Positions 1 through 38,813 of a DNA stretch of 38,813 nt are shown here, one piece after another. The translations under genes were made by a program, and so were the position numbers. The notes below the pieces were generated by a model. That model worked only from the letters and a program-made list of their open reading frames with translations, searched no databases and was not told where the DNA came from. The DNA is from an uncultured Bacilli bacterium (GTDB lineage Bacteria; Bacillota_I; Bacilli_A; RF39; UBA660). Position 1 is the first letter of the stretch. The number at the start of each line of letters is the position of its first letter. The stretch covers positions 1 to 38,813 of the forward strand of contig CASDHD010000001.1 of NCBI GenBank assembly GCA_949280095.1, read 5' to 3'.

Positions 1-2
1 GA

Positions 3-263
3 TTAGCAGCATTAGCCTTATTAGCGGTTGCAGCAACAGCACCAAGAGTTATGTCACCCGTAACTGGTGCTATAGCAAATACTTTCCCAACACCAAATAA
101 TATAGGCAGTAGTTGGTTTGGGTCACAGAGTATAGCATCGAGTGTGACAGGAAAATATCAAAAGAAATTAATTACAAATAATATAGCATCATCTGTAGCA
201 ACATCTATAGCTTCAAATCCTCTAAAACCATTAAATGTTGGAGATCCTGTTGGCAATTGGTAA
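3..263 (+). CDS. 3' end of an ORF entering from the left window edge. The tail is Ala/Ser/Gly-rich and hydrophobic, possibly a secreted toxin or bacteriocin-like C-terminus.
   Basis: The frame is open from base 3 (LAALALLAVAATAPRVMSPVTG...) to stop TAA 261-263. The tail motif GKYQKKLITNNIASSVATSIAS recurs in the orphan frame 653-790. Confidence 0.35.
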   Translation, partial: LAALALLAVAATAPRVMSPVTGAIANTFPTPNNIGSSWFGSQSIASSVTGKYQKKLITNNIASSVATSIASNPLKPLNVGDPVGNW

Positions 264-362
264 GCCGCGCCATTAAAACCATTACTCGAAAAAAACAAAA
301 GTAAAATCCCAGGTTTAACGAGACGATAGAAATAAATAGTATAAAAATGAGGAGATAATATT

Positions 363-653
363 ATGAAAAATAAGATTCCTAGTAAAAAAATAGATATTAA
401 GATGACAAAAGAAGAAAAAAGAAAAATATTTTTTATCAATTTATTAACAATTGCTTCAGTTTTTATTATAATATTAGCATTTTACTTTTCTTACAAATCT
501 GATATGTTAAATGCAAAAGAATATACTTTATATGATTATTTGGGAATAGGACTATTTCTTTTAGGCGGAATTTTCGGCGTGATAATATATGCTTTAATGA
601 ACTCTATAGAAAATATAAAAGAAAAAATGGATAATGCTAAAAAATTTAAATAG
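363..653 (+). CDS. Small two-TM membrane protein (immunity-like)
   Basis: 96 aa with a Lys-rich N-terminus and two hydrophobic helices (FFINLLTIASVFIIILAFYF and IGLFLLGGIFGVIIYALM). An A-rich RBS region lies upstream. It sits directly after the Ala/Ser-rich tail ORF. Confidence 0.55.
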   Translation: MKNKIPSKKIDIKMTKEEKRKIFFINLLTIASVFIIILAFYFSYKSDMLNAKEYTLYDYLGIGLFLLGGIFGVIIYALMNSIENIKEKMDNAKKFK

Positions 654-790
654 TGTTATATAAATTTTTATGTAGGAGATTATTTGGAAATTATCAAAAA
701 AAGATAACTGCAAATGCAGTAGCATCAAGCCTTGCTTCAAGCGCTATGTCAATGGTAGTAAATACAGCGAAAGCAATTGTAGTGGAATAA
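653..790 (+). pseudogene. Orphan fragment homologous to the C-terminal tail of the 3..263 ORF
   Basis: The open frame has no ATG; a GTG at 653 overlaps the upstream stop. It translates to ...FGNYQKKITANAVASSLASSAMSMVVNTAKAIVVE*, compared with ...GKYQKKLITNNIASSVATSIAS... in the first ORF. Confidence 0.4.
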
Positions 791-938
791 AAAAATACGT
801 AAATAATTCATTGAATTCATTTACAGGCTTTCTATCCTCAGCTTTAGGGTTTGGTGGAGGCTGGTCAGCAGGCGTTCTATCTGGAAAAGGCGGCGGTCGA
901 GGTTTTTAATAAAAATTTTTAACATAGGGGGTATAATT

Positions 939-1190
939 ATGGCACAAAAAATAAGTAAGAAAAAGATAGAACAGAGAAAAATACTTATATTAAAATGTCT
1001 TATTGTATTAATTGGACTAGTTCTTTTAATTGAAATAGGTTTTGCGATTCAAGCCGAGTTTATTGATAGAAATAATATTGAAAAATATGACAAATATGGT
1101 TGGATTTTATCTATTATTAGTTGTATTTTAATATTTATTTATTTTGCAATAGGGCATTCCATTAAAAATTTAAAAAAGAAACTAAAATGA
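939..1190 (+). CDS. Small two-TM membrane protein, paralog of 363..653
   Basis: 83 aa with the same architecture: Lys-rich N-terminus, two TM helices and a basic C-terminal tail. HSIKNLKKKLK here compares with NSIENIKEKMD in the paralog. RBS tagggggt lies 8 nt upstream. Confidence 0.55.
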   Translation: MAQKISKKKIEQRKILILKCLIVLIGLVLLIEIGFAIQAEFIDRNNIEKYDKYGWILSIISCILIFIYFAIGHSIKNLKKKLK

Positions 1191-1268
1191 ACAAAAAGTT
1201 TCTTTTTTCGTTTTTATGACAAATATTCCGACATAGTATTTGAAGAAACATATTTAATAATGCTAAAA

Positions 1269-1313
1269 TTCAAGGTTCAATTGCGCGGAATGTGGGTGCA
1301 ATTGAACCTTGAA
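1269..1313. terminator. Strong hairpin between convergent genes, probably a terminator
   Basis: Perfect 16-bp inverted repeat: ttcaaggttcaattgc (1269-1284) and gcaattgaaccttgaa (1298-1313), with a 13-nt loop. A short T-run follows on the minus strand. Confidence 0.6.
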
Positions 1314-1333
1314 ATATTCTATCAAAAAGTTTT

Positions 1334-2428
1334 TTAATTAAAATAATATACTAAATACTTATTTATAAAATAGTCGTACTTTTTTTGATGGTTCTTACAT
1401 TTAGAAATATTACAATTTATAGTAGTATCTAATAGTTCAGAATTTTCAACTATTTTATTATCCCTGTACTTTTGATAGACAATCGTATTAAATTTAACAT
1501 TATAAATCCATCTTTCTACATTATCGTTATTTTTTTCGTGTTCAAAAAATATGTTTAAATTTGAATCATATAACAAAAGAATATTATTTTTTTCTAAAGT
1601 GTATTGATTTTCGTTATTGAGTTGAAACTCTTCTTTTATTCTTTCTGGTATATTAGAAGATAGTTTTTTTGATTCAGTATCTTCTATAATTTTGTCATAT
1701 TTTTTAAAGATTAATGAATTATTTGAATATAATTCTAAAGATTGTAGTTTTATTGTTTCTAATTGATCATTTTTATAAATGTCTATGTATAAATTATTTA
1801 CTAAATCGTTTATATTTTTGTAGTGAAAATATTCTTCGTAGCCATTAAATTCGGATATTAGAATATTAGAATCGGATGTTTTGCATAAAACATTTTTGTT
1901 ATCGTTTTTTAAATAGTAAAGTTCTATGTAATCAAAATCTTTATTATTAAACGATGATATAGGGTTTAGTTTTATATAGGCTTGTTCATTAGAAAATACT
2001 CCAATAATGTTTGTAATAAAATAATTTTCATTTTCGCCTGAAAATTTAAATACTCTTAATTTGTTATAAGTTGAAACAAAATAATAACTTAAAAATAGGA
2101 ATAATAATATAAATATGATAATTCCAAAGATAATAGATAAAATCACTCTTTTTTTGTCTTTATCTTTTAATGCATCTATCATAATATTATCAATCATATT
2201 TTTGTTAGTAGTATTGATCCTTTCTCCTGCAATCAATTCATTTAAAGTAATGGAAAACAATTCGCTAAGTTTAATCAAAGAATCATAATCAGGCATACAC
2301 TTTCCGCGTTCCCATTTGCTTACAGCTTGTCTAGTTACATAAAGTGTATCTCCTAATTTTTCTTGTGTAAGATTTATTTTTTGTCTTTCTTTACTGATTA
2401 AATTTCCAACTTTTCTATAATCTAACAT
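1334..2428 (-). CDS. XRE-family HTH protein with a central TM helix and a C-terminal extracytoplasmic domain
   Basis: N-terminal HTH_3 pattern (LTQEKLGDTLYVTRQAVSKWERGKCMPD), TM segment VILSIIFGIIIFILLFLFLSYYF, and a roughly 240-aa Asn/Lys-rich C-terminal region. Confidence 0.75.
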   Translation of the reverse strand: MLDYRKVGNLISKERQKINLTQEKLGDTLYVTRQAVSKWERGKCMPDYDSLIKLSELFSITLNELIAGERINTTNKNMIDNIMIDALKDKDKKRVILSIIFGIIIFILLFLFLSYYFVSTYNKLRVFKFSGENENYFITNIIGVFSNEQAYIKLNPISSFNNKDFDYIELYYLKNDNKNVLCKTSDSNILISEFNGYEEYFHYKNINDLVNNLYIDIYKNDQLETIKLQSLELYSNNSLIFKKYDKIIEDTESKKLSSNIPERIKEEFQLNNENQYTLEKNNILLLYDSNLNIFFEHEKNNDNVERWIYNVKFNTIVYQKYRDNKIVENSELLDTTINCNISKCKNHQKKYDYFINKYLVYYFN

Positions 2429-2933
2429 AATTACGCACCTCTAATATTTCTTTTTTTAGCAAATAATCTGCTGAAACGTTATATTTTTTACAAATATCAA
2501 GAAGAAATGATGTTTGGATAATATTGAGTCCGTTTTCATAGTCAGATATAACGGATTGAGTAGTATTGATTGATTCAGCAAATTCTAATTGTGTTAAATG
2601 ATGAGACAATCTTAGTTTTTTGATTTTTCTTCCTAAGCTATAATTGTCATATTCGATTGTATAAGTAGATTTTTTCTTCTTATTATTTAAAGACAATGCA
2701 TAATCTAATGATAGTTTTGTTAAATTGCAAAAGTCTACTAAGTGCTTTAATGGAATAATTTTTTCACTTGTTTCCCATCTGGCATAGTTCGACTTTGAAA
2801 CATTTAAAAGCTCTGCCATATTTCTTTGACTTAAATTTAATGATCTTCTTATTGAAATTAGTCTTTCATAATTCACATCTACCACCAAGAATATTTTCTC
2901 AAAGAAATGTTTATTAGTAATACTTTGCCCCAC
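2415..2933 (-). CDS. Transcriptional regulator with two tandem XRE/Cro-C1 HTH domains
   Basis: Two HTH_3-like units: LSQRNMAELLNVSKSNYARWETSEK and LTQLEFAESINTTQSVISDYENGLN. It overlaps the downstream XRE-TM gene by 14 nt. The exact start is uncertain. Confidence 0.7.
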   Translation of the reverse strand: MGQSITNKHFFEKIFLVVDVNYERLISIRRSLNLSQRNMAELLNVSKSNYARWETSEKIIPLKHLVDFCNLTKLSLDYALSLNNKKKKSTYTIEYDNYSLGRKIKKLRLSHHLTQLEFAESINTTQSVISDYENGLNIIQTSFLLDICKKYNVSADYLLKKEILEVRNYVRL

Positions 2934-2992
2934 AAATGCGATATTAGAAAAATTTTTTAAGTTTAGAAAAAAGTGCTTTTTTTTTGGTTTTG

Positions 2993-3001
2993 TGTTATAA
3001 T
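2993..3001 (+). promoter_or_regulatory. Extended -10 element (TGtTATAAT) for the 3029 gene
   Basis: tgttataat at 2993-3001 lies in the divergent intergenic region. It falls inside the 5' extension proposed by the ORF track, which supports ATG 3029 as the true start. Confidence 0.4.
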
Positions 3002-3028
3002 ACCGGAATAGGAAAGAGGGGGATTCTT

Positions 3029-4057
3029 ATGCCTAAAAAAGAAATTGATAAAAAAGAAGAAGAAAATATCAAAAAAGATGTAGTAAATTCTATTAAAGAG
3101 AAGGTATTAACAGAAGTTAATAAAGAAATTAAAATTTCGATTGTAGAAAATACGAAAAAATATAAAGAAGACTTAAAAGAGGAATTACTTGAGGATGTAA
3201 ATAACGAAGTTGCTGATCTTCTAAAAAAAGAAGAAAAGCGTATGTTAAAAGGAAAAAATGCTGCTATTTTTAAAAGAGATGTTATTATTTTATTATTCTT
3301 TGGTTTAATTTTATATTTTGGTTATTGTTTATATGATGTAAAATATTTTGATTTTATGAAATCAGAATGTGAACGAAATGGAAATTGTTATAGTTATGAA
3401 AATAATAATGGAAATAATAGTGATAATAATGAACAAGAGCCAGCTATTGTAAAAGATAAGGATTGGTATATAGAACATTATGGTTATTTACTTGATCAAA
3501 TAAAAATTTCTTTAAATGCTGATAATGTAAGTGCTTATTATTTGTATAGCACTGATCGTAAAGTAAGTGAAATAAAATCTTCTATGCTTTTAAATATTGC
3601 CTATAGTAGTTTAAGTTCAAAACAAATTAAAACAAATTCTGTAAGTATTACTGTAGAAGGAGAAGATTTGAAGAATACTTTTGAAAAATTATTTGGTTCT
3701 TTAGTTAATTATAAACCTTCTTCCTTTACTTATAATTGTTTGAATTTTAAATATAGCGAAGATAAAGATCGTTATACTGCAGATAATAATAAGTGTCCTG
3801 CTTCTAATAACAAAATTGTGGAAGAAATCGATGATATGTATGAAGAAGGCGATGTGATTTATATTATTACAAATGCTGCTATTTATAATGAAAGTGAAAG
3901 TAGTTTTTATACATTTGATAATTTGTATGAACCAGAGGTAACAGGGGTAACAGAAAGTGATTTTTCTTCAAATGCTAGAAAGATGAATCGCTATCAATAT
4001 CAATTTAAAAAGAGTGATGAGAATTATTATTTAGATTCAATTATAAAATTAAAGTAA
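3029..4057 (+). CDS. Membrane-anchored hypothetical protein with a charged coiled-coil N-terminus, one TM helix and an extracytoplasmic domain
   Basis: ATG 3029 is preceded by gaggggg (3016-3022). The N-terminus is Lys/Glu-rich, the TM is VIILLFFGLILYFGYCLY, and the C-terminal domain is Cys-containing and Asn-rich. Confidence 0.6.
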   Translation: MPKKEIDKKEEENIKKDVVNSIKEKVLTEVNKEIKISIVENTKKYKEDLKEELLEDVNNEVADLLKKEEKRMLKGKNAAIFKRDVIILLFFGLILYFGYCLYDVKYFDFMKSECERNGNCYSYENNNGNNSDNNEQEPAIVKDKDWYIEHYGYLLDQIKISLNADNVSAYYLYSTDRKVSEIKSSMLLNIAYSSLSSKQIKTNSVSITVEGEDLKNTFEKLFGSLVNYKPSSFTYNCLNFKYSEDKDRYTADNNKCPASNNKIVEEIDDMYEEGDVIYIITNAAIYNESESSFYTFDNLYEPEVTGVTESDFSSNARKMNRYQYQFKKSDENYYLDSIIKLK

Positions 4058-4259
4058 TATACAAAAAACTTTAGTTTTATTTTTTACATATTGAAAGTAT
4101 ATTGATTTTATAATATTGAAGGAGTTTGTCATTATGAGTGTAAAGGAAAGTATAGAGATTGTAACCTTCGATTAGAAAAAATGTTTTAGAAACATATACT
4201 TCATGTAGCTAAGAATATGGATGCAGCTTATGAAATAATATTTGGTAATTAATTCTTGC

Positions 4260-4287
4260 TTGTTTATCTAAAGATTTGTGCTATAAT
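4260..4287 (+). promoter_or_regulatory. Sigma-A type promoter of the T-box leader
   Basis: -35 ttgttt (4260-4265), 16-nt spacer, and an extended -10 tgcTATAAT (4279-4287). Confidence 0.5.
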
Positions 4288-4294
4288 GTGATTA

Positions 4295-4531
4295 ATAAAA
4301 CGTTTGAAAGTATATTTTAAAGTAGATTGTATTACTTCTTAAAAAGAGATTGGGTATGATGCGCTGAGAGTATCCAAAGATAAGAATACGAGCGAATTTC
4401 ACTATACTTGAGTTTAAATCGTAATGCATGCGTTAAATCTAAACAGAGTGCTAGAATTCTTTTCTAGAATTTGGGTGGTACCGCGGAAAATTGTCTTTTT
4501 CGTCCCTTGCAATATATGTGAGGGATTTTTT
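4295..4531 (+). promoter_or_regulatory. T-box riboswitch leader, Phe-specific (UUC specifier candidate)
   Basis: Stem I-like agagat...gcgctgagag (4345-4370). Candidate specifier TTC 4398-4400 is followed by A. T-box motif AATTTGGGTGGTACCGCG at 4468-4485. Hairpin tccct/aggga (4503-4525) plus a U-run at 4526-4531. Confidence 0.8.
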
Positions 4532-4652
4532 ATGGTGTGATTGAGTTTTTTTGAATATAGTGAGTTTATAATTGTGAAAATTTGTTTTGTCTTTTAAAAT
4601 GGAATGGGGTAAAGGGTTAAATGAGTATGGTTGATTTAAAAAGAAAGGAAAA

Positions 4653-5105
4653 ATGAAAATGGAAAATAAAAATGAAATAATTTTGTTTGAAAATCAAAGG
4701 GTAAAATTAGAAGTAAATATGAAAGATGAGACAGTCTGGTTGAATCGAGAACAATTGGCACAATTGTTCGATAGAGATATTAAGACTATTGGTAAACATA
4801 TTCATAATATTTTAAATGAGGAATTAGATAGTTCAGTTGTCGCAAAATTTGCGACAACTGCTAGTGATGGTAAAACTTACCAAGTTGATTATTATAATTT
4901 AGATATGATTATTAGCGTTGGGTACCGTGTAAAATCACAAAATGGTGTTGTCTTTAGACGATGGGCTAATCAAATATTGAAAGACTATATGATTAAAGGA
5001 TATGCTGTTAATCACCAAAGACTAGCAATGCTTTCAAGAACAGTTACACTATTAGATATAGCGAATAGGAGCAATGAACGTATTACTGCAGATGAAGCAA
5101 TTTAG
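4653..5105 (+). CDS. RhuM-family protein, N-terminal domain only (probably truncated)
   Basis: The sequence matches my recollection of the conserved RhuM N-terminal region: WLNREQLAQLFDRDIKTIGKHIHNI...YNLDMIISVGYRVKSQNGVVFRRWANQILKDYMIKGY. At 150 aa it is far shorter than full-length family members. Confidence 0.6.
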   Translation: MKMENKNEIILFENQRVKLEVNMKDETVWLNREQLAQLFDRDIKTIGKHIHNILNEELDSSVVAKFATTASDGKTYQVDYYNLDMIISVGYRVKSQNGVVFRRWANQILKDYMIKGYAVNHQRLAMLSRTVTLLDIANRSNERITADEAI

Positions 5106-5136
5106 TGATGAATTTTTTGGTATAGAAGGGGGTATT

Positions 5137-6186
5137 ATGAATAATTTGTTAGAAAAAACTAGTAAAAATGAAGATAAGTTATTAAATGAATTATATACAG
5201 AAATATCTTCTATTATTACTAAAAATAAAGAAAAGATGGTGTATCAAATTAATGATACATTGGTAAATACTTATTTTTTGATTGGAAAAGTGATAGTAGA
5301 GAATGACCAAAATGGGAATATACGTGCCGAATATGGCAAAGAGTTACTTAAGAAATTGTCTAAAAGATTAACAGAAAAATTTGGTAGTGGTTTTAGTATT
5401 TCAGGATTGTATAATATGAGACTTTTTTATACTAAGTATAAAAATTTCCAACCACTGGCTGGAAATTTGAGTTGGAGTCATTATTGTTATTTAATATATA
5501 TAGAAGATGATGATGAACGAGCGTTTTATGAAAAAGAATGTATTAATTCAAAATGGTCTAAAAGAGAGTTAAAACGGCAGATTGATTCTTCATTATTTCA
5601 ACGTTTATTACTTTCAAAAGGAAATACGAATAAGAAGAAAGTTTATGAATTAGCAAAACGAGGTCAAACTCTTCAAAATCCAATTGATATTTTAAGAGAA
5701 CCTTATGTTTTTGAATTTTTAGGAATTTCAGAAAATAAAAAAATATTAGAAAGTGATTTAGAAAAAAATTTAATCAATCATCTATCAAGTTTTTTAATGG
5801 AACTTGGTAAAGGATTTATGTATGTTGGTAATCAATCAAGAATTACTTTGGATAATAATACGCATTATTATGTAGATTTAGTATTTTATAATAAAATTCT
5901 TAGATCGTATGTATTAATTGATTTAAAGATAGATGATATGAAGCCAGAGTATGTAGGGCAAATGAATATGTATGTCAATTATTATAATAATGAAATTAGA
6001 GATGAATTTGATAATGAAACTATTGGTATTATTCTTTGTAAGGGAAAAAATGAAGTGACAATGGAATATGCCCTAGGAGGATTATCTAATCATGTATTTG
6101 CATCAACTTATACGTATTATATTCCAAATAAAGAACAACTCATTAATGAAGTAGAAAAAGTTTTATACGAGGAGGAAATAGAATGA
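5137..6186 (+). CDS. DUF1016/YhcG-family PDDEXK nuclease-like protein
   Basis: ATG 5137 follows gaaggggg. Motifs: LSWSHYCYLI, the WSKRELKRQI helix, and a C-terminal core YYVDLVFYNKILRSYVLIDLKIDDMKPEYVGQMNMYVNYY (D..D/ExK-like). Its stop overlaps the pheS start (ATGA at 6183-6186). Confidence 0.7.
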   Translation: MNNLLEKTSKNEDKLLNELYTEISSIITKNKEKMVYQINDTLVNTYFLIGKVIVENDQNGNIRAEYGKELLKKLSKRLTEKFGSGFSISGLYNMRLFYTKYKNFQPLAGNLSWSHYCYLIYIEDDDERAFYEKECINSKWSKRELKRQIDSSLFQRLLLSKGNTNKKKVYELAKRGQTLQNPIDILREPYVFEFLGISENKKILESDLEKNLINHLSSFLMELGKGFMYVGNQSRITLDNNTHYYVDLVFYNKILRSYVLIDLKIDDMKPEYVGQMNMYVNYYNNEIRDEFDNETIGIILCKGKNEVTMEYALGGLSNHVFASTYTYYIPNKEQLINEVEKVLYEEEIE

Positions 6187-7235
6187 AAGAAAAAGTAGAA
6201 CAAATAAAAAGTGAAGCCTTAGAAAGTATTAGTAAGGCACAGAATTTAAAGGAAATGAATGAAATTAAGGTTACTTATTTAGGAAAAAAAGGACCAATAA
6301 GTGAACTAACAACGCACTTAAAAGAGTTGGATAATGAAGGAAAAAAAGAGTTTGGTAAAGTTTTGAATGAACTAAAAACGGAGATTAGTTCGAAAATAGA
6401 AGAGAAAATCAAATATTATGAAGAGGCAGAAATTAGAGAAAAACTAGAAAAAGAACAAATTGATATTACTCTACCTGGAACGAAGATCCCTGTTGGGTCT
6501 CCTAATATTTTAGAAAAGATTATTGAAGAAGTAGAAAGTGTCTTTATGTCTATGGGTTATGATGTTGTCGATGGACCAGAGGTAGAAGAAGATAAATTTA
6601 ACTTTGAACTTTTGAATATTCCAAAAGGACATCCAGCAAGAGACGCGCAAGATACGTTTTATTTGAAAGAGGAAGAGATATTACTTCGTAGTCAAACTTC
6701 TCCAGTGCAAGCAAGAACGATGTTGAGTGCTGGTGGTGATACTCCAATTCGTATGATTTGTCCTGGTAAGACTTATAGAAGGGATGACGATGATGCTACT
6801 CATTCTCATCAATTTATGCAAATAGAGGGCTTGTTAGTTGACAAAGAAGTCAGTCTATCAGATTTAAAAGGAACGATGGATGTCGTATTTAAAAAGTTGT
6901 TTGGGGAGTCTTGCGAGACAAGATTTAGACCAAGTTATTATCAATTTACAGAACCATCTGTTGAAACGGATATTTCTTGCTTTGTTTGTAAAGGAAAAGG
7001 TTGTAGTTTGTGTAAAAATTCTGGTTGGATTACAGTAAGTGGAGCAGGGATTGTTCACCCTAATGTGTTAAGAAACTGTGGTTATGATCCAAGTATATGG
7101 ACAGGATTTGCTTTTGGTTTTGGGGCAGAGCGACTTGCAATGCTTAAGTATGGTATCAACGATATTAGAACGTTTTACCAAACAGATTTACGTGAGTTAA
7201 GCGTGTTTGATAGAGAGGAGAAAGACAATGATTAG
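6183..7235 (+). CDS. pheS: Phenylalanine--tRNA ligase alpha subunit
   Basis: Class II aaRS motifs (HPARDAQDTFY, LLRSQTSPVQARTM, PGKTYRRD, GAGIVHPNVL, GFAFGFGAERLAML). Located downstream of a Phe T-box. Confidence 0.95.
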   Translation: MKEKVEQIKSEALESISKAQNLKEMNEIKVTYLGKKGPISELTTHLKELDNEGKKEFGKVLNELKTEISSKIEEKIKYYEEAEIREKLEKEQIDITLPGTKIPVGSPNILEKIIEEVESVFMSMGYDVVDGPEVEEDKFNFELLNIPKGHPARDAQDTFYLKEEEILLRSQTSPVQARTMLSAGGDTPIRMICPGKTYRRDDDDATHSHQFMQIEGLLVDKEVSLSDLKGTMDVVFKKLFGESCETRFRPSYYQFTEPSVETDISCFVCKGKGCSLCKNSGWITVSGAGIVHPNVLRNCGYDPSIWTGFAFGFGAERLAMLKYGINDIRTFYQTDLRELSVFDREEKDND

Positions 7236-9600
7236 TTTAGAGTGGGTAAGTGATTACGTAGATATTACAAATGAAGATTTACAAGAGTTAGCAGTAAAAA
7301 TTACGAAAGCGGGAATTAATGTTGAAAAAGTCATTACGAATCATATTGACCATTTAGTAGTTGGAGAAGTGTTAGAATGTAGTAATCACCCTGATAGCGA
7401 CCATTTGCATGTATGTGAGGTTCGTATTAGTGATGAAGAAACTTACCAAATTGTTTGTGGGGCTTCTAATGTTCGTAAAGGAATAAAGGTGATTGTTGCC
7501 CTTCCTGGTGCCGTTTTGCCTGGAGATTTTGAAATAAAGAAAAGTAAAATACGTGGAGTAGAATCTAACGGAATGATTTGTGCACTATTTGAACTTGGTG
7601 TAGAAGAAAAAACAGAAGAGAATTACAACAAAGGAATTCATGAGTTAGAAGAAAATGCACCTGTTGGAGTAGACGCTTTAAAATATTTAGGATATGACGA
7701 TACTTTATATGAATTAGATATTCATAAACATAGAAACAACGATTGCTATTATCATATTGGTTTTGCTTATGAAATTGCTTCTATTTTGAATAAAGAAGTG
7801 ACTTTGCCTAATCGTGATTTTAAAGAAGATAGTGACTCTATCAACAATCATTTTTCTTTAAAAGTTGAAACCGAAAAATGCCCATTTTATTTAGCCAAGA
7901 TGGTAAAGAATGTAAAACTAAAAGAGTCACCTGATTTTATTAAAAAAAGACTAACTGCAGCAGGAATGCGTCCTATTAATAATGTTGTGGATATTTCGAA
8001 TTACGTTATGCTTGAATTTGGACAACCTTTACATTTTTTTGATAAAGATAAACTAGGGGATAAAATTGTTGTTCGTGATGCTAAAGAAAATGAGGAGATT
8101 ACAACTTTAGATAATAAAGAAAGAGTTTTAAATTCAAGTGATATTGTAATTACAGATGGTGAAAAACCAGTTTGTATTGCAGGAGTTATGGGTGGATTAA
8201 ATACTGATGTTGATGACTCAACACAAAATATTTTAATTGAAAGTGCTATTTTTGACGCCGTAAGTATCCGTAATACGGCTAGTCACTTAAATTTAAAAAG
8301 TGAGGCTAGTATTCGTTATGGGAAAGGTTTAAGTTATGAGTATACCGAGATGGCGATTGAAAGAGCGTGTCATTTGCTAGAGAAATATGCAGACGCAACC
8401 ATTTTAAGGGATACTGTTTCTCATGATGTGATTGATAAAACACCTAAAATAGTTACGTTTAAAGCAAGTGATGTAAATCGTATGCTTGGAATTGTTATTG
8501 ATACAAATATGATGGAAGTAGAGTTAAAACGTCTTGGTTTTTCCTATACCTTAGATAAAGATGTATTTACTGTAACCATACCTAGTAGAAGATTAGATAT
8601 TGATGCCAATATTAATGATATTGCAGAAGAAATTGGTAGACTTTATGGTTATCATAATTTAGTTTCAACATTACCTAAAGGAGTAGCACGTCGTGGAGAA
8701 TATGTTGGAGATGTTAAAATCAGGAAATTGATTAGCAAGCGTTTAAGAACGCTTGGATTAAACGAGTGTAAAACATATACGTTAACAAGTCCAGATATGG
8801 CTTCTATGTTTAAATACGATGAACGTGAAAATTTAGTGTTACCAAATGCTATGAGTGTTGATAAGAGTGTACTTCGTACAAGTTTACTTCCTTCTTTACT
8901 AAATACGTATGAATATAACAAAAAGAGAAATGTAAAAGATGTCATGCTTTATGAAATTGCCAAAACATACGATAGTAATTTTGAGGAAATGACCAAAGTA
9001 GCAATCCTTATGAAAGGAAATTATATTTTAAATGAATGGCAGAGTACAGTTGTAAAAGTGGATTTTTATTTACTAAAGGGAATTGTTGAAAATTTACTTG
9101 ATTATTTAGGATTTAAAAATCGTATTTCTTTTGTACAAGAAAGTATTGATAGTTTACATCCTGGTATTAGTGCAGGCATCTATTTAGATAGAGAAAAAAT
9201 TGGCGTAATAGGTAGAATTCATCCAAGTATGAAAAAGGAAGAAATCTATGTTTGTGAACTTTCAATGAAAGCATTATATAATGCTAATGTAAAACCGATT
9301 AAATACAAAGAAGCAAGTAAGTATCCAGAGATTACAAAAGATGTAGCCTTTATTGTGGATAACTCTATTGATAGTGAAACTATTAAAAATGTCATTAAAG
9401 CGAGTGGCAAGAGAATGCTTGATAGTGTTTCTGTATTTGATTTATATCCAAATATAGAAGAAGGAAAAAAGTCGATTGCTTATAAATTAGTATTTAAAGA
9501 TTCTACTCGTACTTTAGAAGAAGATGAGGTTATGGAAGTCTTTAATGCAATTATTAAACGTGTAGAAAGCGAATGTAATGCTGTTTTAAGAGATAAATAA
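7228..9600 (+). CDS. pheT: Phenylalanine--tRNA ligase beta subunit
   Basis: ATG 7228 follows gagaggag and overlaps the pheS stop. Contains an N-terminal tRNA-binding domain (GEVLECSNHPDSDHLHVCEV...SNGMIC) plus B3/4, B5 and FDX-ACB-like regions. Confidence 0.95.
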   Translation: MISLEWVSDYVDITNEDLQELAVKITKAGINVEKVITNHIDHLVVGEVLECSNHPDSDHLHVCEVRISDEETYQIVCGASNVRKGIKVIVALPGAVLPGDFEIKKSKIRGVESNGMICALFELGVEEKTEENYNKGIHELEENAPVGVDALKYLGYDDTLYELDIHKHRNNDCYYHIGFAYEIASILNKEVTLPNRDFKEDSDSINNHFSLKVETEKCPFYLAKMVKNVKLKESPDFIKKRLTAAGMRPINNVVDISNYVMLEFGQPLHFFDKDKLGDKIVVRDAKENEEITTLDNKERVLNSSDIVITDGEKPVCIAGVMGGLNTDVDDSTQNILIESAIFDAVSIRNTASHLNLKSEASIRYGKGLSYEYTEMAIERACHLLEKYADATILRDTVSHDVIDKTPKIVTFKASDVNRMLGIVIDTNMMEVELKRLGFSYTLDKDVFTVTIPSRRLDIDANINDIAEEIGRLYGYHNLVSTLPKGVARRGEYVGDVKIRKLISKRLRTLGLNECKTYTLTSPDMASMFKYDERENLVLPNAMSVDKSVLRTSLLPSLLNTYEYNKKRNVKDVMLYEIAKTYDSNFEEMTKVAILMKGNYILNEWQSTVVKVDFYLLKGIVENLLDYLGFKNRISFVQESIDSLHPGISAGIYLDREKIGVIGRIHPSMKKEEIYVCELSMKALYNANVKPIKYKEASKYPEITKDVAFIVDNSIDSETIKNVIKASGKRMLDSVSVFDLYPNIEEGKKSIAYKLVFKDSTRTLEEDEVMEVFNAIIKRVESECNAVLRDK

Positions 9601-9688
9601 TTGTCTCTTTTTTTTAGAGTGTCAATCTTTAATAATTTCTCTAAAGAAATGATGTATTTTTGTGTTATGATACTACTGGGTGTAAAAT

Positions 9689-10240
9689 ATGAGTGATGTA
9701 ATGGATGAAGTAATGGATATTTTAAATGAAGATGGCTCAAAAACAGGCAAATGGTCAACAAAAAGTGAGATTTACCAAAAAGGTTATTGGTATCGGGCAG
9801 TACATATTTGGATTATTAACGATAAGCATGAACTTTTAATGCAAAAGAGAAATCCATTTAAAAAGACATTTCCTAATTTATGGGCATTATCAGCAGCTGG
9901 GCACGTATTAAAAGATGAAACGAGTTTAGAAACTGGAATAAGAGAATTAAAAGAAGAGTTAGATCTTGATATAAAACCAGAACAGTTGGAATATTTGTTT
10001 ACAATAAAAAGAGAACAGCCCTATTGTGATTCTGTTTTAAGGGTATTTGATGATGTATATTTACTTCCTTGGAATGTGGATGTAGAACATACAAAATTAC
10101 AAGTAGAAGAACTAACAGATATTAAATATGTGTATTTTAAATATTTACAATCTATTTTAGAAAATAAAGACGAGGGTTATGTGCCACCATCAGAAGAACA
10201 TGAGAAATTATTTGCTATTTTAAATAGTCGCTACGAATAG
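9689..10240 (+). CDS. Nudix hydrolase
   Basis: Nudix box GHVLKDETSLETGIRELKEELDLD (GX5EX7REUXEEXGU). Confidence 0.8.
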   Translation: MSDVMDEVMDILNEDGSKTGKWSTKSEIYQKGYWYRAVHIWIINDKHELLMQKRNPFKKTFPNLWALSAAGHVLKDETSLETGIRELKEELDLDIKPEQLEYLFTIKREQPYCDSVLRVFDDVYLLPWNVDVEHTKLQVEELTDIKYVYFKYLQSILENKDEGYVPPSEEHEKLFAILNSRYE

Positions 10241-10554
10241 AAAATTATTTTTGATTTTCTATATTTTATTTGATGCCTCTCGTTTTAAAAAATTAAAGCA
10301 ATAACTGTTAGGAATGAAAGATAAAAATTTAGATATACTAATTATAGAAGACCTAGTTTAGCAGTATGTTAGGTACTTTCTCTTTAGTACTGGCTTCACA
10401 AGTCGGTACTATTTTTATTTATAGCTAAAAAATTTTTAATAAGTGAAAGAATAGAAACATATATTTTTTTAAAGACTATTGAAATTTTATGCTTTTTTTA
10501 CTAATATATTAGTATAAGATTTAATATGAGGTAGAGCAGTAAGGAGTAAAAAAT

Positions 10555-13500
10555 ATGAAAAAAAGAATAATGAATGTAATTGCCCTTTTAATGTTTTTAA
10601 TGTTTTCAGTTCAAAATGTATCAGCAAGTTCTTCTATGGATACTAATTTAACTTCTAGTAGCATAGAATTAAAATCGAATGAAACTGTCGAAGTGACATT
10701 TTCTTTTTCTAATTTTAGAGAAATAAACAAAGGGATTAATGCTTATAAAGGAACGCTAGAATATGATAAAAATATCTTTGAGGAAGTGCTTCAAAGTGAT
10801 TTTGTAAGTCAAAATAATTGGGAAGAATTAAAGTTCAATGCAGCAAATAATCAGTTTATTGCTTATCGAAAAGTAGGAACAAAAGTAGGAGAAAATGTCT
10901 TAAAGTTTACTTTAAAAGTAAAAGATAATGTAGAAGCTACTAAAACGATTGTTAAAATAAAAGATTTAACGGTTTCAGAAGGTAAAGTCGATATTTTACT
11001 AAGTGATGCTTTAGTAGAATTAAATATTGTAAAAGAGCAACAAACTATCCCAACTACTCCAACTGCTCCTAATAAACCAAATGCAGGAGGAACAATTAAC
11101 AATAGTACTAATATTTCAGGAAGTTTATCAGGAAATAAAGTAGAAACTAATACACCAACAAATCCTGATTATCCAAAAGATGATATAAAAAACGATGAAA
11201 CACAAGATGAAACATCTAGTGATAAAAATAATGGTTTTGATGTTTCAAAGGAGGAAACAACTCCGAACACAGAAGAAATCCAAGCTAAAAAAACATCACA
11301 TAAATTCACGTGGATTCTTATTCTTATTTTAGCTCAACTTCTTATTGTAATTGGGTTGTATTTGAAGTACAAATCTAAAGATAAAAATAGAACAATCAAT
11401 TTGTCTTTATGGGTTTTAGGTTTTATACTAACAGAATTTATGGGTATTACAGGTGCTTATGCTTATGATTTTTCGAAAAAAGGGGAATTAAATGGGGATT
11501 CTGAAATCAACTATGCAGATGTGAGTTTATTAGAGTTACATTTAATTAATTTAAAAACTTTAGAGGAAGATAAATTGGAAAAAGCTGACATGAATATGGA
11601 TGGAAAGCTTAACGTAACGGATTTAAGTATTTTAATTCAAAAAATTGAAAATACATTAGAGTATGATGTTGAAATAGCAAGTTTAGAACTTGATAATGCT
11701 TATCCAAATAAAATGGAAGATGTAGTCGTAAGATTTAATGCAGATGTAAGTTTTGGAGCTAATATTCAAAAAATTATAATGAATAACCAAGAATATGAAG
11801 TGGAAAAAGAACCAAATACTGCTCTTTATATGATAAAATTAAATGCTGGTGAACATCCTGGAGTAAAAGAATATACCATTACAGAAGCATTATTAGATAA
11901 TGATAAGAAGGTAAAAATTAATTATACCTTTAAAATGGACGTGTTAAAAGACAAACCAAGTATTGAAAATTATTATGTAGAAGAAAATAAAGATGATTCT
12001 AAATTAATCTTAAACTTCGATGTGATTGACTATGAAAATAGTATACAATCGGCTTATGTAGAGTTTTACGATGAAAGTCAAACTTTGATTACCCAAGAAG
12101 CAATAGTCAAAGGAAAAAATCAAATTGAGTTTTCTGTTGAAGAGGCAAAAGAATATCTTGCTAACATTATCTTGAATTATAAATTAAGTAGTTCTGAAGA
12201 AGATGATGAGCATAAAGGTGTAGAATCTTATGAAAAAGAATTACAATTATTGATTGATTATAACCTTACTATTCAAAACATAAAAACTTATAAAGGAAAT
12301 CAAGAAACAACTGTCTTTAGTAAAGAAGATAAAGTAAAACTTATATTTGAAAGTACCAATGCTACAAAACATATTCCGAAATCTATAAAAGTGGGTGGAA
12401 AAGAATATGAGGTTGTAGAAGAAAACAATCAATATGTAGCAGAACTAGATCCTTTAGCAGAATTAGGTAGTCAAACGATTGCCATTGAGGAAGTGATTCT
12501 TTCTAATGGGAAAAAAATAGAATTGAACGAAAATAATACTGTAACTATTCAAGTAAATAAAAGAAAACCAGTTGTAGAGGATTTATCAACAGCAGAATTT
12601 ACTGAAATGAACAAATTGAAAGTTATGTTCCATTTAGACGATTTGGATGAAGCAGTAACAAATGTTTATATCCAAGTGCTAGATGCTTCAGATAATGAAA
12701 TAGATCATTTGAATTTGGCTAGAAATGAACTTGGAAGTGATGGAATCGTCAATAAATTTTTCACAACAAGAATGACAACAAAGTACAAAGTAAAAGTATT
12801 TTTAACTTATAATATAACGGGAAATGATGTGGATTCTGTTACTGATGAACTTGTAAAAGAAGAAATAGTAGAAGCTGATCCAAGAGTAGAAATCAAAAGT
12901 ATAATAGCAAATAGCAAATATGTAGAAAAAGGTGGAGTTTTAAAATTAACTTTTGATTTAGATAGTAACAAAGAAGATGATATTACAAGAATACTTATTA
13001 ATAATATCGACTGTATTGCTGTAAAATTAGACAATGGAAATTATGAAGCTACATTAAATGTTGGAAATTCGAGCGGAATTTATCCACTATCCATTACAAG
13101 GTTTACTTATAGTAATGGTGATGTTGCAACAACAGACGAAACTGTTAATGTCGAAGTATTAAAAGACAAACCGCAAATTGTAAATTTTGTCCAAATAGAT
13201 AATTTAGATACAAAAGAAGTGACTTTAAGGTTTGATGTTTTGGATGAGGAAAATAGTTTCATAAGTGGAAAAGCATTATTGAATCTTGATGGAATTTCAG
13301 TAGAAAAAGACATAGTAAAAGGACATAATGAGGTTACTTTCCAAGTAGAACCATCTACTAAATACACTTTAAAAATAAATGCAACTTATGATTTAGATAG
13401 TAATACTTTACCTGGAAGTCCTGAAGAAGATAATAGAGTGATCGATGAGACTCTTACAACAAAGGAAGTTGAGTTAATTCTTGATTATGAATTAAATATT

Positions 13501-16500
13501 AGAAATATTAAAACTTATAATGAAAATGGTACAACTAAATACTTTAATAAATATGAGCCTATAATAGTAAGCTTTGAAAGTACGAACACAACAAATTTCG
13601 AACCAATAAAGGCTGTTATTAATGGTGTTCTGTATCCTTTAACTAAAAAAGACAATGCTTACTATTTAACAATAAGTAGTGAAAGAACTTATGGAGTGAA
13701 AACAGGAAGACTAGAAAAAATTATATTAAGTAACTCAAAAGAAATCATTATTTCAGAGAATAATGAATTTAGACTTACTGTTCTAAAAGATAAACCAACA
13801 GTAGAACAATTTGGTTACAAAGAAAATATAGATGCTACAATATCTGCTTCATTTAAAGTAATAGATTTAGAAAATACAATAACAGGTGGAAAAGCTATAG
13901 TCCTTAAAAATGGTACTATTGTTAAAGAACAAGCTTTAGAAAATGGTCTAAATACAATTACTTTCATGCCAGAAGAAAATCAAAATTATATAGTTAAAGT
14001 AATAGCAGATTATGACTTAGATATGAACGTATTAGAAAGTGATGCCAATGAATATCATGATGTAACTTTGCTAGAAGCCGATATTACACTTGGAGCTCGT
14101 AAGTTTGAAATGAAAGACATCATTAGAACATCTATTTATAAACAAACGGATGATGGTGTTGTTGAAATAAGCAATTTAAGTGAAAGCGACCTTTCTAATT
14201 TAGACCAATATATTGCTAAAGTATACATGAAAGAAATGCCAACATTCTATACTAAAATAAATGGTTATAGAATAGAAGATAACCAATTAATATTAACTTT
14301 AGATTATGATAATGTTGTAGAATATAATGGTGAATCTAAAGTAGATGCCTTAGAAATTGTTTATGGTGCTATAAACGATGAGGGAGTAGCTGAAAATATT
14401 ACTTTGGAAGGATTAATTCGTGCGATGGAACAAAATCCAACAGGTACGTTTACGCTAACTCGTGACTATGATGCTTCTATTATTACAAGCAATGATATTA
14501 GTTTAGTTTCATCTTTTATGGGAACCTTAAACGGAAATGGTTATACAATACATAATTTATCTAAACCTTTATTTGGCACAATCGAATCAGCCACTATTGA
14601 AAATCTTATTTTAGATAGTCCAAAACTATCTGGAGTAAATAGTAGAGGAACAATCGCCAATACGGCAATGAATTCAACTATTTATAATGTTCATATAAAA
14701 GATTTAAACTTAATTAGTGGAACCAATCGTGTCGGTGGATTAATTGGAGAAGCTACGGCAACTACGTTTGACCAAAGTAGTGTTACGAATTTCCAAATCA
14801 CAACTTCTCTTCACATAAGAGTTGGTGGAATCGTTGGAAATATGACAGGTGGAGCAATTACCAATTGTTATGTAGAAGGAGATTTAAAATCAACTCAAAA
14901 TAAAGACGGAAATGGTATTAGTGGAGTTTTAGGAACTGGTGATGGAACAGACGTAATCACAATTGAAAACTGTATTACGAAAGTAACGTATACAAATAAT
15001 GTTAGTGCAAGACTAAATGGAGATATCGTAGGATTAGCATTAAATAATAACACAATCTTAAAAAATAATGTAAGTTTATCAACAGGAACTAATTTTTATA
15101 GCGTACATGGTTCTTCTATTAATTCATTATCTACTAATAACTATGAACTTGCTGATTCTGGATTAGTAAGTAATGCAAGTGGTGCTTATGTATCTCAAGT
15201 TACCAAAGAAGAACTTACAACTGAATTCTTTAAAAATACAGCAAATTTTGATGAAAATATTTGGGATTTATCTAATGTTTCCTATGATAAACCACCTGTC
15301 TTAAAAGTTACCGAAGTAGATGGAGAAGTAATAGATGAGGAAAGTTCAAACAATAATAAACTTTATATTCCAGATTATAGTAGAATAAGTAAAATAAGTG
15401 GATATACTATTTCTAAAGATATTCTATATCATAATATAAACAAATTAATGCCTTACTATGATGCAAAATACTTAATTGAAGATGGTCTAAAAATAAGCAA
15501 TGACCACGAATTAAATTCTAAAATAATAAAACATATCTTACCATATAGTAATAATAAATTAGTAACTTATTTGACAAGTCAAAATAATAACAGTATTACA
15601 AGTATAAAAATTGTATTTGATGATCAAACTACAAGTCAATATAACGTAACATTTAAAGAATTAAAACAAGATATTTCTATTTATGAAATAGAAGGATTAG
15701 GCATAGATTATGCTTACAATAACTATGTTATAAAAGATTCTGCATCTATTGTTGATGTAATTATAGACTACATAAATAGTGTTGATTACACAACTATCCT
15801 TGACCCACTTACTACTGCTGCAGATAGTAGGTTATACAAAGACCATTATAACGAAGTAATGAAACCACTTGCAGAAACAATTGCTCTACAACTATTACAA
15901 AATGATGGCAATAGTATACTAAACATGGATAGCGAACTTTTAAATAACAAGATAAAACAAGAACTAATCGATAGTGGTAGATTAGACAAAATCTTATACG
16001 CTTACAATTACTACCATAGATGGTACCATTTTGAAATAGGTGGAGCAAAAGTATCAGATCTTCTATTCTTTGAAGGAAAAATGTACAAAGACTCTATGAC
16101 GATTGACAACTTAACAGAAGAAGTACTAACAGGAAATTTAGGAACCAACGCAACACATACATTCTTCGCAAATAGTTTAAGTAAATATACAGGAAGTTCT
16201 GCCTTAACTTATTATCTAGATGGTGTAATCAGAAATATCGGTGGATATGAAGATATAAATGACTGGTTTACAGAACATTTCTCTTCCATCGGAATTTTAG
16301 CAGAAATACCAGTGGAAAATCATCCAGAAGTAAAATACCGTGCATGGGATAGATTAAAAGGGTTTCAAAACTTTATCCTTCCGTTATCAACATTACCAAA
16401 ATATGCAGGATATATTATATCAGGACCAGCCCAATTCCAAGTGGGGGCACAAAGAGTTTACATTGCCGATCCAACAACGGCATCTGGCCAAAATACGGTA

Positions 16501-19185
16501 AAAAATCATGTAAAAAATCATGTTGCTCTTATTAAAAGACAATTTGATACCATGGCTGGATCTTTCCATGTTGAAAGTTGGAATAACTTCACTATTATGG
16601 TTTATGATACAGTAAAAACGATTACAGGATACAAAACAAATTATTTCCCAGGAACAAATATTCCAATGGGAACCTCTCCTGTTACAACATGGAATAGAAG
16701 TGGAACGACAACGGAACCATTCTCTAAAAACTTCAATGAAGCGGTAGGAGCATGGCAATATGGTTCCGCAGCAGGTGTTGGTAATACTGCAGGATTCTTA
16801 TGGTTTATTGCAAGACCAGGACTAACAAACTACGATACTTGGACCCATGAATTTGAACATGCCCTTTACGATAAAATTATGTTGTTTAGAAAAGGGGCAA
16901 GATTACAACTAGAAACATATACAGAAGGAAATGTTCAGCAAAAAGAAACTTGGAGTAACAATAATATTAGTGGTTACGATGTCGGACCTTATTACTTCAA
17001 TTTTGCCTTTACCTTAGGAAAAGAAAGTATGGCAACCCAAAATTTAACACCAGAAAGAATTAATACGAGAGAAAAATTAGAAAATTATTTTAAAGGCCAA
17101 TTTGACGCCTTAGAACTTCTAGATTATGTTTCAGCGAAAGCATTCATTCAATTAACTCCAGAAGAACAAGCAAAAATCGCAACAAGAATGAATACATCGG
17201 CTGGTTGGAGTACATGGGGAACCATTACGAAAGAACAAGCCGAAGCCATGAACTTAACAACGTTAGAATCCCTTTGGGATAATCGAATTATGTTAAGACC
17301 GAATAATGCATGGGGAGTGAGTGTTCGAGGACTTGTACCAATCAACAGTATTGGTGCCAATGATTATGGTTATGAATCCATTTGGGTAACCCGTTGGTAT
17401 ATGGGGCATTACGACAATGGATATGCAGATGCGTTCTCCAATAAGAAAAACATGTTTGAAATGTTAGGCTATGCTGGAGTCGATGGTTATGTAACCTTTG
17501 GTAGTAAAATGAGTAGTTCTGATTTAGACGCCATTCAAAAAATAACACTCGCCAAAACAGGAACCGCCATGAACTGGAAAGAATACAGAATGAGTCGCTA
17601 TGCGGAAATTGAATCTAAACTTGATAACAAATATGTCAACATTGATTTAATGATTGAACAATTTGTCGATGCTTTAAGAAATGATGCAAAAAATGGCAAT
17701 CGAAACATTACAAGCGGAACCAATCTTCGTAAGATTTACTATCATTACTTAAAAAGAGTCACCAATGACTTTATAGATGACCCACTAGGAACCAACTTAG
17801 AAATGACACATATTAAAACGGCTGAAGAATTAGTAAATAAAATCAATGCAGAACCTTATGGATATTACATATTAGACAATGACATTGACTTTAGCGGAAT
17901 GACTCAAAATGTAACGCAAACATTTATGGGAAAACTAGATGGAAATGGTCATAAAATTATAGGAAATAAAATACCAATCTTCCAAAAAATTCGTTTTGGA
18001 TATGTAAAAGACTTAGTACTTGAAAGAACAGACATTCCAATGAATATAGCAAACGTGGGAGCCTTATCAGTAAGAACCGAATACAGTGTATTAGAAAACG
18101 TAAAAGCCAAAGAACTACAACTAAACTTTGGTGGAAGAAATGATGTAAGTTTAATTGGAGGATCTGTTGGAACAACTGTTACTAGTGGAATTGAAGTAGA
18201 AACCTTAAAAAATAAGATAACCAGTATAGAAGATTTCCAAAAATTAAATGAGAATCCGGGTGGTATCTACGTTTTAGAGGCAGATTTAGATTTCACAGGT
18301 TACACAGGAACTGGTTCAGTAATTACTACAACATTTACTGGAAAACTAAATGGAAATGGACATACCCTTTCCAACTTAAATAACTTATCATTATTTAATA
18401 CGATAACAGGAACTGTCGAAAATTTAAATATTCAAAACTTTACGAATATCGCTACATCTACTAGTGATGATATTTCGGCTTTTGCGAAACTTACAAACGG
18501 TGCTACAATTAGAAACTTGAAGTTTGACGGTATTACTTTAGAAGGAAGACATAGAGTAGCAGTTGTTGCATCATTTGATAATCAAAATTCTACATTTGAA
18601 AATATTTCTGTTAGAAATGCTAGTGTTAAAGCTACAGGTGTATATGTTTCAACGTTTATTGGTCGAAAATATGGTGGTACTGTCAAAAATGTATTTGTTG
18701 CAGGAAGTATCGAAATCGTCATGACCGAGAATGGTGGAATTGTTGGAGCTTTCCAAAAAGGTGGAACGATTGAGAATGTTATTTCAAAAGTTGATATTCA
18801 TAAAACTGGAAATACTTATAGTCCTGTTGCTAATAGTGAATTTAATGGTGGATTAATAGGAAATATTTATGATACACCAATGATTAAGAATTCTATAGCT
18901 TTAGGTAATATGGAAGGATTTGTAGATAGTGAAGGTGTAGAAAAAATTCCATATAAAGTAACAGGAGCTTTACCAGCTACGATTACTGCTACGATGGATA
19001 ATGTTTATGAATATTTAGGAAGTCTTGGATTCAGTAGTGTTACAGAAGAAACTTCAACAAGTTTAAAAGTTGTAACGGAAGAAGAAATTCATACAAAAGA
19101 ATTTTATCGAGATACATTACATTTTGATGAGACTATTTGGAATTTAGAAACTATAGAATCTAAGGGATATCCAGAGTTGAAATAA
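10555..19185 (+). CDS. Giant cell-surface ZmpA/ZmpB/ZmpC-like (peptidase M26) zinc metalloprotease with N-terminal cohesin-like and dockerin modules
   Basis: Signal peptide MKKRIMNVIALLMFLMFSVQNVSA. Cohesin-like N-terminal domain and Pro/Thr linker. Two TM helices (WILILILAQLLIVIGLYL and LWVLGFILTEFMGITGAYA). Dockerin type I duplicated Ca-loops (NGDSEINYADV and NMDGKLNVTDL). Four diverged roughly 200-aa repeat modules, each starting VLKDKP or NKRKP. GLUG-like VGGLIG/VGGIVG and G(T/K)LNGNG(Y/H) motifs. HEFEH zinc site at 16846-16860. Confidence 0.8.
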   Translation: MKKRIMNVIALLMFLMFSVQNVSASSSMDTNLTSSSIELKSNETVEVTFSFSNFREINKGINAYKGTLEYDKNIFEEVLQSDFVSQNNWEELKFNAANNQFIAYRKVGTKVGENVLKFTLKVKDNVEATKTIVKIKDLTVSEGKVDILLSDALVELNIVKEQQTIPTTPTAPNKPNAGGTINNSTNISGSLSGNKVETNTPTNPDYPKDDIKNDETQDETSSDKNNGFDVSKEETTPNTEEIQAKKTSHKFTWILILILAQLLIVIGLYLKYKSKDKNRTINLSLWVLGFILTEFMGITGAYAYDFSKKGELNGDSEINYADVSLLELHLINLKTLEEDKLEKADMNMDGKLNVTDLSILIQKIENTLEYDVEIASLELDNAYPNKMEDVVVRFNADVSFGANIQKIIMNNQEYEVEKEPNTALYMIKLNAGEHPGVKEYTITEALLDNDKKVKINYTFKMDVLKDKPSIENYYVEENKDDSKLILNFDVIDYENSIQSAYVEFYDESQTLITQEAIVKGKNQIEFSVEEAKEYLANIILNYKLSSSEEDDEHKGVESYEKELQLLIDYNLTIQNIKTYKGNQETTVFSKEDKVKLIFESTNATKHIPKSIKVGGKEYEVVEENNQYVAELDPLAELGSQTIAIEEVILSNGKKIELNENNTVTIQVNKRKPVVEDLSTAEFTEMNKLKVMFHLDDLDEAVTNVYIQVLDASDNEIDHLNLARNELGSDGIVNKFFTTRMTTKYKVKVFLTYNITGNDVDSVTDELVKEEIVEADPRVEIKSIIANSKYVEKGGVLKLTFDLDSNKEDDITRILINNIDCIAVKLDNGNYEATLNVGNSSGIYPLSITRFTYSNGDVATTDETVNVEVLKDKPQIVNFVQIDNLDTKEVTLRFDVLDEENSFISGKALLNLDGISVEKDIVKGHNEVTFQVEPSTKYTLKINATYDLDSNTLPGSPEEDNRVIDETLTTKEVELILDYELNIRNIKTYNENGTTKYFNKYEPIIVSFESTNTTNFEPIKAVINGVLYPLTKKDNAYYLTISSERTYGVKTGRLEKIILSNSKEIIISENNEFRLTVLKDKPTVEQFGYKENIDATISASFKVIDLENTITGGKAIVLKNGTIVKEQALENGLNTITFMPEENQNYIVKVIADYDLDMNVLESDANEYHDVTLLEADITLGARKFEMKDIIRTSIYKQTDDGVVEISNLSESDLSNLDQYIAKVYMKEMPTFYTKINGYRIEDNQLILTLDYDNVVEYNGESKVDALEIVYGAINDEGVAENITLEGLIRAMEQNPTGTFTLTRDYDASIITSNDISLVSSFMGTLNGNGYTIHNLSKPLFGTIESATIENLILDSPKLSGVNSRGTIANTAMNSTIYNVHIKDLNLISGTNRVGGLIGEATATTFDQSSVTNFQITTSLHIRVGGIVGNMTGGAITNCYVEGDLKSTQNKDGNGISGVLGTGDGTDVITIENCITKVTYTNNVSARLNGDIVGLALNNNTILKNNVSLSTGTNFYSVHGSSINSLSTNNYELADSGLVSNASGAYVSQVTKEELTTEFFKNTANFDENIWDLSNVSYDKPPVLKVTEVDGEVIDEESSNNNKLYIPDYSRISKISGYTISKDILYHNINKLMPYYDAKYLIEDGLKISNDHELNSKIIKHILPYSNNKLVTYLTSQNNNSITSIKIVFDDQTTSQYNVTFKELKQDISIYEIEGLGIDYAYNNYVIKDSASIVDVIIDYINSVDYTTILDPLTTAADSRLYKDHYNEVMKPLAETIALQLLQNDGNSILNMDSELLNNKIKQELIDSGRLDKILYAYNYYHRWYHFEIGGAKVSDLLFFEGKMYKDSMTIDNLTEEVLTGNLGTNATHTFFANSLSKYTGSSALTYYLDGVIRNIGGYEDINDWFTEHFSSIGILAEIPVENHPEVKYRAWDRLKGFQNFILPLSTLPKYAGYIISGPAQFQVGAQRVYIADPTTASGQNTVKNHVKNHVALIKRQFDTMAGSFHVESWNNFTIMVYDTVKTITGYKTNYFPGTNIPMGTSPVTTWNRSGTTTEPFSKNFNEAVGAWQYGSAAGVGNTAGFLWFIARPGLTNYDTWTHEFEHALYDKIMLFRKGARLQLETYTEGNVQQKETWSNNNISGYDVGPYYFNFAFTLGKESMATQNLTPERINTREKLENYFKGQFDALELLDYVSAKAFIQLTPEEQAKIATRMNTSAGWSTWGTITKEQAEAMNLTTLESLWDNRIMLRPNNAWGVSVRGLVPINSIGANDYGYESIWVTRWYMGHYDNGYADAFSNKKNMFEMLGYAGVDGYVTFGSKMSSSDLDAIQKITLAKTGTAMNWKEYRMSRYAEIESKLDNKYVNIDLMIEQFVDALRNDAKNGNRNITSGTNLRKIYYHYLKRVTNDFIDDPLGTNLEMTHIKTAEELVNKINAEPYGYYILDNDIDFSGMTQNVTQTFMGKLDGNGHKIIGNKIPIFQKIRFGYVKDLVLERTDIPMNIANVGALSVRTEYSVLENVKAKELQLNFGGRNDVSLIGGSVGTTVTSGIEVETLKNKITSIEDFQKLNENPGGIYVLEADLDFTGYTGTGSVITTTFTGKLNGNGHTLSNLNNLSLFNTITGTVENLNIQNFTNIATSTSDDISAFAKLTNGATIRNLKFDGITLEGRHRVAVVASFDNQNSTFENISVRNASVKATGVYVSTFIGRKYGGTVKNVFVAGSIEIVMTENGGIVGAFQKGGTIENVISKVDIHKTGNTYSPVANSEFNGGLIGNIYDTPMIKNSIALGNMEGFVDSEGVEKIPYKVTGALPATITATMDNVYEYLGSLGFSSVTEETSTSLKVVTEEEIHTKEFYRDTLHFDETIWNLETIESKGYPELK

Positions 19186-19204
19186 ACTAAAATGATTAAG
19201 AAAG

Positions 19205-19238
19205 AAATCTGTGATGTTTTCATAGATTTTTTCTTTTT
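19205..19238 (+). terminator. Rho-independent terminator after the metalloprotease gene
   Basis: 9-bp stem aaatctgtg/catagattt (one G-U pair), a 7-nt loop, then a T-run. Confidence 0.7.
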
Positions 19239-19257
19239 CACTTAATTATCACAAATG
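19222..19257 (+). repeat. 36-bp intergenic repeat, copy 1 (partner at 20219-20254)
   Basis: atagattttttctttttcacttaattatcacaaatg compared with atagattttttctttttcactaaattatcacaattg: 34 of 36 identical. Confidence 0.85.
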
Positions 19258-19272
19258 TATCTATAAAGAGGA

Positions 19273-19312
19273 AGAGGAGGTGACAAATTTATCCTGAGAG
19301 GAGGTGACAAAT
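19273..19312 (+). promoter_or_regulatory. Two 16-bp direct repeats AGAGGAGGTGACAAAT with a 24-bp period, abutting a promoter (candidate activator or response-regulator site)
   Basis: Identical copies at 19273-19288 and 19297-19312. The second ends 2 nt before the -35 hexamer. Confidence 0.4.
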
Positions 19313-19314
19313 AC

Positions 19315-19343
19315 TTGACAATATTTACAAATTCATGTATACT
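19315..19343 (+). promoter_or_regulatory. Near-consensus sigma-A promoter for the 19379 gene
   Basis: TTGACA (19315-19320), 17-nt spacer, TATACT (19338-19343). Confidence 0.6.
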
Positions 19344-19378
19344 AAACGATAATTAAGAAAAAGAGGGGGAGTTCTATT

Positions 19379-20161
19379 ATGAAATTAATAAATACTCAAA
19401 GTTTTAATAAAAAAATCAAGAAAAAGCAAATCATTCAAGCAGGAGCTATTTGCATTGGGACAATGTTAATTACGACATTATCTTTAAAAACAGAAGATGC
19501 TAAATTATTAGAAAATTTTAACCAAGGCTTAGAGATGGGTGCTATAAAGTATCCTTTAGAGTATAATGGGGGAAAAAATCACTATGGAATTAGAGATTAT
19601 AATCACGGTGCTTCTTGGGATTATGAGGAATACGAAACTTTTTTTGGTAAAATAGAGGAATATCAAACCACTAATTCTGTTGTTATGGAAGTTATACAAG
19701 GAAAATATGGTAACGGTGAAGATAGAAAACAAGGTTTAGAAGCAAATGGATATGATTATGATGAAATTCAGTCTGGTGTCAATGAATATTACAAAAATTC
19801 TTATGAAGAAAGTAGTACTTTAAATGAGTCAATAGAAATTTTAGAGCCATGTTTAAATCCACCAAGTTGTAGTGATAACTATAGTAGTGCTTTAGCATCA
19901 GAATATAATGTTTGTCATCCTTATGAAAATGGTATAGATCCTTATATTGGTAGTGAATCTATGTCTTATGAGGCTCCTAAAGGTTATATATATAATATTG
20001 ATAGTAGTCCTATGTCTTATGAGGCTGCCAAAGAGTATATAGATAGTGAAATTAATAAGCGCGGAGGTAATATTACTTACGGTGAACTTGAAAGGACTTT
20101 GGTGAGAGAATTTGGGGTTACAGGACGAGAGTATTATAGAGATTATATCAACGGTAGATAA
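19379..20161 (+). CDS. Membrane-anchored or secreted protein with one CW_7 (Cpl-7-like) cell-wall-binding repeat
   Basis: RBS agaggggga. N-terminal hydrophobic segment IIQAGAICIGTMLITTL. CW_7-like VIQGKYGNGEDRKQGLEANGYDYDEIQSGVNEYY. Internal duplication SMSYEAPKGYIY / PMSYEAAKEYID. Confidence 0.6.
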   Translation: MKLINTQSFNKKIKKKQIIQAGAICIGTMLITTLSLKTEDAKLLENFNQGLEMGAIKYPLEYNGGKNHYGIRDYNHGASWDYEEYETFFGKIEEYQTTNSVVMEVIQGKYGNGEDRKQGLEANGYDYDEIQSGVNEYYKNSYEESSTLNESIEILEPCLNPPSCSDNYSSALASEYNVCHPYENGIDPYIGSESMSYEAPKGYIYNIDSSPMSYEAAKEYIDSEINKRGGNITYGELERTLVREFGVTGREYYRDYINGR

Positions 20162-20195
20162 ATTTTTAAATTGTATAGCAAAAGTTATTATAAAC

Positions 20196-20235
20196 AAAAT
20201 CTATAGAGAAAAAGCTTTATAGATTTTTTCTTTTT
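20196..20235 (+). terminator. Rho-independent terminator
   Basis: 13-bp stem aaaatctatagag/ctttatagatttt (one G-U pair), a 6-nt loop, then a T-run. Confidence 0.75.
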
Positions 20236-20254
20236 CACTAAATTATCACAATTG
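20219..20254 (+). repeat. 36-bp intergenic repeat, copy 2
   Basis: See copy 1. Followed by TATACT at 20258-20263, then the response-regulator gene. Confidence 0.85.
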
Positions 20255-20277
20255 CGTTATACTATTATGAAGAGGAA

Positions 20278-20949
20278 GTGATATCTTTGAAGGTACTTAT
20301 TGTAGATGATGAAGAATTAATACGTGATGTTATAAAAGAATATTTAAAATTAGAACATATTGATTTTTTAGAAGCAAGTGATGGGTATGAAGCTATTGAA
20401 AAAATTAAAAATAATTCCTTTGATGTTGTTATCATGGATATTATGATGCCTAAAATGGATGGCTATACTGCAGTGAAAGAGATTCGTAAATTTAGTAGTG
20501 TCCCTTTTATTATGCTTTCTGCTCGAAGCGAAGAATATGATAAACTTACTTGCTTTGATATAGGTGTTGATGATTATGTGACAAAACCCTTTAGTCCTAG
20601 AGAACTTATTGCGCGTATTAAAGCTGTGACAAAAAGAAATCAAAATAATAGTTCTTTTTATAAATTCAAAGGATTAGAAATTCATAAAGATGCACATGAA
20701 GTTTATGTGGATAACTCTTTAGTACAATTAACTCCTAAAGAATATGATTTACTTATTTATTTAATTGAAAATAAAAATATTGCCTTGTCGCGTGAAAATT
20801 TACTGACAAATATTTGGGGATATGATTTTTATGGTGATGATAGAACTGTTGATACGCATATGAAAACGCTAAGAAATAATTTAGGAAAATATCGTGACTT
20901 TATTGTAACTATTCGGAAAGTAGGGTATAAGTTTGAATATAAGGAGTAA
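20278..20949 (+). CDS. OmpR/PhoB-family response regulator
   Basis: Receiver domain (VLIVDDEE, VIMDIMMPKMDG, LSA...K) plus a winged-helix output domain (LTPKEYDLLIYL, VDTHMKTLRNNLG, IVTIRKVGYKF). The start is either GTG 20278 or TTG 20287. Confidence 0.9.
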   Translation: MISLKVLIVDDEELIRDVIKEYLKLEHIDFLEASDGYEAIEKIKNNSFDVVIMDIMMPKMDGYTAVKEIRKFSSVPFIMLSARSEEYDKLTCFDIGVDDYVTKPFSPRELIARIKAVTKRNQNNSSFYKFKGLEIHKDAHEVYVDNSLVQLTPKEYDLLIYLIENKNIALSRENLLTNIWGYDFYGDDRTVDTHMKTLRNNLGKYRDFIVTIRKVGYKFEYKE

Positions 20950-22354
20950 AGCGCATAAGTTTGTAGAGATTCTTAAAGAAAAAAAGAATAGCTTAAATAT
21001 TAAAACGTTACTTTATTTAGTCTTGTTTAGTTTAGGCATTATTGTATTTTTGTGGATATTTCAAGTATTGTTTTTACAGTTTAGTTATGAACATTATCAA
21101 ATTAAAAAGATGAATGCGATTGTAAATCAAATTGATTCAACAGATTTGGAGAATTTAGATACTACTCTTACAACTTTAGCGTATCAAAATGAAGTTTGTA
21201 TAGAATATGAAACAAATTTCGGAACTAAAATTACCTATAATACTTTACAAGTAGGCTGTGGTTTAGATAAAAATATTAGTAGTATTAATAAAATTAAAAG
21301 TAGTTTAAAAAGTTCAGAAACACGAAAAAGTGGTGTAAAACTTGTTAATCCTACCTATAAAAACAAAGCTTATTTATATGGGATTAAAGTGAATTCTGGA
21401 TATGTATTTGTCTATAGTAGTTTAGAAGATATTGATTCTACAAGTATTATTTTAAAAGGCCAACTCATTTATATTATGTTTTTAGTTTTAGTATTTGCTT
21501 GTTTTATTGCTTATTTTTTATCAAAAAAAATAACGAAACCAATTATTAATATAACTAAAAAAGCAAGAGAAATGGGAAAAGGAAATTATGATGTTGTTTT
21601 TCATGAAAATGGAACACTTGAAATTGATGATTTGGCCAAGACTTTGAATAATGCTTGTAAAGATATGAAAATGATAGATGAATTAAGACGTGATTTGCTT
21701 GCAAATGTAAGTCATGATTTGAAAACACCTTTAACAATGATTAAGGCTTATGCAGAGATGGTGCGAGATATTTCTTATAAGGATAAAGTAAAGCGAAATA
21801 AAGATCTCAATATTATTATAGAAGAAACGGATCGCTTGAATATTTTGGTGAATGATTTACTTGATTTATCTAAATTAGAAGCCAATAGTGAAAAATTAAA
21901 TATGATAACTTATGATTTAGTAGAGCAAATTCATTCGGTTTTAAGTCGTTATGATATTATAAAAGAAACAGAAAAGTATAATTTTGTATTAGAACTGCCA
22001 GATAAAGCTATGGTATGTGCAGATAAGAATAAGATTAACCAAGTTATCTACAATTTATTAAATAATGCTATCAATTATACAGGTAAAGATAAAAAAGTAA
22101 CTGTACGTGTTACGGAAAAAGAAAAAAGTTATTTGGTTGAAATTATAGATACAGGAAAAGGTATCAAAACTTCGGATATGCCTTACATTTGGGATAAGTA
22201 CTATAAAAATGAAAAGAACCATAAACGTAATGTAGTAGGAACTGGTATAGGGTTATCTATTGTTCGTAATATTTTAGAAATGCATAATTTTGTTTATGGT
22301 GTAAAAAGTAAAAAAGGGCATGGTACAATATTCTATTTTGAGATTGTAAAGTGA
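20933..22354 (+). CDS. Sensor histidine kinase (two TM helices, HAMP, HisKA, HATPase_c)
   Basis: TTG start overlapping the response-regulator stop. H-box ANVSHDLKTPLT, N box NLLNNAINYT, G boxes DTGKGI and GTGIGLSIV. Confidence 0.9.
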   Translation: MNIRSKAHKFVEILKEKKNSLNIKTLLYLVLFSLGIIVFLWIFQVLFLQFSYEHYQIKKMNAIVNQIDSTDLENLDTTLTTLAYQNEVCIEYETNFGTKITYNTLQVGCGLDKNISSINKIKSSLKSSETRKSGVKLVNPTYKNKAYLYGIKVNSGYVFVYSSLEDIDSTSIILKGQLIYIMFLVLVFACFIAYFLSKKITKPIINITKKAREMGKGNYDVVFHENGTLEIDDLAKTLNNACKDMKMIDELRRDLLANVSHDLKTPLTMIKAYAEMVRDISYKDKVKRNKDLNIIIEETDRLNILVNDLLDLSKLEANSEKLNMITYDLVEQIHSVLSRYDIIKETEKYNFVLELPDKAMVCADKNKINQVIYNLLNNAINYTGKDKKVTVRVTEKEKSYLVEIIDTGKGIKTSDMPYIWDKYYKNEKNHKRNVVGTGIGLSIVRNILEMHNFVYGVKSKKGHGTIFYFEIVK

Positions 22355-22527
22355 TTTAAGTTTCACATAGACTTCACAGTTCTTTCATATTCCTTTGTTA
22401 TGATTTAGTCATAGAAAGGAAGGGATGTATATAGTTTAAAAAAAGTAGTAAAAAAAAATATATAAATAACGATAACTCTATACAATTTTTAAATAACATA
22501 TAAACTCAAACTCACACTTTTTGAAAA

Positions 22528-22557
22528 AGAACACGGATTTAGGTGTTCTTTTTCTTT
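22528..22557 (+). terminator. Rho-independent terminator (A-run upstream, so possibly bidirectional)
   Basis: agaacac / gtgttct stem with an 8-nt loop, then tttttctttt. Confidence 0.6.
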
Positions 22558-22597
22558 TGGAAAATTACCAACTTTGGTTTTTTTAGTAAAAAAGTAG

Positions 22598-22626
22598 TTG
22601 ACAAATCCCTTTGTTTTTAATATTAT
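22598..22626 (+). promoter_or_regulatory. Sigma-A promoter of the NAD operon
   Basis: TTGACA (22598-22603), 17-nt spacer, TATTAT (22621-22626). Confidence 0.55.
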
Positions 22627-22631
22627 GTTAA

Positions 22632-22653
22632 TAACAAGTCAAAAAACTTGTTA
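22632..22653. promoter_or_regulatory. Perfect inverted repeat TAACAAGT-N6-ACTTGTTA just downstream of the -10
   Basis: The arms at 22632-22639 and 22646-22653 are exact reverse complements. Confidence 0.3.
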
Positions 22654-22667
22654 AAATTTAACTGTGT

Positions 22668-22690
22668 GTTATTAATAAAATGTTAATAAG
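22668..22690. promoter_or_regulatory. Candidate NAD-regulon operator 1: GTTATTAA-N7-TTAATAAG
   Basis: gttattaataaaatgttaataag contains the palindrome TTATTAA-N7-TTAATAA. It is nearly identical to the site at 22725-22747. Confidence 0.45.
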
Positions 22691-22724
22691 TGTTCTTAAA
22701 AAAGAATATATTATTTTAAGTTTT

Positions 22725-22747
22725 GTTATTAACAAAACGTTAATAAG
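22725..22747. promoter_or_regulatory. Candidate NAD-regulon operator 2: GTTATTAA-N7-TTAATAAG
   Basis: gttattaacaaaacgttaataag matches operator 1 at 21 of 23 positions. It ends 15 nt before the ATG of the first operon gene. Confidence 0.45.
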
Positions 22748-22762
22748 AAAAGAGGAAAGAAA

Positions 22763-23446
22763 ATGAAAAATATGAAAACAGAAAGAGAGAATCTAGAAAA
22801 AAGAAGAGAAATGTTAGTGCAAAGAAAGGATTTAAAAGAATTTAAAAAAGCATTGTATGTTATTGATATGAATAATGGTTTTGTTCATTTTGGACCAATG
22901 GCAAATAAAAGTTATTTAAATTTAGTTCCTGAACAACTAAAGTTAATTGAAAAAATGAAACGCGAAAACGAACTTGTAAATTTTGTATTAGAGGGACATC
23001 GTGCTGATGCAACTGAATTCAAGAAGTATCCACCTCACTGTATTAAAGGGACAAAGGAAGTAGAAATAATACCAGAAATTCAAAATGCAATAGTTCTTCC
23101 TAACACAAATCTTTATGAAAAAAATTCTACAATGGGAATGTTTAATCACAATGTTCAAAGTGACATAAAGGATATGAAAAATTTACAAGAGGTCATATTC
23201 TGTGGCGTATGTGCAGATTTATGTGTTATGGATTTTGCCAGACCTTTTTCAAGGTATTTAGATGAAATCAATAAGGAAGCAATTCTTTTTGCTGTAAAAA
23301 GTGCTATTGATACTTTTGATAGTCCTGAGCATAATCGTGAAGAATGGTTAAACATTGCTTATAAAGTAATGGAACAAGCCGGAATTATAACGGTAGAAAA
23401 TTTTGAAGAATTAGAAGAATTTGAAAGAAAACTAGGGTTAAAGTAG
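22763..23446 (+). CDS. pncA: Isochorismatase-family cysteine hydrolase, probably nicotinamidase
   Basis: VIDMNNGF (Asp), a conserved Lys, and FCGVCADLCV (catalytic Cys). It is the first gene of the NAD salvage operon and is followed by pncB. Confidence 0.6.
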   Translation: MKNMKTERENLEKRREMLVQRKDLKEFKKALYVIDMNNGFVHFGPMANKSYLNLVPEQLKLIEKMKRENELVNFVLEGHRADATEFKKYPPHCIKGTKEVEIIPEIQNAIVLPNTNLYEKNSTMGMFNHNVQSDIKDMKNLQEVIFCGVCADLCVMDFARPFSRYLDEINKEAILFAVKSAIDTFDSPEHNREEWLNIAYKVMEQAGIITVENFEELEEFERKLGLK

Positions 23447-23461
23447 GAGGAGAAGAGAAAA

Positions 23462-24931
23462 ATGAAAATATATAATAGGCATGAAAGATTACCAAGAAAT
23501 TATACGATGATGAGTGATGCTTATGAGTTTACAATGAGTATGGCTTATCTACTTAATAATAAACAAAATGAAGAGGCAGTGTTTGATGTTTTCTTTAGAG
23601 AGGTACCAAATGGTGGAGGGTATGCTGTGATGGCAGGACTTGACCAAATTATTCCTTACATTGAGAATTTAAAATTTAGTGAACAAGATTTAGATTTTTT
23701 TAGAAGAAACCATTATCCAGAAGAATTTATTACTTATTTAAAAAACTTTAAGTTTACAGGAAGTATTTATGCTATTCCTGATGGAACTCCAGTATTTCCA
23801 AACGAACCATTAATTACTGTAAAAGCACCTCTAATTGAAGCACAAATCGTGGAGACAGCTATTTTATCAATAATCAATGGTTCTATGGAACATGCAACAG
23901 GTGCTAGAAAGATTATAGAAGTAACTCCTAAAAATGTTGGTGTAATGGAGTTTGGAGCTAGACGTGCTGCGGGAGTTGAAGATGCGATTAACTCTTCTAT
24001 TTATGGAATTATGGCTGGCTGTGTGGGAACGAGTAATGTAATGGCAGCAGATATGTTAAACATTCCAGCAATGGGAACAATGGCACATAGTTATATTGAG
24101 TCATTTTCTAGTGAGTATGAATCATTCTTAAACTATGCTTTAACTTATCCTAACAATTGTATGTTACTTGTAGATACGATTGATACTTTAAGAAGTGGAG
24201 TACCAAATGCTATTCGTGTCTTTAACTATATGAAAGAAAAAGGGATTAGTACAGAACATATAGGTATTCGTATTGATTCAGGAGATTTAGCTTACCTTTC
24301 TAAAGAAGCAAGAAAGATGTTAGATCAAGCTGGATTTCCAAATGCTAAAATCTGTTTAAGCAATGGTCTTGATGATGAGAAAATTGAGAATTTGATTGTG
24401 CAAGGAGCTTATTTTGATAGTCTAGGTGTTGGAGATAATATTTCTAGACCAAATGGTAGAATGGGTTGTGTGTATAAAGAAGTTGCCTTAAAAATCAATG
24501 GAGTATGGGTACCTAAAATTAAAATAAGCAATACGACTGCTAAGATTATCAATCCAGATTATAAAAAATTATATCGTGCTTATGACAAAGAAACTGGTTT
24601 TGCAGTTGCAGATATTATGACAAGAAGAAATGAAACTATAAAAAAAGAAGATTTAACCATTGTAAATCCTAATGATTTTACTAAACGAAAAACACTCCAA
24701 CATTTTGAGTTAAGAGAATTGCAACAACCAATTTTTATAGATGGACACCTTGTTTACCATGATTCTGAAATTATGGAAAAGCAACAGTATTGTAATGCTG
24801 AAATGCAAACGCTGTATCCAGAAGTAAAAAGAAGAGTTAATCCTCAAGAGTATTATGTAGATGGTACAGAAGATTATGTGAAATTTAGGATGGAAATGAT
24901 TGAAAATACAAGGAAGTTGGTTCGTAAGTAA
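23462..24931 (+). CDS. pncB: Nicotinate phosphoribosyltransferase
   Basis: 489 aa with MSDAYEFTM, GTMAHSYI and IRIDSGDLAYLS motifs typical of NAPRTase. Confidence 0.9.
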   Translation: MKIYNRHERLPRNYTMMSDAYEFTMSMAYLLNNKQNEEAVFDVFFREVPNGGGYAVMAGLDQIIPYIENLKFSEQDLDFFRRNHYPEEFITYLKNFKFTGSIYAIPDGTPVFPNEPLITVKAPLIEAQIVETAILSIINGSMEHATGARKIIEVTPKNVGVMEFGARRAAGVEDAINSSIYGIMAGCVGTSNVMAADMLNIPAMGTMAHSYIESFSSEYESFLNYALTYPNNCMLLVDTIDTLRSGVPNAIRVFNYMKEKGISTEHIGIRIDSGDLAYLSKEARKMLDQAGFPNAKICLSNGLDDEKIENLIVQGAYFDSLGVGDNISRPNGRMGCVYKEVALKINGVWVPKIKISNTTAKIINPDYKKLYRAYDKETGFAVADIMTRRNETIKKEDLTIVNPNDFTKRKTLQHFELRELQQPIFIDGHLVYHDSEIMEKQQYCNAEMQTLYPEVKRRVNPQEYYVDGTEDYVKFRMEMIENTRKLVRK

Positions 24932-24932
24932 G

Positions 24933-25532
24933 ATGGAAAAGTTAGATGAAATTTGGAAGTTTTTTGAAGAGTTAAAAACTATTCATATAGAAAGGCAAAG
25001 AAATGGTTTGGTAAAACGCAAAACTTTTTTACAAATGGAAAGATATAAATGTTTATTAAATAATGGCAAAACAATGATTAGGGAAAAAGTTTTAAAAGAT
25101 TATAAAGATGGAAATGCAGCCATCATTCTTCCTATTACGGAAGATGGACACTACCTTTTAGCAATTGAACCAAGAGTCTTTACTAAAAAAACTGTAGATA
25201 TTGGCTTTCCAGCAGGATATATAGAAAACGGAGAAAGTCCAAGTGATGCAGCTATACGTGAATTAGAAGAAGAAACAGGATATACGCCAGAACACTTAGA
25301 ATGTATTGGTTCTTATTATCAAGATCAGGGATGTTCTGCTGCTTACAATTATTATTATATTGCAAGAAATTGCAAAAAAGTAAGCGAACAGCGCTTAGAT
25401 AAAGATGAGTTTATTAAATATGTGTTGGTAACAGAAGAAGAACTAGATGAAATAGTTCGTCGTGATTGGATGAAAGGTCTCAATTCGGCATATGTGCTTG
25501 AAAGAGCAAAAAATTTAAAAGAAAAGAGGTAA
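24933..25532 (+). CDS. Nudix hydrolase, ADP-ribose pyrophosphatase-like
   Basis: ATG 24933 lies just after the pncB stop. Nudix box GYIENGESPSDAAIRELEEETGY. Confidence 0.75.
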   Translation: MEKLDEIWKFFEELKTIHIERQRNGLVKRKTFLQMERYKCLLNNGKTMIREKVLKDYKDGNAAIILPITEDGHYLLAIEPRVFTKKTVDIGFPAGYIENGESPSDAAIRELEEETGYTPEHLECIGSYYQDQGCSAAYNYYYIARNCKKVSEQRLDKDEFIKYVLVTEEELDEIVRRDWMKGLNSAYVLERAKNLKEKR

Positions 25533-25536
25533 AGAA

Positions 25537-27459
25537 ATGGATTGTTTTGGATTTGTGAAAGTAGGGGCTAGTGTTCCTGAACTTAAGGTAGGAGATGTTA
25601 AATTTAATACTGAAGAAATAAAAATACAAATAAAAAAGGCCATCGAAAAAAATATAGGAGTTTTGGTATTTCCTGAACTTTGTTTAACAGGTTATACTTG
25701 TGCAGATTTATTTCATCAAGATTTGTTATTGCAAAAATCGAAAGATGCTTTAGAGGATTTACTTGCCTTTTCAAAGGGTAAAAAAATTGTTTTTATTGTA
25801 GGGGCTCCTATCTTTTTGGATAACGCTCTTTTCAATACTGCAGTGGTGATTCAAAATGGAAAACTATTAGGGATTGTTCCAAAAACGTACATTCCAAATT
25901 ATAATGAATTTTATGAGAAACGTTGGTTTACAAGTGGTGAATCTATCATTTCGAAAGAAATGAAGTTATGTCATCAAATGGTTCCTATTGGTACAGATTT
26001 GTTGTTTTCTTGTGAAAATGTAGATGGATTCACTTTTGGAATTGAAATTTGTGAAGATGTATGGAGTGTAAACCCTAAAAGTAACGATTTAAGTACTGCG
26101 GGAGCTACTGTTATTTTTAATCTATCTGCAAGTAATGAAACAATAGGGAAATATGAATATCGAAAAAACTTAATCAAGATGCAATCTGCTAAAACAATGA
26201 CAGGTTATGTATATGCTTCATCAGGCGTGAATGAAAGTACGACAGATTTATTATTTTCTGGGGCAAGTATGATTTATGAAAATGGTACACTCTTGTGTGA
26301 AAATAAACGTTTTGATTTTACTAGCAACCTTATTTGTACGGATATTGATGTTCAAAAACTTAACCATGATCGAATGAAGAATACAAGTTTTCAAATGAAC
26401 GAAGTGAAAGAATATCGTAATATTGAGTTTAAAGTAGAGAAAAATCCTGTACTTGATAGACTTTATGTGAAAACACCTTTTGTTCCAAGTAATAGTATCA
26501 AAAGAAAAGAAAGATGTGAAGAAATCATTCATATTCAAAGTTGTGCTCTTGCCAAAAGATTAAAGCACACGAATATCAAAAAATGTGTTCTTGGAATTTC
26601 TGGTGGACTTGATTCAACTCTAGCATTTTTGATTATTGTAGAAGCTTATAAAAAACTTGGAATTGATAATGAAAATATTATTGCAGTGACGATGCCAGGA
26701 TTTGGAACAACGAATCGTACTTACCAAAATGCTATTGCTTTAGTAAAAAAATACAAAGCTACTTTAAGAGAAGTAGATATTAAATCTTCTTGTTTACAAC
26801 ATTATCAAGATATTGGTCATGATATCGATAACCATGATATAACTTATGAAAATGGGCAAGCAAGAGAACGTACGCAAATTTTAATGGATATTGCCAATCA
26901 AGTAAATGGGCTTGTAATTGGAACAGGAGATTTATCTGAACTTGCTCTTGGTTGGTGTACTTATAATGGGGACCATATGAGTATGTATGCAGTAAATACG
27001 AGTATTCCCAAAACGCTTGTAAAATACTTAGTAGAATTTTTAGCAGAAAATGAAAGTCCAGCTAGAGAAATACTACTTGATATTTTAGATACACCTATAT
27101 CTCCTGAACTTTTACCTCCTAGTAAAGAGGGAATGATAAAGCAAATCACAGAAGATAATGTAGGTCCTTATGTATTACATGATTTTTATTTATATCATTT
27201 CTTACGAAACGGTGCTTCACCTAAGAAAATACTTGAACTAGCACATCTTACTTTTCAAGACGATTTTACTAAAGAAGAAATTTTAAAATGGTTAAAAGTA
27301 TTTTTAAGACGTTTTTTTACACAACAGTTTAAAAGAAGTTGTATGCCTGATGGAGTGAAAGTAGGAAGCATTAGTTTATCACCAAGAGGAGACCTTAGAA
27401 TGCCAAGTGATGCATCTTACAATATTTGGTTAGAAGAATTAGAAAGTGAGGAAGAATGA
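25537..27459 (+). CDS. nadE: Glutamine-dependent NAD+ synthetase (CN-hydrolase glutaminase domain plus synthetase domain)
   Basis: 640 aa. N-terminal nitrilase-like domain (FPELCLTGY, EICED). C-terminal PP-loop GISGGLDST. Confidence 0.9.
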   Translation: MDCFGFVKVGASVPELKVGDVKFNTEEIKIQIKKAIEKNIGVLVFPELCLTGYTCADLFHQDLLLQKSKDALEDLLAFSKGKKIVFIVGAPIFLDNALFNTAVVIQNGKLLGIVPKTYIPNYNEFYEKRWFTSGESIISKEMKLCHQMVPIGTDLLFSCENVDGFTFGIEICEDVWSVNPKSNDLSTAGATVIFNLSASNETIGKYEYRKNLIKMQSAKTMTGYVYASSGVNESTTDLLFSGASMIYENGTLLCENKRFDFTSNLICTDIDVQKLNHDRMKNTSFQMNEVKEYRNIEFKVEKNPVLDRLYVKTPFVPSNSIKRKERCEEIIHIQSCALAKRLKHTNIKKCVLGISGGLDSTLAFLIIVEAYKKLGIDNENIIAVTMPGFGTTNRTYQNAIALVKKYKATLREVDIKSSCLQHYQDIGHDIDNHDITYENGQARERTQILMDIANQVNGLVIGTGDLSELALGWCTYNGDHMSMYAVNTSIPKTLVKYLVEFLAENESPAREILLDILDTPISPELLPPSKEGMIKQITEDNVGPYVLHDFYLYHFLRNGASPKKILELAHLTFQDDFTKEEILKWLKVFLRRFFTQQFKRSCMPDGVKVGSISLSPRGDLRMPSDASYNIWLEELESEEE

Positions 27460-28532
27460 TGAATGAGTTAAAATTAATCGTTTTGGATAATATAGAAGGT
27501 TTAGGTAGAAAGGTGGATGAACATTTACAAAAGGAAACAGGTTGTACAGAGTCCTTTTTACTTCCTATTACAAAAGATCGCTTTAGTAACGGAGAAGGAA
27601 AGATTAAAATTAATGCATCTGTACGAGATAAAGATATTTATATTTTAAGTGATGTTGGAAACTATAACATTACGTATCTTATGCATGGATATACTCATCA
27701 TTATTCACCTGATGAACACTTTCAAGATATTAAAAGAGTGATTTCGGCTCTTTCTGGATATGCTGCGAAAATCACTTTAGTTATGCCTTTGCTTTATGAG
27801 TCACGTCAACATAAAAGAAAAGGAAGAGAGTCTTTAGATTGTGCGATTGCCCTAAAAGAACTTGAATCCCTTGGTGTAGATCATATCGTTACTTTCGATG
27901 CGCATGATCCAAACGTTTCTAATGCTATTCCGAATCTTCCTTTTGAAAATTTCTTTGTGGCCCATGATATTTTAAATCAAATTGTAAAAAAAGAAAATAT
28001 TAGTAATTTACTTGTTATTAGTCCCGATATGGGTGCTATGGAGCGTGCTAGATATTATGCTGAAATTTTAAATAGCGATGTAGGTGTTTTTTATAAAAGA
28101 AGAGATTTGAGTAAAGTGATTGATGGCAAAAATCCAATTGTAGAGCATGTTTATTTAGGAGCTCCTGTTGTTGGAAAAGATGTTATTGTTGTTGATGACA
28201 TGATTGCGACAGGTTCTTCCATGATTGAAGTAGCAGAATATTTAAAAAGCCATGGGGCTGGAAAAGTGTATTTGGTTTCTACGTTTGCTCTTTTAACAGA
28301 AGGTCCTTCTATTTTTATAGAAAGCTATCAAAAGGGTTTATTTGATAAGCTTTATTCTACTAATCTTTCTTATGTTTCTGATATTATCAAAAATTTGGAG
28401 TGGTATGAAGAAGTAGATTGTTCAAAAAGACTTTCTCGTATTATTGAAAAATTACACAATAAAGAATCTTTAAAAACCATTTATGATGATGTTAAAGAGG
28501 TATTACATAATGTAGAGAGGAAAAAAGTATGA
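27456..28532 (+). CDS. prs: Ribose-phosphate pyrophosphokinase (PRPP synthetase)-like
   Basis: ATGA overlap with nadE. PRPP-binding loop VIVVDDMIATGSSM, ISPDMGAMERA and FDAHDP motifs. Confidence 0.7.
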   Translation: MMNELKLIVLDNIEGLGRKVDEHLQKETGCTESFLLPITKDRFSNGEGKIKINASVRDKDIYILSDVGNYNITYLMHGYTHHYSPDEHFQDIKRVISALSGYAAKITLVMPLLYESRQHKRKGRESLDCAIALKELESLGVDHIVTFDAHDPNVSNAIPNLPFENFFVAHDILNQIVKKENISNLLVISPDMGAMERARYYAEILNSDVGVFYKRRDLSKVIDGKNPIVEHVYLGAPVVGKDVIVVDDMIATGSSMIEVAEYLKSHGAGKVYLVSTFALLTEGPSIFIESYQKGLFDKLYSTNLSYVSDIIKNLEWYEEVDCSKRLSRIIEKLHNKESLKTIYDDVKEVLHNVERKKV

Positions 28533-29107
28533 GAATTGGAATATTTGGTGGCTCTTTTAATCCACCGCATAAGTTGCATAAAAAAATTGCTACCTACTTA
28601 CTTGAAAATAACTATGTAGAAAAGGTGATTTTTGTTCCTACGGGAAATCGTTATCCAAAAGAGGCGTTACTGGAAAGTCAATATCGTTATCACATGATTA
28701 AAGAGATGATTAAGGATTCTAAAAATATGGAAGTATCGGATTATGAACTTAAAAATACTCTTACATATACATACCAAACGCTTTCTTATTTTCAAGAAAA
28801 GTTTAAGAATGATAAAATTTTTTTTATAACTGGAGCAGATAATTTAAAAGAAATAAAAACTTGGAAGAATTATCAATATATTTTAGAACATTTTAACTTG
28901 TATGTTTTACCTAGAAAAAAGCAAAATGTAAAGGAAATTTTAAGTCATCTTCCCAATGAGAATATTTTTGCTTTAGATTTTGAAACAGAAGATGTTTCTT
29001 CTACAGATGTACGAAAAGCAATCAAAGAACATTGTGAAGAATATTTAAATTCCGTTTTGGATGAAAATGTTTTAGAATATATAAGGAAAGAAGGGTTGTA
29101 TCAATGA
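28529..29107 (+). CDS. nadD: Nicotinate-nucleotide adenylyltransferase
   Basis: ATGA overlap with prs. IGIFGGSFNPPHKLH (H/TxGH motif) and a C-terminal SSTDVR (ISSTxxR) motif. Confidence 0.9.
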   Translation: MRIGIFGGSFNPPHKLHKKIATYLLENNYVEKVIFVPTGNRYPKEALLESQYRYHMIKEMIKDSKNMEVSDYELKNTLTYTYQTLSYFQEKFKNDKIFFITGADNLKEIKTWKNYQYILEHFNLYVLPRKKQNVKEILSHLPNENIFALDFETEDVSSTDVRKAIKEHCEEYLNSVLDENVLEYIRKEGLYQ

Positions 29108-29577
29108 TGAGAGAGGTTGTAGAAAAATTAGTGCAAAAGGGCATGACAATAAGTACGATGGAGTCTTGTACTGGGGGATATATTGCAAGTGCTATAACGG
29201 ATATAGAAAATGCTAGTAAAGTTCTTTCTTTTAGTGCAGTGACATATTCCAATGATGCCAAAATCAAAATGGGTGTCGATGAGAATGTTATAAAAACCTA
29301 TTCTGTTTATAGTATGAAAACAGCAGATGAAATGAGTAAAAATATTGCTCACTATGCCAATTCTAGTTTGGGTGTAGGAATTACAGGTCAAATAAATCGT
29401 AAGGATGAACAAAATCCTACAAAGGAACAAGATAAGGTTTATATTAGTATTTTTGATGTAGAAAAAAATGTATTTTATCAAGAAATTTTACAAACTGTTT
29501 CAGGAACAAGACAGAAAAATAAAGAACTTATAGGCAGTAAAGTAAAAGAAATGCTTATGCATATTTTATCGCTATAA
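29104..29577 (+). CDS. pncC: Nicotinamide-nucleotide amidohydrolase (CinA C-terminal domain)
   Basis: ATGA overlap with nadD. TMESCTGGYIASAITDIENASKVL...VTYSNDAKIKMGV is typical of PncC/CinA_C. Confidence 0.8.
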   Translation: MMREVVEKLVQKGMTISTMESCTGGYIASAITDIENASKVLSFSAVTYSNDAKIKMGVDENVIKTYSVYSMKTADEMSKNIAHYANSSLGVGITGQINRKDEQNPTKEQDKVYISIFDVEKNVFYQEILQTVSGTRQKNKELIGSKVKEMLMHILSL

Positions 29578-29621
29578 TTTTAAAGACGTGTTATAATCAA
29601 ATTGTAAATAAGAGGTATATA

Positions 29622-30425
29622 ATGGATAGAAAAATCAATCGTATTTGTTTGTTTTCTAATCATAATGAGAAAGCAAAAAGTATTGAAGAGGAAGTGAAAA
29701 GACAACTTGAAGAAAAAGGATTTTCTGTAGTGGACAAAGAATATGATATGGGTCTTGCTATTGGAGGAGATGGTTCTTTTCTTCGTATGGTCAAACAAAC
29801 AGGTTTTTTAAGTCATCTTTATTACGCTGGTATTAATGCTGGTACTCTTGGCTTTTTACAAGAAATTAAAATAGAGGAAATCGCCGATTTTGTTGAAAAA
29901 CTTAAATACAATAAATTTAAAGTAGATGAGGTGAGTATTCAAGAAACGAAAGTGATAGCAAAGAATGATTCTATAACGTATTGTTCCTTGAATGAATTTG
30001 TTGTTAGAGATAAGTATTTAAATACGACAAATTTGAAAGTTTATGTGAATGATGAATTGTTAGAAAGATTTGTTGGGGATGGAATTTTGATTTCTACTTC
30101 AACTGGTTCTACTGCTTATAACTTAAGTTTTGGTGGAAGTATCGTTTATGCAAGTTTACATACATTGCAAATTACCCCTATAGCGCCTCTTAATAATAAA
30201 TCGTATCGAAATTTGTTAAATTCGGTGATTGTTCCAGAAAATGCTAAAATCACTTTGGTGCCTGAAAAGGAAAAAAAGGATTTACTTATAAGTGTTGATG
30301 GGGAAAACGAAGAGTGCAATGAAGTAGAGAAAATTGAAATTACAGTGCGGAATAAGAAGATAAAATGTTTAAGAATGTATGATTACGATTTTACAAAAAT
30401 CATTCAGGAAAAATTTTTAAAGTAA
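29622..30425 (+). CDS. nadK: NAD kinase
   Basis: GGDGSFLR, GTLGFL and STGSTAYNLSFGGSIV motifs. Confidence 0.9.
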   Translation: MDRKINRICLFSNHNEKAKSIEEEVKRQLEEKGFSVVDKEYDMGLAIGGDGSFLRMVKQTGFLSHLYYAGINAGTLGFLQEIKIEEIADFVEKLKYNKFKVDEVSIQETKVIAKNDSITYCSLNEFVVRDKYLNTTNLKVYVNDELLERFVGDGILISTSTGSTAYNLSFGGSIVYASLHTLQITPIAPLNNKSYRNLLNSVIVPENAKITLVPEKEKKDLLISVDGENEECNEVEKIEITVRNKKIKCLRMYDYDFTKIIQEKFLK

Positions 30426-30436
30426 GAGGTGTTGAA

Positions 30437-31264
30437 ATGAAAGAATATAAAACTGAAGAAGAATTTTTGCGTGATTATGATCCAACGCAATTTGACCCGT
30501 TTTCTTTAACGAGTGATATTTTAATTTTTAGTGTATCGGATGGTTTACAAGAAAATTATCGAAAGTTAAATAAAAAGTATTTTAGTATTTTGCTTGTTAA
30601 AAGAGATACATATCCTTTTAAAGATAAATGGTGTTTGCCTGGTGGTTTTGTGAGAATTAATGAGGATATTGAAGAGGCAGCAGAAAGAATTTTAAAGGAT
30701 GAAACCAACATAAAAGATATATATTTAGAACAACTTTATACGTATGGAAATCCTAATAGAGACCCTAGAATGCGTGTTATTTCTACATCCTATATGGCTT
30801 TAATTGATAAAAATAGGTTAAAAGTGGATGTGACTAAGAATGCTTCTTGGTTTAATGTGATGCTTTTAGAAGACGAAAAAAGAATAGATGTCACTTTAGA
30901 TAATGGGAATGAACTGATTAAGTTTAAAATCAAGAAAACATTAAAAGAAAAAACGACTGATCGTTATAAATATGAAATTTTAGAAAATGAGAGTCTTGCT
31001 TTTGATCATCCTCTTGTGATTGTGAGTGGGATTTCAAGGCTAAAAAATAAGTTAGAATATACAGATATTGTTTTTAATATGATGCCTACTTATTTTACTT
31101 TAGGAGAATTGCAACAAGTTTATGAAGTGATTTTAGGAAAAAAATTGTTAGATCCTGCTTTCCGACGTATTATCAAAGATAAGGTAGAAAAAACGGAAAA
31201 GATGCAAACGGGTGGAGGACATAGGCCTTCGGCGTTATTCCGATATAAAATGTTTAAAAAGTAA
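30437..31264 (+). CDS. nrtR: NrtR-type Nudix-related transcriptional regulator of NAD metabolism
   Basis: N-terminal Nudix-like domain (WCLPGGFVRINEDIEEAAERILKDETN) fused to a C-terminal winged-helix region (FTLGELQQVYEVILGKKLLDPAFRR). It is the last gene of the NAD operon. Confidence 0.75.
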   Translation: MKEYKTEEEFLRDYDPTQFDPFSLTSDILIFSVSDGLQENYRKLNKKYFSILLVKRDTYPFKDKWCLPGGFVRINEDIEEAAERILKDETNIKDIYLEQLYTYGNPNRDPRMRVISTSYMALIDKNRLKVDVTKNASWFNVMLLEDEKRIDVTLDNGNELIKFKIKKTLKEKTTDRYKYEILENESLAFDHPLVIVSGISRLKNKLEYTDIVFNMMPTYFTLGELQQVYEVILGKKLLDPAFRRIIKDKVEKTEKMQTGGGHRPSALFRYKMFKK

Positions 31265-31286
31265 GCCTATTTTTATTTGGCTTTTT
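31263..31286 (+). terminator. Weak terminator after nrtR
   Basis: aagcc/ggctt 5-bp stem with an 11-nt loop, then a T-run. Confidence 0.4.
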
Positions 31287-31324
31287 AATTTAGTAATTGA
31301 AAAAATGCATTTTGTATACATTTG

Positions 31325-31333
31325 TGTTACAAT
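31325..31333 (+). promoter_or_regulatory. Extended -10 element (TGtTACAAT) upstream of the DGR cassette
   Basis: tgttacaat at 31325-31333. No good -35 hexamer was seen. Confidence 0.4.
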
Positions 31334-31514
31334 AATTTTATATTTATAGGTTGTGGATATTATGCAAGTAAGTAGGAATAGTAATTTGAAAATTCCCAAA
31401 CATATAGAAATTGCGGAAACTGAAATAAATAGTTTAGAAGATAAAATAGCTGTGAGGCAAGGTATTGCGATAGCGAATGATGAAAAAATTCGTAAGGAAT
31501 TTTTAAAAGATGAG

Positions 31515-31989
31515 ATGGACATAGAAGATAAAGAATGGAAAGAAATAGAAAAAATTCCTTCTAATGCTAATGATTTAATTGCTATAACTGTTGTGAAAAA
31601 ATTAGGGGCTTATGTTATTGCAGTAACGGAAAAATCACCTAAAAAATTTCGCGGCTTATGTTATTGCAGTAACGGAAAAATCACCTAAAAAATTTCGCGG
31701 AGTGTTTGTGAATAGAATGCAAAATTATTGTTTGGATACATTAGAACTTTTACTAGAGGCTAATTTTATTCGTATAGACTCTAAAGATAATAAAACAAAA
31801 AGAGAGGAGTTGCAAAAGGAAGCTATTGTAAAATTAAAGCTTCTAGGATATGTTGCTATGGTTTCTCTAAATGCTTCTTGTATTTTGACTAGACAGTATA
31901 AGCAAATATCTATGCAACTTGCAAAAGCAATCAATCTTATCATTGCTTGGAAAAAAAGCGATGATGAAAGGTTTAAAAAAAGAAATTAG
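31515..31989 (+). pseudogene. avd: DGR accessory variability determinant (Avd, four-helix-bundle / 23S rRNA-IVS-like protein), frameshifted by a 46-bp tandem duplication
   Basis: The two ORFs 31353..31688 (frame 0) and 31702..31989 (frame +1) fuse in frame if one 46-bp copy is removed. The fused product is ...DLIAITVVKKLGAYVIAVTEKSPKKFRGVFVNRMQNYCLDTLELLLEAN...LAKAINLIIAWKK... This resembles the Bordetella Avd pattern (..SIPRKHGVAREMFLKCLLGQVELFIVAG...ILGSWI.., quoted from memory). The start at M55 (31515) is a guess; the frame is open from 31353. Confidence 0.7.
31607..31698 (+). repeat. Perfect 46-bp tandem duplication inside avd
   Basis: ggcttatgttattgcagtaacggaaaaatcacctaaaaaatttcgc at 31607-31652 is repeated exactly at 31653-31698, followed by a further gg. 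46 is not a multiple of 3. Confidence 0.95.
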
Positions 31990-32061
31990 GATTATAGGTT
32001 GAAAAGCCTTTAATTAAGAAGAAAATTTATATTTTTCGTGTGTGCAAGAGCCCCTGTTTTG

Positions 32062-32141
32062 CGCCCGCGCTGTTAACTAAAATGGAAATAGAAATTGGAA
32101 CAATGTTAATAAACGTACTGGTGGGGCTCGCCCAGATTCAC
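32062..32141 (+). repeat. DGR template repeat (TR)
   Basis: 80 bp align without gaps to 33619-33698. Of 19 mismatches, 17 are at TR adenines. It is a GC-rich island in AT-rich sequence, has 7 AAY codons in the VR frame, and lies between avd and the RT. Confidence 0.9.
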
Positions 32142-32276
32142 TTTTGAAGAGATTTTTAATAAATCTAGAAAACGGATTCGAGAAATTTATTTTAGAAAAA
32201 ATAGGTCTATATCTTAAGGTGAAGGAATTTTCTTCTTTTCTATTCGCTATGAATTTATGCGTTTAGAAGAATATAA

Positions 32277-32338
32277 AAACACCTACACAAACAACGGATA
32301 TTTTATTCTTTGTGCGTTATAAGAGGTGTTTATTTTTT
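32277..32338 (+). promoter_or_regulatory. Structured hairpin plus U-tract in the TR-RT spacer, immediately before the RT RBS
   Basis: aaacacct (32277-32284) pairs with aggtgttt (32324-32331). There is an inner cacaaa/tttgtg helix. tttttt lies at 32333-32338, then GGAGG at 32339-32343 and ATG at 32349. Confidence 0.45.
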
Positions 32339-32348
32339 GGAGGATTTT

Positions 32349-33269
32349 ATGAAATTAGAAGAGATTTTCACCTTTGAAAATTTATACCGAGCATATAAAA
32401 AATGTCGCAAAGGAAAGCAACATAAAGGAGAGGTTATTCGTTTTGAAACAAATCTATCAGTTAATTTAAGTAATATTAGAAGTGAATTGTTAAGTAAAAC
32501 ATATAAACTTGGAAAATATAAGAAATTTTATATTTATGAGCCAAAAGAAAGGCTTATTGAAGCATTGCCTTTTAAAGATAGAGTAGTTGTTCGATGTTTT
32601 TGTGATACTTCATTACGTCCTAAACTTGAAAAAAAACTAATATTTGATAATTGTGCTTGTCGTAAAGAAAAAGGAACACATTTTGCTATTCAAAGGTTGC
32701 ATCGCTTTTTAAGAAAAGAATTTAAAATAGAACAAAACAATCATTTTTATTTTTTAAAATGTGATATCAAAAAATTTTTTCCTAGTATCCATCATGATAT
32801 TTTATTAAATCTTTTAAAGGAAGTTGATTTTTCAGTGGAAGAAATGTGGCTAATAAAAAAACTTGTCAAAGACCAACCTGACAAAGCAAATATTGGACTT
32901 CCTTTAGGTAATCAGTCTAGTCAATGGTTTGCTTTATTTTATTTGAATAAAGTGGATCATTTTATTAAGGAAAAATTACAGATAAAATCTTACGTTCGTT
33001 ATATGGATGACATGATTTTGCTTCATAAAGATAAAGAAGTTTTAAAAAGATGTAAAACAGAAATTGAAATAATGATTAAAGATTTATTAGAATTAGAATT
33101 GAATTCTAAAACACAGATTGGACAAGTTAAAAATGGAATTGATTTTTTAGGATATCGCCATATCATGAAAGAAAAAGGAAGAATTATTATAAAATTAAGG
33201 GCTTCTTCTAAACATAGAATGAAAAAACACATTAAAACAATTCATAAGCTTATAAAAAAGGAATTGTAG
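32349..33269 (+). CDS. DGR-type reverse transcriptase. As written the frame stops at 33269; the C-terminal segment continues in the -1 frame to 33388.
   Basis: GGAGG lies 5 nt upstream of ATG 32349. RT motifs: PKERLIEALPFKDRVV, DIKKFFPSI, LGNQSSQ (the DGR-specific [LIV]GxxxSQ) at 32904-32924, YMDD at 33000-33011, and FLGY. Confidence 0.9.
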   Translation: MKLEEIFTFENLYRAYKKCRKGKQHKGEVIRFETNLSVNLSNIRSELLSKTYKLGKYKKFYIYEPKERLIEALPFKDRVVVRCFCDTSLRPKLEKKLIFDNCACRKEKGTHFAIQRLHRFLRKEFKIEQNNHFYFLKCDIKKFFPSIHHDILLNLLKEVDFSVEEMWLIKKLVKDQPDKANIGLPLGNQSSQWFALFYLNKVDHFIKEKLQIKSYVRYMDDMILLHKDKEVLKRCKTEIEIMIKDLLELELNSKTQIGQVKNGIDFLGYRHIMKEKGRIIIKLRASSKHRMKKHIKTIHKLIKKEL

Positions 33270-33388
33270 ATGGAAAGTATGTGTCAATAAGAAAGAATGC
33301 TTTTTCTAACCATATTAAGCATACGAACGAATCTTCTCATTGGAAAGAGGAAATTTTTTCCAAAATGGATGAAACTGTGATAAAATAA
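33254..33388 (+). other. -1-frame continuation encoding the missing RT C-terminal (thumb-end) segment. The junction is an A_AAA_AAG heptamer.
   Basis: Zero frame: ...ctt atA AAA AAG gaa ttg tag. The -1 frame from 33254 reads KKGIVDGKYVSIRKNAFSNHIKHTNESSHWKEEIFSKMDETVIK*. Its HxxH(T/A)(N/D) pattern resembles my recollection of the C-terminal ..SWLGHARHADT.. region of the Bordetella phage RT. Confidence 0.6.
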
Positions 33389-33412
33389 AATTAAGAACAT
33401 TGGTGATTTTGT

Positions 33413-35491
33413 ATGAGTAATTTAACATTTTTAACAGAGGAACAAATCTTCGGAAAAAGTTGTCTAGAAATATTTAATAAATATGGTACAGAATGTGCAA
33501 TTACAGATTTCTCTATTCTTTTAGGAGGATATGTATCGAATTTTTGTTATACTAGTGAAGGAGATTCGCAAGAAAATCGTACTGGTTGGTGGTGGACTAA
33601 GACACCTTATGGAAATAACGCCCGCGTTGTTGACTGGCCTGGACTTAGGCGTTGGAGCGATGTTGATAGGCGTGCTGGTGGGGCTCGCCCAGCTTTACCT
33701 TACTCAGTAATCCAATCCATCTCCTCGAACAGAGTGAGAGGGACTAATGGTATTTTGGAAGTAGAGTATGGAGAATATCCACAAACTATAGTTCCAGAAT
33801 CACTTTCAAATTTGTTAGAACAAAATTTTCAATATAAAACACTCACAAAGACTGGAAAAGAGTATATTACAGATTCTGTACAGTGTGATTGTTATTCTAC
33901 TTCTTTTCAACCACGAAACCATATTGAGTTTAGTTATAAAGGAAAAAAATTCATTCGCTTTGTAGCAGATTTAAATTGTGAGGATAGAAATTTGTCCGAT
34001 GGCCGTCAGGTGAAAGTTGGTAGTCCTTATTGGATAGAAGTAGAACCTATTAAATGGTTAATTTCTGAGAAAGAAAATATAGCAGTTTGTAAAAAAATTA
34101 TTTTTGCAGGAGTTCAATTTAATCAAGAGCAAAATTATAAAGGGAATTTTGAGAATACCGATATTTATAAATTTTTAGAAAATTGTTTTTCGAAAGATAT
34201 AGAAGCTATTAACATCAATACACCTTTAGAAAATAAAGAAACAAAACCAACCCGCTTACAAAAAATGAATCCTGATACGACCAAAGTAAATGAACGAAGA
34301 AATATGACGGCAACAGAAAAAATTCAAGATTGGATCGAATCAGGGCAATCTGTTTTGCTGCGTGGACCCTCTGGTATCGGAAAAACAGAAAGACTGAAAA
34401 CTTTGTACCCAGATTTAATTTATATCAAACTAACAAACAATATGTTTCCAGAAAAAGTAGTAGGGTCGATGAATTTCCAAACGGGACAAAACATTCCTCC
34501 TGATTTCTATAAACAAGCAATGCTCGATTGTGCAACTCCAGAAGAACAAAAATTAATCAAAGAAAATGTCCAAAATTTGTATGACTTAGCAGATAAAATT
34601 TATGAACGATCAAAAGAAAGCAAAGGAAAAATTGTCATCTTGCTCGATGAACTTTTAAATGTGACACCTGCGGTTCAATCTCTGGTCTATACCTTAGTAC
34701 TAAATCGACTAGTAGAAATAGGAAAGGGTTTGAAATTACCTGAAAATGTGGTAGTGGTAGCAACAGGAAACCAAAAAAAATACTCTATTGTAGCAAAAGA
34801 CATAGCAGAACCTCTTGAAAAACGTTTTGATCATATTTTTGATATGGAGCCAAAAGTAGGAGAATGGTTATATGACTATGCGATTCCTAATAAAATTCAT
34901 CCTTCTGTTATTGGTTTTATTATGTCCAAGTATTTAAGTACAGGAAAAAGTGAAGAAATAAAAGATATGGGATACTTCTATGAAGAACCAGAAATTGGAG
35001 AAATGCATCCTGATAAATATGGTTGTAATGGAAGAACCAATGACCCCAGAGGATGGGTATCCATATCCAATACACTGTATAAGTTTGAAAAAAACTTACA
35101 AACAGGCAAATACATAGGAAAAAATGTGGAAAATATATTAGAAACTTCTATAAATACCAAATTGCGTTCTGAGTGGGCAAGTGCTTTCTTTAACTTTTAT
35201 AATTTACCTACTTTATCTGTCAAAGAAGTCGTAGAAAAAAACTATGGAGAGAGTGCTTTACCAAAAACGAGCAACGAACGATTTGCGACTCTTACTTCTC
35301 TTTTAATGGCAAACAAAGACGAAATAAAAGCATGTAGAGAATTTGTAAGAAACTATTGTGATCCTGAATTTTTAGAACTCTATGACTTCTGTTGGATAGG
35401 CAAAGATATAGCAAGAATGGAAAAAATTATGGAGTTAAAATCATTAGAAAATAATGTAGAACTTCCAAGTGAAAGGAGAGCAATGGCGTGA
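33413..35491 (+). CDS. DGR target: cytoplasmic protein with an N-terminal VR-bearing ligand-binding-like domain fused to a MoxR/AAA_5-type AAA+ ATPase
   Basis: No signal peptide or TM helix. N-terminal WWWTKTP...ARVV...GGARPAL motif resembles DUF1566/DUF6273-type (C-type-lectin-fold-like) modules. The VR covers codons 70-96. Walker A GPSGIGKT at 34364-34387, Walker B IVILLDE, and PENVVVVATGNQ. Confidence 0.85.
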   Translation: MSNLTFLTEEQIFGKSCLEIFNKYGTECAITDFSILLGGYVSNFCYTSEGDSQENRTGWWWTKTPYGNNARVVDWPGLRRWSDVDRRAGGARPALPYSVIQSISSNRVRGTNGILEVEYGEYPQTIVPESLSNLLEQNFQYKTLTKTGKEYITDSVQCDCYSTSFQPRNHIEFSYKGKKFIRFVADLNCEDRNLSDGRQVKVGSPYWIEVEPIKWLISEKENIAVCKKIIFAGVQFNQEQNYKGNFENTDIYKFLENCFSKDIEAININTPLENKETKPTRLQKMNPDTTKVNERRNMTATEKIQDWIESGQSVLLRGPSGIGKTERLKTLYPDLIYIKLTNNMFPEKVVGSMNFQTGQNIPPDFYKQAMLDCATPEEQKLIKENVQNLYDLADKIYERSKESKGKIVILLDELLNVTPAVQSLVYTLVLNRLVEIGKGLKLPENVVVVATGNQKKYSIVAKDIAEPLEKRFDHIFDMEPKVGEWLYDYAIPNKIHPSVIGFIMSKYLSTGKSEEIKDMGYFYEEPEIGEMHPDKYGCNGRTNDPRGWVSISNTLYKFEKNLQTGKYIGKNVENILETSINTKLRSEWASAFFNFYNLPTLSVKEVVEKNYGESALPKTSNERFATLTSLLMANKDEIKACREFVRNYCDPEFLELYDFCWIGKDIARMEKIMELKSLENNVELPSERRAMA
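33619..33698 (+). repeat. DGR variable repeat (VR), within codons 70-96 of the target gene
   Basis: See the TR entry. The 3' 18 bp CTGGTGGGGCTCGCCCAG (33675-33692) is identical to TR 32118-32135, an IMH-like GC-rich element. Confidence 0.9.
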
Positions 35492-35877
35492 AAAAAGAAC
35501 TAATCGAATTGCAATTTGGTAGTTGTGCTACTTGTGTTGTTATTTTAGATGAATATTATAAAGAATTAGGACCTACTATTTTCATGGAAGGAAATATGAG
35601 TGATACAAACTTATACGCTTGTTCCTATGAAAATCCTATATTTAAAGAAAAATTAGAAACGATGGCGAAAAACTACGAGCAAGTTTATTTTGTCATTCGA
35701 CATATAGAACAAATTACAGAAGTAGAGCAAAATAGGTACATTGCCCTTGTAAAAGATAGAGAGTTTTGTGGATTTCAAATTCCTGATAATGTAGTAGTAG
35801 TGTTTACCGTTGGAGAAGAAATGGATATAAAGAAAATATCCAAAGAACTCTATCATTTCTGTGTAATAGCAATATAA
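35488..35877 (+). CDS. Small cytoplasmic protein, possibly a degenerate Walker-less AAA+ fragment
   Basis: GTG 35488 overlaps the target stop (GTGA), with aaaggagag 9 nt upstream. VYFVIRHIEQITEVEQNRYIALVKDREFCGFQIPDNVVVVFTVG aligns with the Walker B to sensor-1 stretch of the upstream ATPase. Confidence 0.6.
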   Translation: MKKELIELQFGSCATCVVILDEYYKELGPTIFMEGNMSDTNLYACSYENPIFKEKLETMAKNYEQVYFVIRHIEQITEVEQNRYIALVKDREFCGFQIPDNVVVVFTVGEEMDIKKISKELYHFCVIAI

Positions 35878-35885
35878 GGTGACGC

Positions 35886-37136
35886 ATGAATATAGAGAAG
35901 AATCTAATTGAAGAAACACTTAAGATTATTATTATACGTTATTCAGAGTTTGCAAGTGAAATTGCCTCCTGTAAATTCGAGTATCGTACCGATTTAAAAT
36001 ACAAAACTGCTGCAACAGACGGAAAAGATGTCTTTATAGATCCAGAATATTTTACAAGTTTAGATGAAGAAGGAAGAGCCTTTTTACTAGCACATGAACT
36101 AATGCATAAAAAGTTTTTGCACCATCTGCGAATCGAAAAAAATGGTGTAAAAAGAGATCCAGAAGTCTGGAACGAAGCCACCGATGCTGTAAATAATGCC
36201 AACTTAGAGCGTGATGGATTTAAAATTGCGGAAGGGTATATCAATCGCCCTGAAGCACTTCACTATTCAGCAGATGAGTTTTATGAAATCTTATTAAAAG
36301 AAAAACAAGAAAATCCAAACAAAAAAGAATATACGCATTGCGATGACCATACCCTTTGGGAAGAAGTGCCAAAAAATACAAAAGAAATTCCAGAAATTGA
36401 TGAAAGAAAAGAATTTGCAGAAAACAGAAGAATCCGTATGGAAAAAGCAAAAGAAAACTATGAACGCCTGAAAGAAGAAATCTTAAAAAAAGAATCCTCA
36501 AGCGAAGAAGTAAAAGTAGGAGACATTGGAGAAAGTGCGTCCCCTATAGATTGGAAAATTTTAGTTAGAAGAGAATTTGATAAGCAAGAAACGCTTTGGA
36601 GTAGGAGAAGAAGTATAGAAGAAAATAACTATGCGTATCGTTTAGAAGAAATAGACAGAGAAGATGAAGCAGAAACAGAAGTATTAATTGATATTTCAGG
36701 GTCTGTCAGCTTAGATTTAATAAGAGCCTTCTTAAGAAATTTAAAGCCACTTATTAAAGAATCAAAATTAAAAGTAGGTTGTTTTAATGAAAAATTCTGG
36801 GGGATGGTAGAAATAAAATCAGTGCGTGATATCGATCAGTTCGTATTGCCAAAAGGTTCAACTGTGGGGGCTTGGACACAAGATTGTGACCTTGCGGTTC
36901 GTTCTTTTTCAAAAAAAAGAGAAGTCAACAAATTTATTTTTACAGATGGTTATCTTGTACCTAGAAATATGCCTAGAAAAGATTTAAATAATGAAAATGT
37001 AATATGGCTTGTTTATGGAAATAAAAACTTCAAACCTTGTTGTGGAAAAGTTATTTTTATTAATGAAAAACAATTAAAAGCAATGTATTGTTATCAAGGA
37101 TATACAGATACAAATAGCCAGTCTAGATTTATTTAG
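35886..37136 (+). CDS. Predicted metallopeptidase (DUF2201_N-like HExxH) fused to a vWA domain; the MoxR partner protein
   Basis: RBS aaggtga. TAATDGKDVFIDPEYF, HELMH at 36093-36107, WNEATDAVNN, MIDAS DISGS at 36690-36704, and FTDGY. Confidence 0.8.
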   Translation: MNIEKNLIEETLKIIIIRYSEFASEIASCKFEYRTDLKYKTAATDGKDVFIDPEYFTSLDEEGRAFLLAHELMHKKFLHHLRIEKNGVKRDPEVWNEATDAVNNANLERDGFKIAEGYINRPEALHYSADEFYEILLKEKQENPNKKEYTHCDDHTLWEEVPKNTKEIPEIDERKEFAENRRIRMEKAKENYERLKEEILKKESSSEEVKVGDIGESASPIDWKILVRREFDKQETLWSRRRSIEENNYAYRLEEIDREDEAETEVLIDISGSVSLDLIRAFLRNLKPLIKESKLKVGCFNEKFWGMVEIKSVRDIDQFVLPKGSTVGAWTQDCDLAVRSFSKKREVNKFIFTDGYLVPRNMPRKDLNNENVIWLVYGNKNFKPCCGKVIFINEKQLKAMYCYQGYTDTNSQSRFI

Positions 37137-37286
37137 AAAAAAATTTGTTGGATGTAAAAAAGAATAGAAAGGAAACATATCTTTATCTACATTTTATATT
37201 TAACGAATAGTAAAAAAGAGGAATTTGTGTTAAAATAGTAATAATTATGGTAGGTCATTATTAAGATTTTAAAGAAGGTGAAGCAA

Positions 37287-37799
37287 ATGACTCAAAAGAT
37301 AGCAAATTTTATAGTGGGCTTATTTAGTGGTATAGCTGGTAGTATGTTAGGAAAGTATCTTGTTATTTTTATCATCAGTTTGTTTCCTATTCTAGAACTT
37401 CGTGGTGGATTAATTGCTGCTAGTTTACTAAATCTTCCTATGTGGCAAAGTTTTTTTGTTTGTTTTGTTGGAAATATTATTCCTATCCCATTTATTCTTT
37501 GGCTTATTAATCCTATTTTTCGAAGAATGCGCAACTGGCGTTATTTAGGAAAAGTAGTACTATGGTGTGAAGAAAAAGCACATTCTAAGCAAGAAAAAAT
37601 TGAGAATTTAAAATATGTAGGATTGTTTTTATTTGTAGGAATTCCTATTCCTGGAACAGGAGCGTGGATGGGGTGCTTAATTGCAGCATTACTTGATATG
37701 GATAAAAAGAAATCTTTTCTTGCAGCACTTCTTGGGGTTATTTTTGCTGGTATCATTATGCTTATTTTTTCATACGGAATATTGGGAAGGATTTTCTAA
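37287..37799 (+). CDS. Small multidrug-export-family (COG2426-like) integral membrane protein
   Basis: ATG 37287 lies 6 nt after gaaggtg. PILELRGGLIAA motif and 4-5 TM helices. Confidence 0.65.
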   Translation: MTQKIANFIVGLFSGIAGSMLGKYLVIFIISLFPILELRGGLIAASLLNLPMWQSFFVCFVGNIIPIPFILWLINPIFRRMRNWRYLGKVVLWCEEKAHSKQEKIENLKYVGLFLFVGIPIPGTGAWMGCLIAALLDMDKKKSFLAALLGVIFAGIIMLIFSYGILGRIF

Positions 37800-38416
37800 T
37801 GAAACATTTGTATTTTGTAAGTAATAATTTAGTGAGCCGTTTGAATGTCGTACATCCAAAAGAAACAACATACAAAGAAGCAAGAGAAAAAACCGTGTTA
37901 AGTAAAAAGGGAGAAGACAATGCAATTGCTTTAATGAGAATGGAAGTTTTAGATAAAATTGAGGTCGTGTATACTTCAGAGTATTTTGGAGCAATGAATA
38001 CAGGAAAATATATTGCAGAAGCAAAGAGCATTGATTTAGTGATTGATGCAAGACTAAATGAACGTGTGGTAGGAGAACTTGGTAGTAATGAATTTCGTTT
38101 TCTAAAAGGAATGCAAGAGCATGATTTTACGTTTAAACTTAAAGATGGGGAATCGATTAATGATGTACAAAAACGAATGGAAGATTTTTTGTTGGATACT
38201 TTGATTGGTCCTGAAAAAAATATTTTAGTCGTTACACACAATACTGCTCTTTTATCTTTACTGGCTAAGTATTGTAATAAAGGATATAACTTGTATGATA
38301 GGCTTATTCTAGATTATCATGATGAAGTTATTTTTGATGGTACTTTTCATGATATGGATTTGATTGAGTTTGTTTATGATGAAGATAAATGTGTTGGTTT
38401 TAGGAGAATTATGTAA
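37799..38416 (+). CDS. Histidine-phosphatase-superfamily-like protein with degenerate catalytic motifs
   Basis: The scaffold matches His_Phos_1: VYTSEYFGAMNTGKYIA, IDARLNERVVGEL and VVTHNTALLSLL. The N-terminal RHG motif reads SNN (LYFVSNNL). Confidence 0.45.
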   Translation: MKHLYFVSNNLVSRLNVVHPKETTYKEAREKTVLSKKGEDNAIALMRMEVLDKIEVVYTSEYFGAMNTGKYIAEAKSIDLVIDARLNERVVGELGSNEFRFLKGMQEHDFTFKLKDGESINDVQKRMEDFLLDTLIGPEKNILVVTHNTALLSLLAKYCNKGYNLYDRLILDYHDEVIFDGTFHDMDLIEFVYDEDKCVGFRRIM

Positions 38417-38508
38417 TGAAGATTAAAATTTGGCAAGCCTTATGTATTGGTTTTTTAAGTATATTGTTTGTTGTAGAAATAATTTTTCTTTTGTTTGCAG
38501 GGTGTTAA
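38416..38508 (+). CDS. Possible 30-aa hydrophobic peptide
   Basis: ATG overlaps the upstream stop (TAATG). Product MKIKIWQALCIGFLSILFVVEIIFLLFAGC*. There is no other support. Confidence 0.25.
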   Translation: MKIKIWQALCIGFLSILFVVEIIFLLFAGC

Positions 38509-38509
38509 T

Positions 38510-38758
38510 ATGAATAAAGAAATTAGTTTAAAAAAATTTTTATTATTCTTAAGTGGATTTTTAGTCATTCTTGCTTTTGTGTTGTATTTTGTTTTATCTA
38601 GAATGAAGCCATTTTGTAAACCAGAGCAAAATCCGTGTAAATCAGCAATATGTAATCAATGTATTGATCGGGATGGTAAAAAGATTTGCAGTGATTGTAA
38701 TTTGTATAATCAGAAAGAAGAAAAAATTTGGACTGGCGGTTGTGTGTATAACGAGTAG
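38510..38758 (+). CDS. Small membrane-anchored Cys-rich protein
   Basis: One TM helix (FLLFLSGFLVILAFVLYFVL) followed by an 8-Cys tail (CKPEQNPCKSAICNQCIDRDGKKICSDCN...GGC). Confidence 0.45.
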   Translation: MNKEISLKKFLLFLSGFLVILAFVLYFVLSRMKPFCKPEQNPCKSAICNQCIDRDGKKICSDCNLYNQKEEKIWTGGCVYNE

Positions 38759-38767
38759 TCCTTTTTT

Positions 38768-38813
38768 GTGTGCCAGGCATGGCATATAGCTAGGTGGTGA
38801 AAGTCCACTATAC
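38768..38813 (+). mobile_element. 5' end of a group IIC intron, truncated by the window edge
   Basis: GTGTGCCAGGCATGGCATATAGCTAGGTGGTGAAAGTCCAC resembles my recollection of the 5' end of the Oceanobacillus iheyensis group IIC intron (GUGUGCCCGGCAUGGGUGCAGUCUAUAGGGUGAGAGUCCC). It begins right after a T-run that follows a short hairpin. Confidence 0.55.

Follow-up and report, generated by a model that had tools for sequence, protein, structure and literature searches.

Among described systems, the closest to the locus reported here is the DGR of the Bordetella phage BPP-1. There, bRT shows no RT activity by itself and depends on Avd; bAvd is a positively charged pentameric barrel that binds the RT and the DGR RNA and is needed for cDNA synthesis (PMC6182149). 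Since bRT needs Avd, cDNA synthesis would be expected to cease once Avd is lost (PMC6182149). A second point of reference is the phase variation of the pneumococcal capsule, for which spontaneous intragenic duplications are described in cap3A, cap8E and tts; according to the account given in PMC4243769, recurrent duplications and their reversion are reported experimentally (Waite 2001, 2003). As to the control of DGRs, a study of Bacteroides DGRs notes that the mechanisms of their regulation 'await discovery' (PMC11601372), and a theory preprint builds on DGR states that are either active or inactive (10.64898/2026.02.18.706561). In the literature, we found no report of a DGR that is controlled through a duplication in avd.

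We analysed a stretch of 38,813 nt of DNA from an uncultured gut bacterium of the Bacilli, referred to as the window, in which the avd gene of a chromosomal DGR is split by a perfect 46-bp tandem duplication. Like BPP-1 Avd (4DWL, PF22296, NF033474), the protein encoded by the collapsed gene has a four-helix core and a PKKFR-type loop motif, its gene directly precedes the TR and a DGR-type RT, and by analogy it would be needed for RT activity (PMC6182149). Unlike BPP-1 Avd, the protein is 193 aa long and carries a conserved N-terminal extension of ~70 aa that bAvd does not have. The cassette also differs from that of BPP-1 in its target, which lies 3' of the RT and is an AAA+ protein with the VR close to its N-terminus. 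The likeness to the pneumococcal capsule genes is that a perfect tandem duplication within the ORF disrupts the gene, that losing one copy restores the frame, and that alleles with and without the duplication occur in near-identical bacteria. In contrast to the capsule genes, avd shows one event in one lineage and no recurrence in 160 relatives. A third comparison is with ordinary DGR erosion, since RT frameshifts, nonsense changes, loss of the RT and single-base lesions of avd all occur in the same DGR family. The perfect 46-bp duplication differs from these in being unique in the sample and comparatively easy to revert exactly.

Identity of Avd and its DGR cassette

When one copy of the duplication is removed from the sequence, the two halves of avd join into a continuous 193-aa ORF that extends from ATG 31362 to 31989. 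A search of a collection of 5.8 billion proteins with this collapsed protein yields 879 homologues, one of which carries the source name 'four helix bundle protein [Bacilli bacterium]'. The best 120 of the 879 are each 193–213 aa long, cover 94–100% of the 193-aa query and are 68–78% identical to it. The N-terminal 50 residues therefore belong to avd, and the conserved N-terminus of the Avd family sets the start at ATG 31362. An earlier note on this DNA had proposed a fused Avd-like ORF starting at 31515 with a length of 142 aa; the fused ORF stands, and its start is moved to the conserved ATG.

The assignment of the gene to Avd in the earlier note is supported by profile searches as well as by the predicted fold. 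PHROG 3206, 'Avd protein of DGR', matches residues 63–192 of the 193-aa ORF with E=9.4e-16. The NCBIfam model NF033474 (DivGenRetAVD) gives E=1.2e-6 and 28.8 bits, under its cut-off of 80, and Pfam PF22296 (bAvd) gives E=0.016 and 16 bits, under its cut-off of 40, with the 142-aa form as query. Individually, 27 of 30 members of the Avd family match PF22296 at E<=0.01. The profile signal is clear yet remains under the curated Pfam and NCBIfam cut-offs, and we conclude that the 193-aa ORF is a divergent, long Avd subfamily of a genuine DGR. The AlphaFold2 model of the collapsed protein, calculated from a 30-sequence alignment, contains helices at residues 71–90, 94–120, 126–155 and 161–192 with a pLDDT of about 90, and model confidence is low for the first ~70 residues. 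In a Foldseek search against the PDB, the top matches are 2gsc, 4dwl_D (Bordetella phage Avd) and 2rld, and the four-helix core aligns with 4dwl_D with a TM of 0.85 and an rmsd of 2.1 Å over 116 columns. A sequence-profile search against PDB sequences returned no match. Residues 1–70 (31362–31570) form a family-specific extension in which the motif LQVSRxxNLKIPK is conserved. Neither Bordetella Avd nor the distant, short homologues have this extension, the latter matching residues ~70–190 only.

The features of the cassette are listed in Table 1. Between TR and VR we count 21 mismatches, 18 of which are at TR adenines, so that avd is indeed part of a real DGR, as the earlier note had assumed, and past activity of this DGR is evident at the level of its repeat sequences. 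The RT protein of the one-copy contig L001, described below, is identical to that of the window. The gene order of avd, TR, RT and VR-bearing target is the same in relatives. The design of the target is unusual in that the VR lies near the N-terminus and the remainder of the protein is an AAA+ ATPase. Scans for tRNA, Rfam families, promoters and terminators gave nothing informative, and PADLOC on the target operon returned weak P-loop matches and nothing else. The neighbours of the avd-TR-RT-target cassette vary: in the window they are genes of NAD metabolism, in the species with Avd P0074 they are RuvB, QueH and a Y1 transposase. Given these differing genomic neighbourhoods, the cassette appears to move as a unit.

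Table 1. Coordinates of the split avd gene and of the DGR cassette in the window.
Feature	Position	Strand	Description
Upstream avd fragment	31362..31688	+	108-aa ORF: native Avd residues 1-98 followed by out-of-frame LCYCSNGKIT (10 aa)
Copy 1 of the 46-bp duplication	31607..31652	+	encodes GAYVIAVTEKSPKKFR
Copy 2 (inserted copy) of the 46-bp duplication	31653..31698	+	novel junction 31652/31653
GG microhomology	31699..31700	+	shift-46 run of 48 nt; leaves the duplication end points ambiguous by 2 nt
Downstream avd fragment	31708..31989	+	93-aa ORF from GTG 31708, native residues 102-193
Template repeat (TR)	32062..32144	+	TR/VR comparison; same in every conspecific contig covering the TR
DGR reverse transcriptase (RT)	32349..33269	+	306 aa, intact in the window; Pfam RVT_1 E=7e-18; PHROG 1423 E=9e-106
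Variable repeat (VR)	33619..33701	+	falls at residues ~68-98 of the target (692 aa)
DGR target gene	33413..35491	+	692 aa; VR-bearing N-terminal domain, then AAA+ ATPase (PHROG 1297 E=4e-33)
Two co-oriented ORFs	35488..37136	+	129 aa and 416 aa (DUF2201_N); travel with the cassette in relatives

The 46-bp duplication and its distribution

The two adjacent 46-mers are identical, with the unit GGCTTATGTTATTGCAGTAACGGAAAAATCACCTAAAAAATTTCGC, and the run of identity at a shift of 46 amounts to 48 nt, since the unit also begins with the GG that follows copy 2. Forty-six matches in a row cannot be due to chance. Among perfect tandem duplications with a period of 10 or more, the one in avd is alone in the window, and its array has the top TRF score of all window arrays. 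An imperfect 51-bp tandem repeat, with two copies and 82% matches, is found at 19944–20045. The upstream avd ORF is in frame 0, enters copy 2 and ends at the TAA stop 31686–31688; the downstream ORF is in frame +1. The pair of identical 46-mers and the fusion of the two halves upon deletion of one copy are thus found as the earlier note had described them.

The peptide GAYVIAVTEKSPKKFR, encoded by the duplicated unit, reaches from the end of helix 1 of the bundle across the loop into the beginning of helix 2. The frame is lost after G98, within the block TEKSPKKFRGVFVNRMQNYCLD that contains most of the invariant residues of the Avd family, including V99 and F100, and the break point lies in the best-conserved Avd motif, between TEKSPKKFRG and VFVNRMQNYCLD. 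A GGAG at 31698–31701 lies five nt 5' of GTG 31708, and an alternative start at GTG 31702 would give 95 aa. Exact protein look-ups find the 108-aa half (P0123) recorded on two contigs. The 93-aa form from GTG 31708 (P0122) is the downstream product on record and is also encoded by contig L004. Exact look-ups of half-ORFs beginning with ATG or GTG at 31702 and 31717 were empty, as were some look-ups of the 108-aa N-terminal fragment, though P0123 is the same fragment on record.

The duplication is present in at least one more assembly. Contig L004 (ENA ERZ14209636; SPAdes, 1,269 bp, coverage 2) contains both copies together with the junction 30-mer CCTAAAAAATTTCGCGGCTTATGTTATTGC. It differs from the window by 12 mismatches, of which 11, all G>T or C>A, fall within its final 60 nt and the other is at 32228. 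We considered L004 as a distinct background, which would imply recurrence, and rejected this, because 11 of the 12 mismatches look like read-end errors at 2x coverage. A further Logan contig, L002 (SRR27022926), differs from the window by 7 SNPs over 3.3 kb and ends at window position 31636. In a k=31 de Bruijn simulation, the junction, alone or mixed with the one-copy allele, makes the left unitig end exactly at 31636, while the one-copy allele alone gives no break there. Contig L005 (Logan SRR36199848) starts at the window-equivalent position 31686, 13 nt short of where the repeat unit ends. It was rejected as evidence for the junction, as the simulation predicts a start at 31671 rather than 31686, and it is counted for neither allele. 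The duplication is therefore read-supported by L004, whose sample may not be independent of that of the window, and the dataset of L002 probably supports it as a third one, under the same caveat.

Both states of avd occur in close relatives. The two-copy state is found in the window and in L004, the one-copy state in L001 and in at least eight more samples. Contig L001 is part of a 35-kb MEGAHIT-style contig (ERZ27269793) that aligns with window positions 24437–37310; over these 12,874 bp, one SNP (27883) and the 46-bp indel are the only differences. The single-copy contigs are L001, L003 and L006–L014, and at least nine other samples have contigs with the intact 193-aa allele (P0121). All two-copy sequences share one and the same unit and junction.

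To place the duplication in a wider context, the avd gene was compared across 80 species-level loci (L015–L094) and 80 metagenome loci (L105–L184). A clean avd is found in 76 of the former, with two more merely cut by contig ends, and in 73 of the latter, so that 149 of the 160 loci have a clean single ORF. A perfect tandem duplication in avd (period of 8 or more, run of 12 or more) is seen in none of the 160. The avd lesions of relatives are single-base frameshifts or stops, in L079, L109, L160, L162 and three more distant loci. The frame change of L162 near residues 98–120 was considered as a second event at the same site and rejected, being a single-base insertion. A conserved two-gene avd was likewise rejected, since the best 120 of the 879 homologues are single proteins and nearly all relatives, compared as the earlier note had proposed, carry avd as one unbroken gene; the note had named two conserved separate halves in relatives as an outcome that would refute its reading, and this did not occur. 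With a one-copy near-clone, intact alleles in at least nine samples and no duplicated relative, the two-copy state is, on this comparison, derived, recent and limited to one lineage.

Variable repeat invariance and erosion of the cassette

The VR region (33590–33720) and the TR are identical in all seven conspecific loci that cover the VR (L001, L003 and L006–L010), and the VR is the same whatever the avd state, in one-copy as in two-copy contigs. Between the window, L001, L003 and L006–L010, we see no ongoing VR diversification. The 740 nt at 33413–34152, which include the VR, are identical between strains with differing flanks. The identical VR may thus come in part from very recent shared ancestry of 33413–34152 rather than from long quiescence. 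Adjacent to this segment, window positions 34153–34477 form a mosaic, highly divergent linker block of the target gene when compared with the L006-type strains, with dozens of substitutions and many indels. Such a divergent block beside 740 identical nt speaks for either recombination or a sweep of the segment that carries the VR.

The invariant VR of the window lineage is informative because the VR of a sister species does vary, at positions of TR adenines. This species, whose Avd (P0074) is 72% identical and is indexed in 759 collection blocks, shows at least four VR haplotypes on nine contigs; all variable sites of its VR are at TR-adenine positions, and its TR is invariant. On these sequences, the family has diversified its VRs in nature, with the window lineage showing no sign of doing so. 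All nine long contigs of the sister species (L095–L103) have an in-frame TAA in the RT, between KLVKE and PNN, where the window encodes Q. In L096, the RT is at 4439–5455 with the stop at about 4964–4966, the TR at 4158–4237 and the VR at 5741–5820. The co-occurrence of a stopped RT and several VR haplotypes in this species could reflect either older diversification, an RT acting in trans, or read-through of the stop.

Erosion of the cassette, as read from these loci, is common across relatives. In the L006-type strains (L006, L008, L009 and L010, each from a different one of four samples), an independent 1-bp deletion at window-equivalent position 33199 shortens the RT from 306 to 290 aa with an altered C-terminus, and avd is intact in these strains. 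The RT is frameshifted or stopped in six species-level loci (L026, L048, L060, L066, L079 and L091). L016, L017 and L057 have an intact avd, at ~3990–4580 in each, and no RT. In these three loci, avd is directly followed by an AAA-type target-like ORF and two companion ORFs. In L017, the GC-rich motif of the TR/VR 3' end has a single occurrence, where a shortened target ORF of 605 aa begins. The arrangement of L016, L017 and L057 suggests a putative deletion of the TR-RT segment by recombination between TR and VR.

Origin of the duplication and alternative readings

In our judgement, the duplication is probably a recent, one-time, lineage-specific loss-of-function event in a quiescent and erosion-prone DGR, and one that is revertible in principle. 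A single illegitimate slippage or template switch at the 2-nt GG microhomology would create the 46-bp duplication. The junction follows TCGC, and its end points share GG alone; with only 2 nt of homology, the duplication should form rarely. Slippage between the two AAAAAATT 8-mers (31596 and 31641) was considered as the origin and rejected, as these are 45 nt apart and in frame, and the duplication measures 46 nt. The duplication shifts the frame in the conserved motif and splits the 193-aa Avd into pieces of 108 aa and 93–95 aa. This split most likely abolishes the function of Avd and hence RT-dependent cDNA synthesis. It is a reasonable inference, extrapolated from Bordetella to a distant family, that the DGR is inactive when avd is not intact. 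Loss of function may fall short of total, as the C-terminal fragment may be translated from GTG 31708. With the DGR presumably already quiescent in the species and its family often eroded, the lesion would be under weak or absent selection and thus close to neutral. Precise collapse could restore avd, as for any perfect tandem duplication, and the data give no sign that this route is used. A perfect tandem repeat of 46 bp should be lost far more often than it forms, judging by RecA-independent tandem-repeat deletion in E. coli, and with rare formation and frequent collapse any switch would be strongly asymmetric. Against a one-time loss, both alleles occur in near-identical backgrounds, which is also expected of an interconverting switch.

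A purely technical origin of the duplication has some arguments on its side. The assembler could, for example, have joined segments of a k=47 graph and left the 46-nt overlap untrimmed in a genome that truly has one copy; 46 equals k-1 for k=47, a value in use by some assemblers, public assemblies carry the one-copy allele far more often, and the JGI metagenome collection gave no match to the exact 32-mer. Against this stand the separate SPAdes contig L004 with the junction, which at k=55 requires reads across the whole unit, and L002, a contig from another run whose end at 31636 is exactly where a genuine junction k-mer must break a k=31 graph. On these two contigs we reject the k-1 overlap, and an artefact, which the earlier note had named as one outcome that would overturn its reading and which did not materialize, is extremely improbable. 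If the duplication is real, the split gene could still work, either because the fragments reassemble into the four-helix bundle or because rare slippage in transcription or translation on the A6 run (31641–31646) yields a full-length Avd with 15 additional aa, leaving a leaky DGR. The GGAG ahead of GTG 31708 and the position of the cut near the loop between helices 1 and 2 (71–90 and 94–120 in the model) would allow for this, and the VR diversity of the sister species despite its RT stop hints that broken parts do not always mean zero activity. However, the invariant V99 and F100 are removed or displaced in the best-conserved block of the family, 10 unrelated residues end the N-terminal fragment, a two-gene organisation occurs in none of the 160 relatives, and the VR shows no diversification, all of which makes a working split gene very unlikely.

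The earlier note had suggested that the duplication could act as a reversible switch rather than as simple decay. In such a switch, a two-copy state with the DGR off and the VR locked and a one-copy state with the DGR on would interconvert by slippage or recombination. A perfect 46-bp repeat is unstable and its precise collapse restores the ORF, the one-copy and two-copy backgrounds differ by one SNP in 12.9 kb, and the two-copy state is at consensus level in at least two assemblies. Precedent for such a switch comes from pneumococcal phase variation by reversible intragenic duplications, as summarised in PMC4243769; on/off control of DGRs is held open in the field (PMC11601372), and theory predicts cycling between active and inactive states (10.64898/2026.02.18.706561). 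The comparison with relatives speaks against a switch: none of the 160 related loci is duplicated in avd, and the other lesions of the gene are single-base indels or stops. The conspecific one-copy Logan contigs all cross the site without a graph break, so that the junction is undetectable in those samples. The microhomology is 2 nt and the nearby AAAAAATT 8-mers have the wrong spacing, which argues for rare formation and a strongly one-directional switch. Moreover, the VR is identical in both avd states, and a separate RT frameshift in sister strains, which does not look revertible, suggests that selection is relaxed on the element as a whole. This reading of the earlier note is thus not supported, and a reversible switch seems unlikely to us, being neither refuted nor backed by positive evidence. 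Within the same line of thought, the duplication would be a functional and revertible OFF state if a knockout of avd after fixation of a favourable VR saved the cost of hypermutation and rare collapse re-armed the DGR; this we regard as quite unlikely.

Were the OFF-state reading true, it would amount to a heritable genetic on/off control of targeted hypermutation, which is undescribed for any DGR. With the loss-of-function event that we prefer, the locus is a documented, read-supported case of a DGR accessory gene that is knocked out by a tandem duplication. The near-isogenic genomes, which differ essentially only in the integrity of avd, represent a potential natural experiment. The DGR family of gut Bacilli is often eroded, by RT stops, frameshifts or loss, and surveys should not presume that annotated loci are active. 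At the species-level loci, the RT is broken or absent in about nine and avd damaged in one or two, which is roughly the expectation from gene length and not clearly significant. A tendency of avd to outlast the RT, together with the very high conservation of avd, might hint at a role of Avd beyond supporting the RT.

Follow-up and report, generated by a model that had tools for sequence, protein, structure and literature searches.

We find, with good though not complete confidence, that a 38.8-kb stretch of DNA from an uncultured Bacilli bacterium (the window, i.e. the whole stretch that was analysed) carries a real, canonical chromosomal diversity-generating retroelement (DGR) with an avd–TR–RT core and a DUF6273-like/MoxR AAA+ ATPase target, and that this element was probably inactivated recently. 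The DGR is ordinary in its mechanism, and it targets the N-terminal part of an intracellular ATPase, a class of targets that is little described. The features are listed in Table 1.

Table 1. Features of the retroelement and of the adjacent operon (positions in the window).
Feature	Position	Strand	Remarks
avd accessory gene	31362..31989	+	phrog_3206 match; split in two ORFs in this assembly
Perfect 46-nt tandem duplication, 2 x GGCTTATG...TTTCGC	31607..31698	+	frameshifts avd
Template repeat (TR)	32062..32144	+	80-nt core 32062-32141
TR GC-rich 5' boundary	32062-32070	+	
TR adenine-mutagenised part	32075-32117	+	
TR GC block	32118-32135	+	
TR-specific 3' end (IMH*)	32136-32144	+	
Structured DGR RNA spacer, TR to RT (predicted)	32137..32338	+	alignment of 14 loci, RNAalifold
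Spacer helix, TTCACTTT paired with AAGGTGAA	32137-32144 with 32216-32223	+	RNAalifold
Spacer hairpins	32185-32206; 32236-32270	+	RNAalifold
Spacer terminal hairpin, then T-rich run just before RT ribosome-binding site	32277-32331	+	
DGR reverse transcriptase (RT), frame-0 part, 306 aa	32349..33269	+	stop 33267-33269; RVT_1, phrog_1423, 8ub7_A
RT motif LGNQSSQ (DGR-type LGxxxSQ)	32904-32924	+	
RT motif YMDD	33000-33011	+	
Frameshift point, 1-nt deletion in homopolymer tract	33254..33260	+	ancestral ...AAA AAG GGA ATT...
RT C-terminal 43 codons (GIVDGKYVSIRKNAFSNHIKHTNESSHWKEEIFSKMDETVIK), -1 frame	33260..33388	+	three-frame translation
Target gene, 692 aa	33413..35491	+	AAA_5, phrog_1297, sub-threshold DUF6273
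Variable repeat (VR)	33619..33701	+	codons 69-96 of target; 80-nt core 33619-33698
VR diversified codons 74-88	33632-33674	+	
VR GC block	33675-33692	+	
VR-specific 3' end (IMH)	33693-33701	+	
Conserved partner protein, 129 aa	35488..35877	+	predicted AAA+-like alpha/beta core without P-loop
Zincin-type metallopeptidase	35886..37136	+	DUF2201_N, phrog_1314; HELMH at aa 70 (nt 36093)

Adenine-specific differences between the repeats

Re-alignment of the TR and the VR reproduced the coordinates and all counts of the original prediction: the gapless alignment spans 80 nt (short, as had been remarked; it can be extended to 83), and 17 of the 19 mismatches lie at TR adenines (11 A to G, 5 A to C and one A to T), 17 of the 26 TR adenines being changed in the VR. 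Tabulated by TR base, this bias has P = 3.9e-9 (hypergeometric, at least 17 of 19 mismatches on 26 adenines among 80 bases). The two remaining mismatches are C to T, at 32070 and 32139. Read in the VR frame, the TR carries the seven AAY codons noted before and an in-frame stop TAA at 32078-32080.

The 18-nt GC block CTGGTGGGGCTCGCCCAG, earlier described as IMH-like, has the same letters in both repeats, and its two copies are the only 18-mers with at least 14 G/C in the window, the GC content of which is 29.7%. Immediately after the block the TR reads GATTCACTTT, whereas the VR reads GCTTTACCTT (the IMH*/IMH difference). The mismatches at 32136 (A to C) and 32139 belong to this difference, which is common to all relatives, and we read them as fixed TR-versus-VR differences and not as traces of mutagenesis. 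The VR carries 16 adenine-templated substitutions, distributed over target codons 74-88. A search of the window with a pattern allowing any base at every TR adenine returned the TR and VR sites only, i.e. no additional VR (chance expectation 0).

The relatives show the adenine bias as well: in 18 TR/VR pairs from related gut MAGs, 226 of the 258 mismatches are at TR adenines, and all 18 pairs have the fixed 3' difference, ..CCAGATTCAC in the TR vs ..CCAGCTTTAC in the VR. Three loci (L003, L004 and L076) combine a near-identical TR with three different VRs, each departing from the TR at adenines and at the fixed IMH sites only. In clusters of proteins with at least 90% identity, the variation is concentrated exactly in the VR codons; in one of them (P0031), 22 pairs of proteins identical outside the VR differ at 9.5 of 16 VR residues on average. 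In sister lineages with intact RTs the VR changes faster than any other residue. Judged by assembled contigs, ongoing diversification is seen in these sister lineages and not in the lineage of the window.

Reverse transcriptase, Avd and the spacer RNA

The RT ORF contains both motifs named in the original prediction, LGNQSSQ and YMDD, and matches Pfam RVT_1 (1.5e-17) and phrog_1423 (2e-108). Its best PDB match by far is 8ub7_A, a 328-aa reverse transcriptase that we take to be the BPP-1 bRT of the Bordetella phage (E 2.2e-41; group II intron RTs reach 1e-11 and retron RTs 1e-5). The gene is not intact: a stop at codon 307 closes the ORF, and its final 43 codons lie in the -1 frame. This stranded segment aligns with residues 303-346 of homologous RTs, and 29 of 29 homologues read across the frameshift site in one frame.

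As proposed earlier, the TR is situated between this RT and an Avd-like gene. With one copy of the 46-nt repeat removed, avd encodes 193 aa, with the Avd four-helix-bundle region following an N-terminal extension of ~65 aa. For the repaired protein, the match to phrog_3206 ("Avd protein of DGR") has E 9.8e-16 and that to NCBIfam NF033474 (DivGenRetAVD) E 2.4e-6, the latter with 27.8 bits, under the 80-bit cut-off; a PDB sequence search with Avd gave no match. Full-length Avd, including the extension, is kept in about 25 related loci. The interruption of avd by the 46-nt duplication and the early stop of the RT ORF at 33269 had both escaped the original prediction.

The TR-to-RT spacer behaves as a covarying structured RNA. 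RNAalifold predicts 52 pairs from the 14-locus alignment, in which 95.9% of the cells are paired. Both sides change in 17 of these 52 pairs, compared with 8.4+/-1.7 in shuffled alignments (none of the 500 shuffles reached 17) and with 3-6 pairs in slid controls. The spacer matched no family in an Rfam search.

The target and its operon

The target starts with the DUF6273-like VR domain (aa 1-~100), followed by a beta-rich domain (aa ~105-260), a linker, the MoxR-type AAA+ part and a conserved C-terminal region. A cytoplasmic location is predicted for it, and inspection by eye showed neither a signal peptide nor a TM segment. The assignment to MoxR-type AAA+ ATPases is provided by Pfam AAA_5 (24.2 bits at a cut-off of 22, aa 314-472), along with the motifs Walker A (GPSGIGKT, aa 318) and Walker B (LLDELL, aa 410) and a match to the phrog_1297 ATPase (3.6e-33); a PDB sequence search with the ATPase part found no match. 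There are more than 1751 homologues of the target.

For the VR domain, target aa 8-95 align to positions 81-168 of the 172-position DUF6273 profile at 19.0 bits (E 0.0013), below the gathering threshold of 23.5 bits. The homologue P0004 reaches 21.8 bits, and the intermediate P0322, itself at 26.3 bits for DUF6273, matches the VR domain of the target at E 4.7e-15. Since the domain is sub-threshold itself and linked through this intermediate, we classify it as a divergent DUF6273 relative and not a formal member. In an AF2 model of target aa 1-290 (pLDDT 89.6) the VR residues form a beta-hairpin (strands 69-73 and 79-83) and a loop to strand 94-96; Foldseek did not confirm the C-type-lectin-like fold that is presumed for this domain.

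The 129-aa partner is found beside the target in most related loci. Its AF2 model (pLDDT 87.6) is matched best in Foldseek by AAA+ cores (6luf, E 7.5e-4, TMq 0.5-0.59), and the motif GxxxxGK[ST] is absent from its sequence. The zincin-type protein matches Pfam DUF2201_N (1.3e-16) and, over aa 5-395, phrog_1314 (1.6e-41). The VWA-like motifs DISGS and FTDG can be read in its C-terminal half, which matched no Pfam VWA model. PADLOC reported nothing on the operon except weak ATPase matches. The surroundings comprise PheRS, NAD-pathway and two-component genes, and the element is chromosomal, not phage-borne.

By the mechanism established for the BPP-1 paradigm, the RT–Avd complex would bind the avd–TR–spacer RNA and copy the TR with misincorporation opposite template adenines, the cDNA would take the place of the VR, and the direction would be set by the GC-rich block together with the VR-specific (IMH) vs TR-specific (IMH*) 3' sequence. 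What the ATPase/peptidase module does is wholly a matter of inference: the DGR would vary a ligand-binding surface shown on each subunit of the presumed ATPase ring, and such variation would retarget the recognition by the ATPase–peptidase module, most plausibly to foreign (phage) proteins.

Past activity and present state

The TR/VR pair had been presented as direct evidence of a DGR. The DGR reading is supported by the adenine bias, the RT, Avd, the IMH block and the 18 TR/VR pairs of relatives; the evidence holds for past activity. In the lineage of the window the RT is frameshifted and the VR invariant. The VR DNA is identical in six contigs (the window, L001 and L078-81) and the VR protein in nine, all that are known, despite 33 amino-acid differences elsewhere in the target; this invariance was judged on consensus assemblies of a rare species (about 7-9 samples), where low-frequency VR variants are invisible. 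The RT frameshift is shared by L001 and L078-L081, and the RT of the sister strain (L078-81), called at 290 aa, shows two more deletions, of 1 nt (window 33199) and of 3 nt. Because the RT is frameshifted, avd is split in this assembly and the VR is frozen in the known contigs, we conclude that the element was probably disabled recently in the lineage of the window. The TR and the spacer RNA have so far stayed nearly intact. The strains are ~0.2% apart outside recombination patches, and at this distance the time since their separation may be short. RT remnants or complete loss of the RT beside the same ATPase module are frequent among the relatives, and one locus (L002) shows a TR–VR recombination deletion.

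Alternatively, the DGR could be fully functional now, which we hold to be rather unlikely. The avd duplication would then be an artefact, the RT would be produced via -1 slippage or its 306-aa form would be enough, and the VR would stay constant through clonality or selection. An intact 193-aa avd, lacking the 46-nt duplication, is indeed called in L001 and L078-L081; the window and L001, separated by one SNP in 15 kb, are the same strain, and the duplication has arisen very recently or else is an artefact of the assembly. The RT deletion left the heptamer A_AAA_AAG, a classic -1 slippery sequence, in the zero frame. A -1 slip there would bring back exactly the KKGIVD reading of the ancestor, and the cell could then still produce some full-length RT. 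The TR, the IMH and the spacer helices are also intact, with one non-adenine TR/VR difference outside the IMH. However, no homologue uses a frameshift at this RT site, and the two additional indels in the 3' part of the sister strain's RT are what is expected without selection. The constancy of the VR among strains with 33 other target differences also argues against current function, as lineages with intact RTs show VR differences even between otherwise identical proteins.

Recent inactivation is likewise preferred to the possibility that the local RT is dead and the TR/VR pair is serviced in trans by a DGR RT–Avd encoded elsewhere in the genome, which is very improbable. In many related loci without an RT within 6 kb the VR boundary is still GC-rich and IMH-like (69% GC on average, in genomes of 26-31% GC), which would fit trans action or recent loss. 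Nevertheless, the VR does not vary among the contigs, and a trans-acting RT would presumably have to be a close paralogue, DGR RNAs normally being recognised via their own spacer structure; the genome is viewed here over 38.8 kb, and a second RT beyond that stretch would not be visible. Finally, an ordinary segmental duplication or gene conversion with AT-biased drift, for which nothing speaks beyond a repeat existing in an AT-rich genome, can practically be dismissed, as the mismatches are directional (A in one copy only, at the P-value given above), the adenine copy is non-coding and lies between avd and a DGR-type RT, the asymmetric pattern is repeated in 18 independent pairs, and the spacer RNA is conserved.

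Comparison with known systems

The order avd–TR–RT–target, with the target downstream of the RT as originally described, is a known layout, architecture B1, in which an avd–TR–RT core is accompanied by a variably placed target (Wu et al. 2018, PMC5758913).

In the BPP-1 DGR (bAvd–TR–bRT, target Mtd) the TR likewise lies between avd and the RT. The two elements also share TR-to-VR changes that are specific to adenines, TR codons rich in AAY, a GC-rich block common to the repeats and followed by a short differing stretch (IMH vs IMH*), and a structured spacer RNA 3' of the TR; the solved structure 8ub7 is the best match of our RT. Unlike the phage-borne BPP-1 element, in which the target is upstream of the RT and the VR is at the C-terminus of a tail fibre, the present one is chromosomal, its target is downstream, and its VR lies close to the N-terminus of an ATPase that is large and cytoplasmic. 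Here, moreover, a TAA stands in frame within a short TR of 80-83 nt, Avd has the N-terminal extension, and the RT is frameshifted.

DUF6273 domains are diversified by DGRs of gut phages, in tentaclins (PMC10743442), at a Toutatisvirus hotspot (bioRxiv 10.1101/2024.10.15.618418) and in Faecalibacterium prophages (PMC11792537). The gut Firmicutes setting is shared, as is the VR at the C-terminal end of a DUF6273-type domain, which may be N-terminal in the protein; as in tentaclins (PMC10743442), the model shows the VR as a beta-hairpin at the surface, flanked by loops. The phage targets are virion proteins (Ig-like/Fn3 tails, receptor binding), whereas here the domain, sub-threshold in Pfam (19 vs 23.5 bits) and linked via P0322 only, forms one protein with a MoxR-type AAA+ ATPase, the operon being chromosomal and non-phage.

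A MoxR AAA+ / metallopeptidase-vWA pair is known in jumbo/rV5-like phages (Iyer et al. 2021, PMC7824862). Similarly, our ATPase part matches phrog_1297 and the zincin-type protein phrog_1314, with phage homologues annotated as MoxR/ATPase. The phage proteins, however, align to target aa ~299-648 only, with 22-26% identity; the N-terminal VR domain is in no phage homologue, and no DGR is associated with them.

DGR-associated vWA-MoxR (VMAP) ternary conflict systems are described in cyanobacteria and gammaproteobacteria (Kaur et al. 2020, PMC7159879; Dore et al. 2024, PMC10907252). The operon studied here, in which the ATPase fusion is joined only by the zincin/VWA-like protein and the AAA-like protein of 129 aa, does not have the make-up of such a system in the sense of Kaur et al. 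2020, and no VMAP protein, EAD adaptor, TIR, caspase or trypsin effector was seen in it. In the ternary systems, found in multicellular bacteria, the MoxR ATPase has a gene of its own and the VR sits at the C-terminus of the vWA protein or of another one, whereas in our loci, hosted by small-genome gut Bacilli/Clostridia MAGs, the VR domain is fused to the ATPase N-terminus, and the peptidase is a DUF2201_N zincin fused to a VWA-like part. What the two have in common is that a DGR diversifies a ligand-binding domain, here a putatively lectin-like one, whose operon also encodes a MoxR-type AAA+ ATPase, a peptidase and a vWA-type part, here a putative one; in both the target is predicted to be cytoplasmic and a role in sensing invaders is proposed.

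The template repeat and variable repeat

The locus carries a cassette of the diversity-generating retroelement (DGR) type, in which the variable repeat (VR) records adenine mutagenesis and the RNA of the template repeat (TR) and the adjoining spacer is conserved and structured. On realignment the two repeats were recovered at the positions of the original prediction, matching without gaps over 80 nt, and a renewed tally by TR base gave the same result: 19 mismatches, 17 of them at TR adenines (11 A>G, 5 A>C and 1 A>T; hypergeometric P = 3.9e-9 for their concentration at adenines), so that 17/26 TR adenines are changed, and two C>T differences at 32070 and 32139. As a pattern with N at each TR adenine matches only two sites in the window, there is one TR and one VR. 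The 18-nt block CTGGTGGGGCTCGCCCAG, earlier described as common to both repeats, is indeed the same in TR and VR, and its two copies are the only 18-mers with at least 14 G/C in the whole window (29.7% GC).

Read in the VR frame, the TR (GCC CGC GCT GTT AAC TAA AAT GGA AAT AGA AAT TGG AAC AAT GTT AAT AAA CGT ACT...) contains the seven AAY codons already counted and also one in-frame TAA, so that the target would be truncated by an unmutated TR copy. Under adenine mutagenesis TAA yields TNN codons (Y, W, F, C, S, L), which are out of reach for AAY. The VR codon opposite this TAA is TGG; in-frame TAA or TGA stops are also present in the TRs of six related loci (L005, L019, L023, L041, L049, L073).

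In every one of the 18 TR/VR pairs of relatives the 3' end reads ...CCAGATTCAC(T)TT in the TR and ...CCAGCTTTAC(C)TT in the VR. Thus, the mismatches at 32136 and 32139 represent the fixed distinction between the VR-specific 3' end (IMH) and its TR counterpart (IMH*), and not mutagenesis. With the IMH*/IMH sites removed, there remain 16 adenine-templated changes in codons 74-88 and one C/T difference at 32070. At the latter position relatives carry T in TR and VR alike, hence it is either a point change in the TR or lies outside the last homing tract. The IMH*/IMH distinction would give retrohoming its direction.

Coordinates of features in the window
Feature	Position	Remark
RhuM-family fragment and YhcG/DUF1016 PDDEXK nuclease gene	4653-6186	directly upstream of pheS
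2876-aa ORF	10555-19185	M26 IgA1-protease N-terminal region, dockerin domain
Tandem duplication in avd	31607-31698	perfect, 46 nt
TR	32062-32141
In-frame stop of the TR	32078-32080	TAA, VR reading frame
Helix of TR 3' end and spacer	32137-32144 with 32216-32223
Structured spacer RNA, conserved and covarying	32137-32338	comparative folding
Last spacer hairpin	32277-32331	terminator-like
RT start	32349	ATG
Heptamer A_AAA_AAG	33254-33260	zero frame
RT ORF stop	33269
End of the -1 frame continuation of RT	33388
VR	33619-33698
Linker between N-terminal domains and ATPase	34153-34477	looks like a recombination patch
129-aa conserved partner protein	35488-35877	next gene after target

Genes of the cassette and their setting

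The avd gene upstream of the TR and the reverse transcriptase (RT) gene downstream of it were both found as described, the latter with its LGNQSSQ and YMDD motifs. Among solved structures, the best relative of the RT is 8ub7_A (328-aa reverse transcriptase, E 2.2e-41), which, judging from its sequence, we take to be the Bordetella phage bRT; group II intron RTs (1e-11) and retron RTs (~1e-5) follow, and phrog_1423 is matched at 2e-108. The avd product minus one tandem-repeat copy has 193-196 aa. Thus repaired, Avd matches phrog_3206 'Avd protein of DGR' (E 9.8e-16) and, weakly, NCBIfam DivGenRetAVD (27.8 bits; cut-off 80), while phmmer against PDB sequences returned no match for it. We regard the identity of the locus as a DGR as practically certain. 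The gene order was considered as an unusual feature and rejected as such, since no DGR core is commoner than avd-TR-RT (architecture B1), and the target is variably placed (Wu et al. 2018, PMC5758913).

Around the cassette lie genes for PheRS subunits and a histidine kinase, together with a series of NAD-pathway genes that has an NrtR-like regulator at its end; the setting is chromosomal, not a prophage. The RhuM-family fragment and the YhcG/DUF1016 gene may be what is left of a mobile or defence element, and the product of the 2876-aa ORF is possibly a host-interaction protein. A scan for promoter and terminator consensus sequences gave background level only. The machinery is that of a textbook DGR and adds little; the part that may be new is the class of target.

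The structured spacer RNA

In the alignment of related loci, the approximately 200 nt from the TR to the RT are conserved far above the expectation for non-coding DNA. A single-sequence fold of the TR-spacer region is unconvincing alone (z = -1.86), hence the comparative analysis, and an Rfam scan of the window yielded no family for this RNA. The consensus structure comprises 52 pairs, 17 of which have changed on both sides, compared with 8.4 +/- 1.7 in shuffles (0/500 reach 17) and 3-6 in slid controls; the overall proportion of paired cells is 95.9%. In one helix the TR-specific 3' end TTCACTTT pairs with AAGGTGAA about 80 nt downstream, and this pairing would explain why the 3' bases of the TR differ from those of the VR. 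In the RNA from Bordetella phage BPP-1, TR-spacer pairing sets up priming, which this helix recalls. The last hairpin, followed by a T-rich run, lies immediately 5' of the ribosome-binding site of the RT and resembles a terminator.

By analogy with the BPP-1 paradigm, RT and Avd would copy the TR RNA with misincorporation at adenines, and IMH-directed replacement of the VR would then follow. A search for a BPP-1-like hairpin in the DNA downstream of the VR gave a fold with z = -2.74 where the predicted hairpin overlaps the variable codons, and we draw no claim from it.

State of the element

The RT gene of the window is damaged: its ORF stops prematurely and the last 43 codons run on in the -1 frame. 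As all homologous RTs (29/29) cross this point in a single frame, the window RT has suffered a 1-nt deletion in ...AAAAAGGGA.... The same state recurs in L001, the same strain assembled independently (1 SNP in 15 kb), and the RT of a sister strain, found in four samples (L078-L081), has the frameshift as well, besides two additional deletions, of 1 nt and of 3 nt. The avd gene of the window is also split into two ORFs, by a tandem duplication absent from all other assemblies, the near-identical L001 and the sister strain included; the duplication is an assembly artefact or else a mutation of very recent origin.

We consider it probable that the element is currently disabled or nearly so. The alternative is that some full-length RT may still be made by ribosomal slippage, as the deletion left A_AAA_AAG, a classic -1 slippery heptamer, in zero frame, and a -1 slip there would restore the ancestral KKGIVD reading exactly; however, no frameshift occurs here in any of the 29 homologues. 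As to the age of the damage, the spacer helices and the TR are essentially intact, and hence any inactivation of the element is recent. No TR or VR difference separates the window, L001 and L078-L081, although their target proteins are distinguished by 33 residues elsewhere. Window and sister strain diverge by approximately 26%, with indels, in the linker that joins the N-terminal domains to the ATPase, and are identical in its flanks. We rejected this patch as a second VR, since its changes include indels and show no adenine specificity.

Decay of the DGR appears to be recurrent in the family with this ATPase module. At one related locus (L014) the RT is frameshifted and avd is kept; at five others (L011, L013, L043, L048, L051) avd is gone and 5'-truncated RT remnants lie beside the same module; at many loci there is no RT within 6 kb and the GC-rich IMH-like boundary is still kept. 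In the closest other species (L002; CANSRH010000022.1, 5873-6100), avd runs straight into a TR/VR hybrid repeat and then into the target from about codon 69, an arrangement that represents a clean TR-VR recombination deletion with loss of the spacer, the RT and the target start. The steps observed are thus a homopolymer frameshift in the RT, more indels, 5' truncation of the RT, and recombination deleting the RT and the target start. In view of this series, catalogues in which every TR/VR pair counts as an active DGR should be read with caution.

Diversification in relatives

The protein collection contains more than 1751 homologues of the target. Scanning one genome per species, we obtained 76 loci, every one of them in a gut MAG (uncultured Bacilli, 'Tenericutes', Clostridia and Christensenella-like bacteria; hosts: humans, rabbits, ruminants, mice and chickens), and about 25/76 have the same avd-RT-target arrangement. 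In the 18 TR/VR pairs of relatives, 226/258 mismatches are at TR adenines. Three loci (L003, L004, L076) have a near-identical TR and three different VRs, each VR departing from the TR only at adenines and the fixed IMH sites.

The population signature sought in the original prediction is found in sister lineages. In target-protein clusters at >=90% identity the variation is concentrated in VR columns, a single one of which can show as many as 9 residues in 15 sequences, and the cluster of one homologue (P0031) includes 22 protein pairs identical outside the VR, where on average 9.5/16 VR residues differ. The same protein family is being actively diversified in sister lineages. A search of JGI metagenome contigs with the VR pattern bearing N at each TR adenine gave 0 matches, and exact-protein look-ups of flanking genes for further strains returned only the same contig or short VR-less contigs.

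Three loci (L010, L013, L037) each have two paralogous targets with VRs 93/93 identical and no intact RT nearby, L013 retaining the 5'-truncated remnant. In three others (L012, L015, L016) two different VRs are served by one TR, and the homologue P0002 and the locus L025 have tandem VR domains, two in a single protein.

The target protein and its operon

The VR encodes residues 69-96 of the 692-aa target, where a signal peptide or transmembrane segment is not evident by eye. Pfam DUF6273 aligns, by its C-terminal half, with residues 8-95, at a score below threshold (19 bits). When residues 1-110 were used as query in an exhaustive search, 583 cluster representatives were recovered, one of which (P0322) provides a link, matching the window domain at E 4.7e-15 and DUF6273 above threshold (26.3 bits). 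DUF6273 is a lectin-like domain that gut-phage DGRs diversify, and is sometimes located at the N-terminus of 'tentaclins' (PMC10743442; bioRxiv 10.1101/2024.10.15.618418; PMC11792537). In the AF2 model of residues 1-290 (pLDDT 89.6) the VR forms a beta-hairpin plus loop; as Foldseek of this model against PDB and BFVD gave no significant match (nothing below E 0.03), the lectin fold is not confirmed structurally. The VR-type domain matches 26 stretches of one 6124-aa protein (P0211), and in other matches it is fused to ankyrin, LRR_5 or DUF4116 repeats.

Residues 314-478 form a MoxR-type AAA+ module (AAA_5 above threshold; Walker A GPSGIGKT, Walker B LLDELL). Phage proteins annotated as MoxR/ATPase cover only residues ~299-648 of the target, and none has the N-terminal domain; phmmer of the whole target against PDB sequences found no match. 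The model of the 129-aa partner (pLDDT 87.6) resembles the AAA+ alpha/beta core (Foldseek E ~1e-3, TM ~0.55); the protein is without P-loop/Walker A and has a Walker-B-like ILDE. A DUF2201_N zincin (HELMH) is the product of the third gene; its C-terminal half has DISGS and FTDG motifs typical of VWA and is matched by no Pfam VWA model; Pfam likewise gave no match for the C-terminal halves of the target and the zincin protein. PADLOC has no known defence-system model for the three proteins of the operon.

From this architecture, the variable domain would give the ATPase ring a changeable binding specificity, feeding the zincin/VWA partner, plausibly in defence. Our tentative reading, which we consider rather doubtful as a whole, is that the module might be an undescribed intracellular recognition machine programmable by the DGR: a MoxR-type AAA+ ring with one hypervariable lectin-like N-terminal domain per subunit that, with the P-loop-less AAA-like subunit and the zincin-VWA protease, captures and processes changing (phage?) proteins. 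The module is widely distributed (more than 1751 proteins) among unicellular Bacilli and Clostridia of the gut that have small genomes, and the DGRs next to it appear to have been gained, crippled and lost time and again.

Comparison with known MoxR/vWA systems

Literature searches found no description of a fusion of a VR domain with a MoxR ATPase, and Roux et al. 2021, a large survey, nowhere uses the word 'ATPase'. As far as these searches reach, the fusion family, of which gut metagenomes of animals and humans contain very many members, may be undescribed. N-terminal VRs are rare (3/372; Wu et al. 2018). A MoxR and metallopeptidase-vWA pair of jumbo phages has been described as a chaperone pair (PMC7824862), and DGR-linked vWA-MoxR 'ternary conflict systems' are known from cyanobacteria and gammaproteobacteria. 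In the latter, it is the vWA protein that bears the VR, at its C-terminus, and the ATPase has a gene of its own (PMC7159879, PMC10907252), whereas in the window the VR domain is fused N-terminally to a MoxR-type ATPase that is presumably cytoplasmic and shares its operon with a zincin/VWA-like protein. Reports of DGR-MoxR-vWA associations have so far come only from multicellular cyanobacteria and gammaproteobacteria, while the module considered here occurs in small-genome, unicellular gut bacteria. If the target is a sensor, DGR-diversified intracellular antigen sensors would extend from multicellular bacteria to streamlined gut commensals.

Follow-up and report, generated by a model that had tools for sequence, protein, structure and literature searches.

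A one-nucleotide deletion shared across a species truncates the reverse transcriptase of a probably decaying DGR cassette in an uncultured Bacilli bacterium

The window (the whole stretch of DNA analysed here, 38,813 nt) holds a DGR cassette whose reverse transcriptase (RT) gene is broken by a genuine one-nucleotide deletion between codon L301 and codon G305, and we put at approximately 80% the probability that this species-wide lesion, which truncates a DGR RT of the Bordetella bRT type, is an ordinary recent knockout in a decaying cassette. The locus combines an RT-disrupting mutation, an absence of turnover in the variable repeat (VR) and further lesions, which together characterise an inactivated or decaying DGR. 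The deletion brings a TAG into frame after 306 residues and so removes the last two thumb helices, where some of the most conserved residues of the family lie. In the proposed course of events, the truncated enzyme would be inactive or nearly so, and the cassette would for that reason have stopped diversifying its target and would decay, with further disabling changes later arising in avd, the RT and the target gene of different strains. At most, the A_AAA_AAG sequence at the break would allow an unprogrammed leak of full-length RT. The features concerned are listed in Table 1.

Table 1. Features of the DGR cassette in the window, with the evidence or comparison on which each entry rests
Feature	Position	Strand	Evidence or remark
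DGR reverse transcriptase, zero-frame ORF, 306 aa (P0002)	32349-33269	+	Translation, Pfam RVT_1, PDB 8ub7 match, YMDD and LGNQSSQ motifs
Lesion zone: TT (33250-51), AT, A6 (33254-59), one base fewer than relatives	33250-33259	+	DNA of relatives and 113-sequence alignment
In-frame A_AAA_AAG heptamer, probable by-product of the upstream frame change	33254-33260	+	Direct sequence reading
Premature TAG, zero frame	33267-33269	+	Direct sequence reading
Remnant of the RT C-terminus in the -1 frame (42 codons and TAA), corresponding to the last two thumb helices	33260-33388	+	Translation, homolog alignment, AF2 model of P0004, 8ub7 superposition
Template repeat (TR)	32062-32144	+	20 mismatches to VR, 17 at TR adenines
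VR, N-terminal region of the target gene (33413-35491, 692 aa)	33619-33701	+	Identical across strains
46-nt tandem duplication (repeat family D2) splitting the avd-like gene	31596-31687	+	Duplication absent from L008 and L002, where the 193-aa gene is contiguous
G3 run, intact in the window; one G lost in L002-L007, giving a 290-aa product	33199-33201	+	Locus comparison

Translation of the RT reading frame from the ATG at 32349 gives a product of 306 aa, which matches Pfam RVT_1 (E = 1.5e-17) and has the Bordetella DGR RT 8ub7 as its closest PDB entry (E = 2e-41). The product contains RYMDDMILL and LPLGNQSSQWFA, and possesses both a YxDD motif and a motif 4 ending in SQ, the latter being a criterion for DGR-typical RTs (PMC3521204). 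The thumb domain is not complete in one frame, the zero frame stopping at residue 306: direct reading of the RT 3' end gives ...AAG CTT ATA AAA AAG GAA TTG TAG, in which the TAG at 33267-33269 stands two codons after the in-frame A_AAA_AAG, while the -1 frame from 33260 translates as GIVDGKYVSIRKNAFSNHIKHTNESSHWKEEIFSKMDETVIK up to a TAA at 33386-33388. The original prediction had described both parts of this layout, a zero frame closed by the TAG past the A6 run and a -1 frame open for 42 codons, and direct reading confirmed the former and translation the latter. Rfam and tRNA scans of the complete 38,813-nt window returned no matches.

Relatives were searched with a conceptually joined protein (zero frame plus -1 frame), which retrieved 3356 homologs. 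Among the matches listed (119 besides the window protein, of the 3356), all but two are 337-374 aa in length and two are 327 aa, one of these (P0027) being itself truncated; nearly all of the listed relatives are 65-75% identical to the joined query and cover 90-100% of it. The 113 aligned relatives (65-86% identical, approximately 340 aa) are without exception contiguous across the lesion site, from which it follows that the window RT gene carries a one-nucleotide deletion; whether orthologous RTs would run through the site in one frame was a question that the original prediction had raised, and all 113 do. The -1 segment matches GIVDDEYVYxRKNAFYNHIKxTxES without any gap, both in a 24-sequence and in a 113-sequence alignment. 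Residues D308, Y311 and R315 of this tail are invariant in the 113-sequence alignment and a further set (V307, K316, N317, A318, F319, Y320, N321, H322, K324, T326 and E328) is conserved in at least 90% of the sequences; the window segment retains 13 of the 14, the exception being Y320, which is replaced by S. A six-frame search with the intact relative P0004 also matched 33227-33346 in the -1 frame, with 55% identity to residues 293-333 (E = 6e-7). Judged from these alignments, the homology of the -1 segment to the RT C-terminal block is not due to chance, supporting the earlier impression that the segment resembles the conserved C-terminus of DGR RTs.

The AF2 model of P0004 (pLDDT 92, pTM 0.88) has helices at residues 285-303, 309-323 and 330-335, and superposes on bRT 8ub7 over 333 columns (TM 0.81/0.84, 29% identity). 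A profile search to carry the bRT sequence alignment into the tail ended at bRT residue 289, so the correspondence of the tail to bRT rests on the fold comparison instead; by this comparison, the -1 segment corresponds to the last two thumb helices of the RT. With the zero frame stopping at residue 306, the helix positions in P0004 place the end of the window product after the first thumb helix, without the last two. It might be argued that the 306-aa truncated RT is functional and its C-terminal tail dispensable, given that the truncation spares the palm, the fingers and the first thumb helix and that polymorphism in the RT body is biased towards synonymous changes (below), but we regard this as highly improbable, because three residues of the tail are invariant across 113 relatives and eleven nearly so, because its counterpart in bRT is the terminal thumb helices, and because the VR is frozen.

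The identity of the lost base bears on the origin of the heptamer. In the 113 relatives, the invariant K300-L301 is followed by R, Y, K, S, E or Q and never by I, and in the first alignment Y occupies this position in 20 of 22 intact relatives. Read in the -1 frame, the window has TAT AAA AAA GGA (Y K K G) at the site; the relative on contig L038 has TTA TAT AAA AAA GGA (LYKKG) in a single frame with the same A6, and other relatives have, likewise in a single frame, AAA CTA TAT GAT AAA GGT or TAC GAT AAA CAG. On the strength of these sequences, the lost base may have been one T of CTT-TAT or an A of an A7 run, with T at least as likely: an A7 run would be the more mutable of the two, but loss of a T agrees better with the protein family, given the Y that follows KL in the relatives and the DNA of L038. 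A change from A7 to A6 as the sole origin of the lesion was rejected on account of this better fit. If T was lost, the in-phase slippery heptamer would be two lysine codons left after the frame moved, i.e. a by-product. The original prediction had offered, as one of three possibilities, that deletion of a single A inactivated the RT; contiguous relatives, a shared lesion, a frozen VR and further lesions support the one-nucleotide deletion, while the base itself may be T.

The lesion is common to nine contigs from other assemblies, seven of which were seen across the site. The lesion-bearing loci comprise L008 (ENA, 100% identical to the window), L001 (SRR28738936, 99.5%) and L002-L007 (six Logan runs, 98.3%), and the base count is identical in assemblies from at least eight runs or samples and on three allelic backgrounds. 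The lesion is real, and no available assembly of the species is without it. Homopolymers are error-prone on some platforms, and the window comes from an 84%-complete MAG, but a sequencing or assembly error at the homopolymer was rejected because independent assemblies share the lesion with the same base count, and it is virtually out of the question as the cause of the frame break.

Searches for an ON allele gave no candidates: none was found at 90% identity or above among 15 billion proteins, where the cluster consists of 306-, 306- and 290-aa forms only, and a DNA pattern allowing 0-2 extra bases at either run had no matches in the genome_contigs and metagenome_contigs collections. No tract-length polymorphism was seen in the seven other-assembly contigs across the site, all of which have the same length as the window. 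These results bear on the suggestion, made in the original prediction, that the A-run is a phase-variable ON/OFF switch, in which the homopolymer would gain or lose a base at a high rate and a reservoir of ON cells would be kept. Although the lesion lies in or beside a homopolymer, one inserted base would restore the frame, and relatives also have C-terminal frame lesions (L038, in an A9 run, and P0130), a tract of only A6 (or T2) falls short of typical contingency tracts and is not conserved, the relatives encoding TAT GAT AAA GGT or TAC GAT AAA CAG. Together with the uniform OFF length in 7 of 7 contigs and the lack of ON protein in the 90% cluster and of ON DNA in the two collections, this makes phase variation very unlikely.

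The two repeats serve as a read-out of diversification. The TR/VR mismatches fall at TR adenines in 17 of 20 cases, and this adenine-specific pair is accompanied by an avd-type gene, as expected of a DGR. Over their first 72 nt, the TRs of L001-L006 and L008 do not differ, and nor do the VRs of the window, L008 and L002-L006, these seven identical VRs being counted as seven contigs and not as seven independent hosts. Between the window/L008 type and the L002 type, the neighbouring cassette DNA differs by 1-4%, the 3' half of the RT contains 9 substitutions and 3 indels, and a patch of the target gene differs by approximately 25%; as the VR is identical while the strain types have diverged elsewhere, the broken-RT species has not changed its VR since the strain types split. 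In contrast, a sister species with an intact RT (340 aa, 75% identical to the window RT, same cassette layout) has a constant TR and a VR that differs at TR adenines in 3 of 3 spanning samples (L015, L016 and L018), a comparison that excludes contigs L017 and L019-L021, which end before the VR. A frozen VR with a broken RT, set against a differing VR (3/3 samples) with an intact RT, constitutes a clean natural comparison within one DGR family, and provides a useful yardstick for calling DGR activity from metagenomes.

The excluded contigs of the sister species (L017, L019-L021) end approximately 115-260 nt past the RT stop, upstream of the VR position, and these ends may be the assembly signature of within-sample VR heterogeneity and hence of an active DGR. 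The divergent patch of the target gene (34153-34477) lies in the linker between the VR domain and the AAA+ domain and has, over 325 nt, approximately 80 differences and several indels relative to the L002 type, while the 741 nt preceding it, VR included, are identical in the window and the L002 type; the patch has either a mosaic or recombinant origin or is a second hypervariable region, one without adenine specificity.

Other lesions in the cassette differ between strains. The avd-like gene upstream encodes 193 aa in L008 and is split by the frameshifting duplication in the window. In the L002 type, the 290-aa RT (P0123) ends ...KLRLLLNIE, a codon deletion removes the conserved E328, the -1 stop is lost, and the target gene ends at 557 aa, compared with 692 aa in the window; the housekeeping flank (4352 nt) has 6 substitutions and no indels between the strain types. 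The original prediction took the avd duplication and the RT break together to mean that both DGR enzymes carry potentially reversible frame lesions. Both lesions are indeed present, but the duplication occurs only in the window strain and is absent from L008, so the two are independent events of different age and not a paired switch. The L002-type contigs (L002-L005) all diverge from the window at approximately 35047 and end within approximately 50 nt, and the divergence near 35047-35100 suggests an insertion or rearrangement (repeat or IS) in the L002 strain type. A second DGR-like cassette was observed in the same genome on contig C91 (L011:546-1922, minus strand), consisting of a 120-aa Avd-like ORF and an RT with 36-39% identity to P0004; this second RT is also interrupted, by an in-frame TAG (VVHQ*YVEE) and a frameshift at ILKCD(S*), and the organism therefore has two broken DGR RTs.

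The junction does contain an X_XXZ_ZZN heptamer in the zero frame (A_AAA_AAG, 33254-33260), and the original prediction had raised the possibility that full-length RT is made by programmed -1 frameshifting at this site. AAAAAAG is not enriched in the window (53 observed, 47.5 +/- 6.5 expected), and A_AAA_AAG occurs in frame in five other long plus-strand ORFs, a sixth match on the minus strand being left uncounted owing to inconsistent coordinates. The heptamer-bearing ORFs include 28529-29107 and 29622-30425, whose counterparts in the syntenic locus L002 match Pfam CTP_transf_like and NAD_kinase; the heptamer is thus common in the ordinary genes of a window with a G+C content of 26-35%. Neither a two-frame architecture nor the shift site is conserved among orthologs, as 113 of 113 aligned relatives are single-frame and the site codons are non-slippery in TAT GAT AAA GGT and TAC GAT AAA CAG. 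Neither the fold downstream of the site (33261-33340, z = -0.51) nor that across it (33230-33300, z = -0.99) was better than those of shuffled sequences, and no GGAGG or AGGA that could act as an SD-like stimulator was present within 20 nt upstream. With no two-frame ortholog, no stimulators and a heptamer common in window genes, the proposal of programmed frameshifting found no support; the frame break is probably not a recoding signal, and the heptamer appears to be accidental in an AT-rich gene.

Polymorphism within the RT body was compared among three lesion-sharing alleles, and differs at 10 synonymous and 3 nonsynonymous codons (P ~1e-5 under neutrality, with 82% nonsynonymous sites). 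This 10:3 bias is a signature of purifying selection, as expected if the RT is still selected. The differences are, however, clustered: in L001, five lie within 170 nt of 1381, and in L002 a stretch of 1229 nt is free of differences, after which 530 nt contain 9 substitutions. On account of this clustering, recombination patches imported from, or predating, functional alleles are judged a likelier source of the synonymous bias than purifying selection in situ, although this attribution is unproven. RT polymorphism at 32666-33242 relative to L001 and L002 is patchy, and the divergence there is approximately 8 times that of the housekeeping flank (0.14%).

As the attribution to recombination is only inferred, some weight is retained for a leaky or compensatory reading, in which -1 frameshifting on A_AAA_AAG would yield a little full-length RT (...KLIKKGIVDG...), the DGR would be throttled, and purifying selection would persist. 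The heptamer is in the right phase with a zero-frame stop two codons on, A_AAA_AAG is among the shiftiest bacterial motifs and is truly shift-prone, its shiftiness depending on a single tRNA-Lys(UUU) that reads both codons (PMC5009743), the RT polymorphism has the 10:3 synonymous bias, and the window -1 segment keeps 13 of 14 conserved residues, an observation that fits a recent lesion equally well. In E. coli, the motif gives approximately 0.3% frameshifting without stimulators and approximately 3.7% in the best context (PMC4066793), and the window site is without a hairpin or an SD-like stimulator and without an ortholog in two frames. The slipped product would also place I where the 113 relatives never have it, and full-length RT in the L002 type would take two -1 shifts at separate sites, the first of them on TTA-AGG, which is not slippery. 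Furthermore, the VR is unchanged between the strain types and changed in 3 of 3 samples of the intact-RT sister species. We consider leaky frameshifting unlikely rather than negligible, and prefer a plain knockout.

DGR RTs truncated by a frameshift, a nonsense mutation or an IS insertion, with TR and VR intact, have been described (PMC3521204), and a decaying DGR with a truncated RT is a known phenomenon. The inactivated DGRs in the DiGReF survey of Schillinger et al. 2012 (PMC3521204, Fig. 4; e.g. Bacteroides sp. 9_1_42FAA) likewise have an RT ORF cut by a point frameshift and TR/VR pairs that are almost purely adenine-specific (17/20 in the window), which was read as recent inactivation; unlike in those cases, the window lesion can be traced across strains, being shared by all types and accompanied by a frozen VR, secondary lesions and the contrast with an intact-RT sister. 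The likeness to the Bordetella phage BPP-1 bRT (8ub7) extends to the best sequence match, the fold of an intact relative, and the combination of an avd-like gene, a TR, an RT and A-to-N mutagenesis. However, identity to bRT is only approximately 29%, the avd-like gene, where contiguous, encodes 193 aa, and the window RT is frame-broken; the VR here lies near the N-terminus of a cytoplasmic AAA+ ATPase, whereas that of BPP-1 lies at the C-terminus of a phage tail fibre.

Two further systems invite comparison with the break itself. Frameshifting of the dnaX/IS911 type uses the same heptamer in the same phase, and the nearby zero-frame stop has counterparts in several IS elements, but the window site lacks an SD-like element, downstream structure, a conserved two-frame layout and a functional read-out. 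The 'savior indel' in the G-run of herpesvirus thymidine kinase, with its low-level compensatory frameshifting (PMC5009743), likewise involves an indel in or next to a homopolymer, where a trace product might suffice; in the window, unlike in that system, the phenotype (VR turnover) is absent and nothing indicates that the product is made or needed. In annotation, the label of frameshifted pseudogene is appropriate for the window RT, and that of probably silent DGR for the cassette.

RT lesions were also observed in other relatives. A sister species (L025-L037; RT at L028:1006-2019, VR near L028:2300-2370) has the same cassette with an RT 75% identical to that of the window, and carries an in-frame TAA (CAA>TAA, Q126*; compared with L014) in at least 10 contigs from several studies. 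This RT allele also replaces conserved residues (P74S and H118Q), and the contigs hold at least six VR variants, all differing at TR-adenine positions, with a constant TR. VR variety despite Q126* might stem from recombination, from an RT acting in trans, from readthrough or from an RT that functions as a split enzyme. A more speculative view of such alleles, to which we give little credence, is that broken RT alleles in this DGR family are throttled and not dead, trace full-length RT being made in the window species by A_AAA_AAG slippage; premature stops and frameshifts would then dim hypermutation at the level of the population. If so, this would explain the synonymous bias among lesion-bearing alleles, and the cassette would be the first DGR with a mutagenesis rate set by translational recoding.

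Two other relatives carry lesions in the C-terminal region. The RT of P0027 (L038:1005-2110) reads HIKKNK* because its A9 run has one A too many, and the following frame, which continues as TNEKLKLKNLFYPE, agrees with the family consensus; the coverage of this contig is only approximately 2.7x. The RT of P0130 terminates in ...GIVDDECKW. Homopolymer indels seem to arise readily in the RT tails of this AT-rich family.

What the first reader, a model, noticed from the sequence alone, without database searches (positions are those of the whole stretch)
33413..37136. Cytoplasmic DGR-diversified sensor fused to a MoxR-type AAA+ ATPase, operonic with a HExxH-peptidase/vWA partner: a candidate hypervariable intracellular conflict system
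Seen in the sequence:
- The DGR target (692 aa) has no signal peptide or TM helix.
- Its VR is at codons 70-96 in an N-terminal WWW...ARVV...GGARPAL domain. DGR targets usually carry the VR at the extreme C-terminus.
- Residues from about 300 to 500 form an AAA_5/MoxR-like ATPase (GPSGIGKT at 34364-34387, IVILLDE, PENVVVVATGNQ).
- A 129-aa ORF is translationally coupled to it (GTGA overlap at 35488).
- Eight nt after that ORF comes a 416-aa protein with a DUF2201_N-like HELMH metallopeptidase motif (36093-36107) and a vWA MIDAS motif DISGS (36690-36704).

Established knowledge:
- MoxR AAA+ ATPases function as couples with vWA proteins.
- Characterised DGR targets are mostly surface or phage receptor-binding proteins.
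- As I recall, comparative-genomic work from the Aravind group predicted conflict systems that combine MoxR-vWA couples with RT-based diversification, mainly in multicellular bacteria.

Inference:
- Here the hypervariable ligand-binding module is fused directly to the ATPase in an AT-rich Bacillota genome, and the vWA partner carries a protease.
- This suggests an intracellular, diversifiable receptor that senses an invader or self-derived ligand and gates an ATPase- and vWA-controlled peptidase effector.
- I am not aware of an experimentally characterised example of this architecture.
Basis: partly seen in the sequence, partly recalled or inferred. Interest (0 to 1): 0.92.

Follow-up and report, generated by a model that had tools for sequence, protein, structure and literature searches.

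The report
DGR-diversified lectin–ATPase with peptidase–vWA partner
An uncultured gut Bacillota chromosome carries a reverse-transcriptase mutagenesis cassette (here apparently broken) aimed at the ligand-binding tip of a cytoplasmic ATPase, which sits in an operon with a zinc-peptidase/vWA protein; this is a large, undescribed family that looks like a programmable intracellular sensor–protease, but its function is untested.

Summary
All ORFs, motifs and coordinates check out. TR 32062-32144 and VR 33619-33701 differ at 20 positions, 17 of them TR adenines.

The 692-aa target has three parts:
- a lectin-type module of about 268 aa carrying the VR;
- an AAA_5/midasin/MoxR-class ATPase with intact catalytic motifs;
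- a helical tail.

The 416-aa partner is a minigluzincin-like HExxH peptidase plus a probable vWA domain with an invariant MIDAS motif.

ATPase–129aa–peptidase/vWA is a conserved unit in uncultured gut Bacilli and Clostridia. An avd–TR–RT cassette lies directly upstream in 24 of 56 testable loci. The ATPase and the peptidase-vWA protein are homologous to an adjacent gene pair in N4-like and jumbo phages, already noted by Iyer et al. 2021.

The N-terminal VR is explained by an apparently circularly permuted DUF6273 lectin domain.

In this window the DGR looks dead: avd is split by a 46-nt duplication, RT is frameshifted, and the VR is identical in four samples.

A conflict or sensor role is plausible by domain logic, but it is untested and has no defence-island context. 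I rate it a new variant of a known kind (DGR-diversified NTPase-coupled sensors; Kaur 2020, Doré 2024).

The parts
31353..31989 (+). avd (DGR accessory gene), split into two ORFs (31353-31688 and 31702-31989) by a frameshifting 46-nt tandem duplication
   Evidence: One search finds the duplication (31596-31641 / 31642-31687, 93% identical); the intact 197-aa Avd of L003 aligns to the window in two frames; near-identical contig L080 lacks the duplication and one search shows an intact 193-aa avd there; phrog_3206 'Avd protein of DGR', 3.2e-9.
31596..31687 (+). 46-nt tandem duplication inside avd (the lesion)
32062..32144 (+). Template repeat (TR), non-coding, rich in AAY codons and containing an in-frame TAA
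   Evidence: Related loci have a TR-like best match between avd and RT.
32349..33388 (+). DGR reverse transcriptase. The main ORF runs 32349-33269; the last ~40 aa continue in the -1 frame to 33388. The shift is at the A-run / A_AAA_AAG heptamer at 33254-33260.
   Evidence: RVT_1 6.4e-18; phrog_1423 8.8e-106; the L003 RT aligns in two frames; relatives outside this lineage (about 25 loci) read through in one frame.
33413..35491 (+). 692-aa DGR target: N-terminal lectin-type module (res 1-268), linker, AAA_5/MoxR-class ATPase (about res 300-480) and helical C-terminal domain
33619..33701 (+). Variable repeat (VR), codons 70-96, ending in a GC-rich stretch identical to the TR (CTGGTGGGGCTCGCCCAG), which I take to be the IMH
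   Evidence: It is the only hypervariable patch in the family alignment. Within one 90% cluster, 12 of 27 VR columns vary against 56 of 715 elsewhere.
33413..34216 (+). Sensor module (res 1-268): DUF6273-like C-type-lectin domain, apparently circularly permuted or split by a beta-rich insert (about res 105-200)
   Evidence: pLDDT 84-95. DUF6273 profile positions 125-168 of 172 match res 55-96; in tandem-module protein P0243 the DUF6273 match spans a module boundary; permuted constructs match DUF6273 across positions 3-168; 2793 cluster representatives carry the module.
34364..34387 (+). Walker A, GPSGIGKT (K324)
   Evidence: Invariant in 28 homologues.
34646..34651 (+). Walker B D412-E413. Sensor-1 N453 and the candidate arginine finger R471 (PLEKRFDH) lie downstream.
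   Evidence: All are invariant. D412/E413, N453 and R471 are also invariant across the phage ATPases.
35488..35877 (+). 129-aa protein, start overlapping the target's stop (GTGA); no family assignment
   Evidence: Searches give no hits. It is conserved downstream of the ATPase in 45 of 54 loci. There is a weak hhalign match of res 76-121 to ATPase res 417-464 (E 1e-3, probability 22%).
35886..37136 (+). 416-aa protein: N-terminal minigluzincin-like Zn-peptidase (about res 1-150, HELMH at 36093-36107), charged helical linker, C-terminal vWA-like domain (about res 262-400, MIDAS DISGS at 36690-36704)
   Evidence: DUF2201_N 1.3e-16; selecase MJ1213 7.7e-5; selecase fold, probability 1.0, plus weak vWA fold hits. 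H70, H74, H79, D269, S271, G272, S273 and D354 invariant. DUF2201 VWA-like in 16 of 28 homologues; phrog_1314 1.6e-41 over the full length.

Best explanation
What it is (shown). A chromosomal cassette of about 5.8 kb in an uncultured, AT-rich gut Bacillota genome. Its closest relatives are MAGs labelled Tenericutes or Bacilli. It consists of a DGR (avd–TR–RT) followed by a three-gene operon:
1. a cytoplasmic fusion of a DGR-diversified, DUF6273-type lectin module to an AAA_5/midasin/MoxR-class ATPase;
2. a 129-aa protein of unknown fold;
3. a minigluzincin-type zinc peptidase fused to a MIDAS-bearing vWA-like domain.

The ATPase and the peptidase-vWA protein descend from, or share ancestry with, an adjacent MoxR plus peptidase-vWA pair found in N4-like and jumbo phages.

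How it most likely works (inferred).
- The ATPase forms a ring that displays several variable lectin heads.
- The vWA domain of the partner docks on the ring through its MIDAS, as in other MoxR–vWA couples.
- Binding of a cytoplasmic ligand to the lectin heads is coupled, through ATP hydrolysis, to remodelling that unleashes or directs the otherwise latent peptidase. The ligand is most plausibly a protein of an invading phage or mobile element.
- The peptidase then cleaves either the bound ligand or a host target.
- The DGR re-writes about 12 lectin residues, so the population samples new specificities.

In this strain the DGR is probably inactive (avd duplication, RT frameshift, VR fixed), which leaves a fixed-specificity version of the effector operon.
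For: - DGR anatomy and adenine-specific TR/VR differences.
- The VR is the only hypervariable patch in the family. It varies between strains of one 90% cluster (12/27 against 56/715 columns, Fisher p = 8e-7).
- ATPase: AAA_5 and AAA are above their cut-offs. Walker A, Walker B, sensor 1 and the Arg finger are invariant. The profile hits midasin at 1.5e-11, MoxR 2R44 at 1.5e-4 and McrB. The best viral fold hits include several 'dynein-related AAA' phage ATPases.
- Peptidase: DUF2201_N and the selecase fold, with HExxH invariant.
- vWA: invariant MIDAS residues, DUF2201 hits in 16 of 28 homologues, weak fold hits that include the NorQD complex.
- Operon conservation: 50/54 and 45/54 loci; RT adjacent in 24/56.
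- Phage homology and adjacency of the pair. The pair is described as a MoxR–vWA chaperone–cochaperone pair with an N-terminal metallopeptidase in PMC7824862.
- Cytoplasmic location.
- Cellular, not viral: 96 hits in genomes against one distant hit in IMG/VR.
- Conceptual precedent for DGR-diversified lectin sensors coupled to MoxR/vWA or STAND NTPases: PMC7159879 and PMC10907252.
Against: - There are no functional data.
- No protein matches a known defence family apart from trivial P-loop hits (PADLOC).
- Flanking genes are housekeeping, not defence islands.
- More than half of the loci have no adjacent RT.
- The phage homologues were proposed to act in virion assembly, not sensing.
- The vWA assignment is below formal thresholds for this protein, and its model is poor there (pLDDT 30-70).
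- Ring formation, vWA docking and peptidase latency are all inferred from other systems.
- In this window the DGR is damaged, so diversification cannot be ongoing here unless the lesions are assembly errors.
Confidence: 0.45

Rival explanations
1. A housekeeping-type MoxR–vWA chaperone/maturation machine with an attached processing peptidase, used to assemble or process a cellular complex. The lectin module would be a substrate or adaptor clamp, and the DGR would tune binding to a variable but endogenous or nutritional ligand rather than to invaders.
For: - From my own knowledge: characterised MoxR–vWA couples (NorQ/NorD, CbbQ/CbbO, RavA/ViaA) are maturation or remodelling factors.
- NorQD appears among the weak fold hits.
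- Flanking genes are housekeeping.
- Many loci have no RT.
- The phage homologues were proposed as assembly chaperones with peptidolytic processing.
Against: - No conserved client gene lies next to the operon; the flanks differ in every lineage examined.
- Hypermutation of a binding surface is hard to reconcile with a fixed endogenous client.
- The VR differs completely between strains at 96-99% overall identity.
- The sensor module is also fused to ankyrin, LRR and DUF4116 repeats elsewhere. That shuffling pattern is typical of recognition modules.
Confidence: 0.2
2. A domesticated or still selfish phage/MGE module. In this reading the ATPase and peptidase-vWA act for a mobile element (host takeover, anti-defence, superinfection exclusion or particle assembly), and the DGR retargets it to variable host factors.
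For: - Both proteins have full-length PHROG families.
- The pair is adjacent in Schitoviridae next to rIIA/rIIB and replication genes. Vequintavirinae and jumbo phages carry homologues of one or both proteins.
- From my own knowledge: DGRs are frequent on gut phages.
- The cassette sits in different chromosomal contexts in different lineages.
- An integrase lies about 9 kb upstream in L086.
Against: - Only one distant relative was found in 2.9 million IMG/VR contigs, against 96 in genome contigs.
- No phage structural or integration genes flank the window locus.
- The same site between nrtR and a small exporter gene upstream side is occupied in other samples of this lineage.
- Identity to the phage proteins is only 22-27%.
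Confidence: 0.15
3. In this particular genome the feature is a decaying relic. The DGR is dead, and the operon may be drifting towards loss, so nothing is being diversified or sensed.
For: - avd is split by a 46-nt duplication that is absent from a 99.9%-identical contig.
- RT is frameshifted, and sister contigs carry a second RT indel.
- The first 600 nt of the target, including the VR, are identical in four samples.
- Relative L004 has lost RT and the target's 5' end through a TR/VR deletion.
Against: - The three effector ORFs are intact, and all catalytic residues are conserved.
- The RT lesion is a 1-nt change in an A-run and could be a sequencing error or be bypassed at the A_AAA_AAG heptamer.
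- RT-less loci are common and keep intact operons, so the effector module evidently works without a cis DGR.
Confidence: 0.15

Closest known systems
VMAP-ternary and related MoxR–vWA conflict systems with DGR-diversified FGS/C-lectin domains (Kaur, Burroughs, Iyer, Aravind 2020, PMC7159879; Doré et al. 2024, PMC10907252)
   Same: A DGR (avd/TR/RT) diversifies a C-type-lectin-fold domain of a cytoplasmic protein that works with a MoxR-class AAA+ ATPase, a vWA protein and a peptidase. In both, the proposed logic is a hypervariable recognition module coupled to NTPase-gated effector activation.
   Different: - There, the lectin (FGS type, VR at the extreme C-terminus) is fused to the vWA component, and a separate VMAP protein carries a trypsin or caspase peptidase.
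- Here, the lectin is DUF6273-type, permuted, N-terminal and fused to the ATPase itself.
- Here, the vWA protein carries a minigluzincin metallopeptidase, and no VMAP is present.
- The hosts here are unicellular, small-genome gut Bacillota, not cyanobacteria, actinobacteria or purple sulfur bacteria.
Phage MoxR AAA+ ATPase plus metallopeptidase–vWA pair (Iyer et al. 2021, PMC7824862; PHROG 1297 and 1314; N4-like Schitoviridae, Vequintavirinae, jumbo phages)
   Same: Both proteins are homologous: 3.6e-33 and 1.6e-41 to the PHROG profiles, and 1e-6 to 1e-25 in direct profile searches. The gene order is the same, often with a small ORF in between.
   Different: - The phage ATPases are stand-alone proteins of about 350-410 aa, with no lectin module and no DGR.
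- The small intervening ORFs are not detectably homologous to the 129-aa protein.
- The proposed phage role is virion assembly and processing.
CPR/Patescibacteria DGR targets with AAA/midasin-like ATPase domains (Paul et al. 2017 as cited in PMC10907252; Wu et al. 2018, PMC5758913, UVR4/category g)
   Same: A DGR-diversified domain and a midasin/AAA-type P-loop ATPase sit in one polypeptide.
   Different: - In the CPR proteins the NTPase lies upstream and the VR is C-terminal.
- No peptidase-vWA partner is reported.
- The RT clade and the hosts differ.
- No sequence comparison was made here, because no CPR sequences were available.
DUF6273 C-lectin DGR targets of gut phages (tentaclins / Mtd-like receptor-binding proteins; PMC10743442, bioRxiv 10.1101/2024.10.15.618418)
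   Same: The VR sequence class (…WW…ARVV…G…GxRPAL) and the lectin-type domain match. The VR maps to the C-terminal end of the DUF6273 profile.
   Different: - Those are extracellular virion proteins with the domain in canonical order and the VR at the C-terminus.
- Here the domain appears permuted or split, the protein is cytoplasmic, and the module is followed by an ATPase.

Membership tests
Diversity-generating retroelement | TR/VR repeat pair whose differences are concentrated at TR adenines | tested here: met
   83-nt repeat with 20 mismatches, 17 of them at TR adenines; 17 of the 26 TR adenines are substituted.
Diversity-generating retroelement | DGR-type reverse transcriptase adjacent to the TR | tested here: met
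   RVT_1 6.4e-18 and phrog_1423 8.8e-106. The gene is frameshifted about 40 aa before its end.
Diversity-generating retroelement | Avd accessory protein | tested here: met
   phrog_3206 'Avd protein of DGR' 3.2e-9. NCBIfam DivGenRetAVD scores only 15.4 bits against a cut-off of 80. The gene is disrupted by a 46-nt duplication.
Diversity-generating retroelement | Ongoing diversification of the VR | tested here: inconclusive
   Family level: VR-specific variation within a 90% cluster. This lineage: the VR is identical in four samples and avd/RT are damaged.
C-type-lectin-fold DGR target domain (DUF6273 / DUF1566 / Fib_succ_major class) | Profile match of the VR-bearing domain, with the VR at the end of the domain | tested here: inconclusive
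   - The window protein has no hit.
- 8 of 28 homologues hit DUF6273 (best 1.8e-4, below the gathering score), with profile positions 125-168 of 172 on res 55-96.
- A permuted construct of the window protein scores 17.4 bits over profile positions 19-168. That of homologue P0003 scores 24.9 bits, above the 23.5 cut-off.
- No PDB sequence hit.
- The fold search was dominated by the ATPase.
AAA_5 / MoxR-class AAA+ ATPase | Pfam AAA_5 above the gathering score | tested here: met
   24.2 bits against 22; all 28 of 28 homologues match.
AAA_5 / MoxR-class AAA+ ATPase | Walker A, Walker B, sensor 1 and arginine finger | tested here: met
   K324, D412/E413, N453 and R471 are invariant in 28 homologues. 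D412/E413, N453 and R471 are also conserved in the phage ATPases.
AAA_5 / MoxR-class AAA+ ATPase | Closest solved relatives belong to the midasin/MoxR/McrB group | tested here: met
   With a profile that includes the phage homologues: midasin 1.5e-11, MoxR 2R44 1.5e-4 over positions 17-180, McrB 3e-4. ClpB and ClpC also appear at around 1e-5.
MoxR proper (Pfam AAA_3) | AAA_3 above the gathering score | tested here: not met
   16.2 bits against a cut-off of 27. The protein is therefore MoxR-class in the broad sense only.
AAA_5 / MoxR-class AAA+ ATPase | Helix-2 insert and pre-sensor-1 beta-hairpin | not testable with these tools
   Candidate segments (res 341-366 and 433-445) are modelled with low confidence (pLDDT below 50 at 354-366).
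vWA domain with MIDAS | DxSxS…T…D metal-site motif | tested here: met
   D269, S271, S273 and D354 are invariant, and T331 is nearly invariant, in 28 homologues.
vWA domain with MIDAS | Profile or fold match to vWA | tested here: inconclusive
   - No Pfam hit for the window protein.
- DUF2201 'VWA-like' in 16 of 28 homologues, best 0.0037.
- Fold hits to Ro60, Rpn10, VWF A2 and NorQD at E 0.07-0.6, on a low-confidence model.
DUF2201_N / minigluzincin-like metallopeptidase | Profile match and HExxH | tested here: met
   DUF2201_N 61.4 bits against 23.2. Selecase MJ1213 7.7e-5 by sequence and probability 1.0 by fold. H70 and H74 invariant, E71 nearly invariant, H79 invariant.
VMAP-ternary conflict system (Kaur 2020) | Separate VMAP protein, with the effector/FGS domain fused to the vWA component | tested here: not met
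   The lectin is fused to the ATPase, not to the vWA protein. The third gene (129 aa) matches nothing. No VMAP-specific profile was available, so absence rests on the architecture.
Phage MoxR plus metallopeptidase-vWA pair (PHROG 1297 / 1314) | Both proteins match the phage families and are adjacent | tested here: met
   3.6e-33 and 1.6e-41. Direct profile hits to five phage ATPases and four phage peptidase-vWA proteins. Adjacency in phage records.
Known anti-phage defence systems (PADLOC-DB 2.0) | Match of any of the three effector proteins to a defence family | tested here: not met
   Only partial P-loop-level hits (DolB 8.9e-5 with no significant stretch; GajB 4e-4). Nothing for the 129-aa and 416-aa proteins.

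The most novel reading that the evidence does not exclude
A previously undescribed family, abundant in gut microbiomes, of DGR-programmable cytoplasmic receptors. A permuted lectin head that can be rewritten by reverse transcription sits directly on a MoxR-class motor, and that motor controls a latent metallopeptidase. The system would have been exapted from a phage chaperone pair and would act as an anticipatory, antibody-like intracellular immune sensor in unicellular, reduced-genome Bacillota. This would extend 'hypervariable NTPase-coupled immunity' beyond multicellular bacteria.
Probability: 0.3. Interest if true: 0.85.

Novelty: new variant of a known kind. Interest (0 to 1): 0.62.

Why it matters
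DGR targets are mostly surface or virion receptor-binding proteins. Cytoplasmic, NTPase-coupled targets have been proposed as 'antigen sensors' only from comparative genomics of multicellular or CPR bacteria, and none has been tested.

This family offers a compact cassette of five genes in under 6 kb. It is highly conserved and very abundant in human and animal gut metagenomes: more than 1,700 clusters for the target and more than 2,000 for the partner. Its enzymatic read-outs are clear (ATPase, zinc peptidase, MIDAS), and it has natural RT-plus and RT-minus variants. That makes the 'programmable intracellular sensor' idea directly testable.

It also links such systems to a widespread phage MoxR–vWA–peptidase pair of unknown function, and it shows a lectin-domain permutation that lets a VR sit near an N-terminus.

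If it proves to be only a chaperone or processing machine, it would still be the first case of a DGR retargeting a cytoplasmic AAA+ machine.

Tried and rejected
- Sequence search of the whole target profile and of the N-module profile against PDB: nothing useful.
- Fold search of the full-length target model: only generic AAA+ hits, and the N-module never surfaced.
- NCBIfam: no informative hits for the three effector proteins.
- PADLOC: no defence family.
- Rfam on the whole window: nothing.
- Promoter and terminator scan: not above shuffled expectation and uninformative.
- No hairpin downstream of the VR.
- The 129-aa protein as a degenerate AAA+ fragment: only a weak hhalign signal (E 1e-3 for one comparison, probability 22%). 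Kept as a lead, not a finding.
- The 129-aa protein as a homologue of the small ORFs between the phage ATPase and peptidase genes: rejected.
- The cassette as prophage cargo: rejected for lack of viral-contig relatives and of phage neighbours.
- A defence-island context: not seen in five neighbourhoods apart from one ToxN gene.
- Programmed -1 frameshifting in RT: considered because the shift falls on A_AAA_AAG. Relatives outside this lineage encode the RT in one frame, so a 1-nt deletion or sequencing error is the simpler reading.

Full report
**1. Observation.**
The three ORFs are exactly as described: 33413-35491 (692 aa), 35488-35877 (129 aa; its GTG overlaps the TGA of the first) and 35886-37136 (416 aa, 8 nt downstream). 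From those coordinates GPSGIGKT, HELMH and DISGS lie at the stated positions.

An 83-nt imperfect direct repeat links 32062-32144 (between avd and RT) to 33619-33701 (codons 70-96 of the 692-aa ORF). Of its 20 mismatches, 17 are at adenines of the upstream copy. Read in the VR frame, that copy is a string of AAY codons with an in-frame TAA. This is the signature of a DGR template/variable repeat pair.

None of the three proteins has a hydrophobic segment that could serve as a signal peptide or TM helix. The highest 19-residue hydropathy is 1.55, in the Walker B strand.

**2. The DGR and its state in this genome.**
RT is identified by RVT_1 (6.4e-18) and phrog_1423 (8.8e-106). Avd is identified by phrog_3206. 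Both genes are damaged here.
- *avd.* It is split by a 46-nt tandem duplication (31596-31641 / 31642-31687). The duplication is absent from contig L080, which is 99.9% identical over the upstream 3.3 kb and encodes an intact 193-aa Avd.
- *RT.* Its last ~40 residues are in the -1 frame. The shift falls in the A-run / A_AAA_AAG heptamer at 33254-33260. Relatives outside this lineage, about 25 loci, read through in one frame. The sister contigs L080-L082 share this shift and carry a further 1-nt deletion.
- *VR.* The first 600 nt of the target, VR included, and the TR are identical in the window and in three contigs from other sequencing runs.

In this lineage, then, the DGR looks recently inactivated and the VR frozen, unless the lesions are assembly errors.

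At family level diversification is evident.
- In an alignment of 28 homologues at 58-70% identity, the VR is the only hypervariable patch.
- Among ten members of one 90%-identity cluster, 12 of 27 VR columns vary against 56 of 715 elsewhere (odds ratio 9.4, p = 8e-7). They form three wholesale VR haplotypes.

**3. The target protein.**
The AlphaFold model (28-sequence alignment, mean pLDDT 77) shows a confident N-terminal module (res 1-260, pLDDT 84-95), a disordered linker, an α/β P-loop core (about res 310-480) and a helical C-terminal region.

*The ATPase.*
- AAA_5 and AAA are just above their Pfam thresholds. AAA_5 matches all 28 homologues. AAA_3 (MoxR proper) is below threshold.
- Much stronger is phrog_1297 'ATPase', at 3.6e-33 over residues 299-653.
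- A profile that combines the family with five phage ATPases hits midasin (1.5e-11), the MoxR structure 2R44 (1.5e-4, positions 17-180) and McrB. Clp-type ATPases follow.
- The best viral fold matches include several phage 'dynein-related AAA' ATPases.
- K324, D412/E413, N453 and R471 (PLEKRFDH) are invariant, so the enzyme should be active.

I therefore accept 'MoxR-class' in the broad AAA_5/midasin sense.

*The N-module.*
- The window protein has no Pfam hit. In 8 of 28 homologues the VR segment (res 55-96) matches positions 125-168 of the 172-position DUF6273 profile. Two preprints and papers describe DUF6273 as a C-lectin-like DGR target domain of gut phages with the VR at its C-terminus.
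- A profile of the module finds 2,793 cluster representatives (E up to 0.001). They include stand-alone and tandem copies and fusions to ankyrin, DUF4116 and LRR repeats.
- In a tandem-module protein, the complete DUF6273 match (positions 5-170, above threshold) spans the end of one module and the start of the next.
- Artificial constructs that join res 200-266 to res 1-100 gain or extend DUF6273 matches. The window construct scores 17.4 bits over positions 19-168. The P0003 construct scores 24.9 bits over positions 3-168, above the 23.5 cut-off.

The simplest reading is a circularly permuted lectin domain (or one split by a beta-rich insert of about 100 aa) whose VR-bearing half comes first. 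That explains why the VR lies near the N-terminus. This is an inference. I could not fold the module alone.

**4. The partner proteins.**
*The 416-aa protein.*
- It matches DUF2201_N at 1.3e-16.
- It matches the minigluzincin selecase (MJ1213) by sequence (7.7e-5) and by fold (probability 1.0).
- H70, H74 and H79 are invariant and E71 nearly so.

*Its C-terminal third.*
- It is modelled poorly.
- It does have a β-α-β pattern and invariant D269-x-S271-G-S273 and D354.
- 16 of 28 homologues give sub-threshold DUF2201 'VWA-like' hits.
- Weak fold hits go to vWA-containing proteins (Ro60, Rpn10, VWF A2) and to the NorQD complex.
- The whole protein matches phrog_1314 end to end at 1.6e-41. That family is mis-annotated as 'HNH endonuclease'.

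I regard vWA/MIDAS as probable, not proven.

*The 129-aa protein.*
It matches nothing. One weak profile–profile signal aligns it to the α3–sensor-1 segment of the ATPase.

**5. Conservation and distribution.**
Homologues of the target number more than 1,751 clusters, and those of the partner more than 2,021. In species-representative genomes they occur in MAGs labelled uncultured Bacilli/'Tenericutes', Clostridia, Christensenella and Eubacteriales, many from animal and human gut samples.

I surveyed 77 loci by tblastn.
- The peptidase-vWA gene follows the ATPase gene in 50 of 54 loci with enough downstream sequence.
- The 129-aa gene follows in 45 of 54.
- avd–TR–RT lies immediately upstream in 24 of 56 loci with at least 3 kb upstream. 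The RT is full-length in 19.
- Of the 32 RT-less loci, 15 keep the N-module. The other 17 show no match to its first part, so their N-terminus differs or is truncated.
- Sixteen loci carry two or three tandem target paralogues.

Flanking genes differ between lineages and are housekeeping. Here they are nadD, cinA, nadK and nrtR on one side and a small exporter and a histidine phosphatase on the other. Elsewhere they include pyruvate kinase, ftsEX and uvrAB. Only one distant relative exists in 2.9 million IMG/VR contigs. The cassette is therefore cellular and compact, and it is not part of recognisable defence islands or prophages.

**6. Relation to phages.**
tblastn and profile searches find both proteins in phages.
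- In Schitoviridae the two genes are neighbours. In Alteromonas phage PT15-A5 the order is rIIA, rIIB, ATPase, metallopeptidase. In Vibrio SBP1 it is 'MoxR-like ATPase', a small ORF, then 'metallopeptidase'. Delftia RG-2014 has a similar layout.
- Vequintavirinae carry the ATPase; in phiTE a more distant peptidase-vWA relative lies two genes downstream.
- The peptidase-vWA protein also hits jumbo phages.

Iyer et al. [quoted passage not shown] So the effector core is a known, uncharacterised module. What is new is its cellular version with a DGR-diversified lectin on the ATPase.

**7. Mechanism.**
*Shown:* domain composition, intact catalytic residues, operon conservation, DGR targeting of the lectin tip, and cytoplasmic location.

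*Inferred from established knowledge of MoxR–vWA couples and of autoinhibited minigluzincins:*
- an ATPase ring presenting variable lectin heads;
- MIDAS-mediated docking of the partner;
- ligand-dependent, ATP-driven activation or targeting of the peptidase.

Assigning this to defence against invaders follows the logic of Kaur 2020 and Doré 2024. It is not supported by context or by any defence-family match. I put it at about 0.45. The rivals are a cellular chaperone/processing role (0.2), an MGE-serving role (0.15) and, for this copy, a decaying relic (0.15).

**8. Novelty.**
Full-text searches combining DGR with MoxR/vWA, DUF2201, AAA_5 or DUF6273 found no description of this architecture. 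The large DGR surveys mention only the following:
- three N-terminal VRs and CPR 'midasin' targets;
- CPR lectin–AAA fusions;
- cellular targets that are mostly membrane-anchored or carry a signal peptide.

The concept is already published and the effector pair is known from phages. I therefore class this as a new variant of a known kind, of real but moderate interest (0.62). The score is tempered by the dead DGR in this particular window and by the complete absence of functional evidence.

Noticed in passing
window 31596-31687: A perfect-register 46-nt tandem duplication (93% identical copies) splits avd. It is absent from contig L080, which is 99.9% identical upstream. This is either a very recent inactivating event or an assembly artefact.
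   Followed up: yes
window 33254-33260: The RT frameshift falls exactly on an A_AAA_AAG heptamer, the classic -1 slippery sequence. Relatives outside this lineage encode the RT in a single frame, so a 1-nt deletion in an A-run is more likely than programmed frameshifting. Sister contigs L080-L082 carry a second indel near window 33198.
   Followed up: partly
L004 6873-7030 (CANSRH010000022.1, 'uncultured Tenericutes' MAG): avd is followed directly by the TR-upstream spacer fused to a VR-like sequence and then the rest of the target. RT and the target's first ~86 codons are missing. This is the product expected from homologous recombination between TR and VR, and it is one route by which these DGRs self-destruct.
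   Followed up: partly
window 34160-34330 versus L080 5749-5922: The window and L080 are identical over the first 600 nt of the target, but in the stretches displayed they diverge sharply with many indels in the linker between the lectin module and the ATPase, and they remain less than fully identical downstream. This is a mosaic pattern that suggests recombination within the gene.
   Followed up: no
P0243, P0247, P0305; P0241-P0389: The ~268-aa lectin module is a widespread unit (2,793 representatives at 50% clustering). It occurs alone, in tandem, and fused to DUF4116 repeats, ankyrin repeats or LRRs, so it is shuffled among several predicted intracellular scaffolds besides the ATPase.
   Followed up: partly
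L001 8001-14765, L085 6907-13591, L031: Many Clostridia loci have two or three tandem target paralogues sharing one peptidase-vWA gene, with an extra ~155-aa ORF before the 129-aa homologue and no RT within 7-10 kb. Even so, the VR differs between strains of the same 90% cluster, which suggests a trans-acting DGR elsewhere in those genomes.
   Followed up: partly
L001 15037-15447: A ToxN (type III toxin/Abi) gene lies 270 nt downstream of the peptidase-vWA gene. It is the only defence-related neighbour seen in five neighbourhoods.
   Followed up: no
window 10555-19185 (+): A 2,876-aa ORF with Peptidase_M26_N (IgA1-specific metalloendopeptidase N-terminal region; 7.4e-42, three stretches) and a type I dockerin. 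This is a giant putative IgA-protease-like surface protein in a gut bacterium.
   Followed up: partly
PHROG phrog_1314; GenBank records such as NC_068555.1, OZ196439.1: The phage peptidase-vWA family is annotated 'HNH endonuclease' in PHROGs, and that label has propagated into RefSeq phage records. The profile and the HExxH/MIDAS motifs indicate a metallopeptidase-vWA protein instead.
   Followed up: partly
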